DNA of 64,000 nt from an uncultured Candidatus Saccharibacteria bacterium. Lineage in GTDB: Bacteria; Patescibacteriota; Minisyncoccia; UBA6257; 1-14-0-10-44-23. The notes beneath the pieces are model-generated. The model did no database searches and was not told the DNA's origin. It saw nothing but the letters and a program-made list of their open reading frames with translations. The position numbers and the translations under genes are program-made. The stretch spans positions 11,105 to 75,104 of the forward strand of contig CAYWPI010000001.1 of the NCBI GenBank assembly GCA_964460325.1, written 5' to 3'. Below, one piece after another: positions 1 through 64,000 of this stretch; position 1 is the first letter of the stretch; every line of letters begins with the position of its first letter.

Positions 1-257
1 GCCGCGCTTTTTTAGTCGCACAATAGTACTACTGGCGGTATCCCGTGCGGCCAAAATATGATCCCCGCACGGGGTTCCAGGTTATGCAGAAGAGATACTT
101 TACGCTGCGCTCCAGCGCCACTGGATTAATTAACGGAGATCACAGCATCTCCTCCAAGTCTGCGCGTAAAGAAGAACCGCTGCATAGGAGCGGCATAGCG
201 ATAACCTGCGGTCGCTTACGTAGCCACTCTCAACCAAGCAGAAAATAAGATTCAAAA

Positions 258-279
258 TGCACACGGTGCACCGTGTGCA
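258..279. promoter_or_regulatory. Perfect 22-bp palindrome TGCACACGGTGCACCGTGTGCA downstream of leuS
   Basis: Read directly from the sequence. Function unknown; candidate operator or hairpin. Confidence 0.3.
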
Positions 280-379
280 GAGCACTGCTTTCTCTGCGAT
301 GCCTTTGGTTGCGATGCAGAGAAACCCGCACGCTCGGTGCCTCCTTTGGGGGCGCCGAGCGTAATTTTTTTCAAATAGT

Positions 380-3301
380 TTAAATAATAAAATTAATAAG
401 TCGATTCGATACAAAAATAACTTTCTTGGGAGTGGCACTGAGCCATTTTTTTGTTTCTTCGCGTCCTGTCGCTAATTTCTCCGCATCGGCTTGTGAGATG
501 CCCATTGGTGCCGAAACTTTATCGCGCACTTTTCCATTCACCTGAATAATAAGCTCAAAAGCATCTTCAACAATTAATTTTGCGTCATAAGCTGGCCACT
601 CGCTGACGTGGATACTTGGAGAAGCTTTTAGCTTTAAGCTGTTAGCTGTTAGCTTCTGCCAGAGCTCCTCGGTAAGGTGCGGGGCAAATGGTGCGAGAAT
701 CTGCAGAAATGCTTTCCAGATATCGCTTGGCATTGATTCTTTACTCGCCGCTTCGTTTACAAACACCATCATCGAACTGATTGCGGTGTTAAACGACATT
801 GATTCGATATCCTCTGAGACCTTCTTGATCGTCTTGTGCAGTGATTTTTCCAGGTCAGGGTTCTCCCCTTTTTTCACAACCTTTTCAATTCCGATACGAT
901 AGACGCGCTCCAAGAAACGAGTGCAGCCTAAAATGCCGTGCGGGTCCCAACTGATCGCTTGATTAAACGGTCCCATAAACATCTCATACATGCGGAGTGC
1001 ATCAGCACCAAACTCCGCGATGATATCGTCCGGATTAATGACATTGCCGAGCGACTTACTCATCTTTGAACCGTCCGCGGCGAGCACCATGCCGTGGCTG
1101 GTTCGTTTCTGATACGGCTCGCTTGTTGGCACGAGGCCAAGGTCGCGCAGGAACATATTCCAAAAACGGGAATATAAAAGGTGAAGCACGGTGTGCTCCA
1201 TGCCGCCGTTGTACCAATCCACCGGCATAAAGTATTCGAGCGCCTTCTTGCTCGCAAACTCCTTTTTATTTTTCGGGTCGAGATAGCGCAAGAAGTACCA
1301 TGAAGACCCTGCCCAGTTTGGCATAGTGTCGGTCTCGCGCTTGGCCGGCTTCTTGCACTTCGGGCACTTCACATTCACAAAGCTCTCAATGGCTGAAAGC
1401 GGACTTTCGCCCGTGTCGGTCGGCTGATACTTTTCCACTTTTGGCAGCTTCACGGGCAAGTCTTTTTCTGGAACAGCTACCCAGCCGTCGGTTTCACACT
1501 TAATGAGCGGAATCGGCTCACCCCAATAGCGCTGACGAGAAAATACCCAGTCACGGAGTTTATATTTCACTGTTTTCTTACCGCCGGTAATTTTAATCGC
1601 CTCATCTATAGAGATGAGTGGCTTATTCACTATCGGTAATTTAAACTTTTCAGCGAAAGCTCGGTCACGCTCGTCGTGCTGCGGCACCGCCATAATCGCT
1701 CCCGTTCCATACGTCGAAAGAACATAGTCGGCCACCCATACCGGAATCTCTTGCTTGGTCGCCGGGTTAATCGCCTTGATGCCCTTCAGCTCCACGCCCG
1801 TCTTTCCTTGTCCTGAGCCCGCCGAAGGATCTTTTTCGAAAGCAAGGCGCTCCTCCTCGGGTTTGTTCTTTACGCTCGCGATATACTTTTGAACTTCTCC
1901 AAAGTTAGAGATGAGAGGTCGGAGGTCGGAGATTAGTTTATGCTCAGGAGCAAGCACCATATAGGTTGCTCCAAACAATGTGTCGGGACGGGTAGTAAAT
2001 ACCTTCAGAGAAGGCACTACTTCCTGTAATAGTTCCGGGAATGCGTTTGTACCACCCATGTCGGCTGGCATAAAATGCCCATAATTAGGAAATTGGATCA
2101 ATCTTCCTCCAAGTTCCGCTGCATAAAGCCTTGCGCTTTTTTGATGTCTTTCTTTGTCCTGCTCACCAATAAAAACAACCACTTCGTCGCAGTACTCTTT
2201 GATGTTTTTATCAATAATAAAATCAGACCATAGCCGCTTTTCGGGCGTTGCATCATCGGCAGGTATTTTCGCGGCAGCAACAAGAACCAGCTTCGCAATA
2301 TTTTTTTTACTTTCGCTCAGCCATCGAACTAAAAATGCACCGCCACAGCTGTGCCCGATAAGCACGGTTTGTGCATCGATATTTAGTTTTTCAATTTCAG
2401 CCTTCCATTCTTCATAGTTTGGGCGCCATGCATTCGGCATGACAGGGTTATAAACCTGAATACCTTCTGTAGTGAGTTTTCGGCGCATCCAAGAGATCCA
2501 GTGTTTATCACTATCAGTCTCAACGTTAATAAATGATTCTTTATTCGGTGGACAGCCATGGATCATTACACATTTCGTGATCTTTTTTGTGGCAATCTTA
2601 AAATCAATCTCCACACCTTCGCTCCGGCCAATCCAATTCGTCTGTTGGGTAACCGCTTGGGGAATATAATCTAAACCCTCCAAACCCTTGAGGAGCTTAT
2701 CAGCATACTTCGTGATGGCAATCATCCACTGCTCCTTCTCGCGCTTTTCAACCGGGCCACCGCAGCGATCGCACACGCCGCCGGCCGCCTCTTCGTTAGC
2801 CAGGCCAATCTTATCCTTGGGGCACCAGTTGATATATGTTTTTGCCTTATATGCCAATCCTTTCTCAAAAAACTTCAAAAACATCCACTGCGTCCACTTA
2901 TAATATTCTGGGTCAGTGGTATCGATTTCTCTCTCCCAATCAAAGCCAAAACCCATCGCTTTAAGCTGACGACGGAAGTTGTCAGTATTCTGCTTGGTCG
3001 CCACCGCAGGGTCGATACCCATCTTTATGGCATAGTTTTCGGTCGGCAACCCGAACGCATCCCAGCCGATGGGATATAAAACATTAAAGCCCTCCATACG
3101 GCGTTTGCGCGTGATGATGTCCATCGCAGTCTGCGAACGGACGTGCCCAACGTGCATACCGGCGCCAGACGGATATGGAAACTCAATTAGGCCGTAAAAC
3201 TTCGGCTTTTTACCCCCCGTCTTGGCTTGATAGAGCTTTTTCTTTTCCCAAACGGATTGCCAATGCTTCTCGAAAGTTTTTCTGGCCTCGTTATAATTCA
3301 T
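380..3301 (-). CDS. leuS: Leucyl-tRNA synthetase with an extra inserted alpha/beta-hydrolase (RBBP9/YdeN-like) domain ahead of the CP1 editing domain
   Basis: 973-aa ORF. HIGH motif (HVGH), KMSKS motif, CP1 editing motifs TTRPDTLFGAT and AVPQHDERD. Extra ~188-aa segment (residues ~238-425) carries GHSCGG and YGHF motifs. Confidence 0.9.
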   Translation of the reverse strand: MNYNEARKTFEKHWQSVWEKKKLYQAKTGGKKPKFYGLIEFPYPSGAGMHVGHVRSQTAMDIITRKRRMEGFNVLYPIGWDAFGLPTENYAIKMGIDPAVATKQNTDNFRRQLKAMGFGFDWEREIDTTDPEYYKWTQWMFLKFFEKGLAYKAKTYINWCPKDKIGLANEEAAGGVCDRCGGPVEKREKEQWMIAITKYADKLLKGLEGLDYIPQAVTQQTNWIGRSEGVEIDFKIATKKITKCVMIHGCPPNKESFINVETDSDKHWISWMRRKLTTEGIQVYNPVMPNAWRPNYEEWKAEIEKLNIDAQTVLIGHSCGGAFLVRWLSESKKNIAKLVLVAAAKIPADDATPEKRLWSDFIIDKNIKEYCDEVVVFIGEQDKERHQKSARLYAAELGGRLIQFPNYGHFMPADMGGTNAFPELLQEVVPSLKVFTTRPDTLFGATYMVLAPEHKLISDLRPLISNFGEVQKYIASVKNKPEEERLAFEKDPSAGSGQGKTGVELKGIKAINPATKQEIPVWVADYVLSTYGTGAIMAVPQHDERDRAFAEKFKLPIVNKPLISIDEAIKITGGKKTVKYKLRDWVFSRQRYWGEPIPLIKCETDGWVAVPEKDLPVKLPKVEKYQPTDTGESPLSAIESFVNVKCPKCKKPAKRETDTMPNWAGSSWYFLRYLDPKNKKEFASKKALEYFMPVDWYNGGMEHTVLHLLYSRFWNMFLRDLGLVPTSEPYQKRTSHGMVLAADGSKMSKSLGNVINPDDIIAEFGADALRMYEMFMGPFNQAISWDPHGILGCTRFLERVYRIGIEKVVKKGENPDLEKSLHKTIKKVSEDIESMSFNTAISSMMVFVNEAASKESMPSDIWKAFLQILAPFAPHLTEELWQKLTANSLKLKASPSIHVSEWPAYDAKLIVEDAFELIIQVNGKVRDKVSAPMGISQADAEKLATGREETKKWLSATPKKVIFVSNRLINFII

Positions 3302-3366
3302 GTTAGATAGAAATAAGAAGTATGAAGTAGGAATTATGAATTGAATACATACTTAATTCTTGATTC

Positions 3367-4218
3367 TTAAATCTTAATTCTGAAAACGCGTTCTGCGTTT
3401 TCTTTCACCATCTCCTCTATACGATTATACGAGACGCCGCGGATTTCCGCCATTTTTTGGGCAACCTCAATAACATAAACCGGTTCATTACGCTGGCCTC
3501 GCTTTGACTGCGGGGCGACATACGGTGCGTCGGTTTCAACAAGGATTCTATCCTCTGGAATAAGACGGATGCTCTCGTCATAATCCCGGGCGAACGTAAT
3601 CACGCCGCCGAAGGTGAAATAGAAACCAGCAGCAATCATCTTCTTTGTCGTCTGCGGCGAACCGACGTAAAAATGCGAGATTTTTGGGATATTTTTTAGG
3701 GTTTCATCCGAAAGGATTTCAAGCAGATCCGTATATGCATCGTCACTTCCCTTTGAGGGGCGGCAGTGTATCATAAGCGGCTTGTTTACTGCGACCGCGA
3801 TCCGAGCGTGTTGGACAAATACCTCAATCTGCTTTGCCTTCGTCTTTATCAGATCGGCGGGGCGATAATAGTCCAAACCGCATTCGCCGATCGCTACCAC
3901 TTTCGGATCTTTGGCGAGTTCAAGATAAGTATTTACATCAAAAACCTCTCCACGGCTCGTAAATGCCTTTGCAGCTTCACCGCCACCAAGCTCCTGGCTG
4001 TCGTGATATGACCTTTCCGTATGAGTCGGATGTAAGCCAACCGTTGCATACACGGGTTTATCTTCAAACTCATGCGCCACCTCAATCGCTTTACGCGAAG
4101 TGTCCACCTGTGTGCCAACATTTATAAGGCCAACGCCTGCCTGAAGAGCCCGGCTTATAACCTCCTTATAGTCTTTCTCGAATGCCGCGAAGTGCGCGTG
4201 GGTGTGTGAATCAAACAT
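3367..4218 (-). CDS. tatD: TatD-family metal-dependent hydrolase/DNase
   Basis: The MFDSHTHAHF N-terminus is typical of TatD. The ORF-track start at 4263 is a TTG codon, so the ATG at 4216-4218 is the likelier start. ECGLDY motif present. Confidence 0.8.
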   Translation of the reverse strand: MFDSHTHAHFAAFEKDYKEVISRALQAGVGLINVGTQVDTSRKAIEVAHEFEDKPVYATVGLHPTHTERSYHDSQELGGGEAAKAFTSRGEVFDVNTYLELAKDPKVVAIGECGLDYYRPADLIKTKAKQIEVFVQHARIAVAVNKPLMIHCRPSKGSDDAYTDLLEILSDETLKNIPKISHFYVGSPQTTKKMIAAGFYFTFGGVITFARDYDESIRLIPEDRILVETDAPYVAPQSKRGQRNEPVYVIEVAQKMAEIRGVSYNRIEEMVKENAERVFRIKI

Positions 4219-4289
4219 AGAATTAACTTCATAAGTGTACGTGACTTTGAGTACATTTGACAATTAGTATCAATATCCGCTTTACTTAT

Positions 4290-4715
4290 ACCAGCCTACA
4301 GGGCTGGCGCGTTCAGGTGAGTTTGCGAGGCAGCATTGATTCCCTCTCTCCCTCCCATTCCTGCCCAAACGGATCGCCGTGAAGGCGAACCACTGCCGCC
4401 GCATCTATCTGACGCGCCACCCTGTTTTACATGCCCACAAGCACCCTTCACAGGGTGCGCCGTCCCGGGATTACATCACCCGGCAGCTAAGGAGAACTCT
4501 GTCTTGGGAACTACATCGTGACCTGATTTACTTGGAGGAAATCAGGAAACCAACCCAAGATTGATATAGAGGCTTGAGTGATGTGACGGGGCAGACACCC
4601 CCCCGCAAACGTCGTTCGTCTCCGAAAAATTCTCCTTAGCCTCAACGGTTCTTGGCCGAAAGGCCCGCGAAGTCGAGCCAGCATCCCCTACGGAAGCTGG
4701 CTCGAATTTATTTTC
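4290..4715 (+). ncRNA. Candidate structured non-coding RNA of unknown class
   Basis: A 460-nt gene-free gap between metG and tatD with locally raised GC. Long-range 11-bp inverted repeat GCTAAGGAGAA (~4487) pairing with TTCTCCTTAGC (~4632). Hairpin GAGCCAGC...GCTGGCTC followed by a T-run at ~4683-4715, oriented as a plus-strand terminator. No RNase P, tmRNA or SRP signature recognised. Confidence 0.3.
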
Positions 4716-4722
4716 CAAATAC

Positions 4723-6174
4723 TCAACCTATTCGCGGGAACAGTGAAGTTGCTGGCTTTGAACACAAATACTGCTTTCTTTCTTTATCAACCACAATACA
4801 AGCTTGAATTTTTGCGGCCGTCTCAGGTAAAAACGGCACCAAAAGATATGCGGCAGTAGAAAGCATATAAAGCAAGCTCACTAACGCCGCACCCTGCTCC
4901 GGTGAACCGACAGTAAGCTCCCATGGCTTTTTTGCGTTTACATATCCATCACCATATCCGATCAACTTCCAAATAGCCGCCAACGCATCATGAAAACGCA
5001 AAGACTGCATGTGAACTTCCACAGCCTTCGTTGCCTCTTCGATTGCCGTGGTTGTTCCCGCTTCAATTTTCTGCTCCAAATCAAACGAAAGCGCGCCAAA
5101 CTTTTGCGCCAAAGTCAGCACGCGGCTGGCAAAATTACCCAGCCCGTTCGCAAGATCAGCATTGAAACGCAGTTTAAACTTCTCATCCGTAAAATCTCCG
5201 TCGTCGTCTGAAGGCACTTCGCGCAAAAGATAATAACGGACTGGCTCGACGCCATACTTGGCGACAAGCTCCATCGGATCAATGACGTTACCAATGCTCT
5301 TAGACATCTTGTGACCATCCACTGTTACAAAACCATGCACAAATAGCTTCTTCGGAAGCGGAAGCTTTGCCGAGAGCAAGATAGCGGGCCAATAAACAGC
5401 ATGAAAACGAATGATGTCTTTGCCAATAATATGCAAGTCGGCTGGCCACCGATCGGGAGCCGCAGAGCGATAGACGTTGAGCGCGTCAAACCAAACATAC
5501 ATAATGTGGTGCTCGTCGCCAGGAACCGGAACGCCCCATCCACGTGAGCGGCTTATAGAACGGGAAATGCTTAAATCCTCTAGCCCATGACGGATAAAGG
5601 CAAGTGCTTCATTTTTGCGAAATGCCGGCTCAATAAGATACTCCCCGCTTTGAATAAGCTCCTGCAATTTTTCTTGATAACTCGAAAGCTTAAAAAAGTA
5701 ATTCTCCTCTTCAACCTCCTCCACTGGTCTGCCTGGATGCAAGGGGCACTCACCGCGCTCACTGAGCTCATCCTTGGTATAAAATGCCTCGCAACCAACG
5801 CAATAAAGCCCTTTATAACGCTTTTTATAAATATCGTTACTTGCCTCACAACGCTTCCACAGTTCCTGCGCGGATGCAACGTGATCCGCGCTACTACTGC
5901 GCTGAAACTTGTCTATCGAAACATTGAATACTTTCAGAAAATCCTGAAATGCACCCGCATATTTATCAGTGAGCGCCTTTACGCTCATCCCTTCTTTTTC
6001 TGCCGCCTGAACAATTTTGAGCGAGTTTTCATCGGCGCCGGAAACATAGAACGTATCATCGCCCTTTTGGCGGTGCCAGCGGGCCAAAGTATCGCCCTGC
6101 ACAAATTCAAGCGCATGACCCATGTGCGGTTTGGCGTTAACATAGGGAATGGCGGCAGTGAGGTAGTATTTCAT
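4723..6174 (-). CDS. metG: Methionyl-tRNA synthetase, short form
   Basis: MKYYLTAAIPYVNAKPHMGHA N-terminus (HMGH) and KMSKSIGNVIDP motif. Confidence 0.9.
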   Translation of the reverse strand: MKYYLTAAIPYVNAKPHMGHALEFVQGDTLARWHRQKGDDTFYVSGADENSLKIVQAAEKEGMSVKALTDKYAGAFQDFLKVFNVSIDKFQRSSSADHVASAQELWKRCEASNDIYKKRYKGLYCVGCEAFYTKDELSERGECPLHPGRPVEEVEEENYFFKLSSYQEKLQELIQSGEYLIEPAFRKNEALAFIRHGLEDLSISRSISRSRGWGVPVPGDEHHIMYVWFDALNVYRSAAPDRWPADLHIIGKDIIRFHAVYWPAILLSAKLPLPKKLFVHGFVTVDGHKMSKSIGNVIDPMELVAKYGVEPVRYYLLREVPSDDDGDFTDEKFKLRFNADLANGLGNFASRVLTLAQKFGALSFDLEQKIEAGTTTAIEEATKAVEVHMQSLRFHDALAAIWKLIGYGDGYVNAKKPWELTVGSPEQGAALVSLLYMLSTAAYLLVPFLPETAAKIQACIVVDKERKQYLCSKPATSLFPRIG

Positions 6175-6271
6175 TGGGTAGCTGTGAGCGATTAGCTATA
6201 AGCTTTAAGCTTCTTTAAAAGCATAAGAAAAAATGCCGACTTCCACAAGCTTACAGCTAACAGCTTGTAGC

Positions 6272-7303
6272 TTAAAGCTGGCCTTCTGTCGGCGGTAAAA
6301 CCGGACGATGACTAACCGACCAGTCGCGTAACATCTCTTGCACCAACACCGCAAGGGGCACTGCCAAGATGACGCCAATGAGCCCAAAGATCTTGCCACC
6401 CATAAGAAGCGATACAAGCACAATGACCGGATTAAGATTCGTGCTCTTCCCCATAACAGTCGGAATAAGCAGGTGGCTTTCAATTTGCTGAATAACAATA
6501 AAAAGGACAAGCGTATACAGCCCAAGAGTCACCGATTCAGTTAGCGCAAAAAGCACTGCCATACCGCCTGAAAATATCGGCCCAACGTATGGGATAAGCT
6601 CAAAGGCGCCCGCCAGCATGCCAAGAATAAGACTGTATTTTACGCCCAAAATCCATAAACCGATAAAGACAGCAAGCCCCACAATAAGACTTAGCAGTAA
6701 TTGGCCGCGAAACCATAAACTGATTTTACGCCTAACTCGTTCATAAATCGTGAGTACCTTTTCATGGTGCTGATATGGCAAAACCGTGATTAAAAATTTT
6801 TCAACACCGTCTCGCCCCACGGTAAGATAAAACGAGATAACAAACACGATGGCAGCGAAAAAGAGGCCGCCCAAAAATCGAGAGAAAATAGTGATGATAG
6901 TAATTTTACCGCCAAGAAAACCGGCCGTCACTTCATTTAGTCCCTGAATAAGCCCATCGAACACCCTTGCCCCTTCTTCGCCAAAATTTTGCACAATGGA
7001 ACCCATAAAACCGCCCGAGTTACTCAAGATACTATTAAGTTCCACCAACGCAACGGGAACCAGAAGATAAATAATAATCGCAACAAAAAGAATGGCGATA
7101 ATATAAATTGCCAGCGTGCCCAAAATACGTGGCACATTCTTGCGCTCAAGAAAGCTGACCCATGGATCAAGCGCCGAGGAAATGATAATCGCTAAAAACA
7201 CGGCAACCAAAATTTCGCGGGTCACAAAAAGTGCCGCCACAAGCCCCATCATCGCTAACACCTTCCATAGGGCTCCCCAACTTATTCCTCGGTCTTCAAT
7301 CAT
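6272..7303 (-). CDS. AI-2E family (PerM/YhhT-like) transporter
   Basis: 343 aa with multiple transmembrane segments and AI-2E-like hydrophobic pattern. Confidence 0.7.
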   Translation of the reverse strand: MIEDRGISWGALWKVLAMMGLVAALFVTREILVAVFLAIIISSALDPWVSFLERKNVPRILGTLAIYIIAILFVAIIIYLLVPVALVELNSILSNSGGFMGSIVQNFGEEGARVFDGLIQGLNEVTAGFLGGKITIITIFSRFLGGLFFAAIVFVISFYLTVGRDGVEKFLITVLPYQHHEKVLTIYERVRRKISLWFRGQLLLSLIVGLAVFIGLWILGVKYSLILGMLAGAFELIPYVGPIFSGGMAVLFALTESVTLGLYTLVLFIVIQQIESHLLIPTVMGKSTNLNPVIVLVSLLMGGKIFGLIGVILAVPLAVLVQEMLRDWSVSHRPVLPPTEGQL

Positions 7304-7430
7304 TATAGATATTAAAACACGCCATCGTAGTAACCGTAAACCCCCACACCAAACGTGGAACAGTCTCAGAGTTAGTAGCGGAGCTAGGCCTCCACATGTG
7401 ATGTGGGAGTAAAATATAATTGACCCCGAA

Positions 7431-8702
7431 CTATACGCTTAAGAGCTGCTCAAACTCCTTTTTGTCCTCATAGGGGCCAAGAATCGCCAGATTAAGCCGA
7501 TCATTGGTAAAATACTCAGTTGCCAGCTTTTGGATATCCTCCGCACGAACCGCGTGAATTTTTTTAATTAATTCATCGGTGGTGATGAGCTTTTTAGAAA
7601 GCACCTCCTGCACCCCATAGAAAACGGCCAACGCGTCCGAACCCTCTAATCCAAGCAGCATATTGCCAACATAATGGCTCTTTGCCCGTTCAAGCTCCGC
7701 CGGGCTTACTAACTCTGTTTTAAGCCGGCGGAACTCTTTGAGCATTTCAGTAATGACTGTTTTTGCCTTTGAAAGTTCAAGCCCCGCGGCGGCGGCGAAA
7801 TAACCATGATCGGTATAAAGATCAGCAGACGCCCGAACGTAATACGCAGCGCCGAGTTGTTCTCGCAACAGTTGAAAAAGACGCGAGCTCATTCCTCCGC
7901 CAAGAATATCACCCAATATCTCAAGAGCGAATCGCCGTTTGTCGTGCAAATCAAAGGTCCGAACCCCAAGCACGATATGCGCCTGATCGGACTTTTTGTA
8001 TTTCAACAGCACCTGCGGCGAGGCCTGCTGTTCCTTCACTGCCGACTTACCATGCTTTTTGCCATGCTCCATTTTGCCAAACAGTTCAGTTGCTCGCTTG
8101 ATCATTTTTTTCTCGTCGAACGCGCCGGCAATAACAAACGTAGTGGCTGACGGAACATAATGCTCACTGCGATAGCGCACAATATCCTCACGAGTCATTT
8201 TTGTAATAAGTTCTGGTTCGCCAGCAATATCCCACCCGGCAGGCTGATCGCCATACAGCAAATGCATGAACAGGTCGCCGATTTTGCGTTGCGGCATATC
8301 TTCATACATATGTATCTCTTCGATAATGACACCCTTTTCTTTTTCAATCTCTGCCGCGTCAAAAATGGGGTTGAGATAAAGATCAGCGATAATATCCAGT
8401 GCTTTCTCTCCCTTATCAGCACTCACCTTGGCGTAATAACCAGTATACTCATGACTGGTAAACGCGTTTGATTGAGCACCTAGGCCATCAAGTTCGCCGG
8501 CAATCATACTTGGCTTTGGCCGATTGATGGTGCCCTTAAAACAGAGATGCTCTAAAAAATGCGATATGCCATTGATTCGCTTTTCTTCATACTTACTGCC
8601 CGTTTCAACAAGCGCGAGCACGGTAAGCGCAACGGCATTTTCCTGCGGAACCGTAATAATGCGTAATCCGTTTTCAAGAATAGTCTTATTAAAATGCTGC
8701 AT
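7431..8702 (-). CDS. M16-family zinc peptidase (pitrilysin-like)
   Basis: Inverted zincin motif HFLEH near the N-terminus; 423 aa. Confidence 0.8.
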   Translation of the reverse strand: MQHFNKTILENGLRIITVPQENAVALTVLALVETGSKYEEKRINGISHFLEHLCFKGTINRPKPSMIAGELDGLGAQSNAFTSHEYTGYYAKVSADKGEKALDIIADLYLNPIFDAAEIEKEKGVIIEEIHMYEDMPQRKIGDLFMHLLYGDQPAGWDIAGEPELITKMTREDIVRYRSEHYVPSATTFVIAGAFDEKKMIKRATELFGKMEHGKKHGKSAVKEQQASPQVLLKYKKSDQAHIVLGVRTFDLHDKRRFALEILGDILGGGMSSRLFQLLREQLGAAYYVRASADLYTDHGYFAAAAGLELSKAKTVITEMLKEFRRLKTELVSPAELERAKSHYVGNMLLGLEGSDALAVFYGVQEVLSKKLITTDELIKKIHAVRAEDIQKLATEYFTNDRLNLAILGPYEDKKEFEQLLSV

Positions 8703-8823
8703 GCCAGTTTTCTTTAAATTAATATTTAACTAGAAAATTGAGCACCCCGTGAAATACAAAGTTTATTTCACTGGGGTGGATTCAATCACAAGATGTATTC
8801 CAGCAGTATAAACGAGAATGAAT

Positions 8824-8869
8824 TTTAAAAAAAGACAGCGCCCCGCCACCTCCGAAGAGGGGCGGGGCG
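8824..8869 (-). terminator. Rho-independent terminator of the high-GC cassette gene
   Basis: Hairpin CGCCCCGCC...GGCGGGGCG followed by a T-run on the minus strand. Confidence 0.6.
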
Positions 8870-8894
8870 AGCGGCGACCGCGCAGAGAATCGTG

Positions 8895-9200
8895 TCATCC
8901 CAAGGGAAGGGCACGGAAGAGCTCGGGATTCGAAAGAGCCCAGAGCGTTCCCGCCATGCCCCTCTGCGTCCAGTGGGGACAGACCGGCTTGGAGGGCTCC
9001 TGGCGTATGAGTCGCGAGGAGGTGAACTCACTCTGACGGATCTCGTAGAGGGAAAAGACTCGCTCGGCTCTCCCGGGCTTCGCTTTCTCCGCAGTCCAGC
9101 GCGAAAGTGCGACTGCATCGGATTCAGCCTCGAATTCGATCCGGATTACCGCGGTGCACTTGCCACAGTGATCGATCATGAGCAGGTACTGCATTGGCAC
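8895..9200 (-). CDS. Hypothetical 101-aa protein, high-GC cassette a; possibly YciI-like or Cys-containing
   Basis: Canonical SD GGAGGTG 5 nt before the ATG and its own terminator. Local GC ~60% against a ~45% backbone. Confidence 0.5.
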   Translation of the reverse strand: MPMQYLLMIDHCGKCTAVIRIEFEAESDAVALSRWTAEKAKPGRAERVFSLYEIRQSEFTSSRLIRQEPSKPVCPHWTQRGMAGTLWALSNPELFRALPLG

Positions 9201-9240
9201 CTCCTTGTCGTGACGGCAACCTTGTTATACTCCCGGCGCC

Positions 9241-10614
9241 CTACAGGGTCAATTGCTTATTCAAATATTGATCCAGCTCCGCGATCAACACTCTCTCTTG
9301 CTGCATACTATCCCGGTCACGGACCGTCACAGCCTTATCGTCTATAGAATCAAAATCCACGGTCACGCAAAGCGGTGTGCCGATCTCGTCCTGCCGGCGA
9401 TAACGTTTGCCGATAGACTGCGTTTCATCATATTCACAGACGAATTGCTTTGAAAGATGCGCATAGAGCGGTTTGGCTATCTTTGCAAGCTCGTCCTTTT
9501 TTGAAAGCGGCAAAATGGCAACCTTTACCGGCGCCAACCATTTCGGGAACTTCAAGACGACTCTTGAGTCGTCTTGACCCCGCATAGCCTCCTCAGAGGC
9601 GACGTGGGGTATTCCTTCTTCTGTGTAAGCTTCAAGCAGGGCGACCAAAACCGAACGATCAACACCGAACGAAGGCTCAATAACGTGCGGCAAAAACTTG
9701 CTCTTTTGGTCATCTGGATCGGCATACGTTAAGTCTTGTTTAGAAGCCCCTTGGTGACTCTTTAAATCAAAGTCGCCGCGATAGGCTAAGCCGTACAACT
9801 CTTTGCGGCCAAAAGGATAATCATATTCAATATCCACCGTTCGCTTGGAATAGTGCGCGCGATCTGCATCCGGGATATCAACATAGTGTAACTTATCTGA
9901 GCTGACACCAAGATCATGCAACCATTTTTTCATTTGCATGAGCCAGTGATCAAAGTGCGCCTCCCACTCCTGTTCACGAACAAAATACTCAATCTCCATC
10001 TGCTCGAACTCACGGGTGCGGAAGATGAAGTTACCCGGAGTGATCTCGTTTCGAAACGCCTTTCCGATCTGCGCGATACCAAACGGCAACCGACGACGGG
10101 TCGTATCAAGGATATTCTTAAACTGAACAAACATCGCCTGCGCAGTTTCAGGACGAAAATAAACCGTATTCGCCTTTTCTTCGGCCGGACCAAGAAAGGT
10201 TTTAAGCATTAGGTTGAACTGCTTAGCCTCGGCAAATGAGCTTTTTGCCTTACAGCTCTCGCATGGTCCCTTTGCATCAATCTGATCGGCTCGGAATCGC
10301 GCGTGGCACTTCTTACACTCCACGAGCGGATCGTTAAACGTCGCCAGGTGACCAGAAGCCTCCCACACCTTTGGGTTCATAATAAGCGCCGCATCAATAC
10401 CCACCATATCCGCGCGCTGGCGGACAAAACGGTTCCACCACTCGTCTTTAATGTTCTTCTTCAGCTCCGCGCCAAGCGGACCATAGTCCCAGCTGTTTTG
10501 TAGTCCGCCATATATCTCGCTTCCAGGAAAGATAAAGCCTCTGCGCTTGCAAAGCGAGATTATTTTATCCATTAAGTCCGCGGACTTTACTTTTGATTTT
10601 TTATCATTAACCAT
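9241..10614 (-). CDS. glyQS: Glycyl-tRNA synthetase, class II dimeric type
   Basis: 457 aa. N-terminus MVNDKKSKVKSADLMDKIISLCKRRGFIFPGSEIYGG is typical of GlyRS. Confidence 0.9.
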   Translation of the reverse strand: MVNDKKSKVKSADLMDKIISLCKRRGFIFPGSEIYGGLQNSWDYGPLGAELKKNIKDEWWNRFVRQRADMVGIDAALIMNPKVWEASGHLATFNDPLVECKKCHARFRADQIDAKGPCESCKAKSSFAEAKQFNLMLKTFLGPAEEKANTVYFRPETAQAMFVQFKNILDTTRRRLPFGIAQIGKAFRNEITPGNFIFRTREFEQMEIEYFVREQEWEAHFDHWLMQMKKWLHDLGVSSDKLHYVDIPDADRAHYSKRTVDIEYDYPFGRKELYGLAYRGDFDLKSHQGASKQDLTYADPDDQKSKFLPHVIEPSFGVDRSVLVALLEAYTEEGIPHVASEEAMRGQDDSRVVLKFPKWLAPVKVAILPLSKKDELAKIAKPLYAHLSKQFVCEYDETQSIGKRYRRQDEIGTPLCVTVDFDSIDDKAVTVRDRDSMQQERVLIAELDQYLNKQLTL

Positions 10615-10645
10615 TGGCGTATTTGCTACATGTCACGTGTTATTC

Positions 10646-12364
10646 TTACGGGCTAACCTGCTTGTCTTGCGCATCAAGCGTTGGATCGCTGATTAAGATT
10701 GTCGTAAAAGGGTAGATTTTGTCAAAATACGACGCATCAACAAATAAGTCCATCGCGTTCACTGTTGTTTCTCCAATAAGCGTTGGAAATTGATTAATCT
10801 GATTGCTTGACGGCGTTATCTCCACCTGGAACACCAATCGGACAGGCTCATCAATAATACCCTTGGTAGCATTTATCTTGCCCGCAATCCAGACAAACTC
10901 TTGCGTTCGTTCGTTATATTGGGGCGCGACACCATTTGTCGCAAAATACTTTCCTGTATAACGAACATGCGGGCCCAAGAACGTCTTCAGCGTAACTTCA
11001 TCCATATCAGTCGCCTCGTTGCGCACAACCCAGTGCATAGTAAAAGTGGTTGGTTGACCCACACGAAGCGGCAAGGGGCCGCTGTTGGTAATACCCGAGT
11101 CATCCTTAAAAAACGCATCCACAGCAGGGCGCAACATACCCTTTACTTTTGTCTCAAGCGCAACCGATCCAATGGTTCGCCCTGAAGAAACTTTCGGAGG
11201 AACAGTTGGTGATTCGATTTCAGCAAGCATTTTTAAAACAAAATGCTTATCGCTGATACGCTTGATGGGATAATCAGATTTCACCTTGGCCGAAAAAGAA
11301 ACTGAACCGCTCTCGCCGGGACGAATCACATTAAGATCAGGAACGCGCGCGGCATTCCACTGAATACTTGCGTCCGAAGAGCGATACACGCCCTCATCAG
11401 AATCAATTTCGCTCATATCAAACATATCGCCAATCAACTTGGCAGTAATAATCACGTCTTTAAGCCCCACATCGGTATTATTGCGATAGGTCAGTGTATA
11501 CGAAAGCAAATCTCCAGGCGTGGCAACATAATCCACAGCTCGCTCCACGGTGGCGACAAGCGAAAGGGGCGACGGCGAAAGAGACAGCGAGGCGGTCTTT
11601 TGATTAACCAAATATGCCTTTCCTAGAAACGAAGTATTCACGCCAACCATAAAATCAAAAAAAGCATTATCGGGCCCGGACATGCTTCCTTTTATCGTAA
11701 AACTGCCCTTTGAACCAGCGCGTAAATCGCCGAGCCTCCAGTTTGTCGTTCCTTCATCTGGGGTCAAGGTTGACGAGATAAACGTAAAGCCCCGAGGATA
11801 CTCAAACCCAAGCACCAAATCATAAAAATCAGTATCCGCCTTGTTTTCGTAATCAACCCTTATTTCAAACGTTTCTCCCGCAAATACTTTTTGAGGAAGC
11901 GCAAGATCAAGACTTATGCCAGACTCACCAATACTGATATCTTTGCTGGCTTGCTTTTCAAAGCGCGATCCAAGATTGGTTGGCACATACGAAAGCGCCG
12001 CCCGCAGCTGCACTAAATTATTTTCACCCGAAACTGGCATAATGCGAAACTCTTGATTGGTTACCGTTCCCTTCCCAAGACTTCCCAATGATTTATTAAT
12101 TACGCGCTTACTGGCTGGCTCAGTCATAAAAACCATGCCATCTGGCAAACTTATCGATAACGAAGTTTCTTGCGCCACGCCACTGCCAGTATTACTAATT
12201 GAGACTTTCGCGGTAAATGGAACGCCAATTTGCGCGCTATCGGGCGCGTTTACCACAACTTCAACACCACCCGCTTGGCGAGCTTGATACCATAAATACG
12301 TAATCAAGCTTCCGCCGATCACAAAAAGCACAACAAAAAGAATAATGATTGTTTTCCAGCGCAT
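10646..12364 (-). CDS. Membrane-anchored surface protein with repeated beta-rich domains (DUF11/CARDB-like)
   Basis: N-terminal transmembrane segment and a 572-aa Ser/Thr/Gly-rich repetitive extracellular region. Confidence 0.5.
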   Translation of the reverse strand: MRWKTIIILFVVLFVIGGSLITYLWYQARQAGGVEVVVNAPDSAQIGVPFTAKVSISNTGSGVAQETSLSISLPDGMVFMTEPASKRVINKSLGSLGKGTVTNQEFRIMPVSGENNLVQLRAALSYVPTNLGSRFEKQASKDISIGESGISLDLALPQKVFAGETFEIRVDYENKADTDFYDLVLGFEYPRGFTFISSTLTPDEGTTNWRLGDLRAGSKGSFTIKGSMSGPDNAFFDFMVGVNTSFLGKAYLVNQKTASLSLSPSPLSLVATVERAVDYVATPGDLLSYTLTYRNNTDVGLKDVIITAKLIGDMFDMSEIDSDEGVYRSSDASIQWNAARVPDLNVIRPGESGSVSFSAKVKSDYPIKRISDKHFVLKMLAEIESPTVPPKVSSGRTIGSVALETKVKGMLRPAVDAFFKDDSGITNSGPLPLRVGQPTTFTMHWVVRNEATDMDEVTLKTFLGPHVRYTGKYFATNGVAPQYNERTQEFVWIAGKINATKGIIDEPVRLVFQVEITPSSNQINQFPTLIGETTVNAMDLFVDASYFDKIYPFTTILISDPTLDAQDKQVSP

Positions 12365-12440
12365 GAAAATAAATAACTAATCAGATCACCGAAAACTCTC
12401 GGCAAGATACACGATATATACCTTATTAGTTTAGCATATG

Positions 12441-12962
12441 CTACGTCGCAACGCGGCCAAGGCGATACACACCTTCGATACTGGAAAATGTCTTTACGCA
12501 CCGCATGCAGTAATAATGCGCATCACGACTAGAAAAATACTCTGGATTCTTTGTCTCGCACAATGCGCACGTCGCGTGTCTCGGATCAAAACCCAAAATA
12601 GTTAATATGTGAAGCGCAGAGGGTTTTGCAGAGGCAAGTTCATGCCATAAACGCTCATCAGCGTGATGTTCAGAGGTAAGTGAGCGCACAATCTGACACA
12701 GGCCAATCTGCTCTCTGGAAATGTTCACGTTGCCTCGCGCCGGCAAGGCGTCAACAATCTGAATACCGTTCTTCTCAACCAATCGAACCTGCACGCGACG
12801 CATTGGCTGCAGATAACTTGAAAGACGAGAAGTAATATGCCCAGCGCTGCGCGCCCGTGCCATTATCCGGCCAAGCTCTTTGGTGTATAAAAAAATGCGG
12901 GCGTCGGTTTCGCCAGCAATCTCTCTGTCTAATACAATCGCTTCGGTGAGATATTCGCGCAT
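12441..12962 (-). CDS. recO: DNA repair protein RecO (short)
   Basis: N-terminal OB-fold-like MREYLTEAIVL... and a C-terminal Cys4 zinc-finger pattern. Confidence 0.65.
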   Translation of the reverse strand: MREYLTEAIVLDREIAGETDARIFLYTKELGRIMARARSAGHITSRLSSYLQPMRRVQVRLVEKNGIQIVDALPARGNVNISREQIGLCQIVRSLTSEHHADERLWHELASAKPSALHILTILGFDPRHATCALCETKNPEYFSSRDAHYYCMRCVKTFSSIEGVYRLGRVAT

Positions 12963-13031
12963 GCCTTCAGCATATCACAGGAGCCAAGTCGCGCATGCGC
13001 AACTTGGCTCCGATATTATACTTCCGCCGCT

Positions 13032-13448
13032 CTAACCGGCAGCGAGTTTGTACGCTCGTTCGCTAACGGCCTGCACCAGTCCTTCACCAACCTGGGATCG
13101 TTCGTATGCCATCTGGCATCCGCACATACAATATTCCCGCCTGACGGCCTCCGTGTCAGAGATGGCAATACGCAAGCAGTCGCGCCCATCCTCCGTATCG
13201 CGACGACACAGCTCCGAAACAAGTCGTAGTGGTGAAGCGCCCTGTACTGATCGCACCTTGTGATCATCGACAACCACAATGTCGCGCCGAGGATCGTGCA
13301 TGCAAAGCAAACGACCCCCTTCAACCGTATCGCTTTCCATAAAAACAAAGTGCTGTCGCGGGAAACGTACACCTAGCAATTCTTCGAGTACCTCACGGAA
13401 AGACTCGGTAAGCCCAATCCAGATGACCGTAATCGCCTTCTTGAGCAT
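13032..13448 (-). CDS. Hypothetical 138-aa protein, high-GC cassette b
   Basis: SD AAGGAGGA upstream of the ATG. High GC. C-terminal CMCGC motif. Confidence 0.45.
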   Translation of the reverse strand: MLKKAITVIWIGLTESFREVLEELLGVRFPRQHFVFMESDTVEGGRLLCMHDPRRDIVVVDDHKVRSVQGASPLRLVSELCRRDTEDGRDCLRIAISDTEAVRREYCMCGCQMAYERSQVGEGLVQAVSERAYKLAAG

Positions 13449-13539
13449 CTCATCCTCCTTGCTTGACGCAAAAAATCCACCGGGAACCGTGTTTGTAGAA
13501 ATACAAGCCTTTTACTAAAAAGTCAAGAAACGGATGGCT

Positions 13540-14058
13540 TTACACTCCCTGCGCCTTTGAGCCACGGGCGCGGCGAATCAGTTCGTCGCGCAGCTGTTCT
13601 GCCTCTGCGCGGGACAAAGCCGGAAGTCTTCCCTCGGCGTGCATACCCGATGTTCCTCGGCGGGTTACAAGGGCGCTTGCGCCGGCTGTTTGAATATGCA
13701 AATCGGAGAGCCCAAGAATGCGAGCCAAGATGCCACGATAGATATCCACATTCTGGATGCGCTCATAAGGAATAGTTACGTAACGCTTATAGATAACGCC
13801 TGATTCTTTCCGAAAGCCATTCTCAGTAAGTTCATAGAGAAAGTAACCATACGAAAGCTTCGCCCAGATCCAGCACAGCGCCAGAACGATAATCAGCATG
13901 GGCCAAAACAGATTGAGTGGAATGCTATAGCCTTGCTCCAAGGCCACGACCGCGACGTCGGCAAGTATCCAAAAACGGACAACCACTAAAAATAGTGTCC
14001 AGCGAAATGCCAGTCTTATGAAAAACAGCCAGAGCGCTTTCGGGTCAAGATGCTTCAT
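13540..14058 (-). CDS. Bacterial PH-domain membrane protein (YdbS/YdbT-like)
   Basis: Two transmembrane helices followed by a bPH_2-like domain. Start chosen at MKHLDPK. Confidence 0.55.
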   Translation of the reverse strand: MKHLDPKALWLFFIRLAFRWTLFLVVVRFWILADVAVVALEQGYSIPLNLFWPMLIIVLALCWIWAKLSYGYFLYELTENGFRKESGVIYKRYVTIPYERIQNVDIYRGILARILGLSDLHIQTAGASALVTRRGTSGMHAEGRLPALSRAEAEQLRDELIRRARGSKAQGV

Positions 14059-14082
14059 GATCTGTGATGTTATGTTTTTATT

Positions 14083-14162
14083 GTGCGGGATATTGAATTT
14101 AGTTCGAACCGTGTTCGCGGCGCCGCCCGCCACCGGCGCACGCGAAGGGCGAACCGGTCTTT
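14083..14162. repeat. IR-A left arm: 80-bp perfect inverted repeat
   Basis: Exact reverse complement of 15258-15337, compared by eye. Confidence 0.85.
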
Positions 14163-14265
14163 AACAATTTCAAGTTGTTTTTTGGCGGCAAATTCTTGAT
14201 TTGATTGTATCCTAATTTGCTGAAAAGAAAAGGAACCCTTAACGATCGCGTACTGCGATGGGTTC

Positions 14266-14670
14266 CTACGGGGGCGTTGCAGCCCCAGCTGAAGACGACA
14301 GAGATGGATTCAGTCGTCGGGTTCGGACGAGAGCGAGCAGCGTCAGTAGCTCTTGCGGAGCAACGTATCCACCAAGTTGCTCCACCATCAGTGCGGCCTT
14401 CTCGATGTCTTCCTTGCTGAACTGGCTGGGCGCTTCGGGTCGCAACTGCTTCGCGATGCCATGAAGAGCGCGAGCGTCTTCTTCTGTCTTCCCGCAAGCC
14501 CTTGCAATGGCCAGCAAGGTCTTCAGACGCGGCACGAGTGTGATCGTCTCCTCGATGCGCCGGATCTGCGAGATCGCGATCTTCGCCTTTTCGGCGAGTT
14601 GCTCGCGACTTAGACCTGCTTCCTTGCGCCAAGCCCGAACGGTCGCGCCGACACCTTGAACTTCGTTCAT
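14266..14670 (-). CDS. XRE-family HTH transcriptional regulator
   Basis: HTH signature LSREQLAEKAKIAISQIRRIE. High GC. Start overlaps the upstream ORF stop (ATGA). Confidence 0.6.
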   Translation of the reverse strand: MNEVQGVGATVRAWRKEAGLSREQLAEKAKIAISQIRRIEETITLVPRLKTLLAIARACGKTEEDARALHGIAKQLRPEAPSQFSKEDIEKAALMVEQLGGYVAPQELLTLLALVRTRRLNPSLSSSAGAATPP

Positions 14671-14850
14671 CCGCGTTTCTCCTGAATGAGCTCGTGAATG
14701 GCGCGGATGGACATCACGATCCAGAATCCGCCGACGCCACCGGCAATCGAAGGAACGATCTTGATTCCGATCGCGTACCCGATCGCAGCTACGGTCAGCA
14801 AGACATACGCACCGATCGTGAAGAGCATGGCTGCTTTAGCGGTTTCCATC
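14667..14850 (-). CDS. Small membrane protein (~60 aa)
   Basis: METAKAAMLFTIGAYVLLTVAAIGYAIG... SD AAGGAGGAG. Translationally coupled by TGATG/ATGA overlaps on both sides. Confidence 0.4.
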
Positions 14851-15093
14851 ACTCCTCCTTCTTCTCGTTCGGACGAACGATGATCATGCTCCCCCCGAAG
14901 CCCAGCTTCCATCCTAGGAGCCAAGCGATGATGAGGATCCCGATCGAGATCCCGATGCCCGGCAGGATCGCAGGACGCCCGACGGCCCACAATGGGACGC
15001 CGAAAGCTCCTGCCCACATCAGCACGAAGAAGATGCGGTAGACGACCGCCTCACGCGGACCGAGCTCGTGCACGGTCAAGTTGGCAGGTCCCA
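14850..15093 (-). CDS. Small membrane protein (~81 aa)
   Basis: MGPANLTVHELG... with two transmembrane segments. First gene of a three-gene minus-strand operon. Confidence 0.35.
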
Positions 15094-15257
15094 TGTGTAC
15101 TCCAAGTGCCACAATTGGCCTGCTGAATATGCCACATCTCAAAATAAAAAGCAAATATAAAACAAAAACAGCCCCTTTGGGCCGTTTCTCAAAAATGTTC
15201 TTTTCTTCTTTCCCTCTGATTCGAGCCGATGGATTTCCGGGCTCTTTGGCGGTTTTG

Positions 15258-15337
15258 AAAGACCGGTTCGCCCTTCGCGTGCGCCGGTGGCGGGCGGCGC
15301 CGCGAACACGGTTCGAACTAAATTCAATATCCCGCAC
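15258..15337. repeat. IR-A right arm
   Basis: Reverse complement of 14083-14162. Confidence 0.85.
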
Positions 15338-15406
15338 AAGTCAGAAGATGTCAACGCCTCGCGCCGACTTTGTCGGCGCTCGGCGAGCTGTTGGTACGGC
15401 GGTTTC
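15334..15406. repeat. IR-B left arm: 73-bp perfect inverted repeat, abutting IR-A
   Basis: Exact reverse complement of 16845-16917. Shares GCAC with the end of IR-A. Confidence 0.85.
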
Positions 15407-15449
15407 TCTTAGGGAAAGAAGAAAAGAACATTTTTGAGTTAAATCTCAT

Positions 15450-17255
15450 ATGAAATACATACTGTACGCAAGAAAATCAACAGAAGAAGACGACAGACAA
15501 GTCTTGAGTATTCAGGCGCAACTCGCAGAGTTGCGAGAATTTGCCGCCAAAGAACACCTTGAAATTGTTGCTTCCTTTCAGGAAGCCAAAACCGCCAAAG
15601 AGCCCGGGCGAATTAAATTCGCAGAAATGGTGGCAATGATTGAATCCAAGAAAGCAGACGGAATCATAAGCTGGCACCCCGATCGTCTTGCTCGCAATTC
15701 CGTAGATGGAGGCAAGATTATTCATTTGATCGATCGCGGCTTGATCAAGTCATTAAAATTTCCCACCTTCTGGTTTGAGGCCACCCCACAAGGTGTGTTC
15801 ATGCTCAATATCGCCTTTGGACAGAGTAAATATTTTGTAGATAATTTGCGAGAGAATGTGAAGCGGGGACTACGACAGAAGATCAGAAACGGCATCTGGC
15901 CTGGCTGGGCTCCGGTGGGGTATATTAATAATCCACGAACGCGAGATATTGATGTTGATAGTGAAAAAGCTCCAAAAGTGAAGAAGTTGTTTGAGATGTA
16001 CGCCACCGGAGCATACACACTAAGTTCTCTCGCAAATTGGTGCGTGGAAAATAATCTCAAGGGCAACAGGGAGAAGAAAATATCAATCAGCAATCTGCAG
16101 AGTATTCTACAAAATATTTTCTACGTTGGCCTCATGAGATATCGTGGGGAAATTTTCGAAGGCAAGCACGAGCCACTCATCTCAAAGAAACTTTTTGATG
16201 AAGTCCAAAAAGCGATGAAAAACCGAGGAAAACAGAAACACGTTCGTAAACATCACTTTGCTTTTCTTGGCCTACTCAAATGCGCTTCGTGCGGTTGCTC
16301 CATCACCGGCGAACGTCAGAAGGGTCACAACTATTATCGCTGCACCAAAAAGAAAGGCCCATGCCAAGAAAAGCATTATCTTCGAGAAGAAGATTTATTA
16401 GCTCAAATCAAAAGCATTCTTCAAAAAGTTTCTTTGGGAAGCCACGACACTGAAAGAGTTTTGGCGGCGCTCGCAGGCGAGGAGGCGGAGGCAAAAGAAT
16501 ACTCTCAAAATGAAGTAGGGTTATTAAAATCAAAACTGACAGAAATAGAAGCCAAACTCTCCCGCCTCCTCGACCTGTATCTTGCGAGCGAAATATCCCT
16601 TAGCAAAGAGGAGTTCGCCGCCAAAAAAGAAAGCCTTGTCTTGCAAAAGGCAGAATTAGCTCAGAAAATTAATGATATTGAGCAAAAAGGAGTGTCGTGG
16701 CTCGAACCGGCTCGTGAGTTCGTTCTATCCTTGAATCAAGCCGCGAAACTGCTTGAGAATGGGAACCCAGAATCATTGCCACCATTTCTCAAAGCCATCG
16801 GCTCGAACCACACCCTTCAAAACCGACAAGTCGGTTTTGAGCTGAAACCGCCGTACCAACAGCTCGCCGAGCGCCGACAAAGTCGGCGCGAGGCGTTGAC
16901 ATCTTCTGACTTGTGCCCGGGACAGGAGTCGAACCTGCATGCCTTGCGGCGCTACCACCTCAAGGTAGTGCGTCTGCCATTTCGCCACCCGGGCAAACTT
17001 GCATTAACAATCTCGACGCTTGCAATACAAGGTCGGGACTCCGACCCGGTCATAGCGTCGGATCTGACAACTAATAACTTACAACAAGCAACAAGAACTT
17101 TCAAATCAAAACCGCCCTTGCGGGCGGCAATGAGTTATTTTTCTTTTGTGTCAGCCTCTTTTGCTTCAGCCGGCTTGGTGGCTGCCTTTTTGTCGTTACC
17201 ACGCTCAGCAGACATCTTACGACGAATCGCCTTCCTGCTAATATCTCGGATGTAA
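15450..17255 (+). CDS. Large serine recombinase; the ORF has no in-frame stop and reads through IR-B and tRNA-Leu, so it may be a pseudogene or carry a non-native 3' end
   Basis: YARKST catalytic-serine motif at the N-terminus, resolvase domain, recombinase domain, zinc ribbon CASCGCS...YYRC and a coiled coil. The native end is probably near ~16845. Confidence 0.75.
   Translation: MKYILYARKSTEEDDRQVLSIQAQLAELREFAAKEHLEIVASFQEAKTAKEPGRIKFAEMVAMIESKKADGIISWHPDRLARNSVDGGKIIHLIDRGLIKSLKFPTFWFEATPQGVFMLNIAFGQSKYFVDNLRENVKRGLRQKIRNGIWPGWAPVGYINNPRTRDIDVDSEKAPKVKKLFEMYATGAYTLSSLANWCVENNLKGNREKKISISNLQSILQNIFYVGLMRYRGEIFEGKHEPLISKKLFDEVQKAMKNRGKQKHVRKHHFAFLGLLKCASCGCSITGERQKGHNYYRCTKKKGPCQEKHYLREEDLLAQIKSILQKVSLGSHDTERVLAALAGEEAEAKEYSQNEVGLLKSKLTEIEAKLSRLLDLYLASEISLSKEEFAAKKESLVLQKAELAQKINDIEQKGVSWLEPAREFVLSLNQAAKLLENGNPESLPPFLKAIGSNHTLQNRQVGFELKPPYQQLAERRQSRREALTSSDLCPGQESNLHALRRYHLKVVRLPFRHPGKLALTISTLAIQGRDSDPVIASDLTTNNLQQATRTFKSKPPLRAAMSYFSFVSASFASAGLVAAFLSLPRSADILRRIAFLLISRM
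16845..16917. repeat. IR-B right arm; its last 4 nt overlap the 3' end of tRNA-Leu
   Basis: Reverse complement of 15334-15406. Confidence 0.85.
16914..16994 (-). tRNA. tRNA-Leu(GAG)
   Basis: Manual fold: acceptor GCCCGGG, anticodon loop TTGAGGT, long variable arm, T-loop GGTTCGACTCC. Confidence 0.8.
17100..17128 (-). terminator. rplS terminator
   Basis: Hairpin CCGCCCTTGCGGGCGG followed by a T-run on the minus strand. Confidence 0.55.
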
Positions 17256-17527
17256 TAAATCTTTGAGCGACCCACTTTCTTCGGCGAACTAATAATTTCA
17301 ACCTTACTAATAGCCGGAGAAAAAATAGGAAATGTTTTTTCCACGCCAAGCCCGGCAACAGTTGCGCGCACCGTAAAACTCGCGCCAGCCTCCGTACCGT
17401 GTTTGCGGGCGAGCACTAAACCTTCAAAACGCATCTGGCGCTCTTTATCCCCTTCTTTATACGACTCAAAAACACGCACCGTGGCGCCTGTTTTTATTTT
17501 TTCCATGACTTCTTTTGAAATGGCCAT
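17135..17527 (-). CDS. rplS: 50S ribosomal protein L19
   Basis: The KIYYIRD region matches the L19 family pattern. 130 aa with a basic C-terminal tail. Confidence 0.85.
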   Translation of the reverse strand: MAISKEVMEKIKTGATVRVFESYKEGDKERQMRFEGLVLARKHGTEAGASFTVRATVAGLGVEKTFPIFSPAISKVEIISSPKKVGRSKIYYIRDISRKAIRRKMSAERGNDKKAATKPAEAKEADTKEK

Positions 17528-17653
17528 ATCTGGGGAATATCTAAAAAACTAATTACTGATGTCTCAATGAGATAGAGGGAGTATATAAGAAGCACCGGAC
17601 TCCGTCAAGCCAAGCCCCCGGGGCAGCCACCCGTGTTAAACTAAAGCTATTGT

Positions 17654-18805
17654 ATGAAAACCCTTATCGACGTCCGCCTGCTTGGACGCGGCGCTCATTC
17701 TGGCATCCCCGTATTTGCCAAGGAGACTACCGATCATCTCTTGAGCCAAGGCAAAGATGCATTTGAACTCCTTTATGCCGGCATTAAGAAAAGTCCCTTG
17801 CCGGTATCGTGGCGCACAAACCCTCGCGTCACAATACGCGATTGGCGCATCGCCAACAAAGCGCTTGATCTTGCCAGTACGTTGTTTAACGCGCCAGATA
17901 TCAGCCGTCACACAAAGGCGGATATCATCTTCAGCCCGCATTTCCATAATCTCAACAAGGGCTCTTTGCCACGCGTACTAACCATTCACGATCTTTCGTT
18001 TGCTCACTATCCCACCTTTTTTTCTCCCAAACAACGACTATGGCATTCCATGCAACATTGGCAAAAGCAGATCCAAGAGGCGGATCATCTGATTGCCGTT
18101 TCGCGTTTCACCAAAGAAGACATCATCCAAACATTAGGTATCAAGCCAGAAAAGATATCAGTTGTGTACCCGGGAATCAGCCGCGAATTTCACCCGCTTG
18201 ATCCGCATGACAAGCACCTGCTTCTTTTTCAAAAGAAACACGAGATACACACTCCTTATTTCTTATATTTCGGGGCGCTTGAAGCCCGTAAAAATGTCGT
18301 GCACGTGATACAGGCCTTTGATTTACTGAAAACCAATCCAAAATACAAGGACTACCGATTAATTCTTGCCGGAAGTCCGGGTCACCGTGCGCACGAAATC
18401 GCGCGCGCCGCTTCTCAAAGCCGATCTGCCGCCGCGATCTCCATCATCTCCCGCATTACTGACGAAGAACGAATACTGCTTTATAATGGAGCAGTAGCAT
18501 TTGTGTGTACGTCCTTTTTTGAAGGTTTTGGATTTCCCGTTCTTGAAGCCCAGGCATGCGGCATCCCCGTTATTGCGAGCAATCGCACCACGTTTATTGA
18601 AACGCTTGCGGGTAGCGCGCCACTTGTCAATCCGTGGAGGCCAGCTGAACTCGCCGACGCACTCATAAATCTAGCGACCGATGGGGCCGTTCGCGCGCGC
18701 GCCATCAACCTTGGAACGCAAAACGCCTCGCGATTTAACTGGAGCGATACCGCCAAACATGTCCACGCCATACTTATAAAAACCCATCGTTCATTCTATG
18801 GATAA
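17654..18805 (+). CDS. Glycosyltransferase family 1 (GT4-like)
   Basis: C-terminal GT1 motifs (FGxxxxE...EGFG) and Rossmann-like halves. Confidence 0.7.
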   Translation: MKTLIDVRLLGRGAHSGIPVFAKETTDHLLSQGKDAFELLYAGIKKSPLPVSWRTNPRVTIRDWRIANKALDLASTLFNAPDISRHTKADIIFSPHFHNLNKGSLPRVLTIHDLSFAHYPTFFSPKQRLWHSMQHWQKQIQEADHLIAVSRFTKEDIIQTLGIKPEKISVVYPGISREFHPLDPHDKHLLLFQKKHEIHTPYFLYFGALEARKNVVHVIQAFDLLKTNPKYKDYRLILAGSPGHRAHEIARAASQSRSAAAISIISRITDEERILLYNGAVAFVCTSFFEGFGFPVLEAQACGIPVIASNRTTFIETLAGSAPLVNPWRPAELADALINLATDGAVRARAINLGTQNASRFNWSDTAKHVHAILIKTHRSFYG

Positions 18806-20807
18806 TCGCAAAGATCTCATGGCGGATATCTACCACTCAACCGGACGGCCCGTCGCCCGCCTTTCGCGCGCACCACAACCTTTGCCTCCTGAACCACCTC
18901 GACAGCGAAAAAAAATTATCGCTATTGTCATTGCCATACCTCTGCTTGCGACCATTCTTTTTTATGGCACGCGCGGATTGGTAGTCAAAAAGCTTGCCGC
19001 CCATTCTGCCGAACTCATTGAAGAGCGTATCGCCCAGGCAAAACAAGCACTTATCGCCTTTGATGTGCATAAAGCTCATGACGCGTTCCTTGATATCAAA
19101 CGCATTGTTATCGATCTTGAAAGCGAAGCCTCGCGTTATGGGCTGCTTGGCTTGGCTGAAATTGCCGGAACCTTTTCTTCTCAGCTTGCCGCCGCTCCGC
19201 AGGCGCTTTCCATTATGCACCGACTTTCAGACAGTGTGCTTTCCATTATTGAAACTTCAGAACATATTAAAGCCAATGCGTTTGATCTCATGGTAAACCG
19301 ACAGGGCAAGACGCTCATCACGCATCTTACCAGCCTGCAAGAGAAGGTAGCCAGCCTCGGAGAGATTTTAGAAGAGATGAAAGAGAACGCTTCTTCTCTT
19401 GATTATCCGGTTGGCGATGACGTGTTGGCGTTTCGCGCTCAACTGTATCGCACCGAGCAACTACTTGGCGCGGCCATTGACTGGCTCTCAGACACCAATC
19501 ACGTGGCGGTGATGTTCATGAATCCAAGCGAAATACGACCAGGCGGCGGATTTCCCGGTAGTTATGCGGGTATCACCGTAAGCCGTGGAAATGTGGAAAA
19601 GATTGAGGTAAAAGACATCTATGACCCCGATGGCCAACTTGATATCGCAATCACTCCCCCGAGACAACTGCAACTCATCACCAGTACCTGGGGAGCGCGT
19701 GACGCGAATTGGTTTTTTGATTTTCCCACGTCTGCTCGAAAAATCCTTTATTTCTTAAATGAATCGAAAATATATCGCGAGCAAGATTTGACATTCAGCG
19801 CCCTGCTCGCCATTCATGTCAATGCAGTAAGCGATATTCTTTCAGTCACTGGACCAATTGATCTACCCGAATATCACCTTACCCTCACTGACAAGAATTT
19901 TTTGCATGAAGTGCAGCGTGAGGTACGTAGCGGATTAGATCGGACTGTTGGGGAACCAAAACGCATATTAAAAATACTCACCCCCCTTCTCCTAGAACGA
20001 ATCAGCTTATTAAACGCCGCGCAAAAAGGCGAATTAATTAAACTCATACGACAACGTTTTGCCACTAAAGATATGTTGGTGTATATCGAAGACGCAGTAA
20101 TGCAGACCTACCTTGAAGAGCTTGCGGTAGCCGGCGAGGTGCACCGGGCGCGAGACGGGACCCTCAATGAATACCTTGCCGTAGTAAACGCGAATATTGG
20201 CGGGGGTAAGACCGATGCCGTCATGCGCCAAAGCATCACCCTCAAAAGCCGCATCGACCTTGAGGGAAAAATAAATAACACGCTCACCATTCGTCGCACC
20301 CATAACGGAAAATCAAGCGCCGATACTTGGTACCAAACGACCAACAAAAACTTCTTGCAGATATTCACGCCCCGAGGCAGCAACGCCGTTTTTGCCCGTG
20401 GCGCCGATCCATTGCCAACCATCCCGCAGCCAGGTAACACCGACCATAAAACCGATCGCGACGTTGCGGCAATCGAAAACTCCGTCGAACATCTTGGCGA
20501 ATTTAATCTTAATCAAACGCTCGCGTTCAATAAAACTGTTTTTGCCGGCTGGTTTAATACCGCGCCCGGCGCTACCAAAACATTTGAGCTTCAGTATATC
20601 AATCCGCAAAAGATAAACTACGGTGGCACCACCGATTATGTGTTTGTGTTTGAAAAACAACCAGGTATTGAAACAGCGCTTTCAATCACTATTGATGCTC
20701 CGCCGGAATATAAATGGAAAGAAGAAAACAGCGCCACTTACGCATATGAAACTAGCTCAGCACCTGGTCGCCTTGTTGTGCCACTAACTCTTGTCCCAAT
20801 CCGATAG
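18798..20807 (+). CDS. Large membrane-anchored hypothetical protein (possibly DUF4012-like)
   Basis: N-terminal transmembrane segment. 669 aa. GGGFPGSYAG motif. Confidence 0.4.
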   Translation: MDNRKDLMADIYHSTGRPVARLSRAPQPLPPEPPRQRKKIIAIVIAIPLLATILFYGTRGLVVKKLAAHSAELIEERIAQAKQALIAFDVHKAHDAFLDIKRIVIDLESEASRYGLLGLAEIAGTFSSQLAAAPQALSIMHRLSDSVLSIIETSEHIKANAFDLMVNRQGKTLITHLTSLQEKVASLGEILEEMKENASSLDYPVGDDVLAFRAQLYRTEQLLGAAIDWLSDTNHVAVMFMNPSEIRPGGGFPGSYAGITVSRGNVEKIEVKDIYDPDGQLDIAITPPRQLQLITSTWGARDANWFFDFPTSARKILYFLNESKIYREQDLTFSALLAIHVNAVSDILSVTGPIDLPEYHLTLTDKNFLHEVQREVRSGLDRTVGEPKRILKILTPLLLERISLLNAAQKGELIKLIRQRFATKDMLVYIEDAVMQTYLEELAVAGEVHRARDGTLNEYLAVVNANIGGGKTDAVMRQSITLKSRIDLEGKINNTLTIRRTHNGKSSADTWYQTTNKNFLQIFTPRGSNAVFARGADPLPTIPQPGNTDHKTDRDVAAIENSVEHLGEFNLNQTLAFNKTVFAGWFNTAPGATKTFELQYINPQKINYGGTTDYVFVFEKQPGIETALSITIDAPPEYKWKEENSATYAYETSSAPGRLVVPLTLVPIR

Positions 20808-20834
20808 CGATCAGTGCAAGCTGCTCAACCGCAC

Positions 20835-21575
20835 TCACTCAGCTTTCAGTTCAGCTAATGCCATTTTCAACTCGTCAGAAAGCTCACTGACGCCGACTAT
20901 CTTCTTACCCAACGGAGAAATAAACTCAATTTTTTTCGCATGCAAAAACTGACGCGTGAGCCCAGGCAAACTTCCTTTTTTTCCGTAAAGCTTATCTCCT
21001 ACAACAGCATGCCCTATTGAGGAAAAGTGCACTCTGATTTGATGAGTTCGCCCGGTTTTGGGCTGCACCTCTACCAAGGTCAACGCCTCTTCGCCAAAAC
21101 GATATCGACTCAAAACGCGATATTCCGTCATTGCTTCACGAGTCATCTTACCCCTGAAAACAGTGCGCTTTACTGAGCCGTCAATAATGCTTATGGGTTT
21201 ATTAATAGTGCCGGAATCGGTTTTCATCCTTCCCCATACCAGCGCGACATATGTCTTATGTATTCGTTCTCCGTTTTCCGCAGAAGAACCCCCTCCGGCA
21301 GAAAAAAGTTTCTTTAAATACAGAAACGCTTCTTGGGTTCTGGCAACAACCATCACGCCAGAAGTTTCGCGATCAAGCCGGTGCACAATGCCACCCCGTT
21401 GCGCGGGCGCATCGCCAACATATTTTATCTCGGGATAGCGCAAAGTAAGCCAATCTACTAACGTCTCTTCATTGTGCTTTGCCTCTCCCTTGTGATAAAT
21501 GCCATGGACAAGCCAGCCCGCCGGCTTATCGACAAGGAGCAAGTGCTGGTCTTCATAAAGAATGCGCGGAGTCAT
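20835..21575 (-). CDS. RluA-family pseudouridine synthase
   Basis: Catalytic motif HRLDRETSGVMVVA. Confidence 0.85.
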   Translation of the reverse strand: MTPRILYEDQHLLLVDKPAGWLVHGIYHKGEAKHNEETLVDWLTLRYPEIKYVGDAPAQRGGIVHRLDRETSGVMVVARTQEAFLYLKKLFSAGGGSSAENGERIHKTYVALVWGRMKTDSGTINKPISIIDGSVKRTVFRGKMTREAMTEYRVLSRYRFGEEALTLVEVQPKTGRTHQIRVHFSSIGHAVVGDKLYGKKGSLPGLTRQFLHAKKIEFISPLGKKIVGVSELSDELKMALAELKAE

Positions 21576-21603
21576 TATTACTTAAAATACTATTGCATCG
21601 CAT

Positions 21604-21640
21604 AAAATGAGTTGGGGGTCGGCGCCTGTGCACCGACCCC
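21604..21640 (-). terminator. Terminator of cassette d
   Basis: Hairpin GGGGTCGG...CCGACCCC followed by a T-run on the minus strand. Confidence 0.45.
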
Positions 21641-21657
21641 ACACACGAGCACCGCGT

Positions 21658-21990
21658 TTAGCTCGCCCGGCGAGCCAAACGCTTTTGCGCTCGACGAGAC
21701 TTTCGCTCCCGATGAAGCTTCCGCAACCGCACAAGCGCCCGGCGATGACGCTTCGCGCGCCGGTATCGCTTGCGAGGATCGCTCTTTTTCAGGGTCGCAG
21801 CCGGTGCCACGCGCCAATCGAAGAACCGCAACTTCCCCTGCTCGTATCGGGCATTGCCCTCCACGAGCTCATTCTTGGAAGGGAACCAGCCGCGTCGTTG
21901 GTCGATCAGCAGCGCCACGTCGCCACTTGGAACCAACTGCACAGTACCACTTGCTCCGTCGACCACTCGAGCCCACTGCCGTTGACTCAT
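21658..21990 (-). CDS. Hypothetical ~110-aa protein with an Arg/Lys-rich C-terminal tail, high-GC cassette d
   Basis: SD GGAGGTGG before MSQRQW. High GC. Own terminator. Confidence 0.4.
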   Translation of the reverse strand: MSQRQWARVVDGASGTVQLVPSGDVALLIDQRRGWFPSKNELVEGNARYEQGKLRFFDWRVAPAATLKKSDPRKRYRRAKRHRRALVRLRKLHRERKSRRAQKRLARRAS

Positions 21991-22087
21991 ACCACCTCCT
22001 TCATCTGGTATGCGTTCCCGTCGATCTGACGGAGTCACACCACCTCTTTTAAGTAATAGCAAAAGAAGAGCGGTCTGTAAATTATGG

Positions 22088-22253
22088 GGTGCGCAAAACT
22101 GGAAGAAATTACACTGCCGACCTTTTCAGGGTCAGCGCCAACAAATAATGCACTCCAGTAATTTGTGCGCATTACCGAAATCGAACCAGCGGTTTTTTCA
22201 ATGTTAAAGAACTCACTCAATCAAACCTGGCGACTTTCGTCCACTGAGCCCTG
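22088..22253 (-). other. tRNA-derived fragments or a disrupted tRNA, including a Phe-GAA-like anticodon arm, a D-loop-like GGCTCAGTGG and a T-loop-like GGTTCGATT
   Basis: Manual inspection only. No complete cloverleaf could be folded. The GCGCACA acceptor-like motif occurs three times. Confidence 0.3.
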
Positions 22254-22325
22254 TGCGCGCTGGAGGGATTGAACCTCCGACCTTTTCAATGTCAATGAAA
22301 CGCTCTACCACTGAGCTAAGCGCGC
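22254..22325 (-). tRNA. tRNA-Val(GAC)
   Basis: Manual fold: GCGCGCT acceptor, loop TTGACAT, T-arm GGAGGTTCAATCCCTCC. Confidence 0.8.
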
Positions 22326-22369
22326 AATATATGAGAATCTGAATCTGATATACTATACCGTATACACCT

Positions 22370-22546
22370 ATGAAAAATCAAAACCTTGCGAAAGTTTTTA
22401 ACACACTCGGTATTATCTTGGCAATTTTGGCAATTGTTGCCGCTGCCGGCATATTTTTAAGCATCTTCTTACCCGTGCTTGTTCTGGTTATCTTTACTGT
22501 TATCTGTTTTCAAGTCGCCAGCTACTTTCAAAGAAAAATCTCATAA
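22370..22546 (+). CDS. Small membrane protein (58 aa); not in the ORF track
   Basis: MKNQNLAKVFNTLGIILAILAIVAAAGIFL... followed by a strong terminator hairpin at 22563-22597. Confidence 0.35.
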   Translation: MKNQNLAKVFNTLGIILAILAIVAAAGIFLSIFLPVLVLVIFTVICFQVASYFQRKIS

Positions 22547-22630
22547 ACCGCAGTTCTCTATCCCAAAAGCGCCCCATCAGGGGCGCTTTTGCATTTATAA
22601 GCTTAACTTTTTCGTACTGCTCTGAGTGTT

Positions 22631-23149
22631 TTACTTTCCAAGTGTCTTTGTCCCCGGCGTCCACTCCACCGGGCACAGCTCGCCGGTTTGAAGCGCTTGC
22701 AAGGCACGCAATACTTCTTTGACAGAACGACCGACCGAGTTGTCTGAAACCATCATCCAGCGCAAAAAACCTTCGGGATCAATGATAAACGTTCCCCGCT
22801 GGCTGGCCCCATCGGCCCCCAACACATTGTAATTGGAAGATACTCGTAGGGTTGTATCCGCCAAAATCGGATACTTCACCATCGGTAAGTCTTTGCTAAA
22901 CCACGCCTTGTGGCTATGCTCACTGTCCGTTGAAGCACCAATAATAACCGCTTTGTGCTTTTTAAACTGCGGCTCCAGGTGCGCAAACTCTTTAATCTCT
23001 GTTGGGCACACGAAAGTAAAATCGCGCGGATAAAAGAATAGAACAACCCACTTTCCCTTGAAGTCTTTTAAACTCACATCGTGAAACTCGCCAATGTGAT
23101 ATGCCAGAACGTTACTGAAATCCGGAGCTTTTTCGCCGACTTTGATCAT
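22631..23149 (-). CDS. Peroxiredoxin (AhpC/TSA family)
   Basis: FTFVCPTE peroxidatic-cysteine motif. Confidence 0.85.
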   Translation of the reverse strand: MIKVGEKAPDFSNVLAYHIGEFHDVSLKDFKGKWVVLFFYPRDFTFVCPTEIKEFAHLEPQFKKHKAVIIGASTDSEHSHKAWFSKDLPMVKYPILADTTLRVSSNYNVLGADGASQRGTFIIDPEGFLRWMMVSDNSVGRSVKEVLRALQALQTGELCPVEWTPGTKTLGK

Positions 23150-23284
23150 AAATATAAGATACTAATATACTAATATGCACTAATAATACTAATAAATACG
23201 AATAAATCCAAGACTAACCGCAGATACGAAAGAAGTTAACAGTTGCAGTCTATTTCATCAGAGACTATAACGGGGTAGCACTCA

Positions 23285-23782
23285 CTAGCTCGAAAGGCCT
23301 ACAATAGTAATAAGAAGAATCGCAAAAGCAAAAATACACGGAACTACCACAAGCTGCATTTCTGTCCAAATAATTCCATAACCTCTTTGTATCATACCGA
23401 TCGCCCACGGAAGCAAAAGCAGTGCACCACTTTCAATGAGCCTTGCACTAGAAACTCTAGTGCGCGAATTCACTCCATCGCCCCAAAACCAAACGCCGAA
23501 AATATAAAATAAGACATAAAGTAATACTCCTAACAGGAGCAGAAAACCAATTATAGCAATAATCTTACCGACAATACCCGTTTTAATAACTCTTTTTTTC
23601 TCGGGTGCAATTCCATATGTCATTGAACTAGCCCCAAGTAATAGCAAAATCATTCCAAGAGGCACAAGGGGGACATTTCTCGACAAAATCGAAGCCGAGC
23701 CCTCTTCGTAAAGCGAGAAGGAGATGAAACCCAAAAGTACTATAATAAAACCAAGCAGAAAAAATAGTTTCCTTTTTGTCAT
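23285..23782 (-). CDS. Hypothetical membrane protein
   Basis: Multiple hydrophobic helices. Confidence 0.4.
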   Translation of the reverse strand: MTKRKLFFLLGFIIVLLGFISFSLYEEGSASILSRNVPLVPLGMILLLLGASSMTYGIAPEKKRVIKTGIVGKIIAIIGFLLLLGVLLYVLFYIFGVWFWGDGVNSRTRVSSARLIESGALLLLPWAIGMIQRGYGIIWTEMQLVVVPCIFAFAILLITIVGLSS

Positions 23783-24558
23783 GAATGTAATCGAAAGAAG
23801 TTCTCAAACAATTGAGCCACAACAATAGGACCCGTTCCGCCCGGGGTTGGCGTTACCAACTTTGTCTTCATCGCAATCGCTTTCGCATCCACATCCCCCG
23901 TTGTTTTTCCATCAAGCTGGCCATATCCAAAATCAACCACTACTGCGTTCGGCTTAATGTGCATTTCATTAATAAGATGTGGCACCCCCGTTCCTGTAAC
24001 CACCAAGTCAGCCTCGCGGATAACCGCCTCATCCAACTTTGCCTTGCCAAGCACTGTAAGCTTGATGACCTTATCCATGAGCCAGGCTGCGCAGGGGCGA
24101 CCAATCAGCATGCCCGGGCCAACCACCACCGCTCGCTTACTAGTAAGATCAAACCCCACTTCTTCAAGAATATGCTTAAGTGCTCCGACGGCTGGCGGCA
24201 ATACTTTGGTTGTTTCACCATTCAACACGTCAACATCTTTCTCAATACCAATGGCATTTAACACGGGCACGCGGTCATATTTTTTCGGCAAAGGAAGCTG
24301 AACAATAACCGCACCCACTGATGGGTCGGCAGAAATTCCCCGCACCTGGCGCTCAAGCTCGCCCTGACTAAGTGTTTCCGGCAAGATATGGAGTACAAAG
24401 CGCACACCGAGTTCTTTTGCCACTTTTTCTTTTTGCTTTAGAAAACTAAGCGACGCCTTATCCTCGCCAACCAAAATTGCTGCCAGCACCTTTGTGGGCG
24501 TTTTCCTGGTCTTAAGCTGCTCAATAATTTTTTTCGCAATAGCGTTTCCATCAATCAT
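23779..24558 (-). CDS. folD: Bifunctional methylenetetrahydrofolate dehydrogenase/cyclohydrolase
   Basis: N-terminal pattern MIDGNAIAKKI...AAILVGED and conserved FolD length (259 aa). Confidence 0.85.
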   Translation of the reverse strand: MIDGNAIAKKIIEQLKTRKTPTKVLAAILVGEDKASLSFLKQKEKVAKELGVRFVLHILPETLSQGELERQVRGISADPSVGAVIVQLPLPKKYDRVPVLNAIGIEKDVDVLNGETTKVLPPAVGALKHILEEVGFDLTSKRAVVVGPGMLIGRPCAAWLMDKVIKLTVLGKAKLDEAVIREADLVVTGTGVPHLINEMHIKPNAVVVDFGYGQLDGKTTGDVDAKAIAMKTKLVTPTPGGTGPIVVAQLFENFFRLHS

Positions 24559-24573
24559 ATCTTTAGAATATCA

Positions 24574-24909
24574 CTAAAGAACTTCGTTGATGATATAGCT
24601 TGCCACATAAAGTGCCGCGACAATGCAAGCCACCATAATAATATTTCTTTTTGAAAGCCTGTCGATAAATCGAGCTAACAGATAGTGAATGCCAAATATA
24701 TAGGCAAAAGGCAAAATAAACGCAAGCGGCGTTACCCACGGGGAGAGCAAAATCAGCCTGAACCAGGCAAAATTACTCATCAGCGGATTAAACACCCACT
24801 TGCAGCCAATAAAACACACATACCACGGCAGAGGCACGAAAAGAACGATGGCAACCGTCGTCAGCCACAACCCCTTGGGTTTCCTTTGAATAACTGAAGT
24901 ATTTTCCAT
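24574..24909 (-). CDS. Small membrane protein
   Basis: Hydrophobic 111-aa ORF. Confidence 0.35.
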   Translation of the reverse strand: MENTSVIQRKPKGLWLTTVAIVLFVPLPWYVCFIGCKWVFNPLMSNFAWFRLILLSPWVTPLAFILPFAYIFGIHYLLARFIDRLSKRNIIMVACIVAALYVASYIINEVL

Positions 24910-26130
24910 TTAATAAGGCAAAGGGAATTGCTTACACAATTTTACCACTTCTTTTTTGACTGACTCGGCCGGCTCTTTAAGATCAAACAAGTGATGCATA
25001 AACATTGCAATCAGCTTCATTTGTTTTTCTTTCATACCCCGACTAGTAACTGCCGGCGTGCCAATGCGAACCCCCGACGGCTTAAACGGCTTTTCATCGC
25101 CCGGCACCGAGTTGCGGTTGGCCACAATCCCCGCCTGTTCAAGCATCTGCTGAGCCGCCATGCCGTCTAAGCCCTTATTGCGCATGTCCACTACCAACAA
25201 GTGGCTGTCGGTTCCGCCAGAAACCAAATCAAACCCATATCCAGAAAGTGCCGCCTCAAGCGCCTTCGCGTTTTTCACAATCTGCTTTGCATAAGACCGA
25301 AAGGCCGACTTTTGCATCGCTTCGAACATCCAGGCAATAGCCGCCGTCTGATTATTATGCGGCCCACCCTGCAACCCCGGCATAATCGCCTTATCAATAA
25401 GCTTTGCCAACTCCTCGCCTTTAGTGAAAATAACTGCTCCACGAGGGCCGCGCATTGTTTTATGCGTAGTTGCCATCACCACGTCTGCATACGGAAACGG
25501 ACTGGGATATACGCCGCCGGCAATAAGCCCCGCCACGTGAGAAACGTCAGCAACCAATTTTGCGCCCACCGCATCGGCAATAGCTCGCATCTTTTTAAAA
25601 TCCAACAATCGGCTATATGAGGTGGTGCCCAAAATAATCATCGCTGGCTTATGCAGCTTTGCCAGTTGCGCCACTTCTGCATAATCAATAAGTCCGGTTT
25701 TAGGGCTCACGCCAAATTGCACCGACTTATAAAACGTTCCGGAAAAATTCACCGGATGCCCGTGTGTTAAGTGTCCGCCATCTGCCAGGCGCAATCCCAT
25801 TACCGTATCACCAGGCTTTGCCAGCGCAAAATAAATTGCCAAGTTCGCTGGTGAACCCGAATATGCCTGCACGTTGGCAAACCACTGGCCCTCCTTAAGC
25901 CCAAACACCTTCAAGCCCTCTTTCCGCGCAAGATTCTCAATCTCGTCGCAGAACTCGTTGCCCGGATAATATCGCCGACCCGGATAGCCTTCTGAATATT
26001 TATTAACGAGCGGACTGCCGAGGATTTTCAGCATCTCCGGATCAGCGACATTTTCCGATGGAATCAGATCAATCGTTTCCTGCTGGCGTTTTATCTCCTT
26101 CTTGATGAGTTCATTGAGCTTTTTTGACAT
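24910..26130 (-). CDS. glyA: Serine hydroxymethyltransferase
   Basis: PLP-lysine region VMATTHKTMRGPRG. Confidence 0.9.
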   Translation of the reverse strand: MSKKLNELIKKEIKRQQETIDLIPSENVADPEMLKILGSPLVNKYSEGYPGRRYYPGNEFCDEIENLARKEGLKVFGLKEGQWFANVQAYSGSPANLAIYFALAKPGDTVMGLRLADGGHLTHGHPVNFSGTFYKSVQFGVSPKTGLIDYAEVAQLAKLHKPAMIILGTTSYSRLLDFKKMRAIADAVGAKLVADVSHVAGLIAGGVYPSPFPYADVVMATTHKTMRGPRGAVIFTKGEELAKLIDKAIMPGLQGGPHNNQTAAIAWMFEAMQKSAFRSYAKQIVKNAKALEAALSGYGFDLVSGGTDSHLLVVDMRNKGLDGMAAQQMLEQAGIVANRNSVPGDEKPFKPSGVRIGTPAVTSRGMKEKQMKLIAMFMHHLFDLKEPAESVKKEVVKLCKQFPLPY

Positions 26131-26206
26131 GTTCCAATATTATCACAACTCGCTGTACTTCAAAATCTCACGTAACTTCTTACATCGTATGTAATAAGTT
26201 ACTACT

Positions 26207-26257
26207 TTAAAAAGAAACCGCCCCCAGGTCCGCGTTGGATTGCGCGGCTGGGGGCAG
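26207..26257 (-). terminator. Terminator of the patatin-like gene
   Basis: Hairpin GCCCCCAG...CTGGGGGC followed by TTTCTTTTT on the minus strand. Confidence 0.55.
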
Positions 26258-26287
26258 TATTCGCGATGGGTACCTCGACTCGTCAGC

Positions 26288-27595
26288 CTAGGTCCCATGT
26301 ATGGAGGCGTGGTCGTCTCCGTTGTTTCCCTTCTCTCTGCTGCACGAGAGTACGCGAGCGAGCAAGTCAGGCTTGAGCGGAGGCAGCGACGGCTCTTCCT
26401 CTTCCGGCGGCAGCCGCAGGTGGTACAGGTGAACGCTCAGCTCCCCCTGCAAACCAGCTTCCCGCAGCTTATTCGGATCAGTCGTGAAGGCGCCCACCTC
26501 AGTGTCCCGCCAGGGCAAAATTCCTACCTTGACATCGTCTCGAGCATGAGCTCGGAGAGTTGCGCTATCAAGACGGCTTCGAAGGTTGTGAACGCGCCGC
26601 CTGAGACGGCGCGGGAACGCTCCCATGAGGAACTGGACCACCAAGTACTCGATCGTCCGAAAGGACAGTCGACGTAGCCAGCCGCCAAGCCCCTCAACGC
26701 TACGCCACACGTAACGCCGTAGTCGTTGCTTTCGCAACGCCTTCTTGGAAGTCGAACCTCTCGGGCAGGTGTAGAGTAAGAAGAGCTCCACAATCCAAGA
26801 CGCCACCCTCCCGAGGTAACGGCTGGACGACCTAACCGGCAGCTTAGTCGTCACAATCCTGTTGGGAATAACCAGGATGTGAGTAGGCCGGAAAAGTCGG
26901 ATCACTCGCTCCACCGGGAAGAGATTTCCGAGGGCGCCATCGAAATACTTGCGCCCGTTGATCGTCACATACTTGCCGTACAGCGATCCCGGCAGTGCGG
27001 CACTAGCGATAATCGCAGCGATCGGATCTGGACACTCTTTCACATTCAGCACTACGGACTTGCCCTCCGGCGTGGTCACCTGGACATAGAACTCGCTCGT
27101 GGCGGCCAGGAGCGCCGCTTGGTCAAGCGGGGGGATGCCCAGGGTGGGGTCACCAAACCGGATGAGGCGCTCAAGCCAGTCGATATCGGCCGCCCCCTTA
27201 CGAAAAGGGCGGACGAACTTTTCTCTCTTAAGCCAGCAGCGAATTCGATGCCACAGATCCGCAAAGGAGCTGATGAAATCGTTACGCACACCCCGAAAGG
27301 GACTAATGAATCGACGCGTGGCAAGCGCATCCCAGTAGGAACGTAGCGCCACCTCCGACTGTCCGGCGAGAAAGTACGCCGCGGTGATGGCCCCGGTCGA
27401 GATTCCGAACACCACATCAAACGCCCGGTGTAAACCCATCCTGACCAGAGCTCTCGCCTGACCGGCGCCGAAGACACCGCGCATACCACCAGCAAGCACC
27501 ATGAGAACGCTCTTGAAGTAGCTAATGGTAGCAAGCCTATCACGACGGAGCAGGTCATAGATGACCTCATCCGTCTTGCTAGCCTTGTAAAGCAT
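26288..27595 (-). CDS. Patatin-like phospholipase, high-GC cassette e
   Basis: Oxyanion motif GGMRG (GGxRG), nucleophile elbow GISTGA (GxSxG) and catalytic DGA. ~60% GC. Start chosen at MLYKASK. Confidence 0.75.
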   Translation of the reverse strand: MLYKASKTDEVIYDLLRRDRLATISYFKSVLMVLAGGMRGVFGAGQARALVRMGLHRAFDVVFGISTGAITAAYFLAGQSEVALRSYWDALATRRFISPFRGVRNDFISSFADLWHRIRCWLKREKFVRPFRKGAADIDWLERLIRFGDPTLGIPPLDQAALLAATSEFYVQVTTPEGKSVVLNVKECPDPIAAIIASAALPGSLYGKYVTINGRKYFDGALGNLFPVERVIRLFRPTHILVIPNRIVTTKLPVRSSSRYLGRVASWIVELFLLYTCPRGSTSKKALRKQRLRRYVWRSVEGLGGWLRRLSFRTIEYLVVQFLMGAFPRRLRRRVHNLRSRLDSATLRAHARDDVKVGILPWRDTEVGAFTTDPNKLREAGLQGELSVHLYHLRLPPEEEEPSLPPLKPDLLARVLSCSREKGNNGDDHASIHGT

Positions 27596-27873
27596 AAGGC
27601 CCCCAAAACGGAAAAGGAATTTCGTCGAGCCTGGCAACGAGCCAGCTCGAACTATCCTTACCCTGCAACAAGGCCTAGGGATAGTCAAGACGCCAGGCTA
27701 AGCTAGGCCGGGCATGTATCACTTCCTATCGTTGGTGCGTGTGGATCAAAGTCAACAGACATTGATGGGTGGCGGTCAACTAACCATAATCCAGGCGCCA
27801 CCCGGGGACGGAATGAAATTCCTTCCACGCAATATGAATTAAAGTTTGACCCTTTACGGGCCAAACTTTACTG

Positions 27874-27945
27874 TGCGTGTGGAAGGAATCGAACCTTCGA
27901 CCTTTTCATTATCAGTGAAATGCTCTACCACTGAGCTACACACGC
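27874..27945 (-). tRNA. tRNA-Ile(GAT)
   Basis: Manual fold: GCGTGTG acceptor, loop CTGATAA, T-arm GAAGGTTCGATTCCTTC. Confidence 0.8.
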
Positions 27946-28057
27946 AATATTTACTGTAGAGCATTGAAATGCTCTTCCGGGGTGAGTTACCGAATTATAG
28001 TTTTTTGAACCTCACCCGTCGAGACCTGCTGGCCTCGACCCACTGAGCTACACACGC
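27946..28057 (-). repeat. Upstream tRNA module 1: duplicated tRNA-Ile 5' fragment (18 nt) plus three hairpins (GTCGAG...CTCGAC; GGGTGAG...CTCACCC; CGGAAGAGC...GCTCTAC)
   Basis: Direct comparison with 63694-63803, which has the same architecture and conserved GTCGAGGCCA, ATAATTC and CGGAAGAGC motifs. Confidence 0.6.
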
Positions 28058-28094
28058 AGAATGCTATTTATTTAAGACGAAAATTGTTTCTTGG

Positions 28095-28448
28095 TCAACT
28101 GCTAGTTGCCGCGGTTGAAGTGGGCACAGAAGAAGTTGCAGTCGTACTGCTTGCCGGATTGGCTGATCCTGCCGGCAACACGGGAGCGGTTGTCGTCGCA
28201 GGCACGCTCGGAACTGTTGAAGAACCGCTGGTTGTCGCTGGCCGCAAACCGAGCGCCTCAAAAGCTTTGAAATCAAAGTGCCCAGAGGTATCGTTGGTAC
28301 TCGCTGGTCTTCCAAAAACTCGATATACCTTTTCAGTAAGTCCATTCACTAACGAAACCACATAAATTGAAACACCAACAACAATAATGCTAATGAGCAC
28401 GATCGCGATCATTTCTTTTTTCCGATCAGCAAATTTATGAAGTTTCAT
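28095..28448 (-). CDS. Ser/Thr-rich membrane-anchored small protein
   Basis: N-terminal transmembrane segment and a low-complexity S/T/A/P-rich tail. Confidence 0.4.
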   Translation of the reverse strand: MKLHKFADRKKEMIAIVLISIIVVGVSIYVVSLVNGLTEKVYRVFGRPASTNDTSGHFDFKAFEALGLRPATTSGSSTVPSVPATTTAPVLPAGSANPASSTTATSSVPTSTAATSS

Positions 28449-28560
28449 TCCAGTGAGAAATAGTTGCGATAACGACTTTTATCAAAGCTCATTTTCGGTG
28501 AAATCATAACGTTTATTATATCCCATAACATCGCGCTCAATTTTTCACTCACCCATTTCT

Positions 28561-29085
28561 TTAACGAGTAAATATTTCTCCAGAAGTTCCAAGCGTATAC
28601 CGCGCGTTTTCCGCACGCACCAAGTCAACCGACGAAAGACTCGTGAAATAGGGATGAGCTTCAAATGCTTTCATGAACGCCAAGATATTATCGAACTCCC
28701 CACCCAAAGACATCGTAAAGCGAATACTCCCCGGCTGCCCAACAACACTAGGCGTTTCATTACCAAATGAGAACCCAAGATCAATTGCGTGTTCTTTCGC
28801 GCGTTTTTCGAGCTCACGCGGAAAACCAATGAGTTGATCGCGATTCGGCAGGGCGGCTTCCAGCAAAGCATAATCTGATCTGGCTTGCAGCGCCTCTTTC
28901 TGAAGGTCACTGAATATCAACATTGACTGCGATCGTATTATTGTTTCATCACGCCGCGCCTCAATGCGCCTCATCCGCTTGTTAATATCGAAATTTAAAA
29001 CGATAATAATGACGGCAACCACCACAATGGAGATGGTTGCTGAAAGAAGCTGCTTCATCAGTCTTCGCTTGAAAGAGTCTGGCAT
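28561..29085 (-). CDS. Hypothetical membrane-anchored protein (PilO/GspM-like topology)
   Basis: Single N-terminal transmembrane segment plus a ~130-aa periplasmic domain. Weak call. Confidence 0.35.
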   Translation of the reverse strand: MPDSFKRRLMKQLLSATISIVVVAVIIIVLNFDINKRMRRIEARRDETIIRSQSMLIFSDLQKEALQARSDYALLEAALPNRDQLIGFPRELEKRAKEHAIDLGFSFGNETPSVVGQPGSIRFTMSLGGEFDNILAFMKAFEAHPYFTSLSSVDLVRAENARYTLGTSGEIFTR

Positions 29086-29125
29086 GAGTTCTTGTGTTCT
29101 ATTATATCACAGGCAAAAAAACCTT

Positions 29126-30166
29126 ATGACCGCATCAATCGAACACTATAGCTTTAATGCTCTCGCCACATGGGCACATGGCGATTATCGAAAACTGCAT
29201 GCGCTTTTTACTCAGTACGGCTCATGGCATACCGCTTACCAAAAGAACGCGCACACGGTGGGCGATGCGGACACGTACTGGAAAAAATTAGCACAAAAGA
29301 ATATTCGCCTCGTGCTAGAAACCGATGATGCATTTCCAGAACTATTGCGCGAAATTCCCTGGAAACCTTTTGCGCTGTACGCCATTGGCGCCCCACTTGC
29401 CCCTACGCGGAAAATCGCAGTCGTAGGCACTCGCAAGGCAAGCGCCGCAGGACTAGAAATTGCCAAACGCCTCAGTAGTGAGCTTGCCGCCGCGAGATTG
29501 AGTATTGTAAGTGGGCTGGCATTGGGCATCGACGCAGCGGCGCACGAAGGTGCGTTAGCCGCTTTTGGCAATACCGTCGCCGTACTCGCCTGCGGCCTTG
29601 ACTCAATCTATCCACGGCAAAACGAGCATCTTGCTAATAAAATACTTGCCAGCGGCGGTACCATCGTTACTGAATACCCGCCGGGTTCGCCCGCATTACA
29701 GCAACGCTTTCTTGAACGTAATAGAATCACAAGTGGTTTATGCGAAGGAGTAGTAGTAATTGAGGCTCCCATAAAATCAGGAGTACAATCAACTGCTCGC
29801 TTTGCTATCGAACAAAACCGTGAGGTCTTTGTACTACCCGGAATGGTCACCAACCCAAATTATGCCGGCAGTCATCAATTGATACGCGCAGGCGCACAGC
29901 TTGTCACCAAGAGCGCTGAAATTCTTGAACATCTTGAAATAAAACCAAGGAGCAATCAGACTCTGTTTGCGCAAGGCGGATTTGACAAACTTGAGAAATC
30001 GCACAAAATCATCTTACGCGAGCTCACTGAAAGTGGATTGCCGCTTTCAGTTGATGCGCTCACCGAACGCACAGAAATGACTGCGGCAGAAATCGCAGAA
30101 ATTCTCACTATGCTTACGATTGATGGCATGATCGCGGAAGAAAACGGAACCTATTATATTGCCTAA
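29126..30166 (+). CDS. dprA: DNA processing protein A (DprA/Smf)
   Basis: Rossmann core IAVVGTRKAS...GLALGIDAAAH. Start moved to MTASIEHY to avoid overlap with the upstream ORF. Confidence 0.8.
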   Translation: MTASIEHYSFNALATWAHGDYRKLHALFTQYGSWHTAYQKNAHTVGDADTYWKKLAQKNIRLVLETDDAFPELLREIPWKPFALYAIGAPLAPTRKIAVVGTRKASAAGLEIAKRLSSELAAARLSIVSGLALGIDAAAHEGALAAFGNTVAVLACGLDSIYPRQNEHLANKILASGGTIVTEYPPGSPALQQRFLERNRITSGLCEGVVVIEAPIKSGVQSTARFAIEQNREVFVLPGMVTNPNYAGSHQLIRAGAQLVTKSAEILEHLEIKPRSNQTLFAQGGFDKLEKSHKIILRELTESGLPLSVDALTERTEMTAAEIAEILTMLTIDGMIAEENGTYYIA

Positions 30167-30183
30167 CATCTTAATGAAATATC

Positions 30184-32256
30184 ATGGCAGCAAAATATAC
30201 CCTCATCATCGTTGAATCGCCAACCAAAGCGACAACGATCGGAAAGTTTTTAGATAAAAATTATCGTGTCGAATCTTCATACGGCCACGTGCGCGATCTG
30301 CCCCGAAGTCGATTTGGCATTGATATCGAACACGGCTTTGAGCCCCAATATATCATTCCCGTCAAAGCCCGAAAGCGCGTTACTGAGCTTAAAAAAATAG
30401 CCAGTAAAGCCAGTGCCATTATTCTCGCATCCGATGAAGACCGCGAAGGAGAGGCAATCGCTTGGCACGTGCAGGGTGTGCTTTCTGAGGCCTCCAAAAA
30501 AGAGCCTGGGGTTAACCCGATAGCCGGTAAACCAGTGAGCCGTATTGTATTTCATGAAATAACCAAAGGCGCCATCGAACACGCCATTGCTCACCCGCGC
30601 GAACTTGATATGAATATGGTGAACGCTCAGCAAGCGCGTCGAATTTTGGATCGCCTGGTTGGTTATAAGCTCTCCCCCTTTTTATGGAAAAAAATCGCGA
30701 AAGGACTTTCAGCCGGTCGCGTGCAATCAGTTGCCCTGCGCCTTATTGTTGATCGCGAAAACGAAATCCGCGCTTTTAAACCGGAGGAATTTTGGAGCAT
30801 TACAGCTTTTTTGAAAAAGTCAGAAACGGCTAACGTTCGCATTGAAGCCGCAGTCATCAAAATCGGCGATAAAGCTCTTCAAAAGTTCGATATTCCAAAC
30901 AGCGAGCAGGCAACGCATCTTGTTGACGATTTAAAAACCGCCGATTACAAAGTGGCAAGCGTCAAAAAGACCGAAACTCGGAAAAATCCTCTCCCCCCAT
31001 TTACCACCAGCACGCTTCAGCAAACAGCCAGTAGCCGCCTTGGTTATTCAGCAAAAAAAACCATGATGTTTGCGCAAATGCTCTACGAAAAAGGGCTTAT
31101 TACGTATATGCGCACTGATTCAGTGAATCTTTCCAAAGAGTCGGTTCTTGCCGCCAAAGAGTGGCTGGTACAAGAACTTGGCGCTCGGTATGCCTTGCCC
31201 GAACCACGCATCTTTACGGGTAAATCAAAACTTGCCCAAGAAGCCCATGAAGCCATTCGCCCCACCAAACTCATTCGTGCCGAAGATATCGAAGTGAAAG
31301 AGGAGGCCGAGCGAAAAATATATCGCCTTATCTGGGAACGCTTTGTCGCCAGCCAAATGCCACAAGCTGTTTTTGACGCCACCCAAGTGGACATCACGGC
31401 TCGAGGCAAAATCGAAACCTATACGCTGCGCGCAAATGGCAATACCATGAAGTTTGATGGATATCTTAAAATATACAATCAGAATTTTGAAGAAAAAGAA
31501 ATTCCACCCGTAGCCGAGGCTGATACATTGATTGTCTCTGAAATCAAACCAGAGCAACACTTTACCGAACCACCGTCTCGCTTTACAGAAGCTAGGCTTA
31601 TCAAAACCCTGGAAGAGTATGGTATCGGCCGGCCCTCCACGTATGTGCCCATCATCTCAGTTATCCAAAGCCGCAATTACGTGAAGAAAGAAGGTGGTAG
31701 TTTTCTGCCGACTGAAATCGGTGAAATCGTAAACAAGATTCTTACAAAGAACTTCCCGGAAATTGTCGATATCAACTTTACGGCGACGATGGAAGAAAAA
31801 CTTGACTTGGTTGCTGCTGGCACGGAACGCTGGCAAGAACTGCTTACTAATTTTTACACGCCATTTAACGCCAACTTAGAGGCAAAATATCTTTCGGTTG
31901 ACAAGGAGTTTGAAGATGAAAAAACAAATGAAGTATGCGAAAAATGCGGTAAGCCAATGGTTATTAAATTCGGACGGTTTGGCAAGTTTCTCGCATGCAC
32001 CGGTTTCCCCGACTGCAAAAACGCAAAACCCTATGGCCAAGCCGCTCCCAAAAAGATTGGCTTGAAATGCCCGAAGTGCTCTATCGGCGAAGTAGTAGAA
32101 AAATGGACTCGCAGGGGCCGCAAAAAAATGTTCTGGGGATGCGACCGATATCCTGATTGCGATTTTGCCAGCTGGAACAATCCACTGGAACCGGCACCAG
32201 AGCCAAAACCAAGCAAGCCTAAAAAAACACGTCCGCAAGACAAAAAGCAGATATAA
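30184..32256 (+). CDS. topA: DNA topoisomerase I
   Basis: TOPRIM N-terminus LIIVESPTKA, catalytic region, and C-terminal zinc ribbons. Confidence 0.9.
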   Translation: MAAKYTLIIVESPTKATTIGKFLDKNYRVESSYGHVRDLPRSRFGIDIEHGFEPQYIIPVKARKRVTELKKIASKASAIILASDEDREGEAIAWHVQGVLSEASKKEPGVNPIAGKPVSRIVFHEITKGAIEHAIAHPRELDMNMVNAQQARRILDRLVGYKLSPFLWKKIAKGLSAGRVQSVALRLIVDRENEIRAFKPEEFWSITAFLKKSETANVRIEAAVIKIGDKALQKFDIPNSEQATHLVDDLKTADYKVASVKKTETRKNPLPPFTTSTLQQTASSRLGYSAKKTMMFAQMLYEKGLITYMRTDSVNLSKESVLAAKEWLVQELGARYALPEPRIFTGKSKLAQEAHEAIRPTKLIRAEDIEVKEEAERKIYRLIWERFVASQMPQAVFDATQVDITARGKIETYTLRANGNTMKFDGYLKIYNQNFEEKEIPPVAEADTLIVSEIKPEQHFTEPPSRFTEARLIKTLEEYGIGRPSTYVPIISVIQSRNYVKKEGGSFLPTEIGEIVNKILTKNFPEIVDINFTATMEEKLDLVAAGTERWQELLTNFYTPFNANLEAKYLSVDKEFEDEKTNEVCEKCGKPMVIKFGRFGKFLACTGFPDCKNAKPYGQAAPKKIGLKCPKCSIGEVVEKWTRRGRKKMFWGCDRYPDCDFASWNNPLEPAPEPKPSKPKKTRPQDKKQI

Positions 32257-32295
32257 ACTGGTCTTGTCAGCAATGCGACCATTATCTCGCACGCA

Positions 32296-33987
32296 ATGAA
32301 AAAACTTGATACGCTGCTTAAAGAAAATCCAAAGGTAAGGCGGGCTAGTGAATTTGCCCGTGAAGTGCATCAGGGACAGCGGCGCAAGAATGGCGATCCT
32401 TATTATTACCATCCTCTTGCGGTTGCACACAGCCTTGCCGATTGGGAATTAGACGAAGCAACCATTATTGCCGGCTTTTTGCATGGCCTGCATGAAACTG
32501 GCTCAATCCCGACCGAAAAAATCCGGACAGATTTTGGCGATGAAGTGATCACTCTGCTTGATGGCGTGCGCAATATTCGAAAAATCACCTATCAGGGAGC
32601 AAGCAGAGATGTCGAAACATTCCGCAAATTTATTCTGCAAGTCGGCAAAGACGTTCGCGCAATGCTTATTCAGCTCGCCAGCCGACTGGACAATTTAAAG
32701 CTACTCTATGTTCAAGATACTCAAACGCAACGGCGCGTCGCTCTTGAAACGCTCGAAGTCCACGCACCGCTCGCCTATCGCCTGGGCATGTATAAACTGG
32801 GTGGTGAACTTGAAGATCTCGCCTTCCCTTATCTTTACCCAAAGGAATATAAGTGGATATTAAAAAATCTGAAAGATTTATATGAGACCCGCGAACGTTA
32901 TGTCGAAAAATTGAAAGCGTTGGTGGAGGCAAGTCTTAAGGCACACGGACTTGAACCAGTCGAAATGCATTCGCGCGCCAAGCGATATGCCAGTCTGTAT
33001 AAAAAGTTGCTCAAATACGACATGAAGCTTGACGATATTTATGATCTTGTCGCGCTTCGCATTGTGGTGAATACGGTTGAGGAATGTTATCAGGCGCTTG
33101 AAATTATCAATCGATATTGGCCGCCACACCCGGAAGGATTCGATGATTATATCGAGCACCCAAAACCAAACGGTTACCGCAGCTTGCACGCGAATATTTA
33201 TGGCCCCGAAAAAAAGATAACCGAAATTCAAATTCGCACCAAAGAAATGCATTATGAAGCCGAACTTGGCATTGCGGCGCGTTTTGCCTATGACCGCCTG
33301 AAAGAAAGCCCCCACTATGGCAAAGGCGGTATTGCGGCCACGACAAAGAGCGACTCGTGGATCAGGCGATTATTGCAATGGAGAGCCAATCCAAAACAAG
33401 GCCTTAAAGTGGATATCTTCGACACGAATATTTTGGTTATTAGCCCCAAACAAGAGCTAGTTGAAATTCCTGCTGGTTCCAGCGCACTTGATTATGCATT
33501 TAAAATCCACTCACGACTTGGACTGCGAGCAAAAGAGGCAATTATCAATGGCGCGCCCAAACCAGTTACTACCCCGCTCGCTTTTGGCGACGTGGTGCAG
33601 ATTGTTGAGGATGAAGCGGTAACCCCCACGCCTGAATGGCTCACCCACGTGGTTACTCCACATGCCAAAAGCCACATCAAGTCAGCCTTAGATAAAAAGC
33701 CGATATCACCTGCTATTGCCACACCTCGCGCCTCTGCTGAAAAAAATATTATCAACCTCTATCACACAGCTCAAACAGGTATCTTGCCGGCAATTCTACG
33801 GCTTCTTCATGAATCGGGCGTTATGATTGAAAAAACAAATGTCCTTACCACGGGCGTTATTTCAAAATCTCCAACGATAACGCTTATTACCGGACGCATA
33901 GCAGACCAAGCCAAACTAACCGAAAAACTCAGCTGTATCGCCGGCGTCACCAAGGTTGGCATCAAGCCGTACAAAGCGAAAGACTAA
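32296..33987 (+). CDS. rel: Bifunctional (p)ppGpp synthetase/hydrolase (Rel/SpoT homolog)
   Basis: HD domain (HPLAVA), synthetase domain (RIVVNT...YRSLH) and a TGS-like C-terminus. Confidence 0.85.
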   Translation: MKKLDTLLKENPKVRRASEFAREVHQGQRRKNGDPYYYHPLAVAHSLADWELDEATIIAGFLHGLHETGSIPTEKIRTDFGDEVITLLDGVRNIRKITYQGASRDVETFRKFILQVGKDVRAMLIQLASRLDNLKLLYVQDTQTQRRVALETLEVHAPLAYRLGMYKLGGELEDLAFPYLYPKEYKWILKNLKDLYETRERYVEKLKALVEASLKAHGLEPVEMHSRAKRYASLYKKLLKYDMKLDDIYDLVALRIVVNTVEECYQALEIINRYWPPHPEGFDDYIEHPKPNGYRSLHANIYGPEKKITEIQIRTKEMHYEAELGIAARFAYDRLKESPHYGKGGIAATTKSDSWIRRLLQWRANPKQGLKVDIFDTNILVISPKQELVEIPAGSSALDYAFKIHSRLGLRAKEAIINGAPKPVTTPLAFGDVVQIVEDEAVTPTPEWLTHVVTPHAKSHIKSALDKKPISPAIATPRASAEKNIINLYHTAQTGILPAILRLLHESGVMIEKTNVLTTGVISKSPTITLITGRIADQAKLTEKLSCIAGVTKVGIKPYKAKD

Positions 33988-34928
33988 AGATGAAAAGAGT
34001 CGGCAGCACTTAGCGGCTTAGCATTGTGCGAATCGGTATCAGCCGGTGCATCAGCCGCCGCTGGCATGATAGATTGTGCCTGAGACTGCGCACTAGAAGT
34101 GGCGATTTTATCTAAAATGGCGTGCAGCTCTTCCGGCGAGAAAAATTCGATGGTGATTTTGCCAATGCGCCCGGTTTTTTCAAGTTTTACGCTCGTACCA
34201 AGCGCCTCTTCAAGCTCTTTTTGAATGAGATCCGCCTCTGGATCGGGCATAGCCGGGGCAATCGTGTCCATTGATTTCTTCTTCGCGCCCTTAAAGCCCT
34301 CAATGCGCATACGCAACTCTCTCACGCTTAAATTATTTTTCAGTATATCTTCGAAAAAATTCTGCTGCTGCGCCATATCTTCAACTGAAAGCAGCAACCT
34401 TGCCTGACTTTCCGAAAGCTGGCCGCGACTGAGCGCGTCTTGCATCTGCGTGGGCAGATTTAATAAGCGCATCGTATTAGCAACTGCTTCGCGGCTCTTA
34501 CCAATACGCACCGCAATCTCACGCTGGGTCAGTTTAAACTCATCCTGGAGACGATTATATGCCTTGGCGGCTTCGACTGGATTAAGATTGGCGCGCTGAA
34601 CGTTTTCAACAATCGCCATTTCAAGACGCTCACGATCAAGCTGAACGTTTTTTACAATCGCCGGAATACGCTCAAGCCCCAGGAGCTTACTGGCGCGCAA
34701 TCGGCGCTCACCGGCAATCAGCTCATAGCGAACATTCGTCCCACTCTCGGTCTCCTCAATGATCTTAGTGACTACGAGCGGCTGCAATATGCCAAACTCA
34801 CGGATGGAGTTGGCAAGTTCGCGAAGCTCTTCCTCATTAAAAACCTTGCGCGGCTGGAAAGGATTGACGCTTATCTTATCGACTTCAATAAGATACACGG
34901 GCTCCTGAATTGGAGGATCTTGGATCAT
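33984..34928 (-). CDS. parB: ParB/Spo0J partition protein
   Basis: ParB box GERRLRA and HTH region. Confidence 0.8.
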   Translation of the reverse strand: MIQDPPIQEPVYLIEVDKISVNPFQPRKVFNEEELRELANSIREFGILQPLVVTKIIEETESGTNVRYELIAGERRLRASKLLGLERIPAIVKNVQLDRERLEMAIVENVQRANLNPVEAAKAYNRLQDEFKLTQREIAVRIGKSREAVANTMRLLNLPTQMQDALSRGQLSESQARLLLSVEDMAQQQNFFEDILKNNLSVRELRMRIEGFKGAKKKSMDTIAPAMPDPEADLIQKELEEALGTSVKLEKTGRIGKITIEFFSPEELHAILDKIATSSAQSQAQSIMPAAADAPADTDSHNAKPLSAADSFHL

Positions 34929-35002
34929 ACTAAGAGAACTTTTTTAACTACCTTGATTTTAGCACAAAATAAAGCTTAAATATAGAAACCACACTCAAAG
35001 AC

Positions 35003-35085
35003 GCCGAGGTGGCGGAATGGCAGACGCACAGCACTCAAAATGCTGCGACCGCAAGGTCATGAGGGTTCGACTCCCTCCCTCGGCA
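35003..35085 (+). tRNA. tRNA-Leu(CAA)
   Basis: Manual fold: GCCGAGG acceptor, loop CTCAAAA, long variable arm, T-loop GGTTCGACTCC. Confidence 0.8.
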
Positions 35086-35246
35086 CACTTCGAAAAAGTC
35101 AAAGAGTTATAAGAGATCAGAAGCATCAGCGATGATTGACTCTCCTAACATTACCCTTGACATATAACTGATATTATGATATATAATGTAATAAATCCAA
35201 GCACGACTTTTGGATGGAATCAAACCGTACCTTTGAGGAGGACGAC

Positions 35247-35645
35247 ATGGCAGAGCTCAGAGAAAAAGTCGACGAAAACCCTCAGCGAAGGGCGCTGATG
35301 GACACTCTCGATCGGATCCGTGGACGCGCCCAGTCGCAGTTCGCCAACCCGCTCACGATCGAGCACTACCAACCAGACCCCAGGGAATGGTTTCCGGGGC
35401 ACCACCCATTCTTCTTCATCGCGGAGGTTCGCACGAAGTACTGGCTCGGCATCATCCCGCGCAAGCAGCGCTGGAATCTGTTCGCCATCTATCCGGGGTT
35501 CGCCGGCAGTGCGTACGGACTGAGGGAGATCGACTGCGCCGTATACAATCGCTCCCTGCTCGAGATCGTCAGGGAGGAGGTGCAGAAGTACGCAGACGCC
35601 TTCCAGGCGACTACCATCAACCTCAAGCAGGACTTCGTCTGCTAA
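35247..35645 (+). CDS. Hypothetical 132-aa protein, high-GC cassette f
   Basis: SD GAGGAGG before ATGGCAGAG. High GC. Own terminator. Confidence 0.4.
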   Translation: MAELREKVDENPQRRALMDTLDRIRGRAQSQFANPLTIEHYQPDPREWFPGHHPFFFIAEVRTKYWLGIIPRKQRWNLFAIYPGFAGSAYGLREIDCAVYNRSLLEIVREEVQKYADAFQATTINLKQDFVC

Positions 35646-35666
35646 CACACGCGAACGTCGAATCTA

Positions 35667-35707
35667 TCTGGGTCGGTCCGTAACAGGATCGACCCAGATT
35701 TCTTTTC
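35667..35707 (+). terminator. Terminator of cassette f
   Basis: Hairpin TCTGGGTCG...CGACCCAGA followed by TTTCTTTTC. Confidence 0.6.
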
Positions 35708-35878
35708 TATAAAGAATGATTTGTCACTGAGACTAAGATTTGCTTAAATCTAATGTGTTCATTATGAGAATCCTAAGTTGAGCGCCTATATGAAGCTTAA
35801 AAAAAATTTCTTATTTTATCTGACCGTTGTCATTATGCCACTTATCTTTCTGGCGCTTCTTATCGCCATTATCTTTGT

Positions 35879-36478
35879 TTAATGAAACCCCAGATCGGCT
35901 GGGTTATGATCTCCTGAAATGCGCCCCACCCTGCCCCCTGCTTTTTCAAACTGCTTGCGCAGCTTTGCCACGTCTTTTACCAAATCCCTTGTTTCTTCCG
36001 GAATTTCTTTTTTTATATAACCCTTTGACCAATAATCAATGACTAGCTTGCTGTCACCGAATATTTTTTCAGCGCCAGTTGCAATCGCTATTTGAAGAGC
36101 GAACTTGCAACCCAGCAGTTCGCCATAATTATTCGTTCCTTTCACGTTATATTTTCCGTGCTTGTTAATGTGCGACTTTGGCAGAATAAGCGAAAGCAGG
36201 TCTTTGCCATTCATATCAGTCACACTCACCTCCGTGCCGTCTCCCCGGCCGGTCCCCGCGTCAAAATAAATACCCGCTTCAAGTGTCGGCCTAATTTTCG
36301 ATTCATATTGAGCGCCAGAAGAAAGCCAGGCTTCTGCCTCCTGGCGCGTCATAAACCCCTTAAATCGCGCCATTTTGCCCTTTACAGCCGCTTCACACGC
36401 CTTCCATGAGTCAACCACCGCTTTCTCGCCCGTGGCAAGCAGTATGTATGCATAGAACGAGTTCTTTTTTGATTTCAT
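35879..36478 (-). CDS. rnhA: Ribonuclease H1 with an N-terminal hybrid-binding (viroplasmin-like) domain
   Basis: HBD-like FYAY...GIY...W pattern plus DEDD-like RNase H residues. ATGA overlap with the msrB stop. Confidence 0.6.
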   Translation of the reverse strand: MKSKKNSFYAYILLATGEKAVVDSWKACEAAVKGKMARFKGFMTRQEAEAWLSSGAQYESKIRPTLEAGIYFDAGTGRGDGTEVSVTDMNGKDLLSLILPKSHINKHGKYNVKGTNNYGELLGCKFALQIAIATGAEKIFGDSKLVIDYWSKGYIKKEIPEETRDLVKDVAKLRKQFEKAGGRVGRISGDHNPADLGFH

Positions 36479-36858
36479 TGGGTTTTTTCGAGTTTTAAAC
36501 ACGCGGAGTTAATACAGTACCGCTTCCCACCTCTATCAGCAGGACCGTCATCGAACACGTGGCCCAAGTGACTGCCACAATTTTTGCAATTTACCTCAAC
36601 CCGGCTCATGTCATGACTTTTGTCTTCCCGCAGATCCACATTCTTTCGATTTACCGCATCAGTGAAGCTAGGCCAGCCAGTGCCAGAATCAAACTTTGCA
36701 TCTGAACTAAAAAGCTCATTACCGCACGCTGCACACTGATATATACCCTTCGCCTTCTCGTCGACATACTCACCGCTAAACGGCACCTCGGTTCCCTTTT
36801 GGCGCATAATCCGATATTGATCGGGGGTAAGTTTTTTCTTGAGTTCGTCCTCGTTCAT
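36475..36858 (-). CDS. msrB: Peptide methionine sulfoxide reductase MsrB
   Basis: CxxC...CxxC zinc motifs and a GWPSF-like region. Start chosen at MNEDELKK so the ORF no longer overlaps the tRNA. Confidence 0.85.
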   Translation of the reverse strand: MNEDELKKKLTPDQYRIMRQKGTEVPFSGEYVDEKAKGIYQCAACGNELFSSDAKFDSGTGWPSFTDAVNRKNVDLREDKSHDMSRVEVNCKNCGSHLGHVFDDGPADRGGKRYCINSACLKLEKTQ

Positions 36859-36872
36859 AAAATGATAGTGTG

Positions 36873-36957
36873 CGGAGAGGGTGAGATTCGAACTCACGGT
36901 GGGTTGCCCCACTCCTGTTTTCAAGACAGGTGCGTTAGACCGCTCCGCCACCTCTCC
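36873..36957 (-). tRNA. tRNA-Ser(TGA)
   Basis: Manual fold: GGAGAGG acceptor, loop CTTGAAA, long variable arm. Confidence 0.8.
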
Positions 36958-37046
36958 ATTGGTCTTCTGCCGATAATACCGCAAAAACACAGCGCCCGCC
37001 AAGTGGCGGGCGCCAGACTACACTACTACGTCCCTACTTTCCTACC

Positions 37047-37979
37047 CTACTGCTTTTGAAAAGGTGGATATCGGTCTGGGTCAATGGTTCGCTCAAAACA
37101 GGTGCGGCCGGCCTCGTGCTGCCAATTTTCTGCCGGATACCCATAATAATCAACGGGCACCGTCTTGTTGCCGACATCAGACATCAGCGATGCGGTGGCA
37201 AAAGTTGCACACAATTCAAAGGTAAGCGGCCCAGTAACTGTATACTCATACTCAGCGCCCGTTTCTGGGTCAACCGGCAAACTATATCCGCCGATCGGAT
37301 CTTTTACTTCTTCCAGGGTAACAGGAAGCTTTCGCTTGGCCTGCCAAAAATTAATCACCTGCCACTGCACCTCATTTAGGGCGCTTACTCTTTGCGCATC
37401 AAGGGCAAGCCGGCGATTTTCCGCCGGTGAACCCACAACAAAGAAAGCGCCAACCACAATAACTAATACAAACGCAAGCGTGCCCCACATAAACATTTTG
37501 CGCGCACCCTCTTTTGTCCCTGGTACGCGCCTTAGGTTAAACAGGTAATACCACAAAATAAGGCCGGCAACGAGCAATACCGCAAGTGCCTTAAGCCCGA
37601 ATCGAACCGTTAGCTCGCCCCCAAGAAAACTGTTCACAAGCATAATGAGGTCGACAATAATCGTAACTGCCGCAAGAAAGAGCGTCAGGTAAATCATCAC
37701 TCGGCGAATTCCAATATCACGCTTGGCCGGATTGCGATCAATATCGCGGCTCAAATAACGCATCACCAGCACATAAGCCGGGAACACAACAATGAGGAGT
37801 GAAACGGACCAGCGCATGCCAGCCGTCAGCCCATAGCTATACGCCGTAGCATCCGGAAACCACTTATTGACATACTCCCAAAGCAGGGAAATAACGCTTC
37901 CGGCCGAAAAATAAAGTGCGCCAGTGGCGAATAAATATAAAAAGAAGTCGCGGACACCGCCTTTTTGTGAGTTTTCCAT
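37047..37979 (-). CDS. Hypothetical integral membrane protein
   Basis: At least six transmembrane helices and a C-terminal soluble domain. Confidence 0.4.
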   Translation of the reverse strand: MENSQKGGVRDFFLYLFATGALYFSAGSVISLLWEYVNKWFPDATAYSYGLTAGMRWSVSLLIVVFPAYVLVMRYLSRDIDRNPAKRDIGIRRVMIYLTLFLAAVTIIVDLIMLVNSFLGGELTVRFGLKALAVLLVAGLILWYYLFNLRRVPGTKEGARKMFMWGTLAFVLVIVVGAFFVVGSPAENRRLALDAQRVSALNEVQWQVINFWQAKRKLPVTLEEVKDPIGGYSLPVDPETGAEYEYTVTGPLTFELCATFATASLMSDVGNKTVPVDYYGYPAENWQHEAGRTCFERTIDPDRYPPFQKQ

Positions 37980-38108
37980 CTCGTTAGAAATATTGGTTTA
38001 TAAACGACTATTACGATGACAAGTTCTCTGCAATGTGAACAGTATGGCTTACAGCTTTCGCCCGTTATGTCCAATTTCTAACGGGATCAATATTATTCTA
38101 ATAATACC

Positions 38109-38639
38109 TTATTTCATTATTTTTTTCACGTCTTTTTTCATATGCTCGATATCCTGCTCGATATGCTCAAGGCCCTTGATGTTGCGCCATGATTTTGGTA
38201 AGAACCAACGAATTGGCTTATTACCAAAAAAGATAAAAATCAGCATGATCAGCGAAATAATAATGACGATGTCAAACGTGTTCGGGAACAAATACTGACA
38301 CGCCAACCCGATTTTTTCGCCCGTGCAGTTAAGCAAAAGTCCAAGCTCGTCCACGATAAGACCAATGCCAACGCCAATGCAATAACTGAGAAAATGACGA
38401 ACTCCGTCGTGATTTGTCACCACGCCCACAATGGAAGTGACGGCCAAAATAAACATGCCGTAATAAAAGTGATGAATATGATAGCCTGCCAAAAACACAT
38501 AATAGGGCACAAACAGCGAATACAGGTGTGCCACGGTGAAGGTAACAAGAAACGCAAAAAGAACGTTAAAAAGCATTCGCGGGCTTTCGCGATGCCAATC
38601 ATTGCGCACCACCTTTATAAAACGATTGATAATGCTCAC
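38109..38639 (-). CDS. Hypothetical membrane protein
   Basis: Hydrophobic 176-aa ORF. Confidence 0.4.
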   Translation of the reverse strand: MSIINRFIKVVRNDWHRESPRMLFNVLFAFLVTFTVAHLYSLFVPYYVFLAGYHIHHFYYGMFILAVTSIVGVVTNHDGVRHFLSYCIGVGIGLIVDELGLLLNCTGEKIGLACQYLFPNTFDIVIIISLIMLIFIFFGNKPIRWFLPKSWRNIKGLEHIEQDIEHMKKDVKKIMK

Positions 38640-38718
38640 AGAAAAAGTATATCAAACAATGTGCCCCTACAGTATGTTAGCCACTTAACCAAGCATCAAC
38701 TCAAGTCGACAAATCCCC

Positions 38719-39399
38719 TTACGTTACCCTGCGAACATCTGAAATAATCACGCCATCCTTAAGCGAAATGACCCGTTGCGCTTTACGCGCATACTCCTCT
38801 TCATGCGTGACCATGATAATCGTCTGCCCCATTCGATTGATCTCTAAAAACGCATCCATCACCGGCGCGGCGCTTGCCGAATCAAGATTGGCCGTTGGTT
38901 CATCCGCGAACAGAATCTGAGGCTCATGGGCAATTGCCCGAGCGATTGCCACGCGCTGTTGTTGACCACCTGAAAGTTGAGCTGGTTTGCTGCGAATCTT
39001 GTCAGACAAATTAACTTTTGCCAGCGCCTGCTCTGCTTTCATAAACGCAATCTTGGGGTCCATCCGTTGCACCATCATTGGCAACAATACGTTTTCAAGC
39101 GCGGTAAGCTCTGGCAAAAGCGCATAATCCTGAAACACATAACCAAGCTTGTTCAACCTGAGTGCTGTTTTCTCTAGATCGCCCAATCCGGAAGTTGCGT
39201 GACCATCAATAAAGATCTCGCCGCTGGTTGGCTCATCCAAAAGAGATAATTGATATAAAAGGGTGGATTTCCCGGCACCCGATGGCCCAATAATCGCGAC
39301 AAACTCGCCCGATTGAATGGTCAGATCCAGGTGCTTAAGCACCATGAGTGCAAGCTCACCCTCGCCATATGTTTTGACCAATTTTCGCGCTTCAATCAT
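38719..39399 (-). CDS. ABC transporter ATP-binding protein (MacB/LolD-like)
   Basis: Walker A GPSGAGKST, ABC signature LSGGQQQRV, Walker B. Confidence 0.85.
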   Translation of the reverse strand: MIEARKLVKTYGEGELALMVLKHLDLTIQSGEFVAIIGPSGAGKSTLLYQLSLLDEPTSGEIFIDGHATSGLGDLEKTALRLNKLGYVFQDYALLPELTALENVLLPMMVQRMDPKIAFMKAEQALAKVNLSDKIRSKPAQLSGGQQQRVAIARAIAHEPQILFADEPTANLDSASAAPVMDAFLEINRMGQTIIMVTHEEEYARKAQRVISLKDGVIISDVRRVT

Positions 39400-39416
39400 G
39401 TTTTTGTATGGTTCGA

Positions 39417-40718
39417 CTATCGTCCTAATATAGAATCAAGTGTATTTTTGCGCACAATTAGCTTGGCAGGAATATATCCGGCAATGAGCGTCACAACAAA
39501 CAGAATGATCACGCGAATGGCCGCGCCCATGGGCGTCGCCACTAAGATACCGTCGGAAAACGGAAAGTTAATCGGATTGGCGTCAAAATAAGGCTTAAGC
39601 ACACCAAACGTCAGCAACAGTCCGATGGCTGAACCGATAACCGCATAGACAATTGCCTGAAAAACATACGAAAGCTCAACAACCTTGGGGGGAATGCCAA
39701 TGCCCTTCATAATACCGATCGATTTGCGCTTAGTGACCGCATTAATAAAAATGACAATAAAGATGGTGATCGAGGCAACCACGAGAGCAATGGACGAAAG
39801 CGCATTACCAAGAATCAGAAACGTAGTCTCAATATCGCGCAAGAAAGATGGAATTGCGTCTGCCGATGTCTGCACAAGAGCTGCCGTTGGATCATTGAGA
39901 TAGTCATTCACCTGCGCGACAAGCGTCGGCGCATATGTCGGATCACTCACGGAAATGGCAATTTCCTGATACTGCTCGCGATTTGATGGCAACATGCGAC
40001 GCAACTCCCGGTCAGTCATAAAAAGCCGCGTGGAAACCTCATCTACTTTGCTTTTCACGATACCTTTGACGATAAAGTCTTTCCGGGCGGTTGTTCCTCC
40101 GGTTGTGATGGAAACACGAACGCGCGTACCAACATCAACATCATTCAAAAAATCAAAACCGGGAATATTCACGTCCGAAAACGCAGAATACTTCCGTATC
40201 ATATTGGCGCCAATAAGCACATATCCTTCTTCGTTTGGATCGAGCATTTCGCCATAGCGCACAAACCGGGAAAACCCCGTCATAATCTCTTCTTTCGCAA
40301 CATCCAATCCAACCACCCGAATACCAATTTGATTGGGGCGCTCTCCTTTTGCCGGTAAATCGTTAAGCGTGCCCAGCACCTGACCACTTGCGCCATACCG
40401 GGGCGAAATCGCGGTTACCTCTGGATGATTGTTCAAGAAGCCAATAAGCGCTTGCGAATCTTTAATATAATTTTGCTGAGGAGCAGAGGTGATGATAACA
40501 TCGCCCGAATAACTTTCGTGATACTGCTTAAATGCACCAGAAATAATGCCTGAAAGTAAACCAGAGACAACAACCAAGTTCAAAAACGTAAGCACCATGA
40601 TAAAGGTGATCAGTCCTGTCGTCCACTTGCTTGAGTGCTTAATATTGCGAAGCGCCAAAAACCAGCCAACTCGAATGGCTGTAAGATATTGTTGTGACCA
40701 GCCCAGAAATCGTTTCAT
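39417..40718 (-). CDS. ABC transporter permease (FtsX/MacB-like)
   Basis: N-terminal transmembrane segment, large periplasmic domain, C-terminal FtsX-like helices. Confidence 0.7.
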   Translation of the reverse strand: MKRFLGWSQQYLTAIRVGWFLALRNIKHSSKWTTGLITFIMVLTFLNLVVVSGLLSGIISGAFKQYHESYSGDVIITSAPQQNYIKDSQALIGFLNNHPEVTAISPRYGASGQVLGTLNDLPAKGERPNQIGIRVVGLDVAKEEIMTGFSRFVRYGEMLDPNEEGYVLIGANMIRKYSAFSDVNIPGFDFLNDVDVGTRVRVSITTGGTTARKDFIVKGIVKSKVDEVSTRLFMTDRELRRMLPSNREQYQEIAISVSDPTYAPTLVAQVNDYLNDPTAALVQTSADAIPSFLRDIETTFLILGNALSSIALVVASITIFIVIFINAVTKRKSIGIMKGIGIPPKVVELSYVFQAIVYAVIGSAIGLLLTFGVLKPYFDANPINFPFSDGILVATPMGAAIRVIILFVVTLIAGYIPAKLIVRKNTLDSILGR

Positions 40719-42199
40719 TATTGCTTTTCAATTACCACCACATCCCCTTCCGCCAAGCCGTCAAGAACTTCCACTAATCCATTATTGCCCCGGAGTCCAA
40801 GCTTCACAACGGTTTGCACTCGCTCGTTGCCGCGCAGCACCTTCACCGTTTTCTCACCACCGACCAACGATATCGCTCGAAACGGAATAACGAGCACTTG
40901 TTCTTTTGCTTGCGTCGAAACAATGATATTCGCGGTCATCCCCGATCGAATACGAGCATCGTCGGCATTAAACGCAAAGGTGGTTTTATAGGTTGCCACT
41001 CCATCAATCACCGTTTCCGCCGGATCAATGGCCTTTACGGTAACCGCAAAGGGGTTTTCTGAGCCATACGCGTCCAGTACAACCGTGGCGGGATTACCAA
41101 CCGCCAGCTTGGCAATGTCAATTTCGGGAATATGCGCGGTCACCTCAAGCCCGCCTTCTCCGAGCACGTAATAAACCTGGTCGGTGGCGGTCACCCCCTC
41201 GCCGATACTTTTGCTCTTTGAGGCAATGACGCCACTGATCGGCGCATACAAGGAGGCGTTAGTAAGATTCGCCTGAGCAATCGCGACGGCGGCTCTGGCC
41301 GTTTCCACTTGCGCCTGCGCTGTTTTATAACTCGCCGCACTGGTATTATTTTCAAGCACATTGTTTGTTTTCGCGTCAGCAATCGCTTTGGCATAGCCAG
41401 CCACCTTCGCAACCGCGTCATTAATATCCGCCTGCGCATCTGCAGCTGAGGTGCGATAGGCATTATTTGCGTCACTGGACGAAAGCGTCTTCAACTCTTT
41501 AATAAGCGCAATGGTTACTTGCTGAATAGCAAGCAGGGGCGAATATACCTTTGCCAGCGCAGATTCGATCTCCGTCCTACTTGCGGTTGGTGTTAAATTT
41601 TTAAGGGCGAATACCGTTGTTTCGTATGCGTCTTTCATTTTTTTCAACTCGTCGAGCCTGCCACTGACTGAAGCCTGATCATAAATACTTTTTACGGTAT
41701 CGTTCGTTGTTTGCGCAAGGTTAAGCACCTCACCCAAGCCAGCAAGGGCATCCGAATAGGCAGTCGCAAGCGTCTGCTCGTTTTTGATTCTCGTGTCTCC
41801 CACGCTTTGGCCGGCATTGCTGAGCGCAACCTGCATCGCGGCAAGCTCCGCCTCGGCCTGAATCACTTTTTGTCGCAAATCACCCGCATTGAGCGTGGCG
41901 AGCAATTGACCCTTGACCACCGCATCTCCTACTTCAGCCTTCAACGTCGCAATCGTACCGGCAGACTCAAACCGCAGTGAAGCTGCATTTTTAGGCCTCA
42001 CTGTTCCCGTCGCTGTCACCGTTTCCACCACATCCCCCCGACTGACCGTTATAAACTCATCAGCAATCTCTGTTCCTCCTTTTACCACCTGATATCCCAA
42101 AATCACCACCAATGCGACAAGCGGCCAAAAGAGCCACTTCTTTCGATAGAATGCCTTTAAAAAATTTTTCATAAACAATATTTGAATAGATTGCCACAA
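40718..42199 (-). CDS. HlyD/MacA-family periplasmic adaptor (membrane-fusion protein)
   Basis: N-terminal anchor, long Ala/Gln-rich coiled coil, beta-barrel C-terminus. Forms an operon with the ABC pair. Confidence 0.65.
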   Translation of the reverse strand: MWQSIQILFMKNFLKAFYRKKWLFWPLVALVVILGYQVVKGGTEIADEFITVSRGDVVETVTATGTVRPKNAASLRFESAGTIATLKAEVGDAVVKGQLLATLNAGDLRQKVIQAEAELAAMQVALSNAGQSVGDTRIKNEQTLATAYSDALAGLGEVLNLAQTTNDTVKSIYDQASVSGRLDELKKMKDAYETTVFALKNLTPTASRTEIESALAKVYSPLLAIQQVTIALIKELKTLSSSDANNAYRTSAADAQADINDAVAKVAGYAKAIADAKTNNVLENNTSAASYKTAQAQVETARAAVAIAQANLTNASLYAPISGVIASKSKSIGEGVTATDQVYYVLGEGGLEVTAHIPEIDIAKLAVGNPATVVLDAYGSENPFAVTVKAIDPAETVIDGVATYKTTFAFNADDARIRSGMTANIIVSTQAKEQVLVIPFRAISLVGGEKTVKVLRGNERVQTVVKLGLRGNNGLVEVLDGLAEGDVVVIEKQ

Positions 42200-42280
42200 T
42201 GTCTACTGGCGCACCTGCCAGGATCAGAAAGGCAATGTGCGGTCATTCTACCATAAAAATGTGATATAATACAAAGCAAT

Positions 42281-42679
42281 ATGGCTGAAAACATTAACGC
42301 CTTCGAACAAGAAATAAAAGAACTTGAGGCGAAGCTTGAGGCAAAGAAAAAAGAGATGGCGGCTTCTGGCACTGAAGCACAAGAGAGGCATCTTTTTAAA
42401 ACGGTTCTTCGTGAACACACCGGGCACGAACCGGTCGCCCCCTCTCCACTGCCCACTCCGGCGACTGGCTCGCAAGCGTCCGGGTCGATTGCTGTTTCTC
42501 CTGCTGACGAACAAAAAATCGACAACTTGATTTCACACGCGTTCACCAAGGGCATCAGTTCTGCCATCCATGAAGCACGCAAGATGAATATCCCTTTTTT
42601 GGTTGATATGCTTCATGACCGGCTTGCGGATGAGTACTATCAGAAATTACTCGAGGCTCGGAAGATAAGCACCGAATAA
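42281..42679 (+). CDS. Hypothetical coiled-coil protein
   Basis: N-terminal heptad-like EIKELEAKLEAKKKE region. Confidence 0.35.
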   Translation: MAENINAFEQEIKELEAKLEAKKKEMAASGTEAQERHLFKTVLREHTGHEPVAPSPLPTPATGSQASGSIAVSPADEQKIDNLISHAFTKGISSAIHEARKMNIPFLVDMLHDRLADEYYQKLLEARKISTE

Positions 42680-42687
42680 CTGTCATC

Positions 42688-45156
42688 ATGCCAATCATCT
42701 GGGGGATAATCACATTAATCAGTTGTATTGGTTTTATTGGTTTTATTGTTTTTTTTCTTATCCTTAGCCGTTTTCGGCAGCGAGGTGAACTCTCGCATTC
42801 GCTTGGCCTTGCCCTACTGCGCGTCCAATTGCCTCGCGCCCAAAAAGAAGAAGACAAAGGGGGCATGAGATCAACCGCGAACGATCTTCGAGAAAAGATC
42901 GCGGTTATGGAACAGGTGTATTCGCAGTTTGCCAACATCACCGAACACGGCCTGCACGCCTGGTTTTATGGCACTCCGTTCTTTTCTCTTGAAATTGTTG
43001 TTCCGCATGTGGGGCAAGAGGTCATTTTTTATTGTGCCGTACCCCGCAAATATGCCAGCGCCACCGAAAAGCTTATTCAGGGCGTATATCCAGACGCCAC
43101 CATCGAACCCGTGAAGGATTACACTATTTTCCAACCGGAAAGCAGTGTTTCGGCGGCCTATGCGCGCGGAAAAAGCAAGTTTTTGCCACTTAAGACATAT
43201 CAAACCATGGATGCAGATCCCCTAGGCAGCATTATTAATGCGTTTTCAAAAGTTTCCCATGATGGAGAAGGATTGGCACTACAAATCGTTTCTCGTCGCG
43301 CCGAAAGTCTTTGGAACACAAGGCTCATCCGACTCACTCGGTACTTGCGCGAAGGCAAGCCGCTGCACCGCGCATTAAAGGAAGCCAACAAATCGGAACT
43401 GCTTCGCGCGGCGCAGGGCAATAAAAGCGAGGAAAAAAGAAAACAGGAGGAGTATGAAAAACAAGCGGTGAATGAAACGCTTGTCGATATGGTTAATAAA
43501 AAAGCTCAGAAAATATTATTCGAGACTAACATTCGCATTGTCGCCGCGGCGAAAGATAAATCACGCGCCGACACCCTTCTCCAAGAGCTCGCCACGCCAT
43601 TTGCCCAATATATGATCGGTGACACCAATGGCATTACGTTTTCTAAAGTGAGTGGTCGTTCTCTGCAGCGGCTTGTCTATCAATTTTCATTCCGTACGCC
43701 CGACCCAGCCACGCCACTCATCCTTTCCTCAGAAGAACTTGCCAGCATCGCGCACCTGCCCAACACCGTCATTGGCGCCAGTCACCTGGCCGCAATCAAG
43801 GCTAAACAAGCACCCGTTCCGTTCAATATCCCCCGTACCGGATTACTGCTTGGCGTGAACACATTCCGGGGCACGGAAACGGAAATTCGGATGGCTGAAG
43901 ATGATCGTGCGCGCCATTTTTACATCATTGGGCAGACCGGGACCGGTAAGACATATTTTATGCGCAACATGATTATTCAAGACATTGAAGCCGGCAATGG
44001 CGTTTGCTTTATTGATCCGCATGGCGACATGTGCGAAGACATTCTGGGGACCATTCCCGCCAGCCGCATTGAAGACGTGATCTATTTTAACCCGGGAGAC
44101 GTGAGCCGTCCGATGGGCATGAACATGCTGGAATACGACCCTAAGTTTCCGGAACAAAAAACATTTATCATCAATGAACTGCTTGAGATTTTCAACAAAC
44201 TTTATGACATGAAAACTGCCGGAGGACCAATGTTTGAACAGTACTTCAGAAACGCCACCGCGCTGGTTATGGATGATATTCCAAGCGGCAACACGCTTTT
44301 AGAAATCAACCGGGTGTTTGTTGATAAAAAATTCAGGGATTATAAGCTTTCGCGCACTACCAACCCGCTGGTAAAAATCTTCTGGCGCGACATTGCCGAA
44401 AAAGCCGGCGGCGAGGCAAGCTTGCAAAACATTGTCCCCTATATCAGCTCCAAGTTTGACTCGTTCCTTTCAAATGAAATCATGCGGCCGATTGTGGCTC
44501 AAGAAAAATCTGCTTTCCGCTTGCGCGATGTGATGGACAGCAAAAAAATACTGCTGGTTAACTTAAGCAAAGGCCGCCTGGGCGAACTGAACAGCTCGCT
44601 TATTGGCCTTATCCTTGTCGGCAAGATTTTGATGGCGGCGTTTTCCCGCGTGGATATCCCAGAAAAAGATCGAAAGAGCTTTTATCTCTATATTGATGAG
44701 TTCCAAAACGTCACCACTAATTCTATTGAAACCATTCTCTCTGAAGCGCGTAAATATAAACTTTCGCTCACCATCGCCCACCAGTTTATCGCCCAGCTTG
44801 AAGAAGACACCTCAAAATCAGTATTCGGCAACGTGGGCTCGATGGCCGCATTCCGTGTTGGCGCAGAAGATGGTGAGTTTTTGGAAAAGCAGTTCGCGCC
44901 TACTTTTAATCAAAATGACCTCATCAATATTGATAATCGCAACTGCTACGTAAAGCTGCTCATTAACGGCACTACGGCTTTGCCGTTTTCCATGCGCACC
45001 GTGGCTGGCAAGCAGACCAATCCCGAACTGGCCGCCAAAGCTAAAGAGTATTCCCGTTTAGCATTTGGAAGAGATCGACAAGATGTTGAAAAAGAAGTAA
45101 TGGAAAAATTCGCGGCACTGGACAAGACGGCACAAAAACCAGTGTCTCCATTTTAA
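42688..45156 (+). CDS. Membrane-anchored P-loop ATPase (TraG/VirD4-like or DUF87/HerA-FtsK-like)
   Basis: N-terminal transmembrane segments, Walker A GQTGTGKT, Walker B LYIDEFQ. 822 aa. Confidence 0.5.
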   Translation: MPIIWGIITLISCIGFIGFIVFFLILSRFRQRGELSHSLGLALLRVQLPRAQKEEDKGGMRSTANDLREKIAVMEQVYSQFANITEHGLHAWFYGTPFFSLEIVVPHVGQEVIFYCAVPRKYASATEKLIQGVYPDATIEPVKDYTIFQPESSVSAAYARGKSKFLPLKTYQTMDADPLGSIINAFSKVSHDGEGLALQIVSRRAESLWNTRLIRLTRYLREGKPLHRALKEANKSELLRAAQGNKSEEKRKQEEYEKQAVNETLVDMVNKKAQKILFETNIRIVAAAKDKSRADTLLQELATPFAQYMIGDTNGITFSKVSGRSLQRLVYQFSFRTPDPATPLILSSEELASIAHLPNTVIGASHLAAIKAKQAPVPFNIPRTGLLLGVNTFRGTETEIRMAEDDRARHFYIIGQTGTGKTYFMRNMIIQDIEAGNGVCFIDPHGDMCEDILGTIPASRIEDVIYFNPGDVSRPMGMNMLEYDPKFPEQKTFIINELLEIFNKLYDMKTAGGPMFEQYFRNATALVMDDIPSGNTLLEINRVFVDKKFRDYKLSRTTNPLVKIFWRDIAEKAGGEASLQNIVPYISSKFDSFLSNEIMRPIVAQEKSAFRLRDVMDSKKILLVNLSKGRLGELNSSLIGLILVGKILMAAFSRVDIPEKDRKSFYLYIDEFQNVTTNSIETILSEARKYKLSLTIAHQFIAQLEEDTSKSVFGNVGSMAAFRVGAEDGEFLEKQFAPTFNQNDLINIDNRNCYVKLLINGTTALPFSMRTVAGKQTNPELAAKAKEYSRLAFGRDRQDVEKEVMEKFAALDKTAQKPVSPF

Positions 45157-45376
45157 TCTCTGCCGCGACGCAATCTCATACACCGCAGACAAGCCGGAGA
45201 CAAAAAAGCCCCGATCGTAGTTCACGGGACTGTTTTGCGGTTGGAAAGGCCACTCTACTCTAGCCATAAAGCAGGATGCGGTCTCTCTTCTCCTGGGGAA
45301 CTTGCAATGGCAAGTTCCGAGTAACCTGGGGGGTTACACTACTTATGACGACCAAGAAGCGTATTTATGACACGAC

Positions 45377-45799
45377 TTAAAGCTTGAGATGAAAAACATT
45401 TGTATCTTTTATCGTAAAACCAAGCTTCCTATATAAACTATGAGCCGCTTTCCGATCAGGGCGACTTGTAAGCGCCACCTTTCTAACATTTTCTTTTTTA
45501 CCGATATCGATAAGCTCCTTCATCAGTCTCTCGCCCAGTCCACGCCCTCGATATCTTTCATCAACCACCAGATCCTCAATCATCGCCTTTGTCCCAATAA
45601 TCTGCCTCATAAGAATTAAACTTGCGGTCCCAATAAGCTTCTTCTTATCGAACAAGCCAAGCAGATACACATTCTTATCCTTCAATATTGATTTAAGCTG
45701 AGAATCAGTTAATACCTTATCTGGACTTAGTTGAGCAATCAATCCATTAAATTCTGGCACAAGCCCCTTTTTGAATCGTGTAATACGCAAAAGCTGCAT
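45377..45799 (-). CDS. GNAT-family N-acetyltransferase
   Basis: RGRGLGERLMKELI acetyl-CoA-binding motif. Start moved to MQLLRIT to avoid an 86-nt overlap. Confidence 0.65.
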   Translation of the reverse strand: MQLLRITRFKKGLVPEFNGLIAQLSPDKVLTDSQLKSILKDKNVYLLGLFDKKKLIGTASLILMRQIIGTKAMIEDLVVDERYRGRGLGERLMKELIDIGKKENVRKVALTSRPDRKAAHSLYRKLGFTIKDTNVFHLKL

Positions 45800-45803
45800 A
45801 TCA

Positions 45804-46532
45804 TTATTTTCTCTCTGGACCATTGTATTCCACATCGCCTTCCTCAAACCGGCGGTAGGGTTTTTCATTTTCGATTTCCTCAACAACATGCGCCATCATG
45901 CCCGGCATGCGGCCAAGAGCAAAAAACGCCTTGCCCAGCTTGGGTGAAAATCCCATCGTAACCAAAATTGCCGCCACAGCACCATCAATATTCAGCGGCA
46001 ACGTTTTCCCGCTTTGAGCCGCAAGCTCCTTTTCAATGAGCAGGGCTTTTTTAATAACCAAATCATTCACTTGTGCCTGCGCCGCGCGAACAAACAGCGC
46101 CGCTGTGCGCGGATCACTTTCTTTATAAATCTTATGTCCATAGCCGGCCAAGCGCTCTTTGTTTGCCAATGCGGCCGATACAATCTCTTTCGCCTCAGCA
46201 GAACGCATAAACAGCTCCATAGCTGCCTCAATGGCGCCGCCGTGATAATCGCCAATTGCCAGCAAATCAGCCGCCAGAGCCGCGTTTACGCTGTTTCCCG
46301 TGCTTGCCACCACGCGGCCCACAAACGCCGAAGGCACCTCAACGCCGTGTTCGATACAGGCAAGCAAACAAGCGCTTAACACCTCACTCTCACCTGGCTT
46401 TGGCATTCGCCCCAAAAGAAGCAAAAAGATGCCGTCAATAAAGCCATGCTCGGCGATTAATTGAGTAAGCTTCTGCCCGCGAATATACAATTCGCCGTCT
46501 TTGTGTGTGCTAATTTTTGTTTTCCACCGCAT
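45804..46532 (-). CDS. Citrate-synthase-like short protein (citryl-CoA lyase-like)
   Basis: Citrate synthase signature GYGHKIYKESDPR and an HGG motif in DYHGGAIEAA. Only 242 aa. Confidence 0.55.
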   Translation of the reverse strand: MRWKTKISTHKDGELYIRGQKLTQLIAEHGFIDGIFLLLLGRMPKPGESEVLSACLLACIEHGVEVPSAFVGRVVASTGNSVNAALAADLLAIGDYHGGAIEAAMELFMRSAEAKEIVSAALANKERLAGYGHKIYKESDPRTAALFVRAAQAQVNDLVIKKALLIEKELAAQSGKTLPLNIDGAVAAILVTMGFSPKLGKAFFALGRMPGMMAHVVEEIENEKPYRRFEEGDVEYNGPERK

Positions 46533-46602
46533 AGAGTAATCGCGAAAAATGCGAAAAAGAGTAATAATGCGAATGAGTCCTCTATACTATAAACTCTTGC
46601 CC

Positions 46603-47499
46603 TTAACTTAACAACTTTTTAAGTATTTCAGGGATGTCTTCAATGGTATCGCTGACGTGAATACCAGCGTCTTTCAAAGCTTTAATTTTCGACTCATATC
46701 CGCCTTTGCCCTTGCTTACAATCGCTCCCGCGTGCCCAAGCACCACTCCTTGTGCAAGCTTTTCAGTGAACCTGCCACCCACAATCGCCACAATTGGCTT
46801 GGTAAATCTTCCTGCTTTAATAAAATCCGCGACATCCTCTTCATAAGTTCCGCCAACCTCACCAAACATGACAATAGCTTTTGTCTCCGCATCTTGCTCA
46901 AAAAGCGGCAGGAGATCGACATAATCAGAGCCGGCAATAATGTCACCCCCAATACCAACGGCCGTGCTTTGGCCAAGGCCGGCGCGCGTAAGCGCGTTGG
47001 CAAGCTCTGCCACCATGCCGCCGCTTTTTGAAATAACCCCAATGGGCCCTGGAATAAACACCCGGCTGATTTCTCCGCTGCCCACACTGCCAACCTTGCC
47101 AAGCCCCGGAGAGATAATACCCACCGATGCGGGGCCAATAATGCGGGCGCCCATCTTGCGCGCCGTTGCCACCATAATCGAGCTGTCGCGCGGGGGCACA
47201 TATTCCGTAAGAATATTAATAAGCTTAATGCCCGCCTCAAGCGCTTCCAGCGCTGCATTTTTCACAAACTGGGGCGGCACCACGATAAGCGATAAGTTCA
47301 CCTCTGGGTGCGCCACAAGCGCCTCTTTAACGGAGTTATAAACGGGAATAGAATCCATATACTGCCCGCCCTTGCCCGGCGTCACACCACAAAGCACAGC
47401 AGTTCCATATTTCACCATCTCCCGGCACGCGCGCGAACCTTCTGTACCCGTAATGCCCTGAATGAGCACTTTTGTGTTTTTATCAACCAAGATCGCCAT
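46603..47499 (-). CDS. sucD: Succinyl-CoA synthetase alpha-like subunit (CoA-binding; phosphohistidine loop GHAGAI)
   Basis: Typical SucD motifs across 298 aa. Confidence 0.85.
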   Translation of the reverse strand: MAILVDKNTKVLIQGITGTEGSRACREMVKYGTAVLCGVTPGKGGQYMDSIPVYNSVKEALVAHPEVNLSLIVVPPQFVKNAALEALEAGIKLINILTEYVPPRDSSIMVATARKMGARIIGPASVGIISPGLGKVGSVGSGEISRVFIPGPIGVISKSGGMVAELANALTRAGLGQSTAVGIGGDIIAGSDYVDLLPLFEQDAETKAIVMFGEVGGTYEEDVADFIKAGRFTKPIVAIVGGRFTEKLAQGVVLGHAGAIVSKGKGGYESKIKALKDAGIHVSDTIEDIPEILKKLLS

Positions 47500-47531
47500 G
47501 TTGTTTGTTGTCAGTTGTTAGTTGTTAGTTG
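47500..47531 (-). promoter_or_regulatory. CAA/AAC-repeat leader between sucC stop and sucD start, with no Shine-Dalgarno sequence
   Basis: mRNA-sense CAACTAACAACTAACAACTGACAACAAACAAC immediately 5' of the ATG. A 20-nt core reappears inside sucC at 48196-48215. Confidence 0.35.
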
Positions 47532-48614
47532 TTAGTTCGTCTGCGGTGGCTTTATGCCACGATATGCCAAATCAACCACATACTGCGCGGTTTTTATCAT
47601 CGGCGTCTCACTACCATAGATATAAAACTCAAATCCCTCTTTTGCGGCAAACTCTTTTAGCATCACAATCGCTTCTTGCGTGCGCGGGCCGCCACGGCGG
47701 ATAACAAACGGAAAATTCGGTTTTGGGCTCACGTGCCGCAAGCCTTCCACAAACCCGCTCATGGTTTCATAAATATCCGTAAAGTTCGCTGTGCCGCCAA
47801 TCACCCAGCACGCCTTAATGCCGGGTTGAGCAAACACCTGCTTCGTAAGTTCAGTCACCACCTCTTTGGGCGGATTGCCGGAATACTCGGTATAATTTGC
47901 CGGCTTGCCGCCGGCTAACAGCAAGGCATCCATATTAATAAGCGAGGCGCCGCCGCCAGAAGCAATAACCGCAATATCGCCGCCCATTTGCTCCACACTG
48001 CGCCGTTTGCCCATATCAACCTTTGCATCACCCGCAAACAGCTTGCCGTCTTTTGTTTTAAGAATGGGGTTAATTTCAGCCACGGTCGCCTTCTCCTCAT
48101 TAAAAAGCTTCCAAAGCTTCATAACAATATCCGCCACACCAGGAATGTCTTCGCTTTGAAATCCCGCCGCCCTTAATTCCTGTTGTACGTTGTCAGTTGT
48201 TAGTTGTTGAAGCACGTCAATCGCATACACATACGCGTCATGAATGCCGCTGCCGCCCTTGGGACTTATAGCAAGCACGGGACCACGGCGCTTAGTGTCA
48301 TAACTGAATGACACATAAAATTCACCGGCCACGTCTGCCAGCTGCTCCACCAGTACTTTTTCAACCTTTTCGCCCTGAATTTCACCGCTAAGAAGTTTTA
48401 AAATAGCATCATTCAGTTCTTGTCCAGTCCGCGCGATAATAATCCCGCCTGCCTTTTTCCGATCAGTGGCCCGCACCTGAGCCTTGACGATGACTGGTAG
48501 CCTAATAGACGAGTGGTTAATTAGTGAACTTGCTGAATCCAAAACTTGCCGCGGCAAAAGCGGAATGTCATATTTGGCAAAAATCTCTTTTCCTTCGTAT
48601 TCAAACAGCTTCAT
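47532..48614 (-). CDS. sucC: Succinyl-CoA synthetase beta-like subunit (ATP-grasp)
   Basis: MKLFEYEGKEIFAKY ATP-grasp N-terminus. 360 aa. Confidence 0.8.
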   Translation of the reverse strand: MKLFEYEGKEIFAKYDIPLLPRQVLDSASSLINHSSIRLPVIVKAQVRATDRKKAGGIIIARTGQELNDAILKLLSGEIQGEKVEKVLVEQLADVAGEFYVSFSYDTKRRGPVLAISPKGGSGIHDAYVYAIDVLQQLTTDNVQQELRAAGFQSEDIPGVADIVMKLWKLFNEEKATVAEINPILKTKDGKLFAGDAKVDMGKRRSVEQMGGDIAVIASGGGASLINMDALLLAGGKPANYTEYSGNPPKEVVTELTKQVFAQPGIKACWVIGGTANFTDIYETMSGFVEGLRHVSPKPNFPFVIRRGGPRTQEAIVMLKEFAAKEGFEFYIYGSETPMIKTAQYVVDLAYRGIKPPQTN

Positions 48615-48640
48615 TGTGGTAAGAAATGAAAAGTAAAAAG

Positions 48641-48871
48641 TTATCGATCCTCAATGTGCTTCTTCCCCCAATGCACCCGGTTCCAGATACGCTCATGGAT
48701 ATAATAAGCAACAAGCCCGACAAAGAAAATGGTAATACTGAAGCGCAAAGACTGCGCAACATCACGTGTTTCGTAATACAAGATGCAAAAACTGATGACT
48801 GAAGCGATTATCTTCCAACTGAAAGCTTTGAGTATGGAACGGCCGTGGCTCTCAAGAAAACGGTGAAACAT
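48641..48871 (-). CDS. Small membrane protein
   Basis: 76-aa hydrophobic ORF. Confidence 0.3.
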   Translation of the reverse strand: MFHRFLESHGRSILKAFSWKIIASVISFCILYYETRDVAQSLRFSITIFFVGLVAYYIHERIWNRVHWGKKHIEDR

Positions 48872-48909
48872 ACGGTCATTTTACCACAATAAGAGCGCGC
48901 GTGCCCGAA

Positions 48910-49149
48910 TTATCGCCCCCGAACATCAATAAGAAGCTGCCTAAATTCGGCAACACTTTCTTTAAACGCCGGATACACGCCAATCATATTAAGCACCCAG
49001 CCGATAATGACCAAAATAATCGCCGCACCAACAATACTGCCAAGCCCCTGAAAGGTGCCGCGCACAAAAGATCGCCATGGGCTGGTAAGCGCCCGGTCAA
49101 TCCGCGCCAAGTGCTTATTCATCTCAGCCTGATCTTTGTCGATTTCCAT
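48910..49149 (-). CDS. Small membrane protein
   Basis: 79 aa with a C-terminal transmembrane helix. Confidence 0.35.
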   Translation of the reverse strand: MEIDKDQAEMNKHLARIDRALTSPWRSFVRGTFQGLGSIVGAAIILVIIGWVLNMIGVYPAFKESVAEFRQLLIDVRGR

Positions 49150-49252
49150 CTACTAATAATAACAGAAATAAGCGGTTAATTAAATAAAAACGCTTTCTGT
49201 GGGGTTGATGAGCGAAGTGGCTTGCACTGAGCAAGCGAAGCGAGTCGAAGTG

Positions 49253-49323
49253 TGGACCTAGCCGGAATCGAACCGGCACTTCGTCCATGCCATGGACGCA
49301 CACTACCACTATGTTATAGGCCC
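49253..49323 (-). tRNA. tRNA-Ala(GGC)
   Basis: Manual fold: G3:U70 identity pair, loop ATGGCAT, T-loop GGTTCGATTCC. Confidence 0.75.
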
Positions 49324-49578
49324 ATTAAATTAAACTCACACAATCTAATCGAATAACCTGAATAGTATCATATATTCCTCATAAATTTTCAACTCACTCG
49401 ATTTCACTCAATAAAACAATGCATTAAGGCGCAATGAGTTTAATTATTAGAAAATAAATTATAATTTCGTCAACTTGGCAGAATATAATAGATTATGCAA
49501 AGATAATAAAAGAACCGGGCCGGTAAACCGCCAGCCCAAAACGTACATGGGGTAACCACCCCAGAAGGAGTATCCCCC

Positions 49579-50223
49579 ATGTCAGAGAAGATGAGCAGTT
49601 GGCAACTCCCGATCTTCACGTTCGTTATCCTGGCAATCGGAATCATGCTCGGCGTGATGATCACCGCCACCGAGTACAATCCGAACGCTCCCAAGCGGTT
49701 CACCCCCGGCGCCAAGCCCGTGCCGACCACTGCGACAGACTACGGCGCGTTCCTGATCGCAGATTATGACGAGCAGGGGCCCGGCAAACCGTCGTGGCAC
49801 CGCGCTCGCGTGGCCGGCGTGCCAGCGTGGACGCACGAGGAGGCAGACAACCACTTCAGGCGCGACGATCCGAACGTGATGATCCTCGAGGAAGAATGGG
49901 TAAGACGCTTTGGCTACCAAGCAGAGCTCAAGGATATCAAGGCTGCGCCATCGTGCTGTATCCCGAATGGGAAGCTCGTCGACGAGAACAGCCGAGACTT
50001 CATCATCGAATTTGAGGTTCGCCCGTCCATCGAAGAGGCGGCCCCTGCTCCAGAATACGTCGGAGACGCACCGCCTGCAGAATTCCGTGAGGTCGGAACT
50101 GGCAAAACACTGAATCCGATCGAGGAGCTCGAAGAGAAATTGAGGAGCGAGGGGTGGACAATCACCCGCAATCCCCCCGACGATTCCGAGAGTGCCGACT
50201 CAACAGCCGAAGATGGGCCCTAA
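49579..50223 (+). CDS. Hypothetical membrane-anchored 214-aa protein, high-GC cassette g
   Basis: SD GAAGGAG. Single N-terminal transmembrane segment. High GC. Own terminator. Preceded by a ~200-nt extremely AT-rich tract. Confidence 0.45.
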   Translation: MSEKMSSWQLPIFTFVILAIGIMLGVMITATEYNPNAPKRFTPGAKPVPTTATDYGAFLIADYDEQGPGKPSWHRARVAGVPAWTHEEADNHFRRDDPNVMILEEEWVRRFGYQAELKDIKAAPSCCIPNGKLVDENSRDFIIEFEVRPSIEEAAPAPEYVGDAPPAEFREVGTGKTLNPIEELEEKLRSEGWTITRNPPDDSESADSTAEDGP

Positions 50224-50242
50224 CGCCCATCTCAACGCACAA

Positions 50243-50280
50243 CGCCCCGCGAGGTCTTCCTCGCGGGGCGCGTTCTTTTT
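50243..50280 (+). terminator. Terminator of cassette g
   Basis: Hairpin CGCCCCGCGAGG...CCTCGCGGGGCG followed by TTCTTTTT. Confidence 0.65.
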
Positions 50281-50297
50281 CAAGACCACAAAACTTC

Positions 50298-50528
50298 TTA
50301 AGCAACTGTCACAACCGGCTTTTTCACAAAGTGCTTTACGATAAGCAGAAGCGTTGCCAGACCAACTAAGACATAGAAAGCGCGCAGAATGAACTCACTC
50401 TCGCCGCTCAATGTCCACAGGAAATCGTAATCAAACACTCCAATACTGCCGAGATTGAGACCGGCGATTGCGATGATGATTCGAGAGACTAAGTTAAGTA
50501 TTTTCATTGTATTTACTTGAACTGCCAA
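50298..50528 (-). CDS. Small membrane protein
   Basis: 76 aa with two transmembrane helices. Confidence 0.3.
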   Translation of the reverse strand: MAVQVNTMKILNLVSRIIIAIAGLNLGSIGVFDYDFLWTLSGESEFILRAFYVLVGLATLLLIVKHFVKKPVVTVA

Positions 50529-50544
50529 AAACGACCTTTACGAC

Positions 50545-53500
50545 TTAGTACCCTGCTGACTTAATAATACTCTCCGCTGTCTCATTCGCCGGGCACCTGA
50601 AGCTTTTTGAACCACCACATTTAGTACAATCAACCACTACAACCGGGAGCTGTGTGCAAGTAGCGCCAGCGGTCGCTGGATTATATGTTGCACGTCCTCG
50701 TTCATCAAGAGCATCTGCCAGACCGGGAGTGTATGGGATACCGCGCGAACGCAAAGTCGAGGCAAAATTTTTACATATTGTACATGTTCCCGGCTTCGCT
50801 GGTATATTACCAAACTCACCACCCCTCCCATATATTGTTATCGCACACTTACAACCAGCTCCAACGACCGGTGATGATTGCACAGGAGGCTGCTCTAAGC
50901 AACCACACTTCCCATCTGGCATTACTCCACAACGCCCACCCGCAGAAGTACACTTTTTCTGAGTACAGATTGAATTCTTTGCATTCCTATACTCCGGGGT
51001 CTTTATCGCCTCAGAAATCGGGACACCACCCCACGTCATGTTGCCCGCTCGATCCAGAACGATACCCATTTCATCCGCCTTAACTTCACAGCCTATAGGA
51101 TATTTTAACGACGTTGAAGGCGGTTGCAGTGGCGACTTCGGCTCCCGATAAGGAGTTGTCGGACTTTTAGTTTGCGGAGTTGTAGCTGGACTTCCTCCCG
51201 TCGAACCACCATCTGGCGTGACCGGAGGTTGTGTTGCTGGCGGCGGCGGACTACCACAGGCACATCCATCGCCACTCACAGTTGACTGACAAATACCAGC
51301 GGTACAATTAAGACCCTTCTTTGAACAGGCTGCGCTCGGCGAAACTCCGCCACAATCACCCCATGTTTCTTCAATGGAAATTAAGAAATTAATTTGCGTC
51401 TGAGTTAATCCGGCATCCTCTCCGTTCTCAGTTATTTGCTCTGGAGATGGACAGTTCCCTTTATCGTGGGGGACAAGTTTATCAATAAACTCTTGAGCCC
51501 GCTGAACATTCTCAGGTGAGTATCTAAGACAAGTGTTTACTTTCTCGCCAATCACACCCGGATCAATAACACCAGGGAAGTCAAACGGTTCATCTAAACC
51601 AAGCGGAGGCAAATCAGTTGGCTCACTAGGCTCTGGGGATACAAATGGCGGGTATTCTTCTCCATCCGAAATTTCTGGATCGGCAGGATTGACCGCAGGA
51701 ATATCAGGGAATTCAGAAGAATCAGGCGGTGTTAATGGCGCGCACATACATCCACCGCCGGCACTATTACTGCAAGACCCACCGGATTTGGCACAACTCC
51801 CAGAACATTCTCCCGTCGAACCCTTGCCAGTAACCCAATTCAATAATCTTTCCCAGAAGGTTGTATCATGACACGTATCTCCCGGCTCAAGCACAGGTGC
51901 AGCTGTCGGCGCATCGACTACAGGGGGTTGAGAGTCGTCATTTGAATCTGGCGAGGCGGTCGGGGCAGTAGGGGCTGAAGCTGGCGCAGCTGATCCGTTA
52001 CAGCTGCATGTAATAACATATTTCCCGTTTTGCAAAGTTGGTGATGACGGCGCACACTTCCCAGCAGAACAAGCCTTTGTATCTGTTGAACAAACAGCAC
52101 CTAATGCACCAGAGGCTATATTATCTGCAACAGCCTCTTTTTCCTTTTCCAAACGCTGAGTTTCACTGTTTAAATTCGTAACAAGGCTTGGCACCTGATT
52201 CCTTGCAACCTCAAGCCCACGATTATAATCACCGTTGCCGAGTTGAGTTATTTGTTGATTAATACTAGTAATTGATGCCGTAATTTGATTGAGAAGGTTT
52301 AATTGCTCATCAAGTTTTGCATTACCAACCCGAGTACAAGAACCCGCTTTGTCAGTTCCAACAACAGGCGGAACGGTAGGCACAACAGGAATCGGGGCAG
52401 GTTCGGTCGGTGTTACTGGTACAACAGGAGCAACTGGTTGCTCGCCAGTTGATTGCGGTACTGCTCCTGCTGGCACATTGCCATCACTAGCTCTATCAGG
52501 CGTAGAACCACCACAGCATTCAATTGAATACTGCAAATAACCACTTGCGGTCGTCCGCTTTACCAATACAGCTGGCCCACACTGACCACCTCCAGAGCAT
52601 TGTGCCGCTGGATCGCCGCCGCACATAAAATCTTTCGCGCTCGCCAACGCCTTCACGAGATTGTCATAAGTTGGTTTTATTCTCTGCGCAGCAAACCGCG
52701 CCTGCTCATCAGCTGACATCGACTGGCTTTTTTCACCTAAATACTGATAAAGCGCATTGAGCTCTAATAATGGATCAGTTACTGAAGGTGTAATTGTTTT
52801 TTGACACACTCTGGGCGCAGTTATATTCAAATCAGCACCTTCGGGATTCTGCGGAAGCCCGTCATTATTCCCGAAAATAGTCCCAAACACCTTCGCGCGA
52901 AATGCCGCTGCAAACTTTGATGGAAGGCTTAATATGCTGTCAGATGCTGATGCCGGAGCATCAGCCCCGCTACCACTACCCGCACCAGTCGATCCACCAG
53001 TGCCGGGAGTTGAACCACCTCCGCTAGTACCACCAGACCCAGCCGAACCTCCGTCTTTTACGGAATTCGTAATCCCGCACGCCATAGTCCAGTTGTAATT
53101 CACCTCAACCGCCGCCTCAACATTAACAGTAATCTTAACTGAATCACCCGAACCGCTCTGCTTAGCCTGTGTAACATACGCACCTTCATCACTCGAATCA
53201 TCCCCAGTATAAGTGCAGGCACCAATACTATATGTTAACTCCGTACCACACGGCTTACAGTTAGTCTCCTTCCCGTCATTGGGACACGAAACATCACAGG
53301 CGATAATCTTATTTTTTGCAGCACTCTCTGCATTAGCATTTGCACTCTCACAAGCCGACTTCTGCGCCGCTTCAAGCATTTCTCGAAACTCCCCTTGTAC
53401 GCGATTAATAAATTGCACACCATTTTCATATTGAGTCGTTTTGTTTGCACACTCAGTTCTGCAACTGATAATTGGGTAGGTAGACTGAGGACCGGCAACA

Positions 53501-55023
53501 TTTTCACATACAGTATACGCATCTTCACAAGCACCTGTTCCATGAGTAAGCGTCTGCGAAGCGCTGCCTGACCCCGTTACTGATTCAGCATTGCTTCCAG
53601 TCTTTGTTGTCGCAGGGCATGATGGCCCTTGAGTTGGCTCTGGCACTGGCGAACCAGTCACCTCCTGACATCCACAGGTCGGCACGGTAACTGCCTCATA
53701 TCCTCCCGTATCACCGCCAACCCACCGCCGATCTGATTGAGTTCCCGCAACACAGGTTCCCGCCGCACCACTAGAGGTGGTGCACTCGCCGCCACACTCA
53801 GAACGCTGAGCACACTCATCTCCACCACCAGTTGCCGTTGTGCCACTCGGAAGTTCACTGTCGGGCTTGCCACCAAACACATCATCGAAAAAGGAGGTAA
53901 TGTTTCGTAAAACATTCACGATGCCGTTGGTCACCACGCTAAGAGCGGTTGTGCGAGCATCAGGAACCGTAAAAACACCAACCTGGGTCTCAAGGTCAAC
54001 ACGACCCAACACATTATTGGCTGTCTTCACTGCAATTTCATCAATCAAATCACCCGCTTTTGTAACATGCAGCTCGGTAATGGTTCCTGTTTGAGTTTCG
54101 GCAAAAACTTGTTCCCCAGAAATAGTGGCAAAAACTTGTTCCCCAGAAATAATACGCGGAGCCACTTGGAAAGGAACACAATCAGAGCCGCATGCTTGCT
54201 GATCAGCATAAGCTTCTGCGGTTGTGGGCAATAAGATAACCTGCAACCTTTGTCCACTTACGGGATCCACGGTTTGCGTGTCTGCCGTTACCACATTCGT
54301 TGTTTGAGCGGGCACCCAAATCTGCAAAGCTGATTTCACTTGTGGAACAGAGGCGGCGGGAGCAGTTGTTACGCGTTGACCGGTTCCTGCATCTGCCGTT
54401 GGCTGCCTATCAATCACCGGTTCAGTTGTTACCCCGCTGGGAAGTTGCGGATCAGAAACAATGGGCGGCAGAGGATCTATAAGCGCTTGAATATTAGGAA
54501 CTTCCACAATTTTCGTCGCTCCGCCGGACACCGCCGAACCGCTCATCCACGCATCGATAAGACTTTTTGCATTTGCCCCCGGATCATATGGCTGGGTAAC
54601 AATACCCGCACCAGATCCCTTCGAATTACTAGGTGGTGTCACTGTTGAACCAGAGCCACCGGCTTGAGTTGCTCCTCCATCGTTACCTGTTACGTTTTGC
54701 GAACCAGAGCCTGATGGCTGAGTATAGCTTGGAAGGTCAGGCGTGAAATGAGGAAGAATCGGCTCTACTTCGAAATAAATACCACCCGGCTCTTGATCAT
54801 TTTTTCGTTCTTCATAAAAACTAGTTCCACTGGTATCCGCCATGTTGCCTCCCGCTCCGCCTTGATACACTTGAGCCAGCTGACTTGAGCCAACGATATC
54901 GGCCGGAATCACTGGGAGCATTCCCGTGACCAAAGCGAGTGCCGCAACCGGAAGCACAAGTCGAACAATATGTCGCATCATTGATATGTAAATAAAGTGT
55001 AAAGATAAAGAAGAGCTCCTCAA
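50545..55023 (-). CDS. Giant secreted Cys-, Gly- and Thr-rich surface protein (1492 aa)
   Basis: Signal peptide or N-terminal transmembrane segment. Numerous Cys-rich segments. Internal 27-nt perfect tandem duplication at ~54098-54151 (ISGEQVFA x2). Confidence 0.65.
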   Translation of the reverse strand: MRSSSLSLHFIYISMMRHIVRLVLPVAALALVTGMLPVIPADIVGSSQLAQVYQGGAGGNMADTSGTSFYEERKNDQEPGGIYFEVEPILPHFTPDLPSYTQPSGSGSQNVTGNDGGATQAGGSGSTVTPPSNSKGSGAGIVTQPYDPGANAKSLIDAWMSGSAVSGGATKIVEVPNIQALIDPLPPIVSDPQLPSGVTTEPVIDRQPTADAGTGQRVTTAPAASVPQVKSALQIWVPAQTTNVVTADTQTVDPVSGQRLQVILLPTTAEAYADQQACGSDCVPFQVAPRIISGEQVFATISGEQVFAETQTGTITELHVTKAGDLIDEIAVKTANNVLGRVDLETQVGVFTVPDARTTALSVVTNGIVNVLRNITSFFDDVFGGKPDSELPSGTTATGGGDECAQRSECGGECTTSSGAAGTCVAGTQSDRRWVGGDTGGYEAVTVPTCGCQEVTGSPVPEPTQGPSCPATTKTGSNAESVTGSGSASQTLTHGTGACEDAYTVCENVAGPQSTYPIISCRTECANKTTQYENGVQFINRVQGEFREMLEAAQKSACESANANAESAAKNKIIACDVSCPNDGKETNCKPCGTELTYSIGACTYTGDDSSDEGAYVTQAKQSGSGDSVKITVNVEAAVEVNYNWTMACGITNSVKDGGSAGSGGTSGGGSTPGTGGSTGAGSGSGADAPASASDSILSLPSKFAAAFRAKVFGTIFGNNDGLPQNPEGADLNITAPRVCQKTITPSVTDPLLELNALYQYLGEKSQSMSADEQARFAAQRIKPTYDNLVKALASAKDFMCGGDPAAQCSGGGQCGPAVLVKRTTASGYLQYSIECCGGSTPDRASDGNVPAGAVPQSTGEQPVAPVVPVTPTEPAPIPVVPTVPPVVGTDKAGSCTRVGNAKLDEQLNLLNQITASITSINQQITQLGNGDYNRGLEVARNQVPSLVTNLNSETQRLEKEKEAVADNIASGALGAVCSTDTKACSAGKCAPSSPTLQNGKYVITCSCNGSAAPASAPTAPTASPDSNDDSQPPVVDAPTAAPVLEPGDTCHDTTFWERLLNWVTGKGSTGECSGSCAKSGGSCSNSAGGGCMCAPLTPPDSSEFPDIPAVNPADPEISDGEEYPPFVSPEPSEPTDLPPLGLDEPFDFPGVIDPGVIGEKVNTCLRYSPENVQRAQEFIDKLVPHDKGNCPSPEQITENGEDAGLTQTQINFLISIEETWGDCGGVSPSAACSKKGLNCTAGICQSTVSGDGCACGSPPPPATQPPVTPDGGSTGGSPATTPQTKSPTTPYREPKSPLQPPSTSLKYPIGCEVKADEMGIVLDRAGNMTWGGVPISEAIKTPEYRNAKNSICTQKKCTSAGGRCGVMPDGKCGCLEQPPVQSSPVVGAGCKCAITIYGRGGEFGNIPAKPGTCTICKNFASTLRSRGIPYTPGLADALDERGRATYNPATAGATCTQLPVVVVDCTKCGGSKSFRCPANETAESIIKSAGY

Positions 55024-55161
55024 CCCTTGTATTTATTTTACGGCAATAGCAACCATCACACAACCGCCCCCGTGTGCATAAACGGGTCGCTTTACCAAAG
55101 CACTCATTTCCGATAAGCTATCAGCTATTGGCCTCACCCGCAGACCGGCGCGGTGGCCGAG

Positions 55162-55251
55162 GGAGGCGTGTCAGAGTGGTCGAATGAGCCAGTTTCGAAA
55201 ACTGGTAGACTCGAAAGGGTCTCGAAGGTTCGAATCCTTCCGCCTCCGCCA
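55162..55251 (+). tRNA. tRNA-Ser(CGA) with encoded CCA
   Basis: Manual fold: GGAGGCG acceptor, loop TTCGAAA, long variable arm. Confidence 0.8.
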
Positions 55252-55253
55252 AT

Positions 55254-55283
55254 TCAAAAACCGCCCCTGTAGGCGGTTTTTGA
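55254..55283. terminator. Bidirectional terminator
   Basis: Hairpin AAAAACCGCCCCTGTAGGCGGTTTTT. Confidence 0.65.
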
Positions 55284-55302
55284 ATAATGTTATGTAAGAA
55301 AA

Positions 55303-55473
55303 CTATTTGGCCGCACCCATAATGCGGAACATCTTGGTGCCGCACACTTCGCAAGTTCCCGTCATCGCCCGGCGCTCCTTACCGCCCTTGCCCTGCATAG
55401 CCACTTCGGTCGCATTGGCCATCTTGCGATCCTTTGCCTTGCACTTTACACAGTATCCAGTTACGTCTGCCAT
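55303..55473 (-). CDS. Small zinc-ribbon protein (56 aa); not in the ORF track
   Basis: MADVTGYCVKCKAKDRKM...GTCEVCGTKMFRIMGAAK with two CxxC pairs. Terminator immediately downstream. Confidence 0.45.
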   Translation of the reverse strand: MADVTGYCVKCKAKDRKMANATEVAMQGKGGKERRAMTGTCEVCGTKMFRIMGAAK

Positions 55474-55714
55474 AATTTTGAAAAACAGATGACAAGTGAC
55501 AATTGACCTTTGACGGGAGCAAACCCGATAAGTTCACACTGCCAGATGCCAGTCGTTAGTTATTAAAGGTTATTTATTATTCGACCGATTATTACTATTA
55601 CAGTACCATAAAGTCAATGAAATGCAACGTTTGACCATTATTTCTATTTTGTGTTGTAATTTAAGAGCATAAGACGTCCCCGCCAGACGCCTGCGGCGCA
55701 GGAATAGAAAATAA

Positions 55715-55786
55715 GCCCTCGTAGCTCAATGGATAGAGCTACTCCGTCCTAAGGAGAAGATAACTGTTCGATTCAGTTCGAGGGCA
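55715..55786 (+). tRNA. tRNA-Arg(CCT)
   Basis: Manual fold: GCCCTCG acceptor, loop GTCCTAA, T-arm AACTGTTCGATTCAGTT. Confidence 0.75.
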
Positions 55787-55914
55787 CCCATAGCTCAAAG
55801 CTGATGCCTCCTGGGTCGGCTTTCTCACCTTGCGTTGAAGTAGATGAGAGCTGCCCCGCCCTAAGGCACACCTGACTGCTCAAATCAAGTCCAGAAACAC
55901 AGAAAGAATCGTCT

Positions 55915-55955
55915 TAAAGCAAAATAGTTACGGCGGCCTCAAAATGAGGCCGCCG
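55915..55955 (-). terminator. Terminator of cassette h
   Basis: 10-bp hairpin CGGCGGCCTC...GAGGCCGCCG followed by a T-run on the minus strand. Confidence 0.55.
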
Positions 55956-55971
55956 GAAGACACTTCCCGAA

Positions 55972-56190
55972 TTAATCCGGGATTGCGGCTGCTTTCGGAA
56001 TCCAGCGCATGACCGCGCCAGGATGATTATCATAACGAATCCCGAAATGCTTGGGAGCTACTGCGACGACTCTGGCTCTTCCTCCCGCCCACAAACCATC
56101 GGGATGCTCCCTCACCGTTACATGGTCGTGAAGAACAACGTCAAACTGAAACCGAAACACGAGCTGAACTTCCTTTGTCCTGCTTTCCAT
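55972..56190 (-). CDS. Hypothetical ~72-aa protein, high-GC cassette h
   Basis: SD GGAGGATGA before MESRTKEV. High GC. Own terminator. Abuts the truncated 3' end of the pyruvate-kinase-like gene. Confidence 0.3.
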   Translation of the reverse strand: MESRTKEVQLVFRFQFDVVLHDHVTVREHPDGLWAGGRARVVAVAPKHFGIRYDNHPGAVMRWIPKAAAIPD

Positions 56191-56260
56191 TACCTCATCC
56201 TCCAGTGGCCTGACCTGAATGTATCGAAATGTTCGCCTTAAATCAACCACCTTCGTCTTG

Positions 56261-57061
56261 TTAACCCAACACCCGCACGCGGCGCTTCCCTTCATGTCGC
56301 TCCGCCTCACTGACAATCTTCTCCATTATGGTTACCGCCTCAACTGGATACTTGCCACGTGCCGTCTCTTCTGAAAGCATTACGCCATCTGCGCCACCTA
56401 AAATCGCATACGCGACATCCGAAACCTCCGCTCGAGTCGGCGCCGGATTTTCCACCATTGAAAGCAACATCTGCGTGGCGACAATAACAGGCTTCTTGGC
56501 CTTATGCGCGGTCTTAATTATGCGCTGTTGAGCAAACGGAATTGTTTCAAGCGGAATTTCATTCCCCAAATCGCCACGGGCCACCATCACCGCATCACTC
56601 GCTTTTATAATTGCCCGCAAGTCATCAAGCGCCGCCTGCCGCTCTATCTTGGCGATAATGGGAATGCGCACTCCCCGCTTTTTCATTTCCGCCCGAAGCA
56701 ATTCAATGTCCCGCGCACTGCCCACATACGACATTGCCACATAATCAACCTTATGCGCCACGCCAAAATCAAGATCGGCCAAATCTTTTTGCGTTAAAAT
56801 CGCGTCACCGCCTTTAAAATGATGCCCACCAGCGTCTTGCATACGCGGCCCAGACAAGTCCTGTATAATTGGAATGCGCCTGCCCGCATCTTCAGCCGCT
56901 TGTCGGATAGTTTTAATATAATGCGCATGTTCTTCATACGTCCCCCAGGAAAAGTTAAGTCGCGCCACATCCATCTGATGCGCGACAAGCAGACGCATTA
57001 CTTCAATATGCTGCGTGGCAGGACCGATCGTCGCAATGATTTGAGCCGCTGAATGTTTCAT
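56261..57061 (-). CDS. Pyruvate-kinase-like protein, barrel (A) domain only, lacking the B and C domains
   Basis: PK motifs MVARGDLG and MLSEETA. Only 266 aa. Confidence 0.65.
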
Positions 57062-57069
57062 ATGATTTA

Positions 57070-58314
57070 TTATACTCCCTGCGCTTTTTCAATCGCGCAC
57101 AACCGATTATATTTTGCCATGCGCTCTGCCGGCCGAGGCGCGCCAGCCTTAATACCAAAACAGCCAAACGCAACGGCAAGATCAGCAATAAAATCATCCA
57201 TTGTTTCGCCGCTGCGATGGCTGACCACGCAATGAATATGATGCGCTCGCGCCAACGCGATAGCTTCTATTGTTTCTGAAACAGTGCCAATTTGGTTTGG
57301 TTTTATGATAATGCCGCCAATGCTTTTTTCGCCGATTGCCTTTTTTAGCCGGCCGACATTGGTCACCGTTAAATCGTCGCCGATCACAAGCAAACTGGGG
57401 TATTGGGCCGCCAGGCGCGCAAATCGACCAAAGTCTTCTTCCGCAAACGGGTCTTCGATCGAAAGCAGATTAAAATCTTTCATAAGTCCCGCATACATAC
57501 CAAAAAACTCGTCTTCGCTTACCGCTTTCCCATCCACGGCATACTTTTTGCCGTCATAAAAGGAAGAGGCGGCAACGTCCAAAGCAAAGCGCACCTTGTT
57601 TTCATAATGCAGTTCGCGCGCCACTGAGGCAAGCAACTCAAGCGGCAGCCGAGCAGAGGCAACATCTAAAGCAAAACCACCCTCATCGCCGGAGACGAGC
57701 GCCCGTTCGCCAAACTCATTTTTTATCTTTCGTTCCAAAGCCGCCTGCATCGCAATGCCAATCTCAAGCGCCTGAGCCACCGAATCAATCATCGGCACCA
57801 CGTGATATTCCTGAAATGCCAAGCGGCTTTTCGCGTGCTTACCACCATTAATAAGGTTCATGTAAAGATACGGTAGTGGCCGTGAGGATTGGATTACGGC
57901 AAGCGAGCGAAGATATGCAAACACCGGCACGCCCTGACATTGCGCCGCCGCCTTGGCCGCCGCCACGCTCACGCCGATAAGCGCGTTGCCACCCAACACG
58001 CTCTTGTTGTCCGTTCCATCTTTTTCAATCAGCACATCATCTATCTTTTTTTGCGCGCTCACTGGCTGACCAATAAGAAGCGGGGCGATGATATTATTTA
58101 CATTGGCAATTGCCTTAAACACGCCCTTACCATTGGCATATGCCGCATCGCCATCACGAAGCTCGTACGCCTCGTGCGCGCCTGTACTTGCACCCGAAGG
58201 AACCATGCATTCGCCCACCTTACCATCGGCAACCACACGCACCGAGATCGTAGGAACGCCCCGTGAATCGCGCACCTCGCGCGCCGTAATCGATTGAATT
58301 CGCGCATCCATCAT
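57070..58314 (-). CDS. eno: Enolase
   Basis: SHRSGETED-like motif SHRSGETMD. 414 aa. Confidence 0.9.
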
Positions 58315-58315
58315 A

Positions 58316-59584
58316 TTATTGCGCCTCCAACATGATCATTAAATCTGAAACATTTGCGCCTGTCGCGCCAGTATAGATAAGATCGCCCGTCTGAGAAAGC
58401 GCGGTCATCGCATCAAACCGCCGAATATGTTTCACCATATCAAGACCAGCCTTTTTTGCTCGCACGAGCGTACCAGCGTCTACTATACCTCCGGCGGCAT
58501 CACTATTATCCTTACCATCAGAAGCAAATGAAATAAACACCTGCTGCGGTTTCAATTTTGTCGCCATCGTAAGCGCCAAGTGCTGATTACGCCCACCTGA
58601 TCCGTGCGTAGTATTTACAACTAATCGAGGCTCACCACCAGCCAACACCGCGTGCTTGGGCCGACTGCTATGCATAAACTCTTCATCAAGCAAATCTATC
58701 TCGTCATACACCTTAGTTGAAAGCACAAGCGCCTTATACCCAAGTTCACCGCCGCGACGCTCCATCGCCTCAATTGCATTTACATTTGAAACTAAAATAT
58801 GGTTAGTAGTCCGTTCAAAATATTTATTTTCTTTGACGGTTTCTAACAGCCGATACGAGCCAAGATTATATTTATCAACAATGCGCTGCGCGTCTTTCAC
58901 TGTTGTCTTATCAAAATAGGTTGGCCCGGAAGCGATAATCTCTGGATGCTTACCAGGAACATCGGAAAAGACCAATCCAAATACGCGCGCCGGATACAGC
59001 AACTTAGCCAATCCACCGCCTTTTATGAGTGACAGGTGCTTGCGCACAATATTTAGCTCGTGAATAGTACCTGACGACTTAAGAAACGCGTTATACAGCG
59101 CCGCCCCCTGATCGCACTCATCCTCCGGCCAACATGTCAGTGCCGAGCCGCCGCCAGAGACAATCACCAGCACAATATCTTTTTCTGTGATGCCATTGGC
59201 AATCTCAATCAAACGTTTACTGGCAGCAATATTCGCCTCGGTCGGGCGCGGGTGCGTGCCAGCAAACATCTCAATGCGCTTTGACTGACCGCCTCCAATA
59301 CTAATTACCACGCCGCCGCTAATGCGGTCACCCAATATTGATTCAATTGTTTCCGCGGCTTTGGCCGCCGCCTTACCAAAACCAAACACAAGAACACGCC
59401 CTACTCCCCTGAGTGAAATAGCCTCATCCTGAATCGTCAGTTTATCTCCGGAAAGCTTAATTGCACCGCGAATAATAGTTTCCGTGTCAATTGCCGAAAG
59501 CCCCGCCTCCATAATGTGCAACCCATGCTCGCGAATTGGCGTAGTCGCAATCTCTTTGAAGTTCTGTATCCACGTTTTACTCAT
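58316..59584 (-). CDS. Glycerate 2-kinase (MOFRL family)
   Basis: DUF4147/MOFRL architecture. N-terminal Gly-rich loop VFGFGKAA. Confidence 0.7.
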   Translation of the reverse strand: MSKTWIQNFKEIATTPIREHGLHIMEAGLSAIDTETIIRGAIKLSGDKLTIQDEAISLRGVGRVLVFGFGKAAAKAAETIESILGDRISGGVVISIGGGQSKRIEMFAGTHPRPTEANIAASKRLIEIANGITEKDIVLVIVSGGGSALTCWPEDECDQGAALYNAFLKSSGTIHELNIVRKHLSLIKGGGLAKLLYPARVFGLVFSDVPGKHPEIIASGPTYFDKTTVKDAQRIVDKYNLGSYRLLETVKENKYFERTTNHILVSNVNAIEAMERRGGELGYKALVLSTKVYDEIDLLDEEFMHSSRPKHAVLAGGEPRLVVNTTHGSGGRNQHLALTMATKLKPQQVFISFASDGKDNSDAAGGIVDAGTLVRAKKAGLDMVKHIRRFDAMTALSQTGDLIYTGATGANVSDLMIMLEAQ

Positions 59585-60585
59585 AGTGCAACAAGATTGA
59601 CTGGCTTGCCGGCGATAAATCCCTTAATACTTTCCGCGGTTAACCCCAGAATGCGTTGTACCGCCTCTTTGGAATAAAAGGCAATGTGCGGGGTCACAAT
59701 AACGTTTGGCATGTCTAAAAGCATATAATCGTTTAACAGCGTCTTAAAATTGCGCGGATGATCTGCGGAAGCGGTCAAATGAATTTCTTCTTTAAGTTCG
59801 CGCTCGCCTTCAAGCACATCAAGCCCCGCGCCCGCCAATATGCCATTTTTAAGCACCTCCACCAACGCTTCAGTCTCCACAATTTCACCGCGAGCCGTAT
59901 TAATAAGATAGGCGCCCTTCTTGATAAACCGCATATTCTCTTTATTGAGCAGGTGATGCGTGTCGGGCAAATACGGCACGTGAATAGAGATAATGTCAGA
60001 AGCAGAAAGTAGTTCAATAAGCGGCACATATTCAAACCCAGCCTCTTCCGCCAGCGCCATATCCGGCCGCGGATCACAACCAAGAATTTTCATATGAAAC
60101 GCGTTGGCAAGCTTTACCATCTCGCGGCCAATCTTGCCCACACCGATAATGCCAAGCGTCTTTCCTTCAAGATCAAACCCCTGCAACTGATCAATACTGA
60201 AGTCACCCTGTGTTTTAAGCTGCTGATGCGCTGCTTCAATTTTGCGCGAGAATGAAAAGATCAGCCCAAACGCGAACTCTGCCACCGTTCGACTGCCATA
60301 CGTTGGCGCATTGGCAACCAGAATGCCTTTTTCTTTCGCATAGGCGCAATCCACGTTATCATAACCCGTTGAGCGCGCGACAATAAGCTTCACATTCGGC
60401 AACTGCTCAAGCACTTCCTTGCTGGCAGTTGAATTTATGAAAAGAGAAATAATATCAGCATCCTTTGCTTTGCTTGCCGTTTGCACGTTCAAATCCTCTT
60501 CAAAATAATCCACCGGTACGCCGACAAGCAACCGCTCTAAACTTTCCCGCTCCACCCCTGAAATGCCAAAAACAGATACTTTCAT
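59581..60585 (-). CDS. D-isomer-specific 2-hydroxyacid dehydrogenase (glycerate/hydroxypyruvate reductase-like)
   Basis: NAD-binding GIIGVGKIG and a catalytic His region. Confidence 0.8.
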   Translation of the reverse strand: MKVSVFGISGVERESLERLLVGVPVDYFEEDLNVQTASKAKDADIISLFINSTASKEVLEQLPNVKLIVARSTGYDNVDCAYAKEKGILVANAPTYGSRTVAEFAFGLIFSFSRKIEAAHQQLKTQGDFSIDQLQGFDLEGKTLGIIGVGKIGREMVKLANAFHMKILGCDPRPDMALAEEAGFEYVPLIELLSASDIISIHVPYLPDTHHLLNKENMRFIKKGAYLINTARGEIVETEALVEVLKNGILAGAGLDVLEGERELKEEIHLTASADHPRNFKTLLNDYMLLDMPNVIVTPHIAFYSKEAVQRILGLTAESIKGFIAGKPVNLVAL

Positions 60586-60697
60586 GTTTTTGCATATTAT
60601 AGCACATCGCCCTCCTATATTCAGCTAAAAACTTTGATTTTTAAACTCGCTTGTTGTAAGTTGTTAGATGTCAGCAACAAGAAAATTATTGCACCAC

Positions 60698-60768
60698 GGG
60701 CGCTTCGTTCAATGGTAGGACTGCTGTCTCCAAAACAGCTGACGTGGGTTCGATTCCTACAGCGCCCG
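60698..60768 (+). tRNA. tRNA-Trp(CCA)
   Basis: Manual fold: GGGCGCT acceptor, loop CTCCAAA, T-loop GGGTTCGATTCC. Confidence 0.75.
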
Positions 60769-62862
60769 CCTTCGTTTTATTCTCAAACGGCTAAGCAGAA
60801 ATAATCCTCCAAGTACGCCGAAGGCAACTCTCCCGTACCGGTATATGCGAGTGCCATTATTTTCGTTCCCGCCAGACGAGTCAACGGCCGAGGCGACAAA
60901 CGGAATACGTTCTTCTTGTGGCGCAACATCACCTTCGTCAGCGGCTTCTTCTGCCGGCACTGCCTGCGGCACATCTTCTGCCACAGGTGCTTTTGCAATT
61001 ACCGGAGCTGTTGCGACACTTGTAACCTCAACTGGTTCACTGACCGCCTCTACCACAACCCTTGCCCCTTTCTTCACTTCAATCACCTCTTTTTTATCGT
61101 TTGTATCGCTCGTATTGTTATCCGCCTTCGGCTCTACTTTTCTAAACGAACTCATCAACTCTGGCCACGAGCGGTGCAGCGCGGCTGGAATCGCATAAGA
61201 AGTTGCCCACAGCCTGTTTTCATCTGAAGCAGACTGTTCGCCAAACCCACCATCATCTTCTTGCTCTGCCGCAAGCGCATCATCTGCGCCAGTAAGCGCG
61301 CCATCAAGCGCCTGCAGTGCCCAGCTTAATGAATAGATATTGCCAAATCCTCCGTCATCATTTTGAGCGGCCAGAATATAATCTTCAGCGCGAAGCAGCG
61401 CCGCATCAACCCCCTCAATGCCGCGCAAGGGCGCGAGCGCCTGCATAGCCGCCGCCGTTAAATCAACACCAATCCAAGCGCCGGAAGACTTTTGTCGGCT
61501 CAATAAAAATGAAACTGTTTTTGCAATCATTTCATCACTGCTCTTATACCCGGCTTTCATGAGTACCAATAATGCGAAGATGTCGTCATTTTCCAGCCCC
61601 GCATCGCCAAACTGCTCACCATCAAACTCACGAGTAATGCGATCGATATAATCCACCTTAGTGTCGGTGTATGGGTTAATGCCCACCGTCATCAACGCAA
61701 GCGCCCGCCGCTCATTATCAGTCAGCGAAGCGGAATCTGAAAGCGATTTATCAAGCAAATACTCTTTCACCTTTGTAAGCCCCGTTTGCGCCTGCGCATT
61801 GCCAGCTCGCGCAGCTGCTTTTAATGCGATCGCCGCCCAATCGGTATACATCTTTTCGCCAAATCCGCCATCGCCACTTTGAAAATGCAGCAGAAAATCA
61901 ACCGCATCACCAAGATCAAACTCTGGCTTTTCTTCTGTTTCTGGCTCTGCCTGTATTATGCTGCCGCCCGTACTGTTGTTATTATTCGCGCCGTTGTCAG
62001 AAGCGGCAGCCATCGGTGTTATCGTAAGCGACGGACTTTGCACGAAATTACCATCTTTGCGGGCGTATAAAACAACGGGATCTGCGGTGGTAATTGCCAG
62101 CGTATATGTTCCGTCGTTATTGACCGCAAAATCGTTAGCGCCGCTTATCAAATGGCTTTGCGCCGACGGCTTCCAAACAGGATTCCAGCTCTCGTCATAA
62201 CCAAACTCCTGCACAGTCAGCACCACGCTTTCACCAACCGCCGGAGAAGCACTACTCACTGAAAGCTTGAGCGGCGCACTGTTTAATACCACCAGCACCT
62301 GATCGCCGGATGTTAATGCGTATTTATTAAGCGCCGTTTCGCCATATGCAAGATTTGAAAACCAGCCCCAATACCAGCCATTTGCATTGTCATTCGTAAT
62401 ACCATTTATCGAATCTAAAAACGCGTCGGAACCCCACCAAGACCACGTGCTGGAAACGTGCGCCTGACTCACAGCGCAATAAGCAGTTAACGCCATCGTG
62501 CCGGCGCCATCGCTGTCACACGGGATCGTATTCACGTCGCCAGAAAAAAGCTCTGTACTGCTTGCCTTGATAGTTAAGTGAATCAAGGCCGACGATGAAG
62601 CCTCTTCAGCGCGCGCGCTGCCCGCAACAGAAAAAATGATAATCGCCGCAACCAACACGACACATCGCAGTAAACTCTTCTTATATTCGAACATATGCAA
62701 ATTGATTTTAAAATAAAAACTTCTACAGAAGTTGTAGAAGTCCCGAAAAAGATGGTTCGACTTTTCCTGCTCGGGAACTTCTAGAGCCCATCTCAAAATA
62801 TATTGAGATAAACTCTGTCGATATGAAGATCGGGCTTGTGACATTTTAAAAATGTCCATCAC
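60757..62862 (-). CDS. Secreted surface protein with prenyltransferase/terpene-cyclase-like alpha/alpha-toroid repeats (DGGFG) and a C-terminal transmembrane anchor
   Basis: Repeated QxxDGGFG motifs. N-terminal signal/transmembrane segment. C-terminal hydrophobic anchor plus a basic tail. The last 12 nt overlap the tRNA-Trp 3' end. Confidence 0.5.
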   Translation of the reverse strand: MMDIFKMSQARSSYRQSLSQYILRWALEVPEQEKSNHLFRDFYNFCRSFYFKINLHMFEYKKSLLRCVVLVAAIIIFSVAGSARAEEASSSALIHLTIKASSTELFSGDVNTIPCDSDGAGTMALTAYCAVSQAHVSSTWSWWGSDAFLDSINGITNDNANGWYWGWFSNLAYGETALNKYALTSGDQVLVVLNSAPLKLSVSSASPAVGESVVLTVQEFGYDESWNPVWKPSAQSHLISGANDFAVNNDGTYTLAITTADPVVLYARKDGNFVQSPSLTITPMAAASDNGANNNNSTGGSIIQAEPETEEKPEFDLGDAVDFLLHFQSGDGGFGEKMYTDWAAIALKAAARAGNAQAQTGLTKVKEYLLDKSLSDSASLTDNERRALALMTVGINPYTDTKVDYIDRITREFDGEQFGDAGLENDDIFALLVLMKAGYKSSDEMIAKTVSFLLSRQKSSGAWIGVDLTAAAMQALAPLRGIEGVDAALLRAEDYILAAQNDDGGFGNIYSLSWALQALDGALTGADDALAAEQEDDGGFGEQSASDENRLWATSYAIPAALHRSWPELMSSFRKVEPKADNNTSDTNDKKEVIEVKKGARVVVEAVSEPVEVTSVATAPVIAKAPVAEDVPQAVPAEEAADEGDVAPQEERIPFVASAVDSSGGNENNGTRIYRYGRVAFGVLGGLFLLSRLRIKRRRAL

Positions 62863-63091
62863 CGTTGCGGCACAGCGGAGGAATTCTCGCCCTTCGTAGT
62901 CTTGACGAAGAACGGGTCACCTCACTTCCACATATCAAACGTATGTACTTACTTCTCTACCCTACCACCCCCAAAAAATTGAGCAAGTGGATAACACAAA
63001 ACCCGCCAAAGGCGGGTTTTGCTGAATACTAAATCTTAGCTTCCTTATGCGCCGTATGTTTTCCGTTCGGCAAGCTCAGGATGCACACACG

Positions 63092-63262
63092 CTATATTTT
63101 AGCTTCTTTGTGAGCCGTGTGTTTTCGGCACTGGCTGCAGAACTTGGAAAGAGCGATTTTGCGCTCCACAAGCTTTTTGTTCTTACGCGTGTAATAATTA
63201 CTGCTCTTGCACACCGTGCAGCGAAGCTTTATTTGGTTTTTGTTGCGCTTTGAGTCAGACAT
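63092..63262 (-). CDS. rpmG: 50S ribosomal protein L33; not in the ORF track
   Basis: MSDSKRNKNQIKLRCTVCKSSNYYTRKNKKLVERKIALSKFCSQCRKHTAHKEAKI matches the L33 family pattern. Confidence 0.85.
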   Translation of the reverse strand: MSDSKRNKNQIKLRCTVCKSSNYYTRKNKKLVERKIALSKFCSQCRKHTAHKEAKI

Positions 63263-63396
63263 ATGAAGAAAGTGCGTAGTTAGTAGTTGGTAGTGCGTAG
63301 CAAGGGGGCGATGCGAATCATTATACTTAAAAGCCCAAAAAAGGCAAGGCTATAGACTTTTATTCAAAATTCACTAGAATGATTCAATACATCAAT

Positions 63397-63677
63397 GCCG
63401 ATGTAGCTCAGCTGGTAGAGCAACTCCATGGTGGCTCGCAAAGCCCGCCCATTACGTAAGTAATTACGTAATGAATCCCGAATAACGGTTAATATCCCAA
63501 CAAAGTCAGGGCAAGATCCTTCGGCTTCGCTCAGGACAAGACCGTAGCGTCAATTGACGCTCGAACGACTGACAAGGGCTCCGATGCTTGAGATGCGGAG
63601 AAGATACAGTCTAGCCCTTTATGTAAATAGAGGTGTAAGCGAAGGAGTAGGTCGCCGGTTCAATTCCGGCCATCGGC
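63397..63677 (+). tRNA. tRNA interrupted by a group I intron; tentatively tRNA-Thr(GGT) if the splice site is between positions 36 and 37
   Basis: 5' exon GCCGATGTAGCTCAGCTGGTAGAGCAACTCCATGGT. 3' exon AAGGAGTAGGTCGCCGGTTCAATTCCGGCCATCGGCT. The exons fold into a cloverleaf. Anticodon assignment is uncertain. Confidence 0.6.
63433..63640 (+). other. Group I intron (~208 nt, no ORF)
   Basis: P-like GACCGTAGCGTCAATTG, R-like CGAACGACTGACAAGG, S-like AAGATACAGTCTAG (P7 pairing GACTG/CAGTC). 5' exon ends in U and the intron ends in G. Confidence 0.55.
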
Positions 63678-63693
63678 TCACAATTAAATAGCA

Positions 63694-63803
63694 GCTACCA
63701 CCTTAGCTCAGTTGGGTCGAGGCCACCAGGCCGAGACGGGCGAACCGCCTGAGCGTCATAATTCAAAGTTCGCCCCGGAAGAGCTTGCTCTACCGACGAT
63801 ATT
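63694..63803 (+). repeat. Upstream tRNA module 2: duplicated 18-nt 5' fragment of tRNA-Thr(TGT) plus conserved hairpins
   Basis: CCACCTTAGCTCAGTTGG, then GTCGAGGCCACCAGGCCGAGAC, then GGGCGAAC...GTTCGCCC, then CGGAAGAGCTTGCTCTAC. Same organisation as 27946-28057. Confidence 0.6.
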
Positions 63804-63876
63804 GCCACCTTAGCTCAGTTGGTAGAGCAACACTTTTGTAAAGTGAAGGTCCCCGGTTCAAGTCCGGGAGGTGGCT
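63804..63876 (+). tRNA. tRNA-Thr(TGT)
   Basis: Manual fold: GCCACCT acceptor, loop TTTGTAA, T-arm CCCGGTTCAAGTCCGGG. Confidence 0.8.
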
Positions 63877-63965
63877 CAAATGATCTTGAACCGGAAACCC
63901 GGTTGCCGCTCAAGTGGCGGCATTGCGATTTCTAAGTGCTCAAAATCTCGCACAGAAATCGGGAA

Positions 63966-63987
63966 CAAGTCCGGGAGGTGGCTCAAA
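63966..63987 (+). repeat. 22-nt direct repeat of the tRNA-Thr(TGT) 3' end (CAAGTCCGGGAGGTGGCTCAAA)
   Basis: Identical to 63859-63880. Separated from the tRNA by ~85 nt of hairpin-rich sequence. Confidence 0.7.
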
Positions 63988-64000
63988 ATAGGATTGACAA

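What the first reader, a model, noticed from the sequence alone, without database searches (positions are those of the whole stretch)
26135..27873. Patatin-like phospholipase island beside tRNA-Ile, with tRNA-end scars
A 435-aa patatin-like phospholipase (GGxRG, GxSxG, DGA motifs) with ~60% GC and its own terminator sits between glyA and the 3' end of tRNA-Ile(GAT). Patatin-like phospholipases are effectors in CBASS and other antiphage systems. No cyclase or sensor partner is adjacent, so this would be a stand-alone or orphan effector. The 278-nt GC-rich untranslated region upstream contains an 11-nt direct copy (GTGCGTGTGGA, ~27736) and an inverted partial copy (~27815-27830) of the tRNA-Ile 3' end. 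This pattern is consistent with past integration or excision events.
Basis: partly seen in the sequence, partly recalled or inferred. Interest (0 to 1): 0.6.

Follow-up and report, generated by a model that had tools for sequence, protein, structure and literature searches.

The report
Fast-evolving patatin lipase beside tRNA-Ile
A catalytically intact patatin-type lipase gene sits between tRNA-Ile and glyA in a Patescibacteria genome, but it is an old, patchily kept and unusually fast-diverging resident of that slot, not a freshly integrated antiphage island, and the tRNA "scars" beside it are decayed or displaced copies of the tRNA gene, a pattern seen at many tRNA genes in this lineage.

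Summary
A 435-aa patatin ORF (26288-27595, minus strand) has intact GGxRG, GxSxG and DGA motifs, 58.6% GC and its own terminator. The 11-nt direct and inverted copies of the tRNA-Ile 3' end are real and non-random.

No CBASS cyclase or other defence partner was found in the 64 kb, and defence-effector profiles match only the first ~50 residues.

The gene is not a recent island. Divergent homologues with the same conserved leader (TTGACT-N16-GCAGGGTAAGGrTAGTTCGAGC plus a hairpin) occupy the same tRNA-Ile/glyA slot in three related genomes. Slot contents across the clade are ordered subsets of one array: patatin-HAD-Vut1-CofE-glyA. This points to differential loss; the close relative L108 has lost the gene.

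The coding sequence is only 27-36% identical among these genomes, while glyA is 70-93% identical.

The 11-nt "scar" does not bracket the patatin gene. It is the end of a decayed tRNA-Ile copy, which is conserved upstream of the patatin homologue in L113. A larger partial copy lies upstream of the tRNA and carries a structured 64-nt insert.

Such collinear self-copies flank many tRNAs in this clade. In two relatives a GIY-YIG nuclease gene lies inside them.

The parts
26288..27595 (-). Patatin-like lipid acyl hydrolase CDS (435 aa) with Ser66/Asp219 dyad and GGMRG oxyanion motif. It has lineage-specific insertions at about aa 105-135 and 250-310 and a C-terminal tail.
26209..26257 (-). Intrinsic-terminator-like hairpin (GCCCCCAG...CUGGGGGC) followed by a U-rich tract, downstream of the patatin stop codon.
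   Evidence: The function is inferred.
27621..27688 (-). Conserved patatin leader. TTGACT lies at 27683-27688. After 16 nt comes GCAGGGTAAGGATAGTTCGAGC at 27645-27666, then the hairpin TCGAGC...GCTCGA. A GGGGG Shine-Dalgarno-like run lies at 27600-27604.
   Evidence: The same module lies upstream of the patatin homologues in L110, L111, L112 and L113, and nowhere else in about 1 Mb of fetched loci.
27733..27830 (-). Decayed tRNA-Ile copy (tRNA-like element). It starts with GCGTG (5' acceptor), followed by a T-arm-like hairpin that contains the 'inverted' 11-mer at 27818-27828. Two inserted hairpins follow. It ends with TCCACACGCACCA at 27733-27745, which contains the 'direct' 11-mer at 27735-27745.
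   Evidence: It aligns with the region upstream of the L113 patatin homologue (74% mean column identity over the whole alignment, higher over this element), where tRNA-Ile positions 21-35 including the anticodon survive. Its 3' end matches the L112 tRNA-Ile end with encoded CCA at 14 of 14 positions.
27840..27870 (-). 13-bp hairpin directly after tRNA-Ile. It may be a tRNA terminator or processing hairpin.
27873..27945 (-). Functional tRNA-Ile(GAT). CCA is not encoded.
   Evidence: 81.5 bits.
27946..28057 (-). Upstream partial tRNA-Ile copy with an insert. The copy of positions 1-18 lies at 28040-28057. A 64-nt two-hairpin insert ('U1') lies at 27976-28039 and carries a promoter-like TCGACG-17-TATAAT (28017-28022 and 27994-27999). 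The copy of positions 20-30 lies at 27965-27975 and forms a third hairpin that ends at 27958. A 12-nt leader follows.
   Evidence: The module is 90% identical in L108 with compensatory stem changes. The same insert occurs at tRNA-Thr (window 63704-63788) and at tRNA-Val of L008.

Best explanation
The gene encodes a stand-alone, probably cytoplasmic, patatin-fold serine-aspartate lipid acyl hydrolase. It belongs to a Patescibacteria-wide family of proteins of about 310 aa, and within that family to a small subfamily specific to this Harrisonbacteria-like clade.

The subfamily is a long-standing but dispensable resident of the slot between tRNA-Ile and glyA. The ancestral array was tRNA-Ile, patatin, HAD hydrolase, Vut1/YhhQ transporter, CofE-like ligase, glyA. 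Different lineages kept different ordered subsets. This genome kept only the patatin, and its close relative L108 lost all four genes.

The gene has its own conserved leader and its own terminator. Its protein sequence diverges far faster than its neighbours while keeping the catalytic residues. It is therefore an accessory enzyme under relaxed or diversifying selection. The likely role is breaking down or remodelling phospholipids (inferred), not acting as the effector of a cyclic-nucleotide defence system.

The tRNA-end 'scars' do not mark its integration. They are what is left of partial or decayed copies of the tRNA-Ile gene on both sides of the working gene. This architecture recurs at many tRNA genes in this clade and comes from duplications of, or insertions into, tRNA genes.

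Shown: fold, motifs, synteny, leader conservation, repeat statistics. Inferred: enzymatic activity, physiological role, direction of the evolutionary events.
For: Family and fold:
- Pfam Patatin hit with all three motifs invariant.
- AF2 model with pLDDT 82. Foldseek matches CapE, CapV, PlpD and patatin at probability 1.0, but with TM 0.37-0.46 (normalised by query length) and 11-16% identity.
- 1569 homologues at E<=1e-3. The best are 35-45% identical proteins of about 310 aa; those that carry a source name are from Patescibacteria MAGs, and the ones looked up sit in housekeeping contexts.

No defence link:
-.

Synteny:
- topA-dprA-p174-p117-tRNA-Ile-[slot]-glyA-folD-prx is conserved in more than 12 genomes.
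- L112 carries patatin-HAD-Vut1-CofE. The other genomes carry ordered subsets of this array.

Common origin of the slot patatins:
- A neighbour-joining clade of WIN, L110pat, P0129 and P0087 appears in 96 of 100 bootstraps.
- A 22-nt leader motif plus hairpin lies upstream of all four, with a compensatory change in L113.
- Ser66 and Asp219 are invariant in all four.
- GC is 0.56-0.59 in all four.

Divergence between WIN and L112:
- glyA 93%, prx 91%, folD 88%, DprA 72%, p174 67%, patatin 27%.

Scars:
- The tRNA-like element is shared with L113.
- The 3' piece equals the L112 tRNA end plus CCA.
- The upstream module is shared with L108, which lacks the patatin.
- Clade-wide polarity among 50 tRNAs, counting copies of 12 nt or more: 6 copies of the 5' half lie upstream and 10 copies of the 3' half lie downstream. 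None lies on the wrong side and one is on the reverse strand.
Against: - In this window the gene is a strong compositional outlier (GC3 z about 3.9).
- Two other GC-rich ORFs directly 3' of tRNA-Val and tRNA-Leu(CAA) are absent from L108. Recent import of this particular allele therefore cannot be excluded.
- 27% identity against 93% for glyA is hard to reach by vertical divergence alone.
- The gene tree (WIN outside L110 plus L112) disagrees with the glyA similarities.
- Grouping of divergent sequences by neighbour joining can be a long-branch artefact.
- All relatives are MAG or metagenome contigs. Absence elsewhere in their genomes was not checked.
- No experiment addresses activity or role. 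Fast evolution would also fit a conflict function such as defence or attack.
Confidence: 0.55

Rival explanations
1. Allele replacement. The slot and its leader are ancestral, but the coding sequence now present in this genome was imported recently from a GC-richer member of the same clade. The route would be homologous recombination (transformation), using the conserved leader or tRNA-Ile on one side and glyA on the other as anchors.
For: - GC3 is 0.68 against 0.50 for the genome, whereas the homologues are not outliers in the GC-richer relatives L110 and L112.
- The upstream non-coding DNA aligns well with L113 (74% mean column identity) while the proteins are 29% identical.
- The gene tree and the glyA similarities disagree.
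- DprA is present next door.
- Other GC-rich ORFs lie beside tRNAs and are absent from L108.
Against: - No donor with a closely similar coding sequence exists among 1.84 billion representative proteins. The best hit other than the gene itself has E=3e-31 and about 40% identity.
- All four slot alleles are mutually 27-36% identical, so no recent exchange is visible.
- The high GC could be intrinsic to the gene, which has 11.5% Arg.
Confidence: 0.25
2. The gene is an orphan antiphage effector (CBASS-CapV-like or a single-gene phospholipase defence) carried on an island that integrated at the 3' end of tRNA-Ile and left att-like repeats.
For: - The top structural neighbours include CapE and CapV.
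- There are weak PADLOC and NCBIfam effector hits.
- The distribution is patchy and the protein evolves very fast.
- The position is tRNA-adjacent. A homologue in Uhrbacteria also lies 64 nt from a tRNA-Arg 3' end.
Against: - Profile hits cover only the shared catalytic N-terminus. The NCBIfam score is 23 bits against a cutoff of 400.
- PlpD and plant patatin score almost the same in Foldseek.
- There is no cyclase, sensor, integrase or recombinase in the slot.
- The direct repeat does not enclose the gene.
- Syntenic homologues with a shared leader exist in three relatives.
- No relatives were found in phage records beyond a 26% match.
Confidence: 0.1
3. RNA-coupled module. The tRNA-like element directly upstream is not junk but a functional structured RNA. 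It could be a processing signal for RNase P or RNase Z, a decoy, or an RNA antitoxin-like regulator that controls the patatin.
For: - The 277-nt leader folds far better than shuffles (z=-4.6) into a cloverleaf-like four-way junction ending in ACCA.
- The element is better conserved with L113 than the protein is.
- A decayed tRNA-Ile copy also precedes the L110 homologue.
Against: - L112 has no such element, only the intact tRNA and a terminator hairpin.
- The L110 copy is not homologous in detail.
- There is no Rfam match.
- tRNA-derived sequence is structured by descent.
Confidence: 0.07

Closest known systems
Bacterial patatin-like phospholipases (Pfam PF01734; solved examples PlpD 5fqu/5fya and plant patatin 1oxw)
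   Same: Same alpha/beta/alpha fold in the AF2 model. Same GGxRG oxyanion motif, GxSxG serine and DGA aspartate.
   Different: - Only 11-16% identity to solved structures.
- No secretion or POTRA domain as in PlpD.
- Belongs to a Patescibacteria family of about 310 aa, with two extra helical, Arg-rich insertions and a C-terminal tail in this copy.
CBASS phospholipase effectors CapV / CapE (9iom, 8zr9, 9jeh)
   Same: Patatin catalytic core. These are the top Foldseek hits (E about 1e-7).
   Different: - No CD-NTase nearby.
- Profile matches are restricted to residues 30-80.
- TM-score is only 0.41-0.46 for the apo and cGAMP-bound entries named here.
- Homologues sit among housekeeping genes.
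tRNA gene fragments left by integrative elements (attL/attR; Williams 2002, as cited in PMC9897764)
   Same: Exact direct copies of the end of a tRNA gene lying near the intact gene.
   Different: - Copies lie on both sides in collinear order and only 20-360 nt away.
- No integrase or cargo lies between a copy and its tRNA.
- Copies often carry hairpin inserts.
- In two relatives a GIY-YIG gene lies between the copy and the tRNA, not an integrase gene.
Group I introns and homing endonucleases in Patescibacteria tRNA genes (PMC13011429)
   Same: The same phylum shows frequent interruption of tRNA genes in the anticodon loop. This window also holds an intron-containing tRNA-Thr(GGT).
   Different: The inserts around tRNA-Ile are too short to be ribozymes, give no Intron_gpI match, and leave an intact tRNA beside a displaced fragment rather than a spliced gene.

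Membership tests
Patatin-like phospholipase (PF01734) | Profile match above the curated threshold | tested here: met
   70.9 bits against a cutoff of 27.7; E=2e-19; residues 35-230.
Patatin-like phospholipase (PF01734) | Oxyanion GGxR/KG, nucleophile GxSxG and catalytic Asp in DGA/G | tested here: met
   G36-G-M-R-G40, G64-x-S66-x-G68 and D219-G220-A. G36, G40, S66, G68, D219 and G220 are invariant in 30 sequences.
Patatin-like phospholipase (PF01734) | Patatin alpha/beta/alpha fold | tested here: met
   AF2 pLDDT 82 and pTM 0.79. Foldseek probability 1.0 to CapE, CapV, PlpD and patatin.
Patatin-like phospholipase (PF01734) | Lipid acyl-hydrolase activity | not testable with these tools
   Needs an enzyme assay.
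CBASS effector CapV/CapE | Encoded next to a CD-NTase cyclase (operon partner) | tested here: not met
   No cyclase family among 55 ORFs of the 64-kb window. The ten nearest ORFs give only DprA matching ShosA and PsyrA.
CBASS effector CapV/CapE | Full-length match to effector profiles | tested here: not met
   The PADLOC phospholipase effector models match residues 30-80 only (E=1e-5 to 0.016).
CBASS effector CapV/CapE | Activation by a cyclic oligonucleotide | not testable with these tools
   Biochemical property.
Single-gene antiphage phospholipase (NCBIfam NF053870) | Equivalog score at or above the cutoff | tested here: not met
   23 bits against a cutoff of 400.
tRNA-integrated genomic island | Integrase or recombinase gene inside the segment | tested here: not met
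   Only the patatin ORF lies between tRNA-Ile and glyA.
tRNA-integrated genomic island | Direct repeats of the tRNA end that bracket the cargo | tested here: not met
   The 11-nt repeat (27735-27745) lies between the tRNA and the gene. No further exact copy of 9 nt or more of the tRNA 3' end lies between the patatin stop codon and glyA.
tRNA-integrated genomic island | Absent from the same site in close relatives | tested here: inconclusive
   Absent in L108 and L106 and in the GTDB representative genomes with this synteny (the loci fetched). A divergent homologue with the same leader is present in L112, L110/L111 and L113.
tRNA-integrated genomic island | Atypical base composition | tested here: met
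   GC 0.586 and GC3 0.679 against 0.484 and 0.498 for the window. Homologues have the same GC in their own genomes.

The most novel reading that the evidence does not exclude
The partial tRNA copies may be footprints of an undescribed way of invading tRNA genes. Small elements would insert into a tRNA gene and bring, or regenerate, a replacement copy of the displaced part. The essential gene would stay intact in the middle, and the displaced 5' and 3' pieces would remain outside it. The candidate elements are the 64-nt structured 'U1' module with its own promoter-like site, and cassettes that carry an 80-aa GIY-YIG nuclease gene placed 8-10 nt in front of the intact tRNA. This would be a third strategy for harmless insertion into essential genes, beside splicing (introns, inteins) and integrase att duplication. 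It would make the flanks of tRNA genes the main sites of genome flux in these reduced genomes.
Probability: 0.25. Interest if true: 0.7.

Novelty: new member of a known kind. Interest (0 to 1): 0.42.

Why it matters
For the patatin gene:
- Patescibacteria are thought to depend on host lipids (my own knowledge, not tested here). A catalytically intact lipase that is dispensable, confined to one syntenic slot and diverging about ten times faster than its neighbours is a candidate for host-lipid processing or for a conflict function.
- Its conserved leader gives a handle for studying regulation in an uncultivated group.

For annotation:
- The case shows that "patatin next to a tRNA, high GC, short tRNA repeats" is not enough to call a defence island. 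Comparison with relatives reversed that reading.

For the tRNA genes:
- The polar self-copies are frequent in this clade. They come with a conserved structured insert, and in two relatives with GIY-YIG genes.
- If this reflects an active mechanism, it would explain why both flanks of tRNA genes differ even between close relatives, and it would add a new class of tRNA-targeting elements.

Tried and rejected
- Word-indexed homologue searches with the protein and with the family alignment returned almost only the protein itself. The exhaustive HMMER search was needed.
- An exact-pattern metagenome scan for the junction of the outer copy and U1 found nothing.
- A viral scan for the start of U1 gave 23 hits at chance level. 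None continued into the module.
- tblastn against phage records gave only a 26% patatin match in an Acinetobacter record.
- Rfam gave no family for the leader or for U1. It gave no group I intron in the roughly 300-nt insert of L085 or in L072, L083 and L098. 'Degenerate group I intron' was therefore dropped as an explanation for the inserts.
- The three GC-rich tRNA-adjacent islets of the window share no sequence. A common vehicle could not be shown.
- The 20-nt palindrome CCTGCCTGCCGGCAGGCAGG is a dispersed intergenic repeat of relatives. It is not specific to tRNA flanks and is absent from the window.
- Simple tandem duplication was rejected for L011 because the sequence upstream of the 5' copy does not repeat the tRNA leader. 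It does fit L006, which has a 114-nt tandem unit.
- My first conclusion after searches was 'insertion hot spot, patatin unique to this genome'. Searches overturned it.
- Look-ups of an L076 ORF and of P0156 failed. The source assembly remains unnamed.
Full report
**1. What is in the sequence**

The finding's coordinates hold a 435-aa ORF on the minus strand (26288-27595). Upstream of it, in gene orientation, lies tRNA-Ile(GAT) at 27873-27945. Downstream lies glyA at 24910-26130.

- The ORF matches Pfam Patatin (70.9 bits).
- In an alignment with 29 homologues, the GGxRG, GxSxG (Ser66) and DGA (Asp219) motifs fall in invariant columns.
- The ATG start agrees with the family N-terminus.
- A GC-rich hairpin with a U-tract follows the stop codon.
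- CDS GC is 0.586 and GC3 is 0.679. The other long ORFs have GC 0.484+/-0.027 and GC3 0.498+/-0.047.
- The 11-nt direct copy (27735-27745) and the 11-nt inverted copy (27818-27828) of the tRNA 3' end exist. Together they never arise in 2000 dinucleotide shuffles of the leader.

**2. Organism and synteny**

glyA relatives identify a Patescibacteria lineage labelled Harrisonbacteria or Paceibacterota. The order topA-dprA-p174-p117-tRNA-Ile-[variable]-glyA-folD-prx-tRNA-Val is conserved in more than a dozen genomes.

The stretch between tRNA-Ile and glyA ranges from 46 to 2550 bp and holds different genes. At first this looked like an insertion hot spot with a patatin unique to this genome.

Closer relatives, found through DprA, changed that view:

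- L108 has glyA 92% identical to the window. It has no patatin and carries a 97-aa ORF in a 630-bp gap. Homology with the window stops exactly at the tRNA 3' end and resumes at the glyA start codon.
- L112 has glyA 93% identical to the window. Its slot reads tRNA-Ile, a 403-aa patatin homologue, HAD, Vut1, CofE-like, glyA.
- L110 and L111 (glyA 71%) carry a patatin homologue plus HAD.
- L106 carries HAD only.
- L006 and L008 carry Vut1 (L006 also an unrelated 175-aa ORF) and CofE.
- L009 and L011 carry CofE.
- L002 and L005 carry nothing.

Most of these are ordered subsets of the L112 array. L004, L007, L012, L019, L033 and L108 hold other genes in the slot, and L009 carries an extra ORF beside CofE. 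The subset pattern is what differential loss from a larger ancestral array predicts.

**3. The slot patatins share an origin but are extremely divergent**

- The exhaustive HMMER search found 1569 homologues. The best are about 310 aa and 35-45% identical. Those with source names come from Patescibacteria MAGs, and they lie among housekeeping genes.
- In a neighbour-joining tree the window protein groups with the L110 protein (P0068), the L112 protein (P0129) and P0087 (L113) in 96 of 100 bootstraps.
- Independent support comes from the DNA upstream. All four genes are preceded by TTGACT-N16-GCAGGGTAAGG(A/G)TAGTTCGAGC and a hairpin, with a compensatory change in L113. This motif occurs nowhere else in about 1 Mb of fetched loci.
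- Ser66 and Asp219 are kept in all four.
- GC is 0.56-0.59 in all four.
- The proteins are nevertheless only 27-36% identical to each other. Between the window and L112 the neighbours are much closer: glyA 93%, prx 91%, folD 88%, DprA 72%, p174 67%.

The gene is therefore an old accessory resident of the slot. It evolves far faster than its neighbours, or its alleles are exchanged within the clade. In this genome it is a GC3 outlier, but in the GC-richer relatives L110 and L112 it is not. That difference keeps recent allele import open as a rival.

**4. Function**

- The AF2 model (pLDDT 82) is a patatin fold. CapE, CapV, PlpD and plant patatin all match at probability 1.0, with TM 0.37-0.46 (normalised by query length) and 11-16% identity. 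Structure therefore does not discriminate between them.
- PADLOC and NCBIfam defence-effector models match only residues 30-80.
- No cyclase or other partner appears among 55 ORFs of the window. The only defence-library hit near the gene is housekeeping DprA matching ShosA and PsyrA.
- There is no link to phage records.

I conclude that it is a stand-alone lipid acyl hydrolase. Its physiological role is inferred. It could be lipid scavenging or remodelling in a bacterium thought to lack lipid synthesis (my own knowledge). The fast evolution also allows a conflict role.

**5. The tRNA 'scars'**

*Downstream of the tRNA.* A 13-bp hairpin comes first. It is followed by a 98-nt element (27733-27830) that begins with GCGTG, contains a T-arm-like hairpin and two inserted hairpins, and ends with TCCACACGCACCA.

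- It folds into a cloverleaf-like junction.
- It aligns with the DNA upstream of the L113 patatin (74% mean column identity over the whole alignment, higher over this element). There, tRNA-Ile positions 21-35 (with the anticodon GAT) and a T arm survive.
- Its 3' end is 14/14 identical to the L112 tRNA-Ile end, including the encoded CCA.
- It is a decayed copy of tRNA-Ile, and it is older than the split between the window genome and L113.
- The patatin lies outside the repeat pair.

*Upstream of the tRNA.* A copy of positions 1-30 is interrupted after position 18 by a 64-nt two-hairpin insert that I call U1. U1 carries a promoter-like TCGACG-17-TATAAT.

- The whole module is 90% identical in L108.
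- In L108 the outer copy carries the same acceptor-stem substitution as the working tRNA (GCGGGTG), and hairpin 2 shows two compensatory pairs.
- The same insert sits in the same D-loop position of partial copies of tRNA-Thr (window 63704-63788) and of tRNA-Val in L008. Seven of 23 pairs covary.
- L108 has the module but no patatin, so these upstream copies are unrelated to how the patatin arrived.

**6. A clade-wide pattern**

Among 50 tRNA genes in the related loci, copies of 12 nt or more of the 5' half lie upstream in 6 cases and copies of the 3' half lie downstream in 10. None lies on the wrong side and one is on the reverse strand. Examples:

- L072: positions 1-33, then the intact tRNA, then positions 38-73. 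A 22-bp inverted repeat encloses the intact tRNA.
- L011: positions 1-30 and 47-73.
- L008 tRNA-Val: the downstream copy of positions 36-73 is 38/38 identical to the working tRNA.
- L019 tRNA-Leu: three tandem 3' copies.
- L019 (tRNA-Leu) and L083 (tRNA-Ile): an 80-aa GIY-YIG ORF (Pfam E=4e-16 and 3e-12) fills the space between the displaced 5' piece and the intact tRNA. These are the only two such ORFs in 1.03 Mb, and both end 8-10 nt before a tRNA.

Known explanations cover this only in part. Integrase att scars (PMC9897764) do not predict copies on both sides, such short distances, or GIY-YIG genes. Group I introns (PMC13011429) are not detected in these inserts.

Two candidate mechanisms remain:
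- tandem tRNA duplication followed by deletion of the inner ends and accumulation of hairpin inserts;
- insertion of small elements, some driven by a homing nuclease, that regenerate the displaced part of the tRNA.

I could not decide between them.

**7. Verdict**

- The antiphage and recent-island interpretation is largely not supported.
- The gene is a new, fast-evolving member of a known enzyme family in a conserved but erodible slot.
- The most interesting by-product is the polar self-copy architecture of tRNA genes in this lineage.

Noticed in passing
window 63397-63679 (+): Unannotated intron-containing tRNA-Thr(GGT). Exon 1 is 63397-63432, the intron is about 209 nt (63433-63641), and exon 2 is 63642-63679. 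The intron lies after the anticodon (36/37) and gives a weak Rfam group I intron match at 63445-63633 (18.6 bits, E=0.033). ARAGORN calls the spliced sequence a tRNA.
   Followed up: partly
window 63698-63984 (+): tRNA-Thr(TGT) at 63804-63877 is nested between an 18-nt copy of its 5' end (63698-63715, followed by the same U1 insert as at tRNA-Ile) and a 19-nt copy of its 3' end (63966-63984). Each copy lies 88 nt from the gene.
   Followed up: partly
window 21562-22325 (-): tRNA-Val(GAC) is followed by two degenerate copies of itself and then by a GC-rich (0.61) block with overlapping ORFs on both strands (21612-22052 + and 21658-22062 -). These ORFs have no Pfam or PADLOC match. The block is not homologous to the corresponding region of L108.
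   Followed up: partly
window 35087-35877 (+): A GC-rich ORF of 143 aa (35214-35645; GC 0.59, GC3 0.79) with no family match lies directly 3' of tRNA-Leu(CAA). L108 has only 186 nt at this place.
   Followed up: partly
window 13000-17255: A large serine recombinase ORF (15450-17255 +; Resolvase, Recombinase and Zn-ribbon domains) has a 3' part that runs antisense through tRNA-Leu(GAG) at 16913-16994 (-). A GC-rich block (0.52-0.57) of ORFs without family matches, apart from one with a bacterial PH domain, lies beside it. This may be a real integrated element.
   Followed up: no
window 8895-9194 (-) and 49579-50223 (+): Two further GC-rich ORFs (GC 0.59-0.60, GC3 0.72) without family matches. 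The second lies 256 nt from tRNA-Ala(GGC).
   Followed up: no
window 23175-24583: folD and a 165-aa membrane ORF are present here and folD is present in L112. This stretch has no counterpart between prx and the 111-aa ORF/glyA in the close relative L108.
   Followed up: no
L019 786-1094 (-) and L083 8381-8623 (-): Small GIY-YIG nuclease ORFs lie between a displaced 5' fragment of a tRNA gene (ending in the anticodon arm) and the intact copy of the same tRNA. They are on the same strand as the tRNA and end 8-10 nt before it.
   Followed up: partly
L005, L008, L011, L019, L042 (several sites each): A perfect 20-nt palindrome, CCTGCCTGCCGGCAGGCAGG, is dispersed in intergenic DNA of several Patescibacteria relatives. 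It also occurs inside decayed tRNA copies. It is absent from the window and resembles a REP- or MITE-like element.
   Followed up: no
L085 (about 3981 nt; upstream of tRNA-Ile): A second tRNA-Ile copy is split between positions 39 and 43 by an insert of about 300 nt closed by a 20-bp terminal inverted repeat. Rfam finds no intron in it.
   Followed up: partly

Follow-up and report, generated by a model that had tools for sequence, protein, structure and literature searches.

Ten tRNA genes are dispersed in the window (the whole stretch of 64,000 nt that was analysed), as called by ARAGORN and Rfam. The other genes belong to the usual core set (LeuRS, SHMT, TopA, DprA, enolase, and others), and the nearest named relatives of the window's TopA are labelled Patescibacteria (Parcubacteria), near Candidatus Harrisonbacteria. 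Two of the tRNA genes, tRNA-Ile(GAT) and tRNA-Thr(TGT), are preceded by a structured module that begins with a copy of the 5' end of the gene itself (Table 1).

At tRNA-Ile, on the minus strand, GCGTGTGTAGCTCAGTGG at 28057..28040 is identical to tRNA positions 1–18, as the first-pass annotation had reported, and a T at position -1 extends the repeat to 19 nt. The hairpins that the annotation had described next to the fragment are present as well. Two of them, HP1 and HP2, abut each other and constitute an insertion. HP2 is followed by C-GGAAGAGC, a third hairpin (HP3; AGAGCATT/AATGCTCT, the CGGAAGAGC..GCTCTAC hairpin of the module), twelve more bases, and the intact tRNA. Part of HP3 is antisense to the gene: AATGCTCTAC reproduces the native D-arm GTAGAGCATT exactly, in reverse complement. 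Closer to the intact gene, ACAGTAAATATTG matches the tRNA 3' end and trailer ACAGTAAAGTTTG. The direct repeats are spaced by 112 nt (5' fragment), 49 nt (positions 18–34), and 83 nt (3' end and trailer). The last spacing equals one tRNA plus about ten bases, and we read it as the original tandem period of the Ile copies. The Ile region has the same sequence in a Logan assembly made independently from run SRR15237813 (L070). Therefore, the Ile module is not an assembly artefact. The Logan contig reaches to about position 63671 of the window, short of the Thr module.

Two promoter-like sites accompany the module. The site upstream of the 5' fragment is likely to be the original tRNA-Ile promoter; its TTGACC and TTAAAT hexamers are identical in the orthologous locus of a related genome (L071), and part of the spacer differs. 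The other site, which is sigma-70-like, lies within the insertion, with the -35 element in the 3' strand of HP1 and the -10 element in the loop of HP2.

Table 1 Features of the tRNA-Ile, tRNA-Thr, tRNA-Val, and tRNA-Arg loci in the window.
Feature	Position	Strand	Support
Promoter-like site upstream of the 5' fragment: TTGACC (28098..28093), 17-nt spacer, TTAAAT (28075..28070)	28070..28098	-	Consensus match only
5' end of unit A (disrupted upstream tRNA copy): T+GCGTGTGTAGCTCAGTGG, exact 19-nt copy of tRNA-Ile positions -1 to 18	28040..28058	-	
HP1: GTCGAGGCC-AGCA-GGTCTCGAC, 9 bp, ANYA tetraloop; first half of the insertion	28018..28039	-	MFE folds
HP2: GGGTGAG/CTCACCC stem, 24-nt A/U-rich loop with TATAATTC (ATAATTC region); second half of the insertion	27980..28017	-	MFE folds
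Sigma-70-like site within the insertion: TCGACG, 17 nt, TATAAT; 10/12 consensus matches	27994..28022	-	Consensus match only
D-arm/anticodon-stem remainder of unit A: GGAAGAGCATTTCAATG, matches tRNA-Ile positions 18–34 in 15/17, T20 to A	27962..27978	-	
AATGCTCTAC, antisense fold-back of native tRNA positions 28 to 19; forms HP3 with AGAGCATT	27956..27965	-	
ACAGTAAATATT, copy of the tRNA 3' end and trailer (ACAGTAAA), then linker to the intact gene	27946..27957	-	
Intact tRNA-Ile(GAT)	27873..27945	-	81.5 bits
13-bp terminator-like hairpin common to tRNA-Ile (-) and unit C (+)	27840..27870	.	
Unit C, inverted diverged copy: tRNA-Ile acceptor-like strand, HP1', HP2', degenerate T-arm, CCACGCA	27729..27835	+	28.8 bits, E 3e-6
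5' fragment of tRNA-Thr(TGT): positions 2–19 exact (63698–63715), position 1 A instead of G	63697..63715	+	
Thr D-loop insertion: HP1 (63716–63737; tandem G.A/A.G), HP2 (63738–63775; loop with CATAATTC), and C	63716..63776	+	85.2 bits
GGAAGAGC (D-loop/D-stem remnant), then fold-back TTGCTCTACCGAC, then linker GATATT	63777..63803	+	
Intact tRNA-Thr(TGT)	63804..63877	+	
Degenerate relative: tandem tRNA-Val pseudo-copy abutting the 3' end of intact tRNA-Val; HP1-like remnant ACGAAAGTCGCCAGGTTTGAT in the D-loop, HP2 lost	22165..22252	-	
Degenerate relative: tRNA-Arg(CCT) pseudo-copy abutting intact tRNA-Arg, GCA overlap	55786..55870	+	

The module upstream of tRNA-Thr, on the plus strand, has its parts in the same order as at Ile and is built on the 5' end of tRNA-Thr, so the shared architecture proposed by the first-pass annotation holds. 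When the two modules are aligned with each other, the blocks GGGTCGAGGCCA, CCCCGGAAGAGC (63773–63784 in the Thr module), and TGCTCTAC are identical. The fold-back TTGCTCTACCGAC is antisense to native tRNA-Thr positions 27 to 15, with 12 of 13 bases matching. A group I intron lies 17 nt upstream of the Thr module (Rfam match, E 0.027), and a classical 3'-fragment tRNA repeat, separate from the modules, is located at 63966–63987.

To describe further members of the family, we built a covariance model from four copies and searched the window and its relatives with filters off, along the lines of the genome-wide search, with a model of two copies, that the first-pass annotation had proposed. The sample comprises four genomes and ~170 kb. 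The model matched two copies outside its training set, one in the genome L080 (47 bits, E 1.5e-12) and one in the window at 27729–27812 (28.8 bits, E 3e-6), and all copies that it found are at tRNA loci. In total, four related Parcubacteria genomes contain six clear copies, namely those at Ile, at its ortholog, at Thr, at Val, and at Arg, and the inverted copy derived from Ile, along with two degenerate remnants.

The first-pass annotation had counted two copies in the window, and had missed the inverted copy (unit C) and the remnant at tRNA-Arg. Unit C lies on the opposite strand just past the tRNA-Ile terminator, flanked by copies of the tRNA-Ile 3' end. Its hairpins are ATCAAAGTC AACA GACATTGAT (HP1') and GGGTGGCG..CATAATCC..CGCCACCC (HP2'), and it has a TTGATG-17-CATAAT site (9/12 consensus matches) that is homologous in position to the internal promoter-like site of the Ile copy. 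The promoter match is good in the Ile copies and unit C, and is weak or absent in the Thr copy, the Val copy of L073, and the Arg copy of L080. In the remnant at tRNA-Arg, the D-loop is broken by ~49 nt with TGGGTCGG, and the pseudo-copy ends after the anticodon loop. The possible third upstream module that had been placed at 22088–22253 turns out to be downstream of tRNA-Val, and is a decayed tandem copy with an HP1-like remnant. All pseudo-copies in the sample that have a D-arm carry the insertion or a remnant of it; those without are short 3' fragments of the classical att type.

The site of the insertion is constant. In each case it follows G18G19 of the D-loop immediately and takes the place of nucleotide 20, between G19 and A21. 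The insert is composed of HP1 (9 bp, ANYA loop) abutting HP2 (GGG...CCC stem of 7–8 bp, loop of 21–26 nt). The junctions of the insert are uniform in all clear copies: on the left, ..TGG is followed by the insert end G(T/A)..; on the right, the insert end ..CCC(C/G)GG(A/GC) is followed by AGAGC. Outside the insert, the junctions of the modules vary between copies.

The hairpins are conserved as structures. The MFE fold of every copy includes HP1 and HP2. The six-copy alignment was fitted to the covariance model and thus favours structure; in it, pairing holds in 94.9% of stem cells, and double changes occur at 13 of 20 pairs. The observed score was not reached in any of 500 shuffles, and pairing in slid controls is at most 42%. 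An independent four-copy MAFFT alignment gives 97.5% of cells paired and six pairs with double changes. By hairpin, double changes across the six copies are found in 7/9 pairs of HP1 and in 4/7 pairs of HP2, the latter with 100% of cells paired. The Val module of L073, for example, has both HP1 strands changed (GTTTTGGCC/GGCCAAAAC). The covariation contradicts the possibility, raised by the first-pass annotation, that the modules are simply tandem pseudogene remnants without conserved structure. The cores of non-orthologous copies are just 45–68% identical, indicating that the insertion family is old, that the helices rather than the sequence have been kept, and that the copies are not products of recent transposition.

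Repeat analysis resolves the flanks of the insertion into tRNA parts. Therefore, the module is a second copy of the cognate tRNA gene, with no flanks of its own. Cognate tRNA sequence is found on both sides of the disruption, in register, at Ile, in the Val copy of L073 (positions 1–18 to the left of the insert and 17–29 to the right), and in the full-length Arg copy of L080. In accordance, the base after AGAGC follows the copy's own tRNA (G in L073, tRNA-Val; A in Ile, tRNA-Ile).

The clearest evidence for this identity, which we regard as decisive, comes from L080 (ENA sample ERZ27247837). In this genome, intact tRNA-Arg(CCT) is followed by a complete second tRNA-Arg(CCT), with a three-base overlap and no spacer. 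The second gene contains HP1 and HP2 inside its D-loop, and no 18-nt repeat flanks them. When the 64-nt insert is removed in silico, ARAGORN calls a 73-nt tRNA-Arg(CCT) with one acceptor-stem mismatch and one D-stem mismatch. Since the sequence after the insert is also cognate tRNA, and since the L080 copy is without the 18-nt repeat, the 18-nt repeat is the 5' end of a second tRNA copy that is mostly deleted.

Taken from sequence comparison, it is thus well supported that the upstream modules at tRNA-Ile and tRNA-Thr are stumps of a decayed tandem copy of the neighbouring tRNA gene, each of which carries the 61–66-nt (~63-nt) insertion of HP1 and HP2 in its D-loop. At both loci the disrupted copy lies upstream of the intact gene and has lost the sequence 3' of about positions 25–34. 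The stumps keep the 5' 18–19 nt, the insert, a few bases of the D-arm and anticodon stem, and the antisense fold-back that makes the third hairpin.

The insertion is patchy among orthologous loci. The genome L071 (GCA_964595155.1; TopA 88% identical to that of the window) has the same module at tRNA-Ile. L073 (GCA_034680565.1; TopA 70% identical) is without it at tRNA-Ile and has a module upstream of tRNA-Val(GAC), where no other genome has one. In L078 and L079, tRNA-Ile is bare, and in L081 (GCA_030647685.1), both tRNA-Thr(TGT) and tRNA-Arg(CCT) are clean. At the Thr position of L080 and L082, the sequence ends or differs, and these relatives yielded no ortholog of the Thr module.

The alleles of the disrupted copies do not always follow those of their neighbours. 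The 3' part of the insertion-bearing Arg copy of L080 is identical at 53/53 positions to the resident tRNA-Arg of the window, and it agrees with the intact gene beside it at only 42/51. In L082, which is closely related to L080 and has an identical intact tRNA-Arg allele (73/73), there is no second copy. From these comparisons we infer that either the insertion-bearing copy was acquired as a foreign allele or its neighbour in L080 was replaced. The 3' part of the tRNA-Val pseudo-copy in the window matches the L073 allele at 38/47 positions and the resident allele at 32/47. Assignment of the tRNA-Arg pseudo-copy in the window to the foreign allele is not supported; it matches one allele at 18/20 positions and the other at 17/20, and is too decayed for either to be assigned.

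Comparison with relatives, another check that the first-pass annotation had named, shows how the Ile module has been kept. The segment 27872–28111, which includes the tRNA, the module, and ~55 nt upstream with the promoter, is 90% identical to L071, compared with 68–78% for the flanking coding DNA. The sequence just downstream of tRNA-Ile (before 27872) does not align to L071. In the HP2 stem, the four differences between the window and L071 make up two compensatory pairs, and 23 of the 24 loop positions are identical. The 5' fragment matches its own tRNA at position 4, where the window has T and L071 has G. The HP3 loop is flipped between the two orthologs (TTCA versus TGAA). The higher identity of the module than of the flanking genes suggests that a function has preserved it, probably that of a structured leader in the transcript or of a promoter. 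The 90% identity could also come in part from recombination between lineages rather than from selection. Of the processing or regulatory leader suggested in the first-pass annotation, the structure is supported, and the role as a leader is probable.

Other origins of the module have to be weighed. Cleavage of the tRNA gene at positions 0 and 18/19 by a mini-transposon, with an 18-nt target-site duplication as its outcome, would leave perfect 18–19-nt direct repeats around ~93 nt, as seen at Ile, Thr, and the Val locus of L073, and it would fit the constant D-loop position and the variable presence among relatives. We consider it very unlikely, for the bases that follow the insert also come from the cognate tRNA (positions 18–34, then the 3' end and trailer), the insert of L080 lies inside a complete tRNA with no 18-nt repeat, terminal inverted repeats were not seen on inspecting the ends, the 64 kb and the relatives have no copies outside tRNA loci, and no transposase is found among the 20 window ORFs scanned. 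The D-loop mini-element with a long target duplication, as first suggested, accordingly survives in its fixed D-loop position in several tRNAs and fails in its 18-nt duplication. The L080 copy, as a simple insertion with continuous tRNA on both sides, also speaks against an attachment-site scar. In that case, an element with a tyrosine or serine recombinase would have crossed over in the D-loop, the hairpins would be an attP arm, and the element would have been nearly all deleted, leaving a miniature remnant that can be mobilised in cis. Partial and complete tRNA copies side by side are a known signature of integration (PMC9897764), and the D-arm, being an inverted repeat, suits a recombinase core. 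The tRNA loci are variable hot spots with classical 3'-fragment repeats (the one noted above in the window and one at the Val locus of L073), a lone tRNA 5' fragment broken in the D-loop occurs in L082 and L080, and one insertion-bearing copy is xenologous. However, the duplicated part is the 5' end, the copies are separated by only 0–15 nt and by neither an element body nor an integrase, near-identical internal deletions would be needed at three or more loci, and hairpin covariation and 90% orthologous conservation are unexpected of a dead scar, which we therefore find improbable.

Very unlikely, too, is a true D-loop intron, removed by the host or by the RNA itself, whose insertion-bearing tRNAs would be functional and for which the stumps would be hosts of dead introns. 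Splicing cannot account for hairpins that remain conserved in truncated stumps. Introns of group I or group II are much longer than 61–66 nt, and the insert has no Rfam match up to E 10 and no evident bulge-helix-bulge motif. Moreover, an intact partner with the same anticodon stands beside every insertion-bearing copy, and the L080 copy has a mismatch in each of the D-stem and the acceptor stem, even if its cloverleaf is near-perfect. The intron reading draws on the placement of the insert in a loop and on a phylum rich in tRNA introns (PMC13011429), one of which lies 17 nt upstream of the Thr module. Improbable as well is that the modules are neutral debris, produced by tandem duplications and template-switch errors at the palindromic D-arm and spread as filler by gene conversion, with neither function nor mobility. 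Such errors would account for the fold-back antisense segments templated on native D-arms, for the HP3 loop flipped between orthologs, for junctions at microhomologies such as the GCA overlap, and for several copies that are clearly decaying. They would not account for pairing that is kept through 13 double changes while the sequence drifts to 45–68% identity, or for an orthologous module that is more conserved than coding DNA. In addition, junk would not be expected to persist in genomes as small as those of Parcubacteria.

The explanation that we favour, with moderate confidence, combines insertion into the D-loop of a spare tRNA gene, spreading among tRNA genes, and retention of the stump as a leader. 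The insertion would be small and non-autonomous and would spread from one tRNA gene to another, always at a single specific site in the D-loop, and it may have moved between lineages with a tRNA allele at least once. It is seen only beside an intact copy of the same isoacceptor, presumably because it inactivates the copy that it occupies. The analysis turned up no enzyme that could mobilise the insert. The templates of the antisense segments were native D-arms with T20 still in place. The fold-back segments, the flipped loop, and the spacer-less junctions, which are uniform at the insert and variable elsewhere, suggest template switching during replication, or recombination, at the palindromic D-arm, and template switching could make such loci without dedicated mobility.

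In the lineage of the window, on the favoured explanation, selection would have kept the stump, which would be transcribed as a 5' leader together with the intact tRNA. The old promoter ahead of the fragment would drive the transcript, perhaps along with the sigma-70-like site of the insert; RNA polymerase would read through the three hairpins, and RNase P would release the tRNA from the precursor. The module is thus probably co-transcribed with the tRNA and kept for a reason, as a structured leader and perhaps as a contribution to the promoter. In the predicted fold of leader and tRNA together, the 5' fragment can replace the true 5' acceptor strand, and GCUCUAC can pair with the true D-arm. 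The 18-nt fragment may then pair with the 3' acceptor strand of the tRNA and perhaps modulate maturation, and the alternative pairings of leader and tRNA are predicted to be a possible switch.

A broader proposal can be made only tentatively, and we think it on the whole unlikely. The two-hairpin block may represent an unrecognised class of tRNA-specific elements in Parcubacteria, which would use one D-loop site, travel horizontally with tRNA alleles, and force turnover of tRNA genes by duplication or by replacement with a foreign allele. It could do so by a structure- or RNA-guided mechanism or as a tiny intervening sequence that the host processes, and what is left of it would serve as a regulatory leader imitating the tRNA's own 5' end.

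Few loci of prokaryotes are as conserved, or as often targeted, as tRNA genes, and the known targeting involves the 3' half of the gene and large integrase-bearing elements. Here, in contrast, a very small structured sequence is found repeatedly in the D-loop of spare copies and persists only where an intact copy stands next to it. The sequence can be brought in by a foreign tRNA allele and, at tRNA-Ile at least, is conserved better than protein-coding DNA. If the explanation is true, the insertion points to a way of turning over tRNA genes in ultra-small genomes that has gone unrecognised, and a natural tRNA leader with an exact decoy of the tRNA's own 5' strand would be a ready system for studying how tRNA maturation is controlled. 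In practice, such loci break assemblies and confuse the annotation of tRNAs in CPR genomes.

The two-hairpin D-loop insertion has not been described previously. The module has features in common with att scars, MITE-like repeats, tRNA introns, and leader-derived RNAs, and the only definitions that it matches are those of a tandem tRNA pseudogene and of a conserved structured element. The first-pass annotation had set it apart from known leader, intron, and attachment-site structures. At the gathering threshold of Rfam 15 there is no match on the module, and only tRNAs pass in the window. Possible resemblances to known riboswitches, ribozymes, tmRNA, and SRP RNA are not supported by Rfam. A T-box-like specifier, with ATAATTC read as Ile codons, was rejected since the same motif is present in the Thr copy.

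Pattern searches gave no further members. In a genome collection that excluded the window's own genome, the pattern GTCGAGGCCAN{35,65}CCCGGAAGAGC had 69 matches, all of them in unrelated genomes, most of which are GC-rich. These matches are attributed to chance because the genomes are unrelated and the matches have neither hairpins nor an adjacent tRNA. A metagenome scan with a refined pattern gave one chance match in an unrelated stretch with no tRNA in the locus, and viral scans and BLAST against phages and plasmids gave nothing relevant. Because these exact-pattern scans found no further members, the family appears to be either confined to a narrow clade of Parcubacteria or diverged beyond the patterns.

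Partial tRNA copies of the att type resemble the module in that the loci vary among relatives and one partial copy is of a foreign allele type. Known partial copies of this type are 3' parts located at opposite ends of kilobase-sized, integrase-bearing elements (PMC9897764). In our case, the 5' part (positions -1 to 19) or the whole copy is duplicated, the two copies are 0–15 nt apart, and the sole extra DNA is the conserved 61–66-nt two-hairpin block in the D-loop. There is no recombinase-bearing body between the copies; just 93–104 nt separate the repeats (0 nt in the downstream-type copies), and the neighbouring ORFs scanned contain no recombinase domain.

MITEs, REP/BIME sequences, and the palindromes of IS200/IS605 are likewise short and non-coding, form hairpins with compensatory changes, occur at several loci, and are patchy among strains. 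In contrast to their dispersed sites, the insertion occupies one position of tRNA genes, at very low copy number; every copy found with the covariance model in the window and its relatives is at a tRNA locus. Its ends (GTCGAGG.. and ..CACCCC) have no consistent terminal inverted repeats across the copies in the alignments inspected. The flanking duplication has no fixed length, for the 18–19-nt repeat of the upstream-type copies is absent in the Arg copy of L080, and only GG flanks all. An element of the IS200/IS605 or REP type was rejected: HP1 begins right at the junction, which leaves no room for an IS200/IS605 guide segment.

The introns of tRNAs, such as the non-canonical introns in archaeal D-loops and the one group II intron reported in a bacterial D-loop, are also intervening sequences in a tRNA loop. 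A survey of tRNA introns in Patescibacteria reports group I introns in anticodon loops and one D-loop group II intron in another phylum, and describes nothing like the present insertion (PMC13011429). In contrast to introns, the insertion has no ribozyme core, is always accompanied by an intact gene copy, and lies mostly in truncated copies unable to yield a tRNA. The Rfam search that gave no match to a group I or group II catalytic core on the module up to E 10 did detect the real group I intron nearby, and the predicted folds of the modules contain no bulge-helix-bulge motif.

Functional RNAs are known to derive from the leaders, spacers, and trailers of tRNA precursors, an example being the 3'ETS-leuZ sponge of E. 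coli. The module resembles them as a structured non-tRNA segment that is predicted to share a transcript with a tRNA, from which RNase P or another processing step would free it. It differs from them in that the segment comes from a disrupted copy of the tRNA gene itself, and in that it carries an exact mimic of the 5' 18 nt of the tRNA that it precedes.

In the window, the 3′ end of tRNA-Thr(TGT) recurs as a direct repeat 88 nt 3′ of the gene. The repeat is of the classical att type and suggests an integrated element, past or present, reaching past the window end. In L082 and L080, loci from two close relatives of each other, a lone tRNA 5′ fragment has a D-loop breakpoint, after which come unrelated sequence and a short reading frame, and tRNA-Thr(TGT) is absent at this position. 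Judged by eye, the reading frame is putatively L33-like (rpmG).

Coordinates of the features in the window and in related loci
Feature	Locus	Position	Strand	Evidence or remark
Leucyl-tRNA synthetase, 973 aa	window	380-3301	-	inserted domain, Pfam Ser_hydrolase
Second tRNA-Val 3′ fragment	window	22088-22164	-	..GACCCTGAAAAGGTCGG..TTTTGCGCACC
Patatin-like phospholipase gene	window	26288-27688	-	between tRNA-Ile and SHMT
1492-aa ORF	window	50545-55023	-	no Pfam match
tRNA-Thr(GGT), intron-split	window	63397-63680	+	Rfam Intron_gpI; ARAGORN after in-silico splicing
22-nt direct repeat of tRNA-Thr(TGT) 3′ end	window	63966-63987	+	perfect match, CAAGTCCGGGAGGTGGCTCAAA
Lone 16-nt tRNA 5′ fragment GCCTTTTTAGCTCAGG	L082	69-84	+	after tRNA-Thr(GGT); homologous L080 region likewise
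tRNA-Val(GAC) with flanking inverted repeat	L073	2925-3075	-	perfect 15-nt repeat, CCATACGCCAATGCA ... TGCATTGGCGTATGG, then TTTT

The second tRNA-Val 3′ fragment of the window comes after the first tRNA-Val pseudo-copy and is further advanced in decay; together, the two form a small array of tRNA-Val remnants. In L073, a locus of a related Parcubacterium, the intact tRNA-Val(GAC) looks as if it were placed within the loop of a terminator hairpin, and is followed by a perfect 38-nt copy of its own 3′ half.

Gene content beside the tRNA genes varies. The patatin-like phospholipase gene is found at the site from tRNA-Ile to SHMT in the window genome only, and different small genes occupy the site in three related loci (L071, L073, and L079). 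Therefore, the site adjoining tRNA-Ile is a variable hot spot. In the interval from tRNA-Trp to tRNA-Arg, L080 (3724-4691) has ~0.9 kb of additional sequence compared with L082 (2610-2805); this sequence encodes a NADAR-domain protein and contains an ORF of 75 aa. In addition, the L080 interval contains an insertion-bearing tRNA-Arg copy, and tRNA-Trp is inverted relative to L082. In the window and in L081, another related locus, a 5-kb glycolysis gene block takes this place.

Two protein-coding genes of the window are also of note. The leucyl-tRNA synthetase carries an inserted serine-hydrolase/alpha-beta-hydrolase domain (Pfam Ser_hydrolase; residues 264-411) between its catalytic and editing parts. 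At the position corresponding to the 1492-aa ORF, L081 has an ORF of similar size with no Pfam hit on record.

A group I intron of 209 nt (63433-63641; Rfam Intron_gpI, E 0.027) splits tRNA-Thr(GGT) of the window after anticodon position 36. The split gene is called neither by ARAGORN nor at the Rfam gathering threshold; after in-silico removal of the intron, ARAGORN calls tRNA-Thr(ggt). The L082 ortholog is free of the intron. tRNA genes split by group I introns are a feature type already known in this phylum (PMC13011429).

Follow-up and report, generated by a model that had tools for sequence, protein, structure and literature searches.

The stretch of DNA analysed here (64 kb in full, referred to below as the window) contains three consecutive genes at 45804-48614 on the minus strand, followed in the same direction by a fourth gene. 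In the order of transcription these are:

[quoted passage not shown]
46603..47499, minus strand: alpha subunit gene, 298 aa, SucD/CcsB-like small subunit with a CoA-binding domain and a phosphohistidine loop
45804..46532, minus strand: predicted citryl-CoA lyase (CCL) gene, 242 aa, C-terminal catalytic core of citrate synthase only
45377..45799, minus strand: GNAT N-acetyltransferase gene, most likely 140 aa, Pfam Acetyltransf_1 (1e-19)

The three open reading frames and their sizes agree with the initial annotation of this region, and the motifs reported there were found as well: GHAGA in alpha (aa 255-259, window 46723..46737), and YHGGA (aa 96-100) and GYGHKIYKESDPR (aa 130-142) in the CCL. 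Beta and alpha are separated by 32 nt and alpha and CCL by 70 nt, the latter two being in different reading frames. The trio is one operon. The likeliest start of the GNAT gene is an ATG at 45799, 4 nt past the CCL stop codon, and this gene is probably co-transcribed with the trio; its longest open reading frame would start at 45889, and the public gene call (152 aa) would begin at 45835. Upstream of beta, DUF2061 and DUF5665 genes run in the same direction and were considered as parts of the operon, but they lie beside the trio in no relative. A promoter and terminator scan of 45100-49500 gave counts equal to the shuffled expectation and is therefore uninformative on the operon boundaries.

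The relatives are Patescibacteria/Paceibacteria, which fits the small-genome fermentative lineage guessed in the initial annotation. All 18 Paceibacteria loci long enough to show gene order had the order beta-alpha-CCL, and the same order was present in L029, L031, L032 and the Microgenomates locus L035. Alpha was always the next gene after beta in the CPR loci, and alpha and CCL were separate genes throughout the CPR loci, Microgenomates included. Genuine SucCD loci had no third (lyase) gene. With this recurring order, and with Pfam and NCBIfam E-values of the trio proteins spanning 1e-16 to 1e-88, the trio is far beyond chance.

In a Pfam search, beta matched ATP-grasp_2 (PF08442, 1e-31) and Citrate_bind (PF16114, 3e-23), and did not match Ligase_CoA (PF00549), the domain of SucC. 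Scores against the NCBIfam SucC models were far under the cutoffs (NF001913, 164.6 bits, cutoff 370; TIGR01016, 163 bits, cutoff 375). The best PDB sequence matches were the CCS large subunit (6hxq_B, 137 bits) and AclB (6hxj_A, 127 bits). The C-terminal domain scored 92 bits against AclB, 77 against CcsA and 29-34 against SucC, and the ATP-grasp half had its best score (84 bits) against Thermus SucC. The ATP-grasp motifs are intact (K44 in VKAQV, EINP and the DAK motif), and relatives of about 400 aa have an inter-domain linker that is longer by about 37-43 aa. An AF2 model of beta (mean pLDDT 91.7) had 6hxq_B as its top Foldseek match; the beta subunits of CCS, succinyl-CoA synthetase (SCS) and ACL all matched, with E-values of 1e-21 to 1e-32 and TM-scores of 0.5-0.67, so that the fold cannot decide to which of them beta belongs.

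The beta-side citrate-binding positions of human ACLY are 280-281, 307-310, 343-348 and 379 (PMC11365397). These correspond in beta to S219-G220, Y244-S245-G246-N247, G274-T275-A276-N277-F278-T279 and R307, respectively. Every one of these citrate-contacting positions is conserved in the query beta, and they are invariant or nearly so in the CPR beta homologs (n=56). Citrate-site motifs read by column extraction from a MAFFT alignment gave the signature GGGAS / YSGxP / ANFT / RRGGP for beta, the same as in Chlorobium AclB and human ACLY. The four sites read GGGGS / IGGNP / ANNT / RRNGP in Hydrogenobacter CcsA, and GAGL / GGGA / GGI(T/V)R / VRLxGT in SucC, which differs from beta at all four. 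RRGGP is replaced by RRDGP in most CPR betas, and ANFT by ASFT in three.

Alpha matched the Pfam domains CoA_binding (2.7e-24) and Ligase_CoA (3.7e-16), and carries the glutamate of GExGG in addition to the phosphohistidine motif. Its scores were under the SucD cutoffs (TIGR01019, 297.2 bits, cutoff 353.2; NF004230, 295.5 bits, cutoff 336). Among solved structures, SucD 2yv2 scored 288 bits, CcsB (6hxq_A) 216-217 bits and AclA 172 bits; archaeal SucD proteins scored 276-288 bits, with alpha-SucD identities of 40-48%. By these BLAST scores, obtained against few CcsB and AclA references, alpha is nearer to SucD than to CcsB or AclA; L038, being too short, contributed no AclA. Taken alone, it looks generically SucD-like by sequence, resembling SucD as much as CcsB.

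The initial annotation had called for a placement against CcsA/CcsB, AclB/AclA and SucC/SucD references. In a neighbour-joining tree, beta grouped with AclB and CcsA, apart from all SucC, with 81% bootstrap support; internal nodes within this ACL/CCS clade had less than 40%, so no specific grouping of beta with CcsA can be read from it. Alpha scored higher to SucD than to CcsB.

The 242-aa protein passed the NCBIfam citryl-CoA lyase model NF004869 (251.9 bits, cutoff 212). Its best solved-structure match was the Hydrogenobacter CCL 6hxp (197-198 bits, 1.2e-57, 45% identity over the full length); no solved citrate synthase exceeded 102 bits, and the CCL modules of ACL scored 61-75 bits. NCBIfam citrate synthase models gave 28-105 bits against cutoffs of 332-594, and none was passed; 2-methylcitrate synthases were among the weaker NCBIfam and PDB matches. 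The Pfam Citrate_synt match covers model positions 162-355 of 357, which indicates that the N-terminal half of citrate synthase is missing. The description of this protein as one with citrate synthase active-site motifs and no N-terminal half was thus correct. The catalytic positions H62, H97, H133, R142, D183, R208 and R227 were 97-100% conserved across homologs of about 240 aa (n=119), so the gene is not a pseudogene. No fused SucD-CCL form was present among the best 120 CCL homologs, all of which were about 240 aa long.

Judged by its domains, its active-site residues, the families it falls into and its conserved gene order, the trio is very probably a CCS/CCL module, equivalent to an unfused ACL, with its catalytic activity predicted from these features. 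Two-enzyme, ATP-dependent citrate cleavage of the CCS/CCL type (EC 6.2.1.18 plus EC 4.1.3.34) is probably the best explanation of the locus as a whole. The citryl-CoA synthetase/lyase (or split ACL) module suggested in the initial annotation is thus supported by the Citrate_bind domain, the ACL/CCS clade, the NF004869 model and the 6hxp match. This kind of system is already known: the lyase is named by NCBI, and CPR homologs were noted in a 2022 preprint. In the predicted reaction, ATP bound in the ATP-grasp domain of beta would phosphorylate the histidine of GHAGA in alpha. Citrate, held in the ACL-type pocket of the C-terminal domain of beta, would yield citryl-phosphate, from which citryl-CoA would form with CoA bound on alpha. 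The separate lyase would split citryl-CoA into acetyl-CoA and oxaloacetate by the His-His-Asp machinery of citrate synthase; citryl-CoA may reach it by free diffusion or by channelling within a complex.

The three-polypeptide architecture is that of CcsA/CcsB plus Ccl of Hydrogenobacter thermophilus and other Aquificaceae (6hxq, 6hxp), in which the large subunit combines ATP-grasp and citrate-binding domains, the small subunit is SucD-like and carries a phosphohistidine, and the lyase is a free protein of about 250 aa that corresponds to the catalytic core of citrate synthase. However, beta (360 aa) has a shortened inter-domain linker compared with CcsA (429 aa), its citrate loop is of the ACL type (YSGNP / ANFT / RRGGP, versus IGGNP / ANNT / RRNGP in CcsA), alpha is nearer to SucD and without the C-terminal extension of CcsB (353 aa), and all three genes are in a single operon. 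The Aquificae system operates in the reductive TCA cycle, whereas no TCA genes are nearby here. With the two-subunit AclB/AclA of bacteria and archaea (EC 2.3.3.8; 6hxj of Chlorobium limicola; locus L041 of Nitrospirales) and single-chain eukaryotic ACLY the trio shares gene order, the citrate residues of beta and the predicted overall reaction, but AclA fuses the SucD-like part and the CCL (about 610 aa; 608 aa in L041) that are encoded here by two genes. SucC/SucD have the superfamily fold (Foldseek 1e-27 to 1e-31 for beta) and the phosphohistidine mechanism in common with the trio, and differ in their succinate-site motifs, in the curated cutoffs missed here and in the lyase gene that is always attached here. 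The CCL has the catalytic His/His/Asp and the arginines for oxaloacetate binding in common with type II citrate synthase (about 370 aa), and lacks the N-terminal half present in full-length citrate synthases (about 360-430 aa).

An ordinary succinyl-CoA (or acetyl-CoA) synthetase beside a citrate synthase remnant that is unrelated to it or in decay, the alternative mentioned in the initial annotation, is effectively refuted. The best matches of alpha are indeed genuine SucD, the ATP-grasp half of beta scores best against Thermus SucC, and some public names of beta are succinyl-CoA synthetase beta or acetate--CoA ligase family. However, both subunits miss the NCBIfam SucC and SucD cutoffs, the C-domain of beta is ACL-type at all four citrate-site motifs, genuine SucCD loci have no such neighbour, and the length, sequence, position and catalytic residues of the CCL are kept across more than 100 homologs. 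Firm clustering with SucCD and decay of the short protein, which had been named as evidence against a citrate-cleaving module, were not what we found: beta lies apart from SucC and the CCL residues are intact. It is also quite improbable that the pair acts on another hydroxy-polycarboxylate, such as 2-methylcitrate or a citrate analogue, to give a different acyl-CoA or keto-acid. The citrate synthase fold also supports the 2-methylcitrate synthases seen among the weaker matches, and the RRDGP and ASFT variants of CPR betas would be compatible with this. Against it, all citrate contacts of ACLY crystal structures are conserved in the query and the CCL retains the oxaloacetate-binding arginines and histidines of citrate synthase and CCL.

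Two other readings keep citrate as the metabolite. A split ACL, in which the CCL core and beta-alpha are docked non-covalently and citryl-CoA is channelled and never released, is rather unlikely. Splitting AclA at the junction of its SucD-like and CCL parts would turn aclB-aclA into the order beta-alpha-CCL (see L041), the citrate-site signature of beta is identical to that of Chlorobium AclB and human ACLY and unlike that of Hydrogenobacter CcsA, and a tight operon favours stoichiometric co-expression. On the other hand, alpha stops at the end of the SucD fold, the CCL begins at the position where free CCLs begin and the AclA linker of about 40 aa is absent; moreover, the CCL is far nearer to the free Hydrogenobacter CCL than to ACL modules, and its best 120 homologs include no fused form. 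An improbable further reading is that the trio runs in reverse, from acetyl-CoA and oxaloacetate via citryl-CoA to citrate and ATP, as an ATP-conserving substitute for citrate synthase that provides a fermenter with substrate-level phosphorylation. The overall ACL reaction is near equilibrium, Desulfobacter postgatei reportedly synthesises citrate with ATP yield via ACL, and no full-length citrate synthase was found within the 64-kb window. However, an oxaloacetate source would also be required, neither the window nor the flanks in relatives contained aconitase, IDH or another citrate consumer, and the neighbours are overwhelmingly acetyl-CoA consumers of sugar biosynthesis, which fits acetyl-CoA production by the trio rather than its use.

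The gene context bears on the role of the CCS/CCL module. No TCA enzymes were present among the window's open reading frames of 150 aa or more, nor in the flanks of the relatives; aconitase, IDH, OGOR, fumarate reductase and MDH were all absent from the window and the CPR flanks, with 64 kb of the genome visible. A citrate transporter or an oxaloacetate-consuming enzyme was not identified within the window either. Outside the 64 kb, the genome may encode a citrate synthase or further acetyl-CoA sources (PFOR, ACS). By contrast, the Nitrospirales ACL locus L041 adjoins aconitase, IDH and a 2-oxoacid:ferredoxin oxidoreductase. Since the operon is not surrounded by TCA-cycle genes, a role of the module in a reductive TCA cycle is improbable.

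When probed with a set of amino-sugar and acetyltransferase genes, 17 of the 27 trio loci examined had a match at most 100 bp from the trio and 5 more had one within 4 kb, while about a fifth showed no such neighbour; these counts come from related genomes, which are not independent samples, and the adjacency is correlational. Neighbours of the trio in relatives included GlmS (797 bits), YvcK (330 bits, cutoff 196), an archaeal-type GlmU just under its cutoff (281.5 bits, cutoff 292.1), an acetylating acetaldehyde dehydrogenase (350 bits, cutoff 282), hexapeptide and GNAT acetyltransferases, and PseB/DegT sugar enzymes. At least 6 different gene arrangements placed sugar or acetyltransferase genes beside the trio, so the adjacency is not one frozen synteny block. 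'HMGL-like' neighbours were considered as an oxaloacetate decarboxylase of citrate fermentation, but they are DmpG-type aldolases paired with the acetylating acetaldehyde dehydrogenase, in sugar-modification clusters.

In the window itself, the sole match to these probes is the GNAT gene 4 nt past the CCL. The encoded acetyltransferase is predicted to consume acetyl-CoA. Its best PDB matches include glucosamine-6-P N-acetyltransferases (GNA1) from six eukaryotes, all weak (23-35 bits). It shares 33% identity with the GNAT adjoining the Microgenomates trio, and the CCL-GNAT order is retained in locus L044.

Since the trio adjoins sugar-acetylating genes and not TCA-cycle genes, the context points to the production of acetyl-CoA for cell-envelope sugars. 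We tentatively propose, at slightly less than an even chance, that the CCS/CCL module supplies acetyl-CoA for amino-sugar acetylation. Scavenged citrate would be converted to acetyl-CoA and used to acetylate amino sugars (UDP-GlcNAc and further precursors of envelope glycans) at N and O positions, with acetyl groups entering via GlmS / GlmU-like / YvcK proteins, GNA1-like GNATs, hexapeptide acetyltransferases and PseB/DegT pathways. The unfused ACL-like trio in TCA-less Patescibacteria might then be a dedicated anabolic generator of acetyl-CoA, in which host or environmental citrate feeds amino-sugar and envelope glycan synthesis, although we consider this somewhat doubtful. Such acetyl-CoA supply outside the TCA cycle parallels the anabolic role of cytosolic eukaryotic ACLY, of which the trio would, if this is true, be a prokaryotic counterpart.

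CPR/Patescibacteria are regarded as host-dependent organisms without a TCA cycle, and to our knowledge little is said about where they obtain the acetyl-CoA needed for peptidoglycan and surface glycans. Given a conserved, probably citrate-cleaving operon beside acetyltransferase genes, glmS and glmU, a route from host citrate via acetyl-CoA to acetylated sugars is suggested, and citrate could be a metabolite that matters in the cultivation of CPR organisms. A literature search for a published link of glmS or glmU to the trio in CPR gave passing mentions only, and the sugar-gene context seems undescribed. The trio, which has a citrate site of the ACL type and an unfused CCL, could preserve in living organisms the state of ACL before the fusion, and the combination of this pocket with a SucD-like alpha and a free CCL in aclB-aclA order may help to order the steps from SCS via CCS/CCL to ACL. 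Public records label beta as succinyl-CoA synthetase beta subunit, acetate--CoA ligase family protein, ATP-grasp protein or hypothetical protein. Because of this varied naming, pathway surveys could mis-score genomes as having a partial TCA or reductive TCA cycle.

Three consecutive ORFs on the minus strand form the arrangement described in the initial annotation, a SucCD-like pair followed by a short citrate-synthase-like protein:

47532..48614, minus strand, beta subunit, 360-aa ORF
46603..47499, minus strand, alpha subunit, 298-aa ORF
45804..46532, minus strand, citryl-CoA lyase (CCL), 242-aa ORF

The intergenic gaps are 32 nt (beta/alpha) and 70 nt (alpha/CCL). A fourth gene in the same direction, downstream of CCL, encodes a GNAT acetyltransferase (45377..45799), whose start is most plausibly the ATG at 45799, 4 nt past the CCL stop codon. 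The motifs cited in the initial annotation were all found (GHAGA at alpha residues 255-259; YHGGA and GYGHKIYKESDPR in the 242-aa protein). The N-terminal half of citrate synthase is indeed missing from the latter, since its Pfam match covers only positions 162-355 of the 357 in the citrate synthase model. Convergent to the trio operon lies a gene for an 822-aa VirD4/TrwB-like coupling ATPase (42688..45156, plus strand; DUF87, TrwB_AAD_bind motifs), and two related loci have a homologue within a few kb of the trio (L006, 10507-11646; L044, 2268-4712).

In the superfamily of succinyl-CoA synthetase (SCS) and human ATP-citrate lyase (ACLY), the carboxylate substrate binds the C-terminal domain of the beta subunit, as known from SCS and ACLY structures. 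In the window beta, an ATP-grasp domain (PF08442, 1e-31) is followed by a citrate-binding domain of the ATP-citrate lyase (ACL) type (PF16114, 3e-23), not by the Ligase_CoA domain of SucC. On the NCBIfam SucC models (cutoffs 370-375) the protein scored no more than 164 bits, driven by its N-terminal half. Its best matches among solved structures were the large subunit of Hydrogenobacter thermophilus citryl-CoA synthetase (CCS; 6hxq_B, 137 bits), Chlorobium AclB (6hxj_A, 127 bits) and Thermus SucC (111 bits). Taken by itself, the C-terminal domain scored 92 bits with AclB, 77 with CcsA and 53 with human ACLY, and only 27-34 with any SucC.

In crystal structures of human ACLY, the citrate-binding residues are 280-281, 307-310, 343-348 and 379 (PMC11365397). 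By alignment, these correspond to beta S219-G220, Y244-S245-G246-N247, G274-T275-A276-N277-F278-T279 and R307, respectively, and across 56 CPR homologues the citrate-site positions vary little or not at all.

Citrate-site motifs 1-4 of beta subunits and relatives, compared in an alignment of 155 sequences
Window beta: GGGAS / YSGNP / GGTANFTD / IRRGGP
19 Paceibacteria locus betas: motifs 1-3 as window beta (three with ASFT); motif 4 mostly RRDGP
Chlorobium AclB: GGGAS / YSGDP / ANFT / RRGGP
Human ACLY: GGGAS / YSGAP / ANFT / RRGGP
Hydrogenobacter CcsA: GGGGS / IGGNP / ANNT / RRNGP
SucC proteins: GAGL(V/A/T) / (I/V)GGGA / FGGI(T/V)R / (V/M)R(L/V)xGT

Phylogenetic placement, suggested in the initial annotation as a check, grouped beta with AclB and CcsA, apart from every SucC. 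In the neighbour-joining tree (370 columns, 100 bootstraps) it fell in a 90-member clade of all ANFT/ANNT-type proteins with 81% support. Within this clade the short-beta Paceibacteria subgroup had 84% support, and the deeper nodes less than 40%. The inter-domain linker is 16-22 residues long in Paceibacteria, versus 53-59 in the relatives of about 400 aa and 41-45 in SucC. Despite the short linker, the AF2 model of beta was confident (mean pLDDT 91.7). Foldseek returned 6hxq_B as the top match, with SCS and ACL beta subunits at nearly equal scores, so that the fold confirms the superfamily and does not discriminate within it. Among 1.84 billion cluster representatives, searched exhaustively, 3726 relatives of beta reached E<=1e-3 but only 103 reached E<=1e-30, indicating that the ACL/CCS-beta family is compact compared with SucC. 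Some of the relatives are far longer (P0196, 1023 aa; P0123, 484 aa; P0131, 561 aa; P0224, 602 aa). P0196, to which beta, alpha and CCL all align, looks like a single-chain ACLY-type fusion.

The alpha subunit contains the Pfam domains CoA_binding and Ligase_CoA and the phosphohistidine motif. It scored below the SucD cutoff (297 versus 353 bits), with archaeal SucD (276-288 bits) ahead of CcsB (216-217 bits) and AclA (172 bits), and was equally similar to Aeropyrum SucD and to the alpha of a Microgenomates trio. In view of these mixed similarities, alpha alone says nothing on the substrate.

CCL scored above the cutoff of the NCBIfam model 'citryl-CoA lyase' (NF004869; 251.9 versus 212 bits) and its whole length aligned to the Hydrogenobacter CCL of known structure (6hxp; E 1.2e-57, 198 bits, 45% identity). 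With any citrate synthase the score was at most 102 bits, and with the CCL modules of ACL 61-75 bits. The citrate-synthase-equivalent residues H62, H97-G-G, G-x-G-H133, D-P-R142, N-x-D183, R208 and R227 are 97-100% conserved in 119 homologues of about 240 aa. We take H62, H97, H133, R142, D183, R208 and R227 to be the equivalents of pig citrate synthase H238, H274, H320, R329, D375, R401 and R421, respectively. This conservation of catalytic residues excluded a decayed citrate synthase. Judging by these alignments, CCL is probably a functional enzyme under purifying selection.

The closest homologues of all three proteins are from Patescibacteria (CPR), class Paceibacteria/Parcubacteria, with 71-74% identity in Wolfebacteria; other close homologues are from Nomura-, Harrison-, Ryan-, Colwell-, Wildermuth- and Sungbacteria. 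The order beta-alpha-CCL was kept in all 18 Paceibacteria loci with enough flanking sequence; four others, in which the contig ends before the third gene, were left out of this count. It was also present in the related loci L029, L031, L032 and L044. The Microgenomates locus L035 has a 422-aa beta whose linker is full-length, and here too alpha and CCL are encoded separately. The same scan found no CCL gene beside the genuine SucCD loci of Bacillus, Chloroflexi, Dehalococcoidales, Desulfurococcales and Alkalispirochaeta. The classical alternative is seen in a Nitrospirales ACL locus, which consists of AclB (400 aa), a fused AclA (608 aa; Ligase_CoA and Citrate_synt), aconitase and IDH, and adjoins a 2-oxoacid:ferredoxin oxidoreductase.

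The domains, residues and gene order at this locus are those of a citrate-cleavage module. The beta domains and citrate-site residues, the CCL score above its cutoff and the conserved gene order support the CCS/CCL reading put forward in the initial annotation. Assignment to SucCD is contradicted by beta and alpha scores below the curated cutoffs and by differing motifs, and the 242-aa protein likewise falls outside citrate synthase on curated cutoffs and motifs. In ACL, the SucD-like part and CCL are fused in AclA; the window trio does not have that fusion and in this respect falls outside ACL. By architecture, the trio belongs with the CCS/CCL system of Aquificae, like which it presumably works, and it may equally be described as an unfused ATP-citrate lyase. 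The variant traits of the window trio are the shortened beta linker, the SucD-like alpha, an ACL-type citrate loop combined with a free CCL, and the non-TCA, sugar-biosynthetic context.

From homology with the enzymes characterised in Hydrogenobacter, Chlorobium and human, we infer that ATP bound in the ATP-grasp site of beta would phosphorylate the alpha histidine. Citrate in the pocket of the beta C-terminal domain would then be activated and thioesterified to citryl-CoA, which CCL would cleave to acetyl-CoA and oxaloacetate. Two features, the ACL-type citrate loop and a gene order like that of aclB-aclA, point to channelling of citryl-CoA within a non-covalent complex resembling ACL. Two others, the resemblance of the lyase to free CCL and the missing AclA linker, point to its release, as in CCS/CCL.

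No TCA enzymes were found in the flanks of the CPR trio loci, nor, besides the trio, among ORFs of 150 aa or more in the 64-kb window. A Pfam scan of 105 flanking genes (three on each side, 23 loci) was dominated by GlmS (GATase and SIS; 6-7), CofD/YvcK (6), six hexapeptide-repeat proteins (four with an NTP-transferase domain), four epimerases and three GNATs. NCBIfam matches among the neighbours were GlmS (797 bits), the UDP-GlcNAc-binding regulator YvcK (330 bits, cutoff 196), an archaeal-type bifunctional GlmU (281.5 bits, slightly below the cutoff of 292.1), GlmU acetyltransferase halves and an acetylating acetaldehyde dehydrogenase (350 bits, cutoff 282). In other loci the trio neighbours a PseB/CapD-type dehydratase, a DegT aminotransferase and a PseH-like GNAT, with glycosyltransferases, Bac_transf, Wzy and MurB farther away. 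By tblastn, an amino-sugar or acetyltransferase probe gene lay within 100 bp of the trio in 17 of 27 loci and within 4 kb in five more, an adjacency that is correlational among related genomes; two of the five loci without a probe gene lie on contigs of some 3 kb that offer hardly any flank. At least six distinct arrangements were seen, so the association is not one inherited block.

Arrangements around the trio in related genomes
1: LeuRS-GlmS-trio-(GNAT)-YvcK-GlmU
2: PurL, then trio, then LbH/GlmS/YvcK
3: DmpFG-TPP enzyme-epimerase-trio
4: DegT...PseB...GNAT, then trio
5: trio-LbH
6: trio-GNAT, or GNAT then trio

In locus L014 (2622-5978), the trio is directly preceded by a GlmS-like ORF of about 1118 aa, almost twice the usual length, with two separate GlmS tblastn matches; an intein, a duplication or a fusion could account for its size. 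In the Ryanbacteria-like loci L005, L007 and L032 (e.g. L032, 3499-8004) the trio follows, among glycosyltransferase genes, a cluster of an acetylating acetaldehyde dehydrogenase, a DmpG-type aldolase, an acetolactate-synthase-like TPP enzyme and an epimerase. This setting is unusual for DmpFG-type enzymes and may represent a branched or C2-extended sugar pathway.

In the whole 64-kb window, the only match to the probe set was the GNAT (likely 140 aa) next to CCL. It is 33% identical to the GNAT beside the Microgenomates trio, and a 38%-identical homologue lies in a glycan cluster (GT4, PIG-L deacetylase, Bac_transf, epimerase). Its best solved-structure matches, weak at 23-35 bits, include glucosamine-6-phosphate N-acetyltransferases of human, yeast, worm, plant and Aspergillus, and a Trypanosoma acetyltransferase that we believe to be GNA1. 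Because the neighbours all consume acetyl-CoA or make sugars to be acetylated, we propose the module as an acetyl-CoA supplier. That it provides citrate-derived acetyl-CoA for amino-sugar acetylation is a tentative reading, to which we give somewhat less than an even chance, since adjacency of genes is a correlation, the loci come from related genomes, the resemblance to GNA1 is weak, and the evidence on other acetyl-CoA sources, a citrate transporter and the fate of oxaloacetate comes from 64 kb of the genome.

The trio is not new in kind and its identity is unsurprising to a specialist. NCBI records already label the lyase 'citryl-CoA lyase', and in some of them beta appears as 'ATP citrate lyase citrate-binding domain-containing protein'. 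According to a 2022 preprint (10.1101/2022.10.25.513756), sequences from CPR and DPANN that carry SCS or citrate synthase annotations group with CCS or CCL, and enrichment of aclAB in Saccharimonadia MAGs has been mentioned (2025, PMC12577380). Our literature search found no paper tying the CPR trio genes to glmS, glmU or acetyltransferase neighbourhoods or attributing a role in CPR to them. The anabolic role suggested here can be tested, and it is relevant to the question of where host-dependent CPR bacteria get their acetyl-CoA.

The window also carries CPR-typical housekeeping genes (aminoacyl-tRNA synthetases, topoisomerase, DprA, RelA/SpoT, ParB and ten tRNAs). A cluster at 56261..60585 (minus strand) encodes a D-2-hydroxyacid dehydrogenase, a glycerate 2-kinase (DUF4147/MOFRL), an enolase and a pyruvate kinase that is unusually short, having 266 aa and no domain but the barrel; SHMT and FolD genes are located at 23779..26130 (minus strand). 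Together these suggest a putative route from serine or hydroxypyruvate via glycerate, 2-PG and PEP to pyruvate. At 50545..55023 (minus strand) lies a gene for a 1492-aa protein rich in Cys, Gly, Ser, Thr and Pro, with many repeated CxxC-like cysteine motifs and no Pfam match, which is probably secreted or surface-located. A large serine recombinase ORF (15450..17255, plus strand, 601 aa) is overlapped on the opposite strand by tRNA-Leu(GAG) (16913..16994, minus strand), predicted by both ARAGORN and Rfam; either the ORF has been called too long at its 3' end, or an integrated element contains the tRNA. Finally, the LeuRS gene (380..3301, minus strand, 973 aa) has an in-frame insert of about 185 aa at about residues 237-421, between 'NWIGRSEGVEIDFKI' and 'VFTTRPDTLFG', the precise point of entry into the CP1 editing domain. 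The insert is a YdeN/RBBP9-type serine hydrolase (PF06821, 5.5e-15; PDB 1uxo, 36 bits) that keeps the G-H-S-x-G nucleophile motif, and may be a novel cis-acting hydrolase module; the LeuRS of related loci lacks the insert and has about 812 aa.
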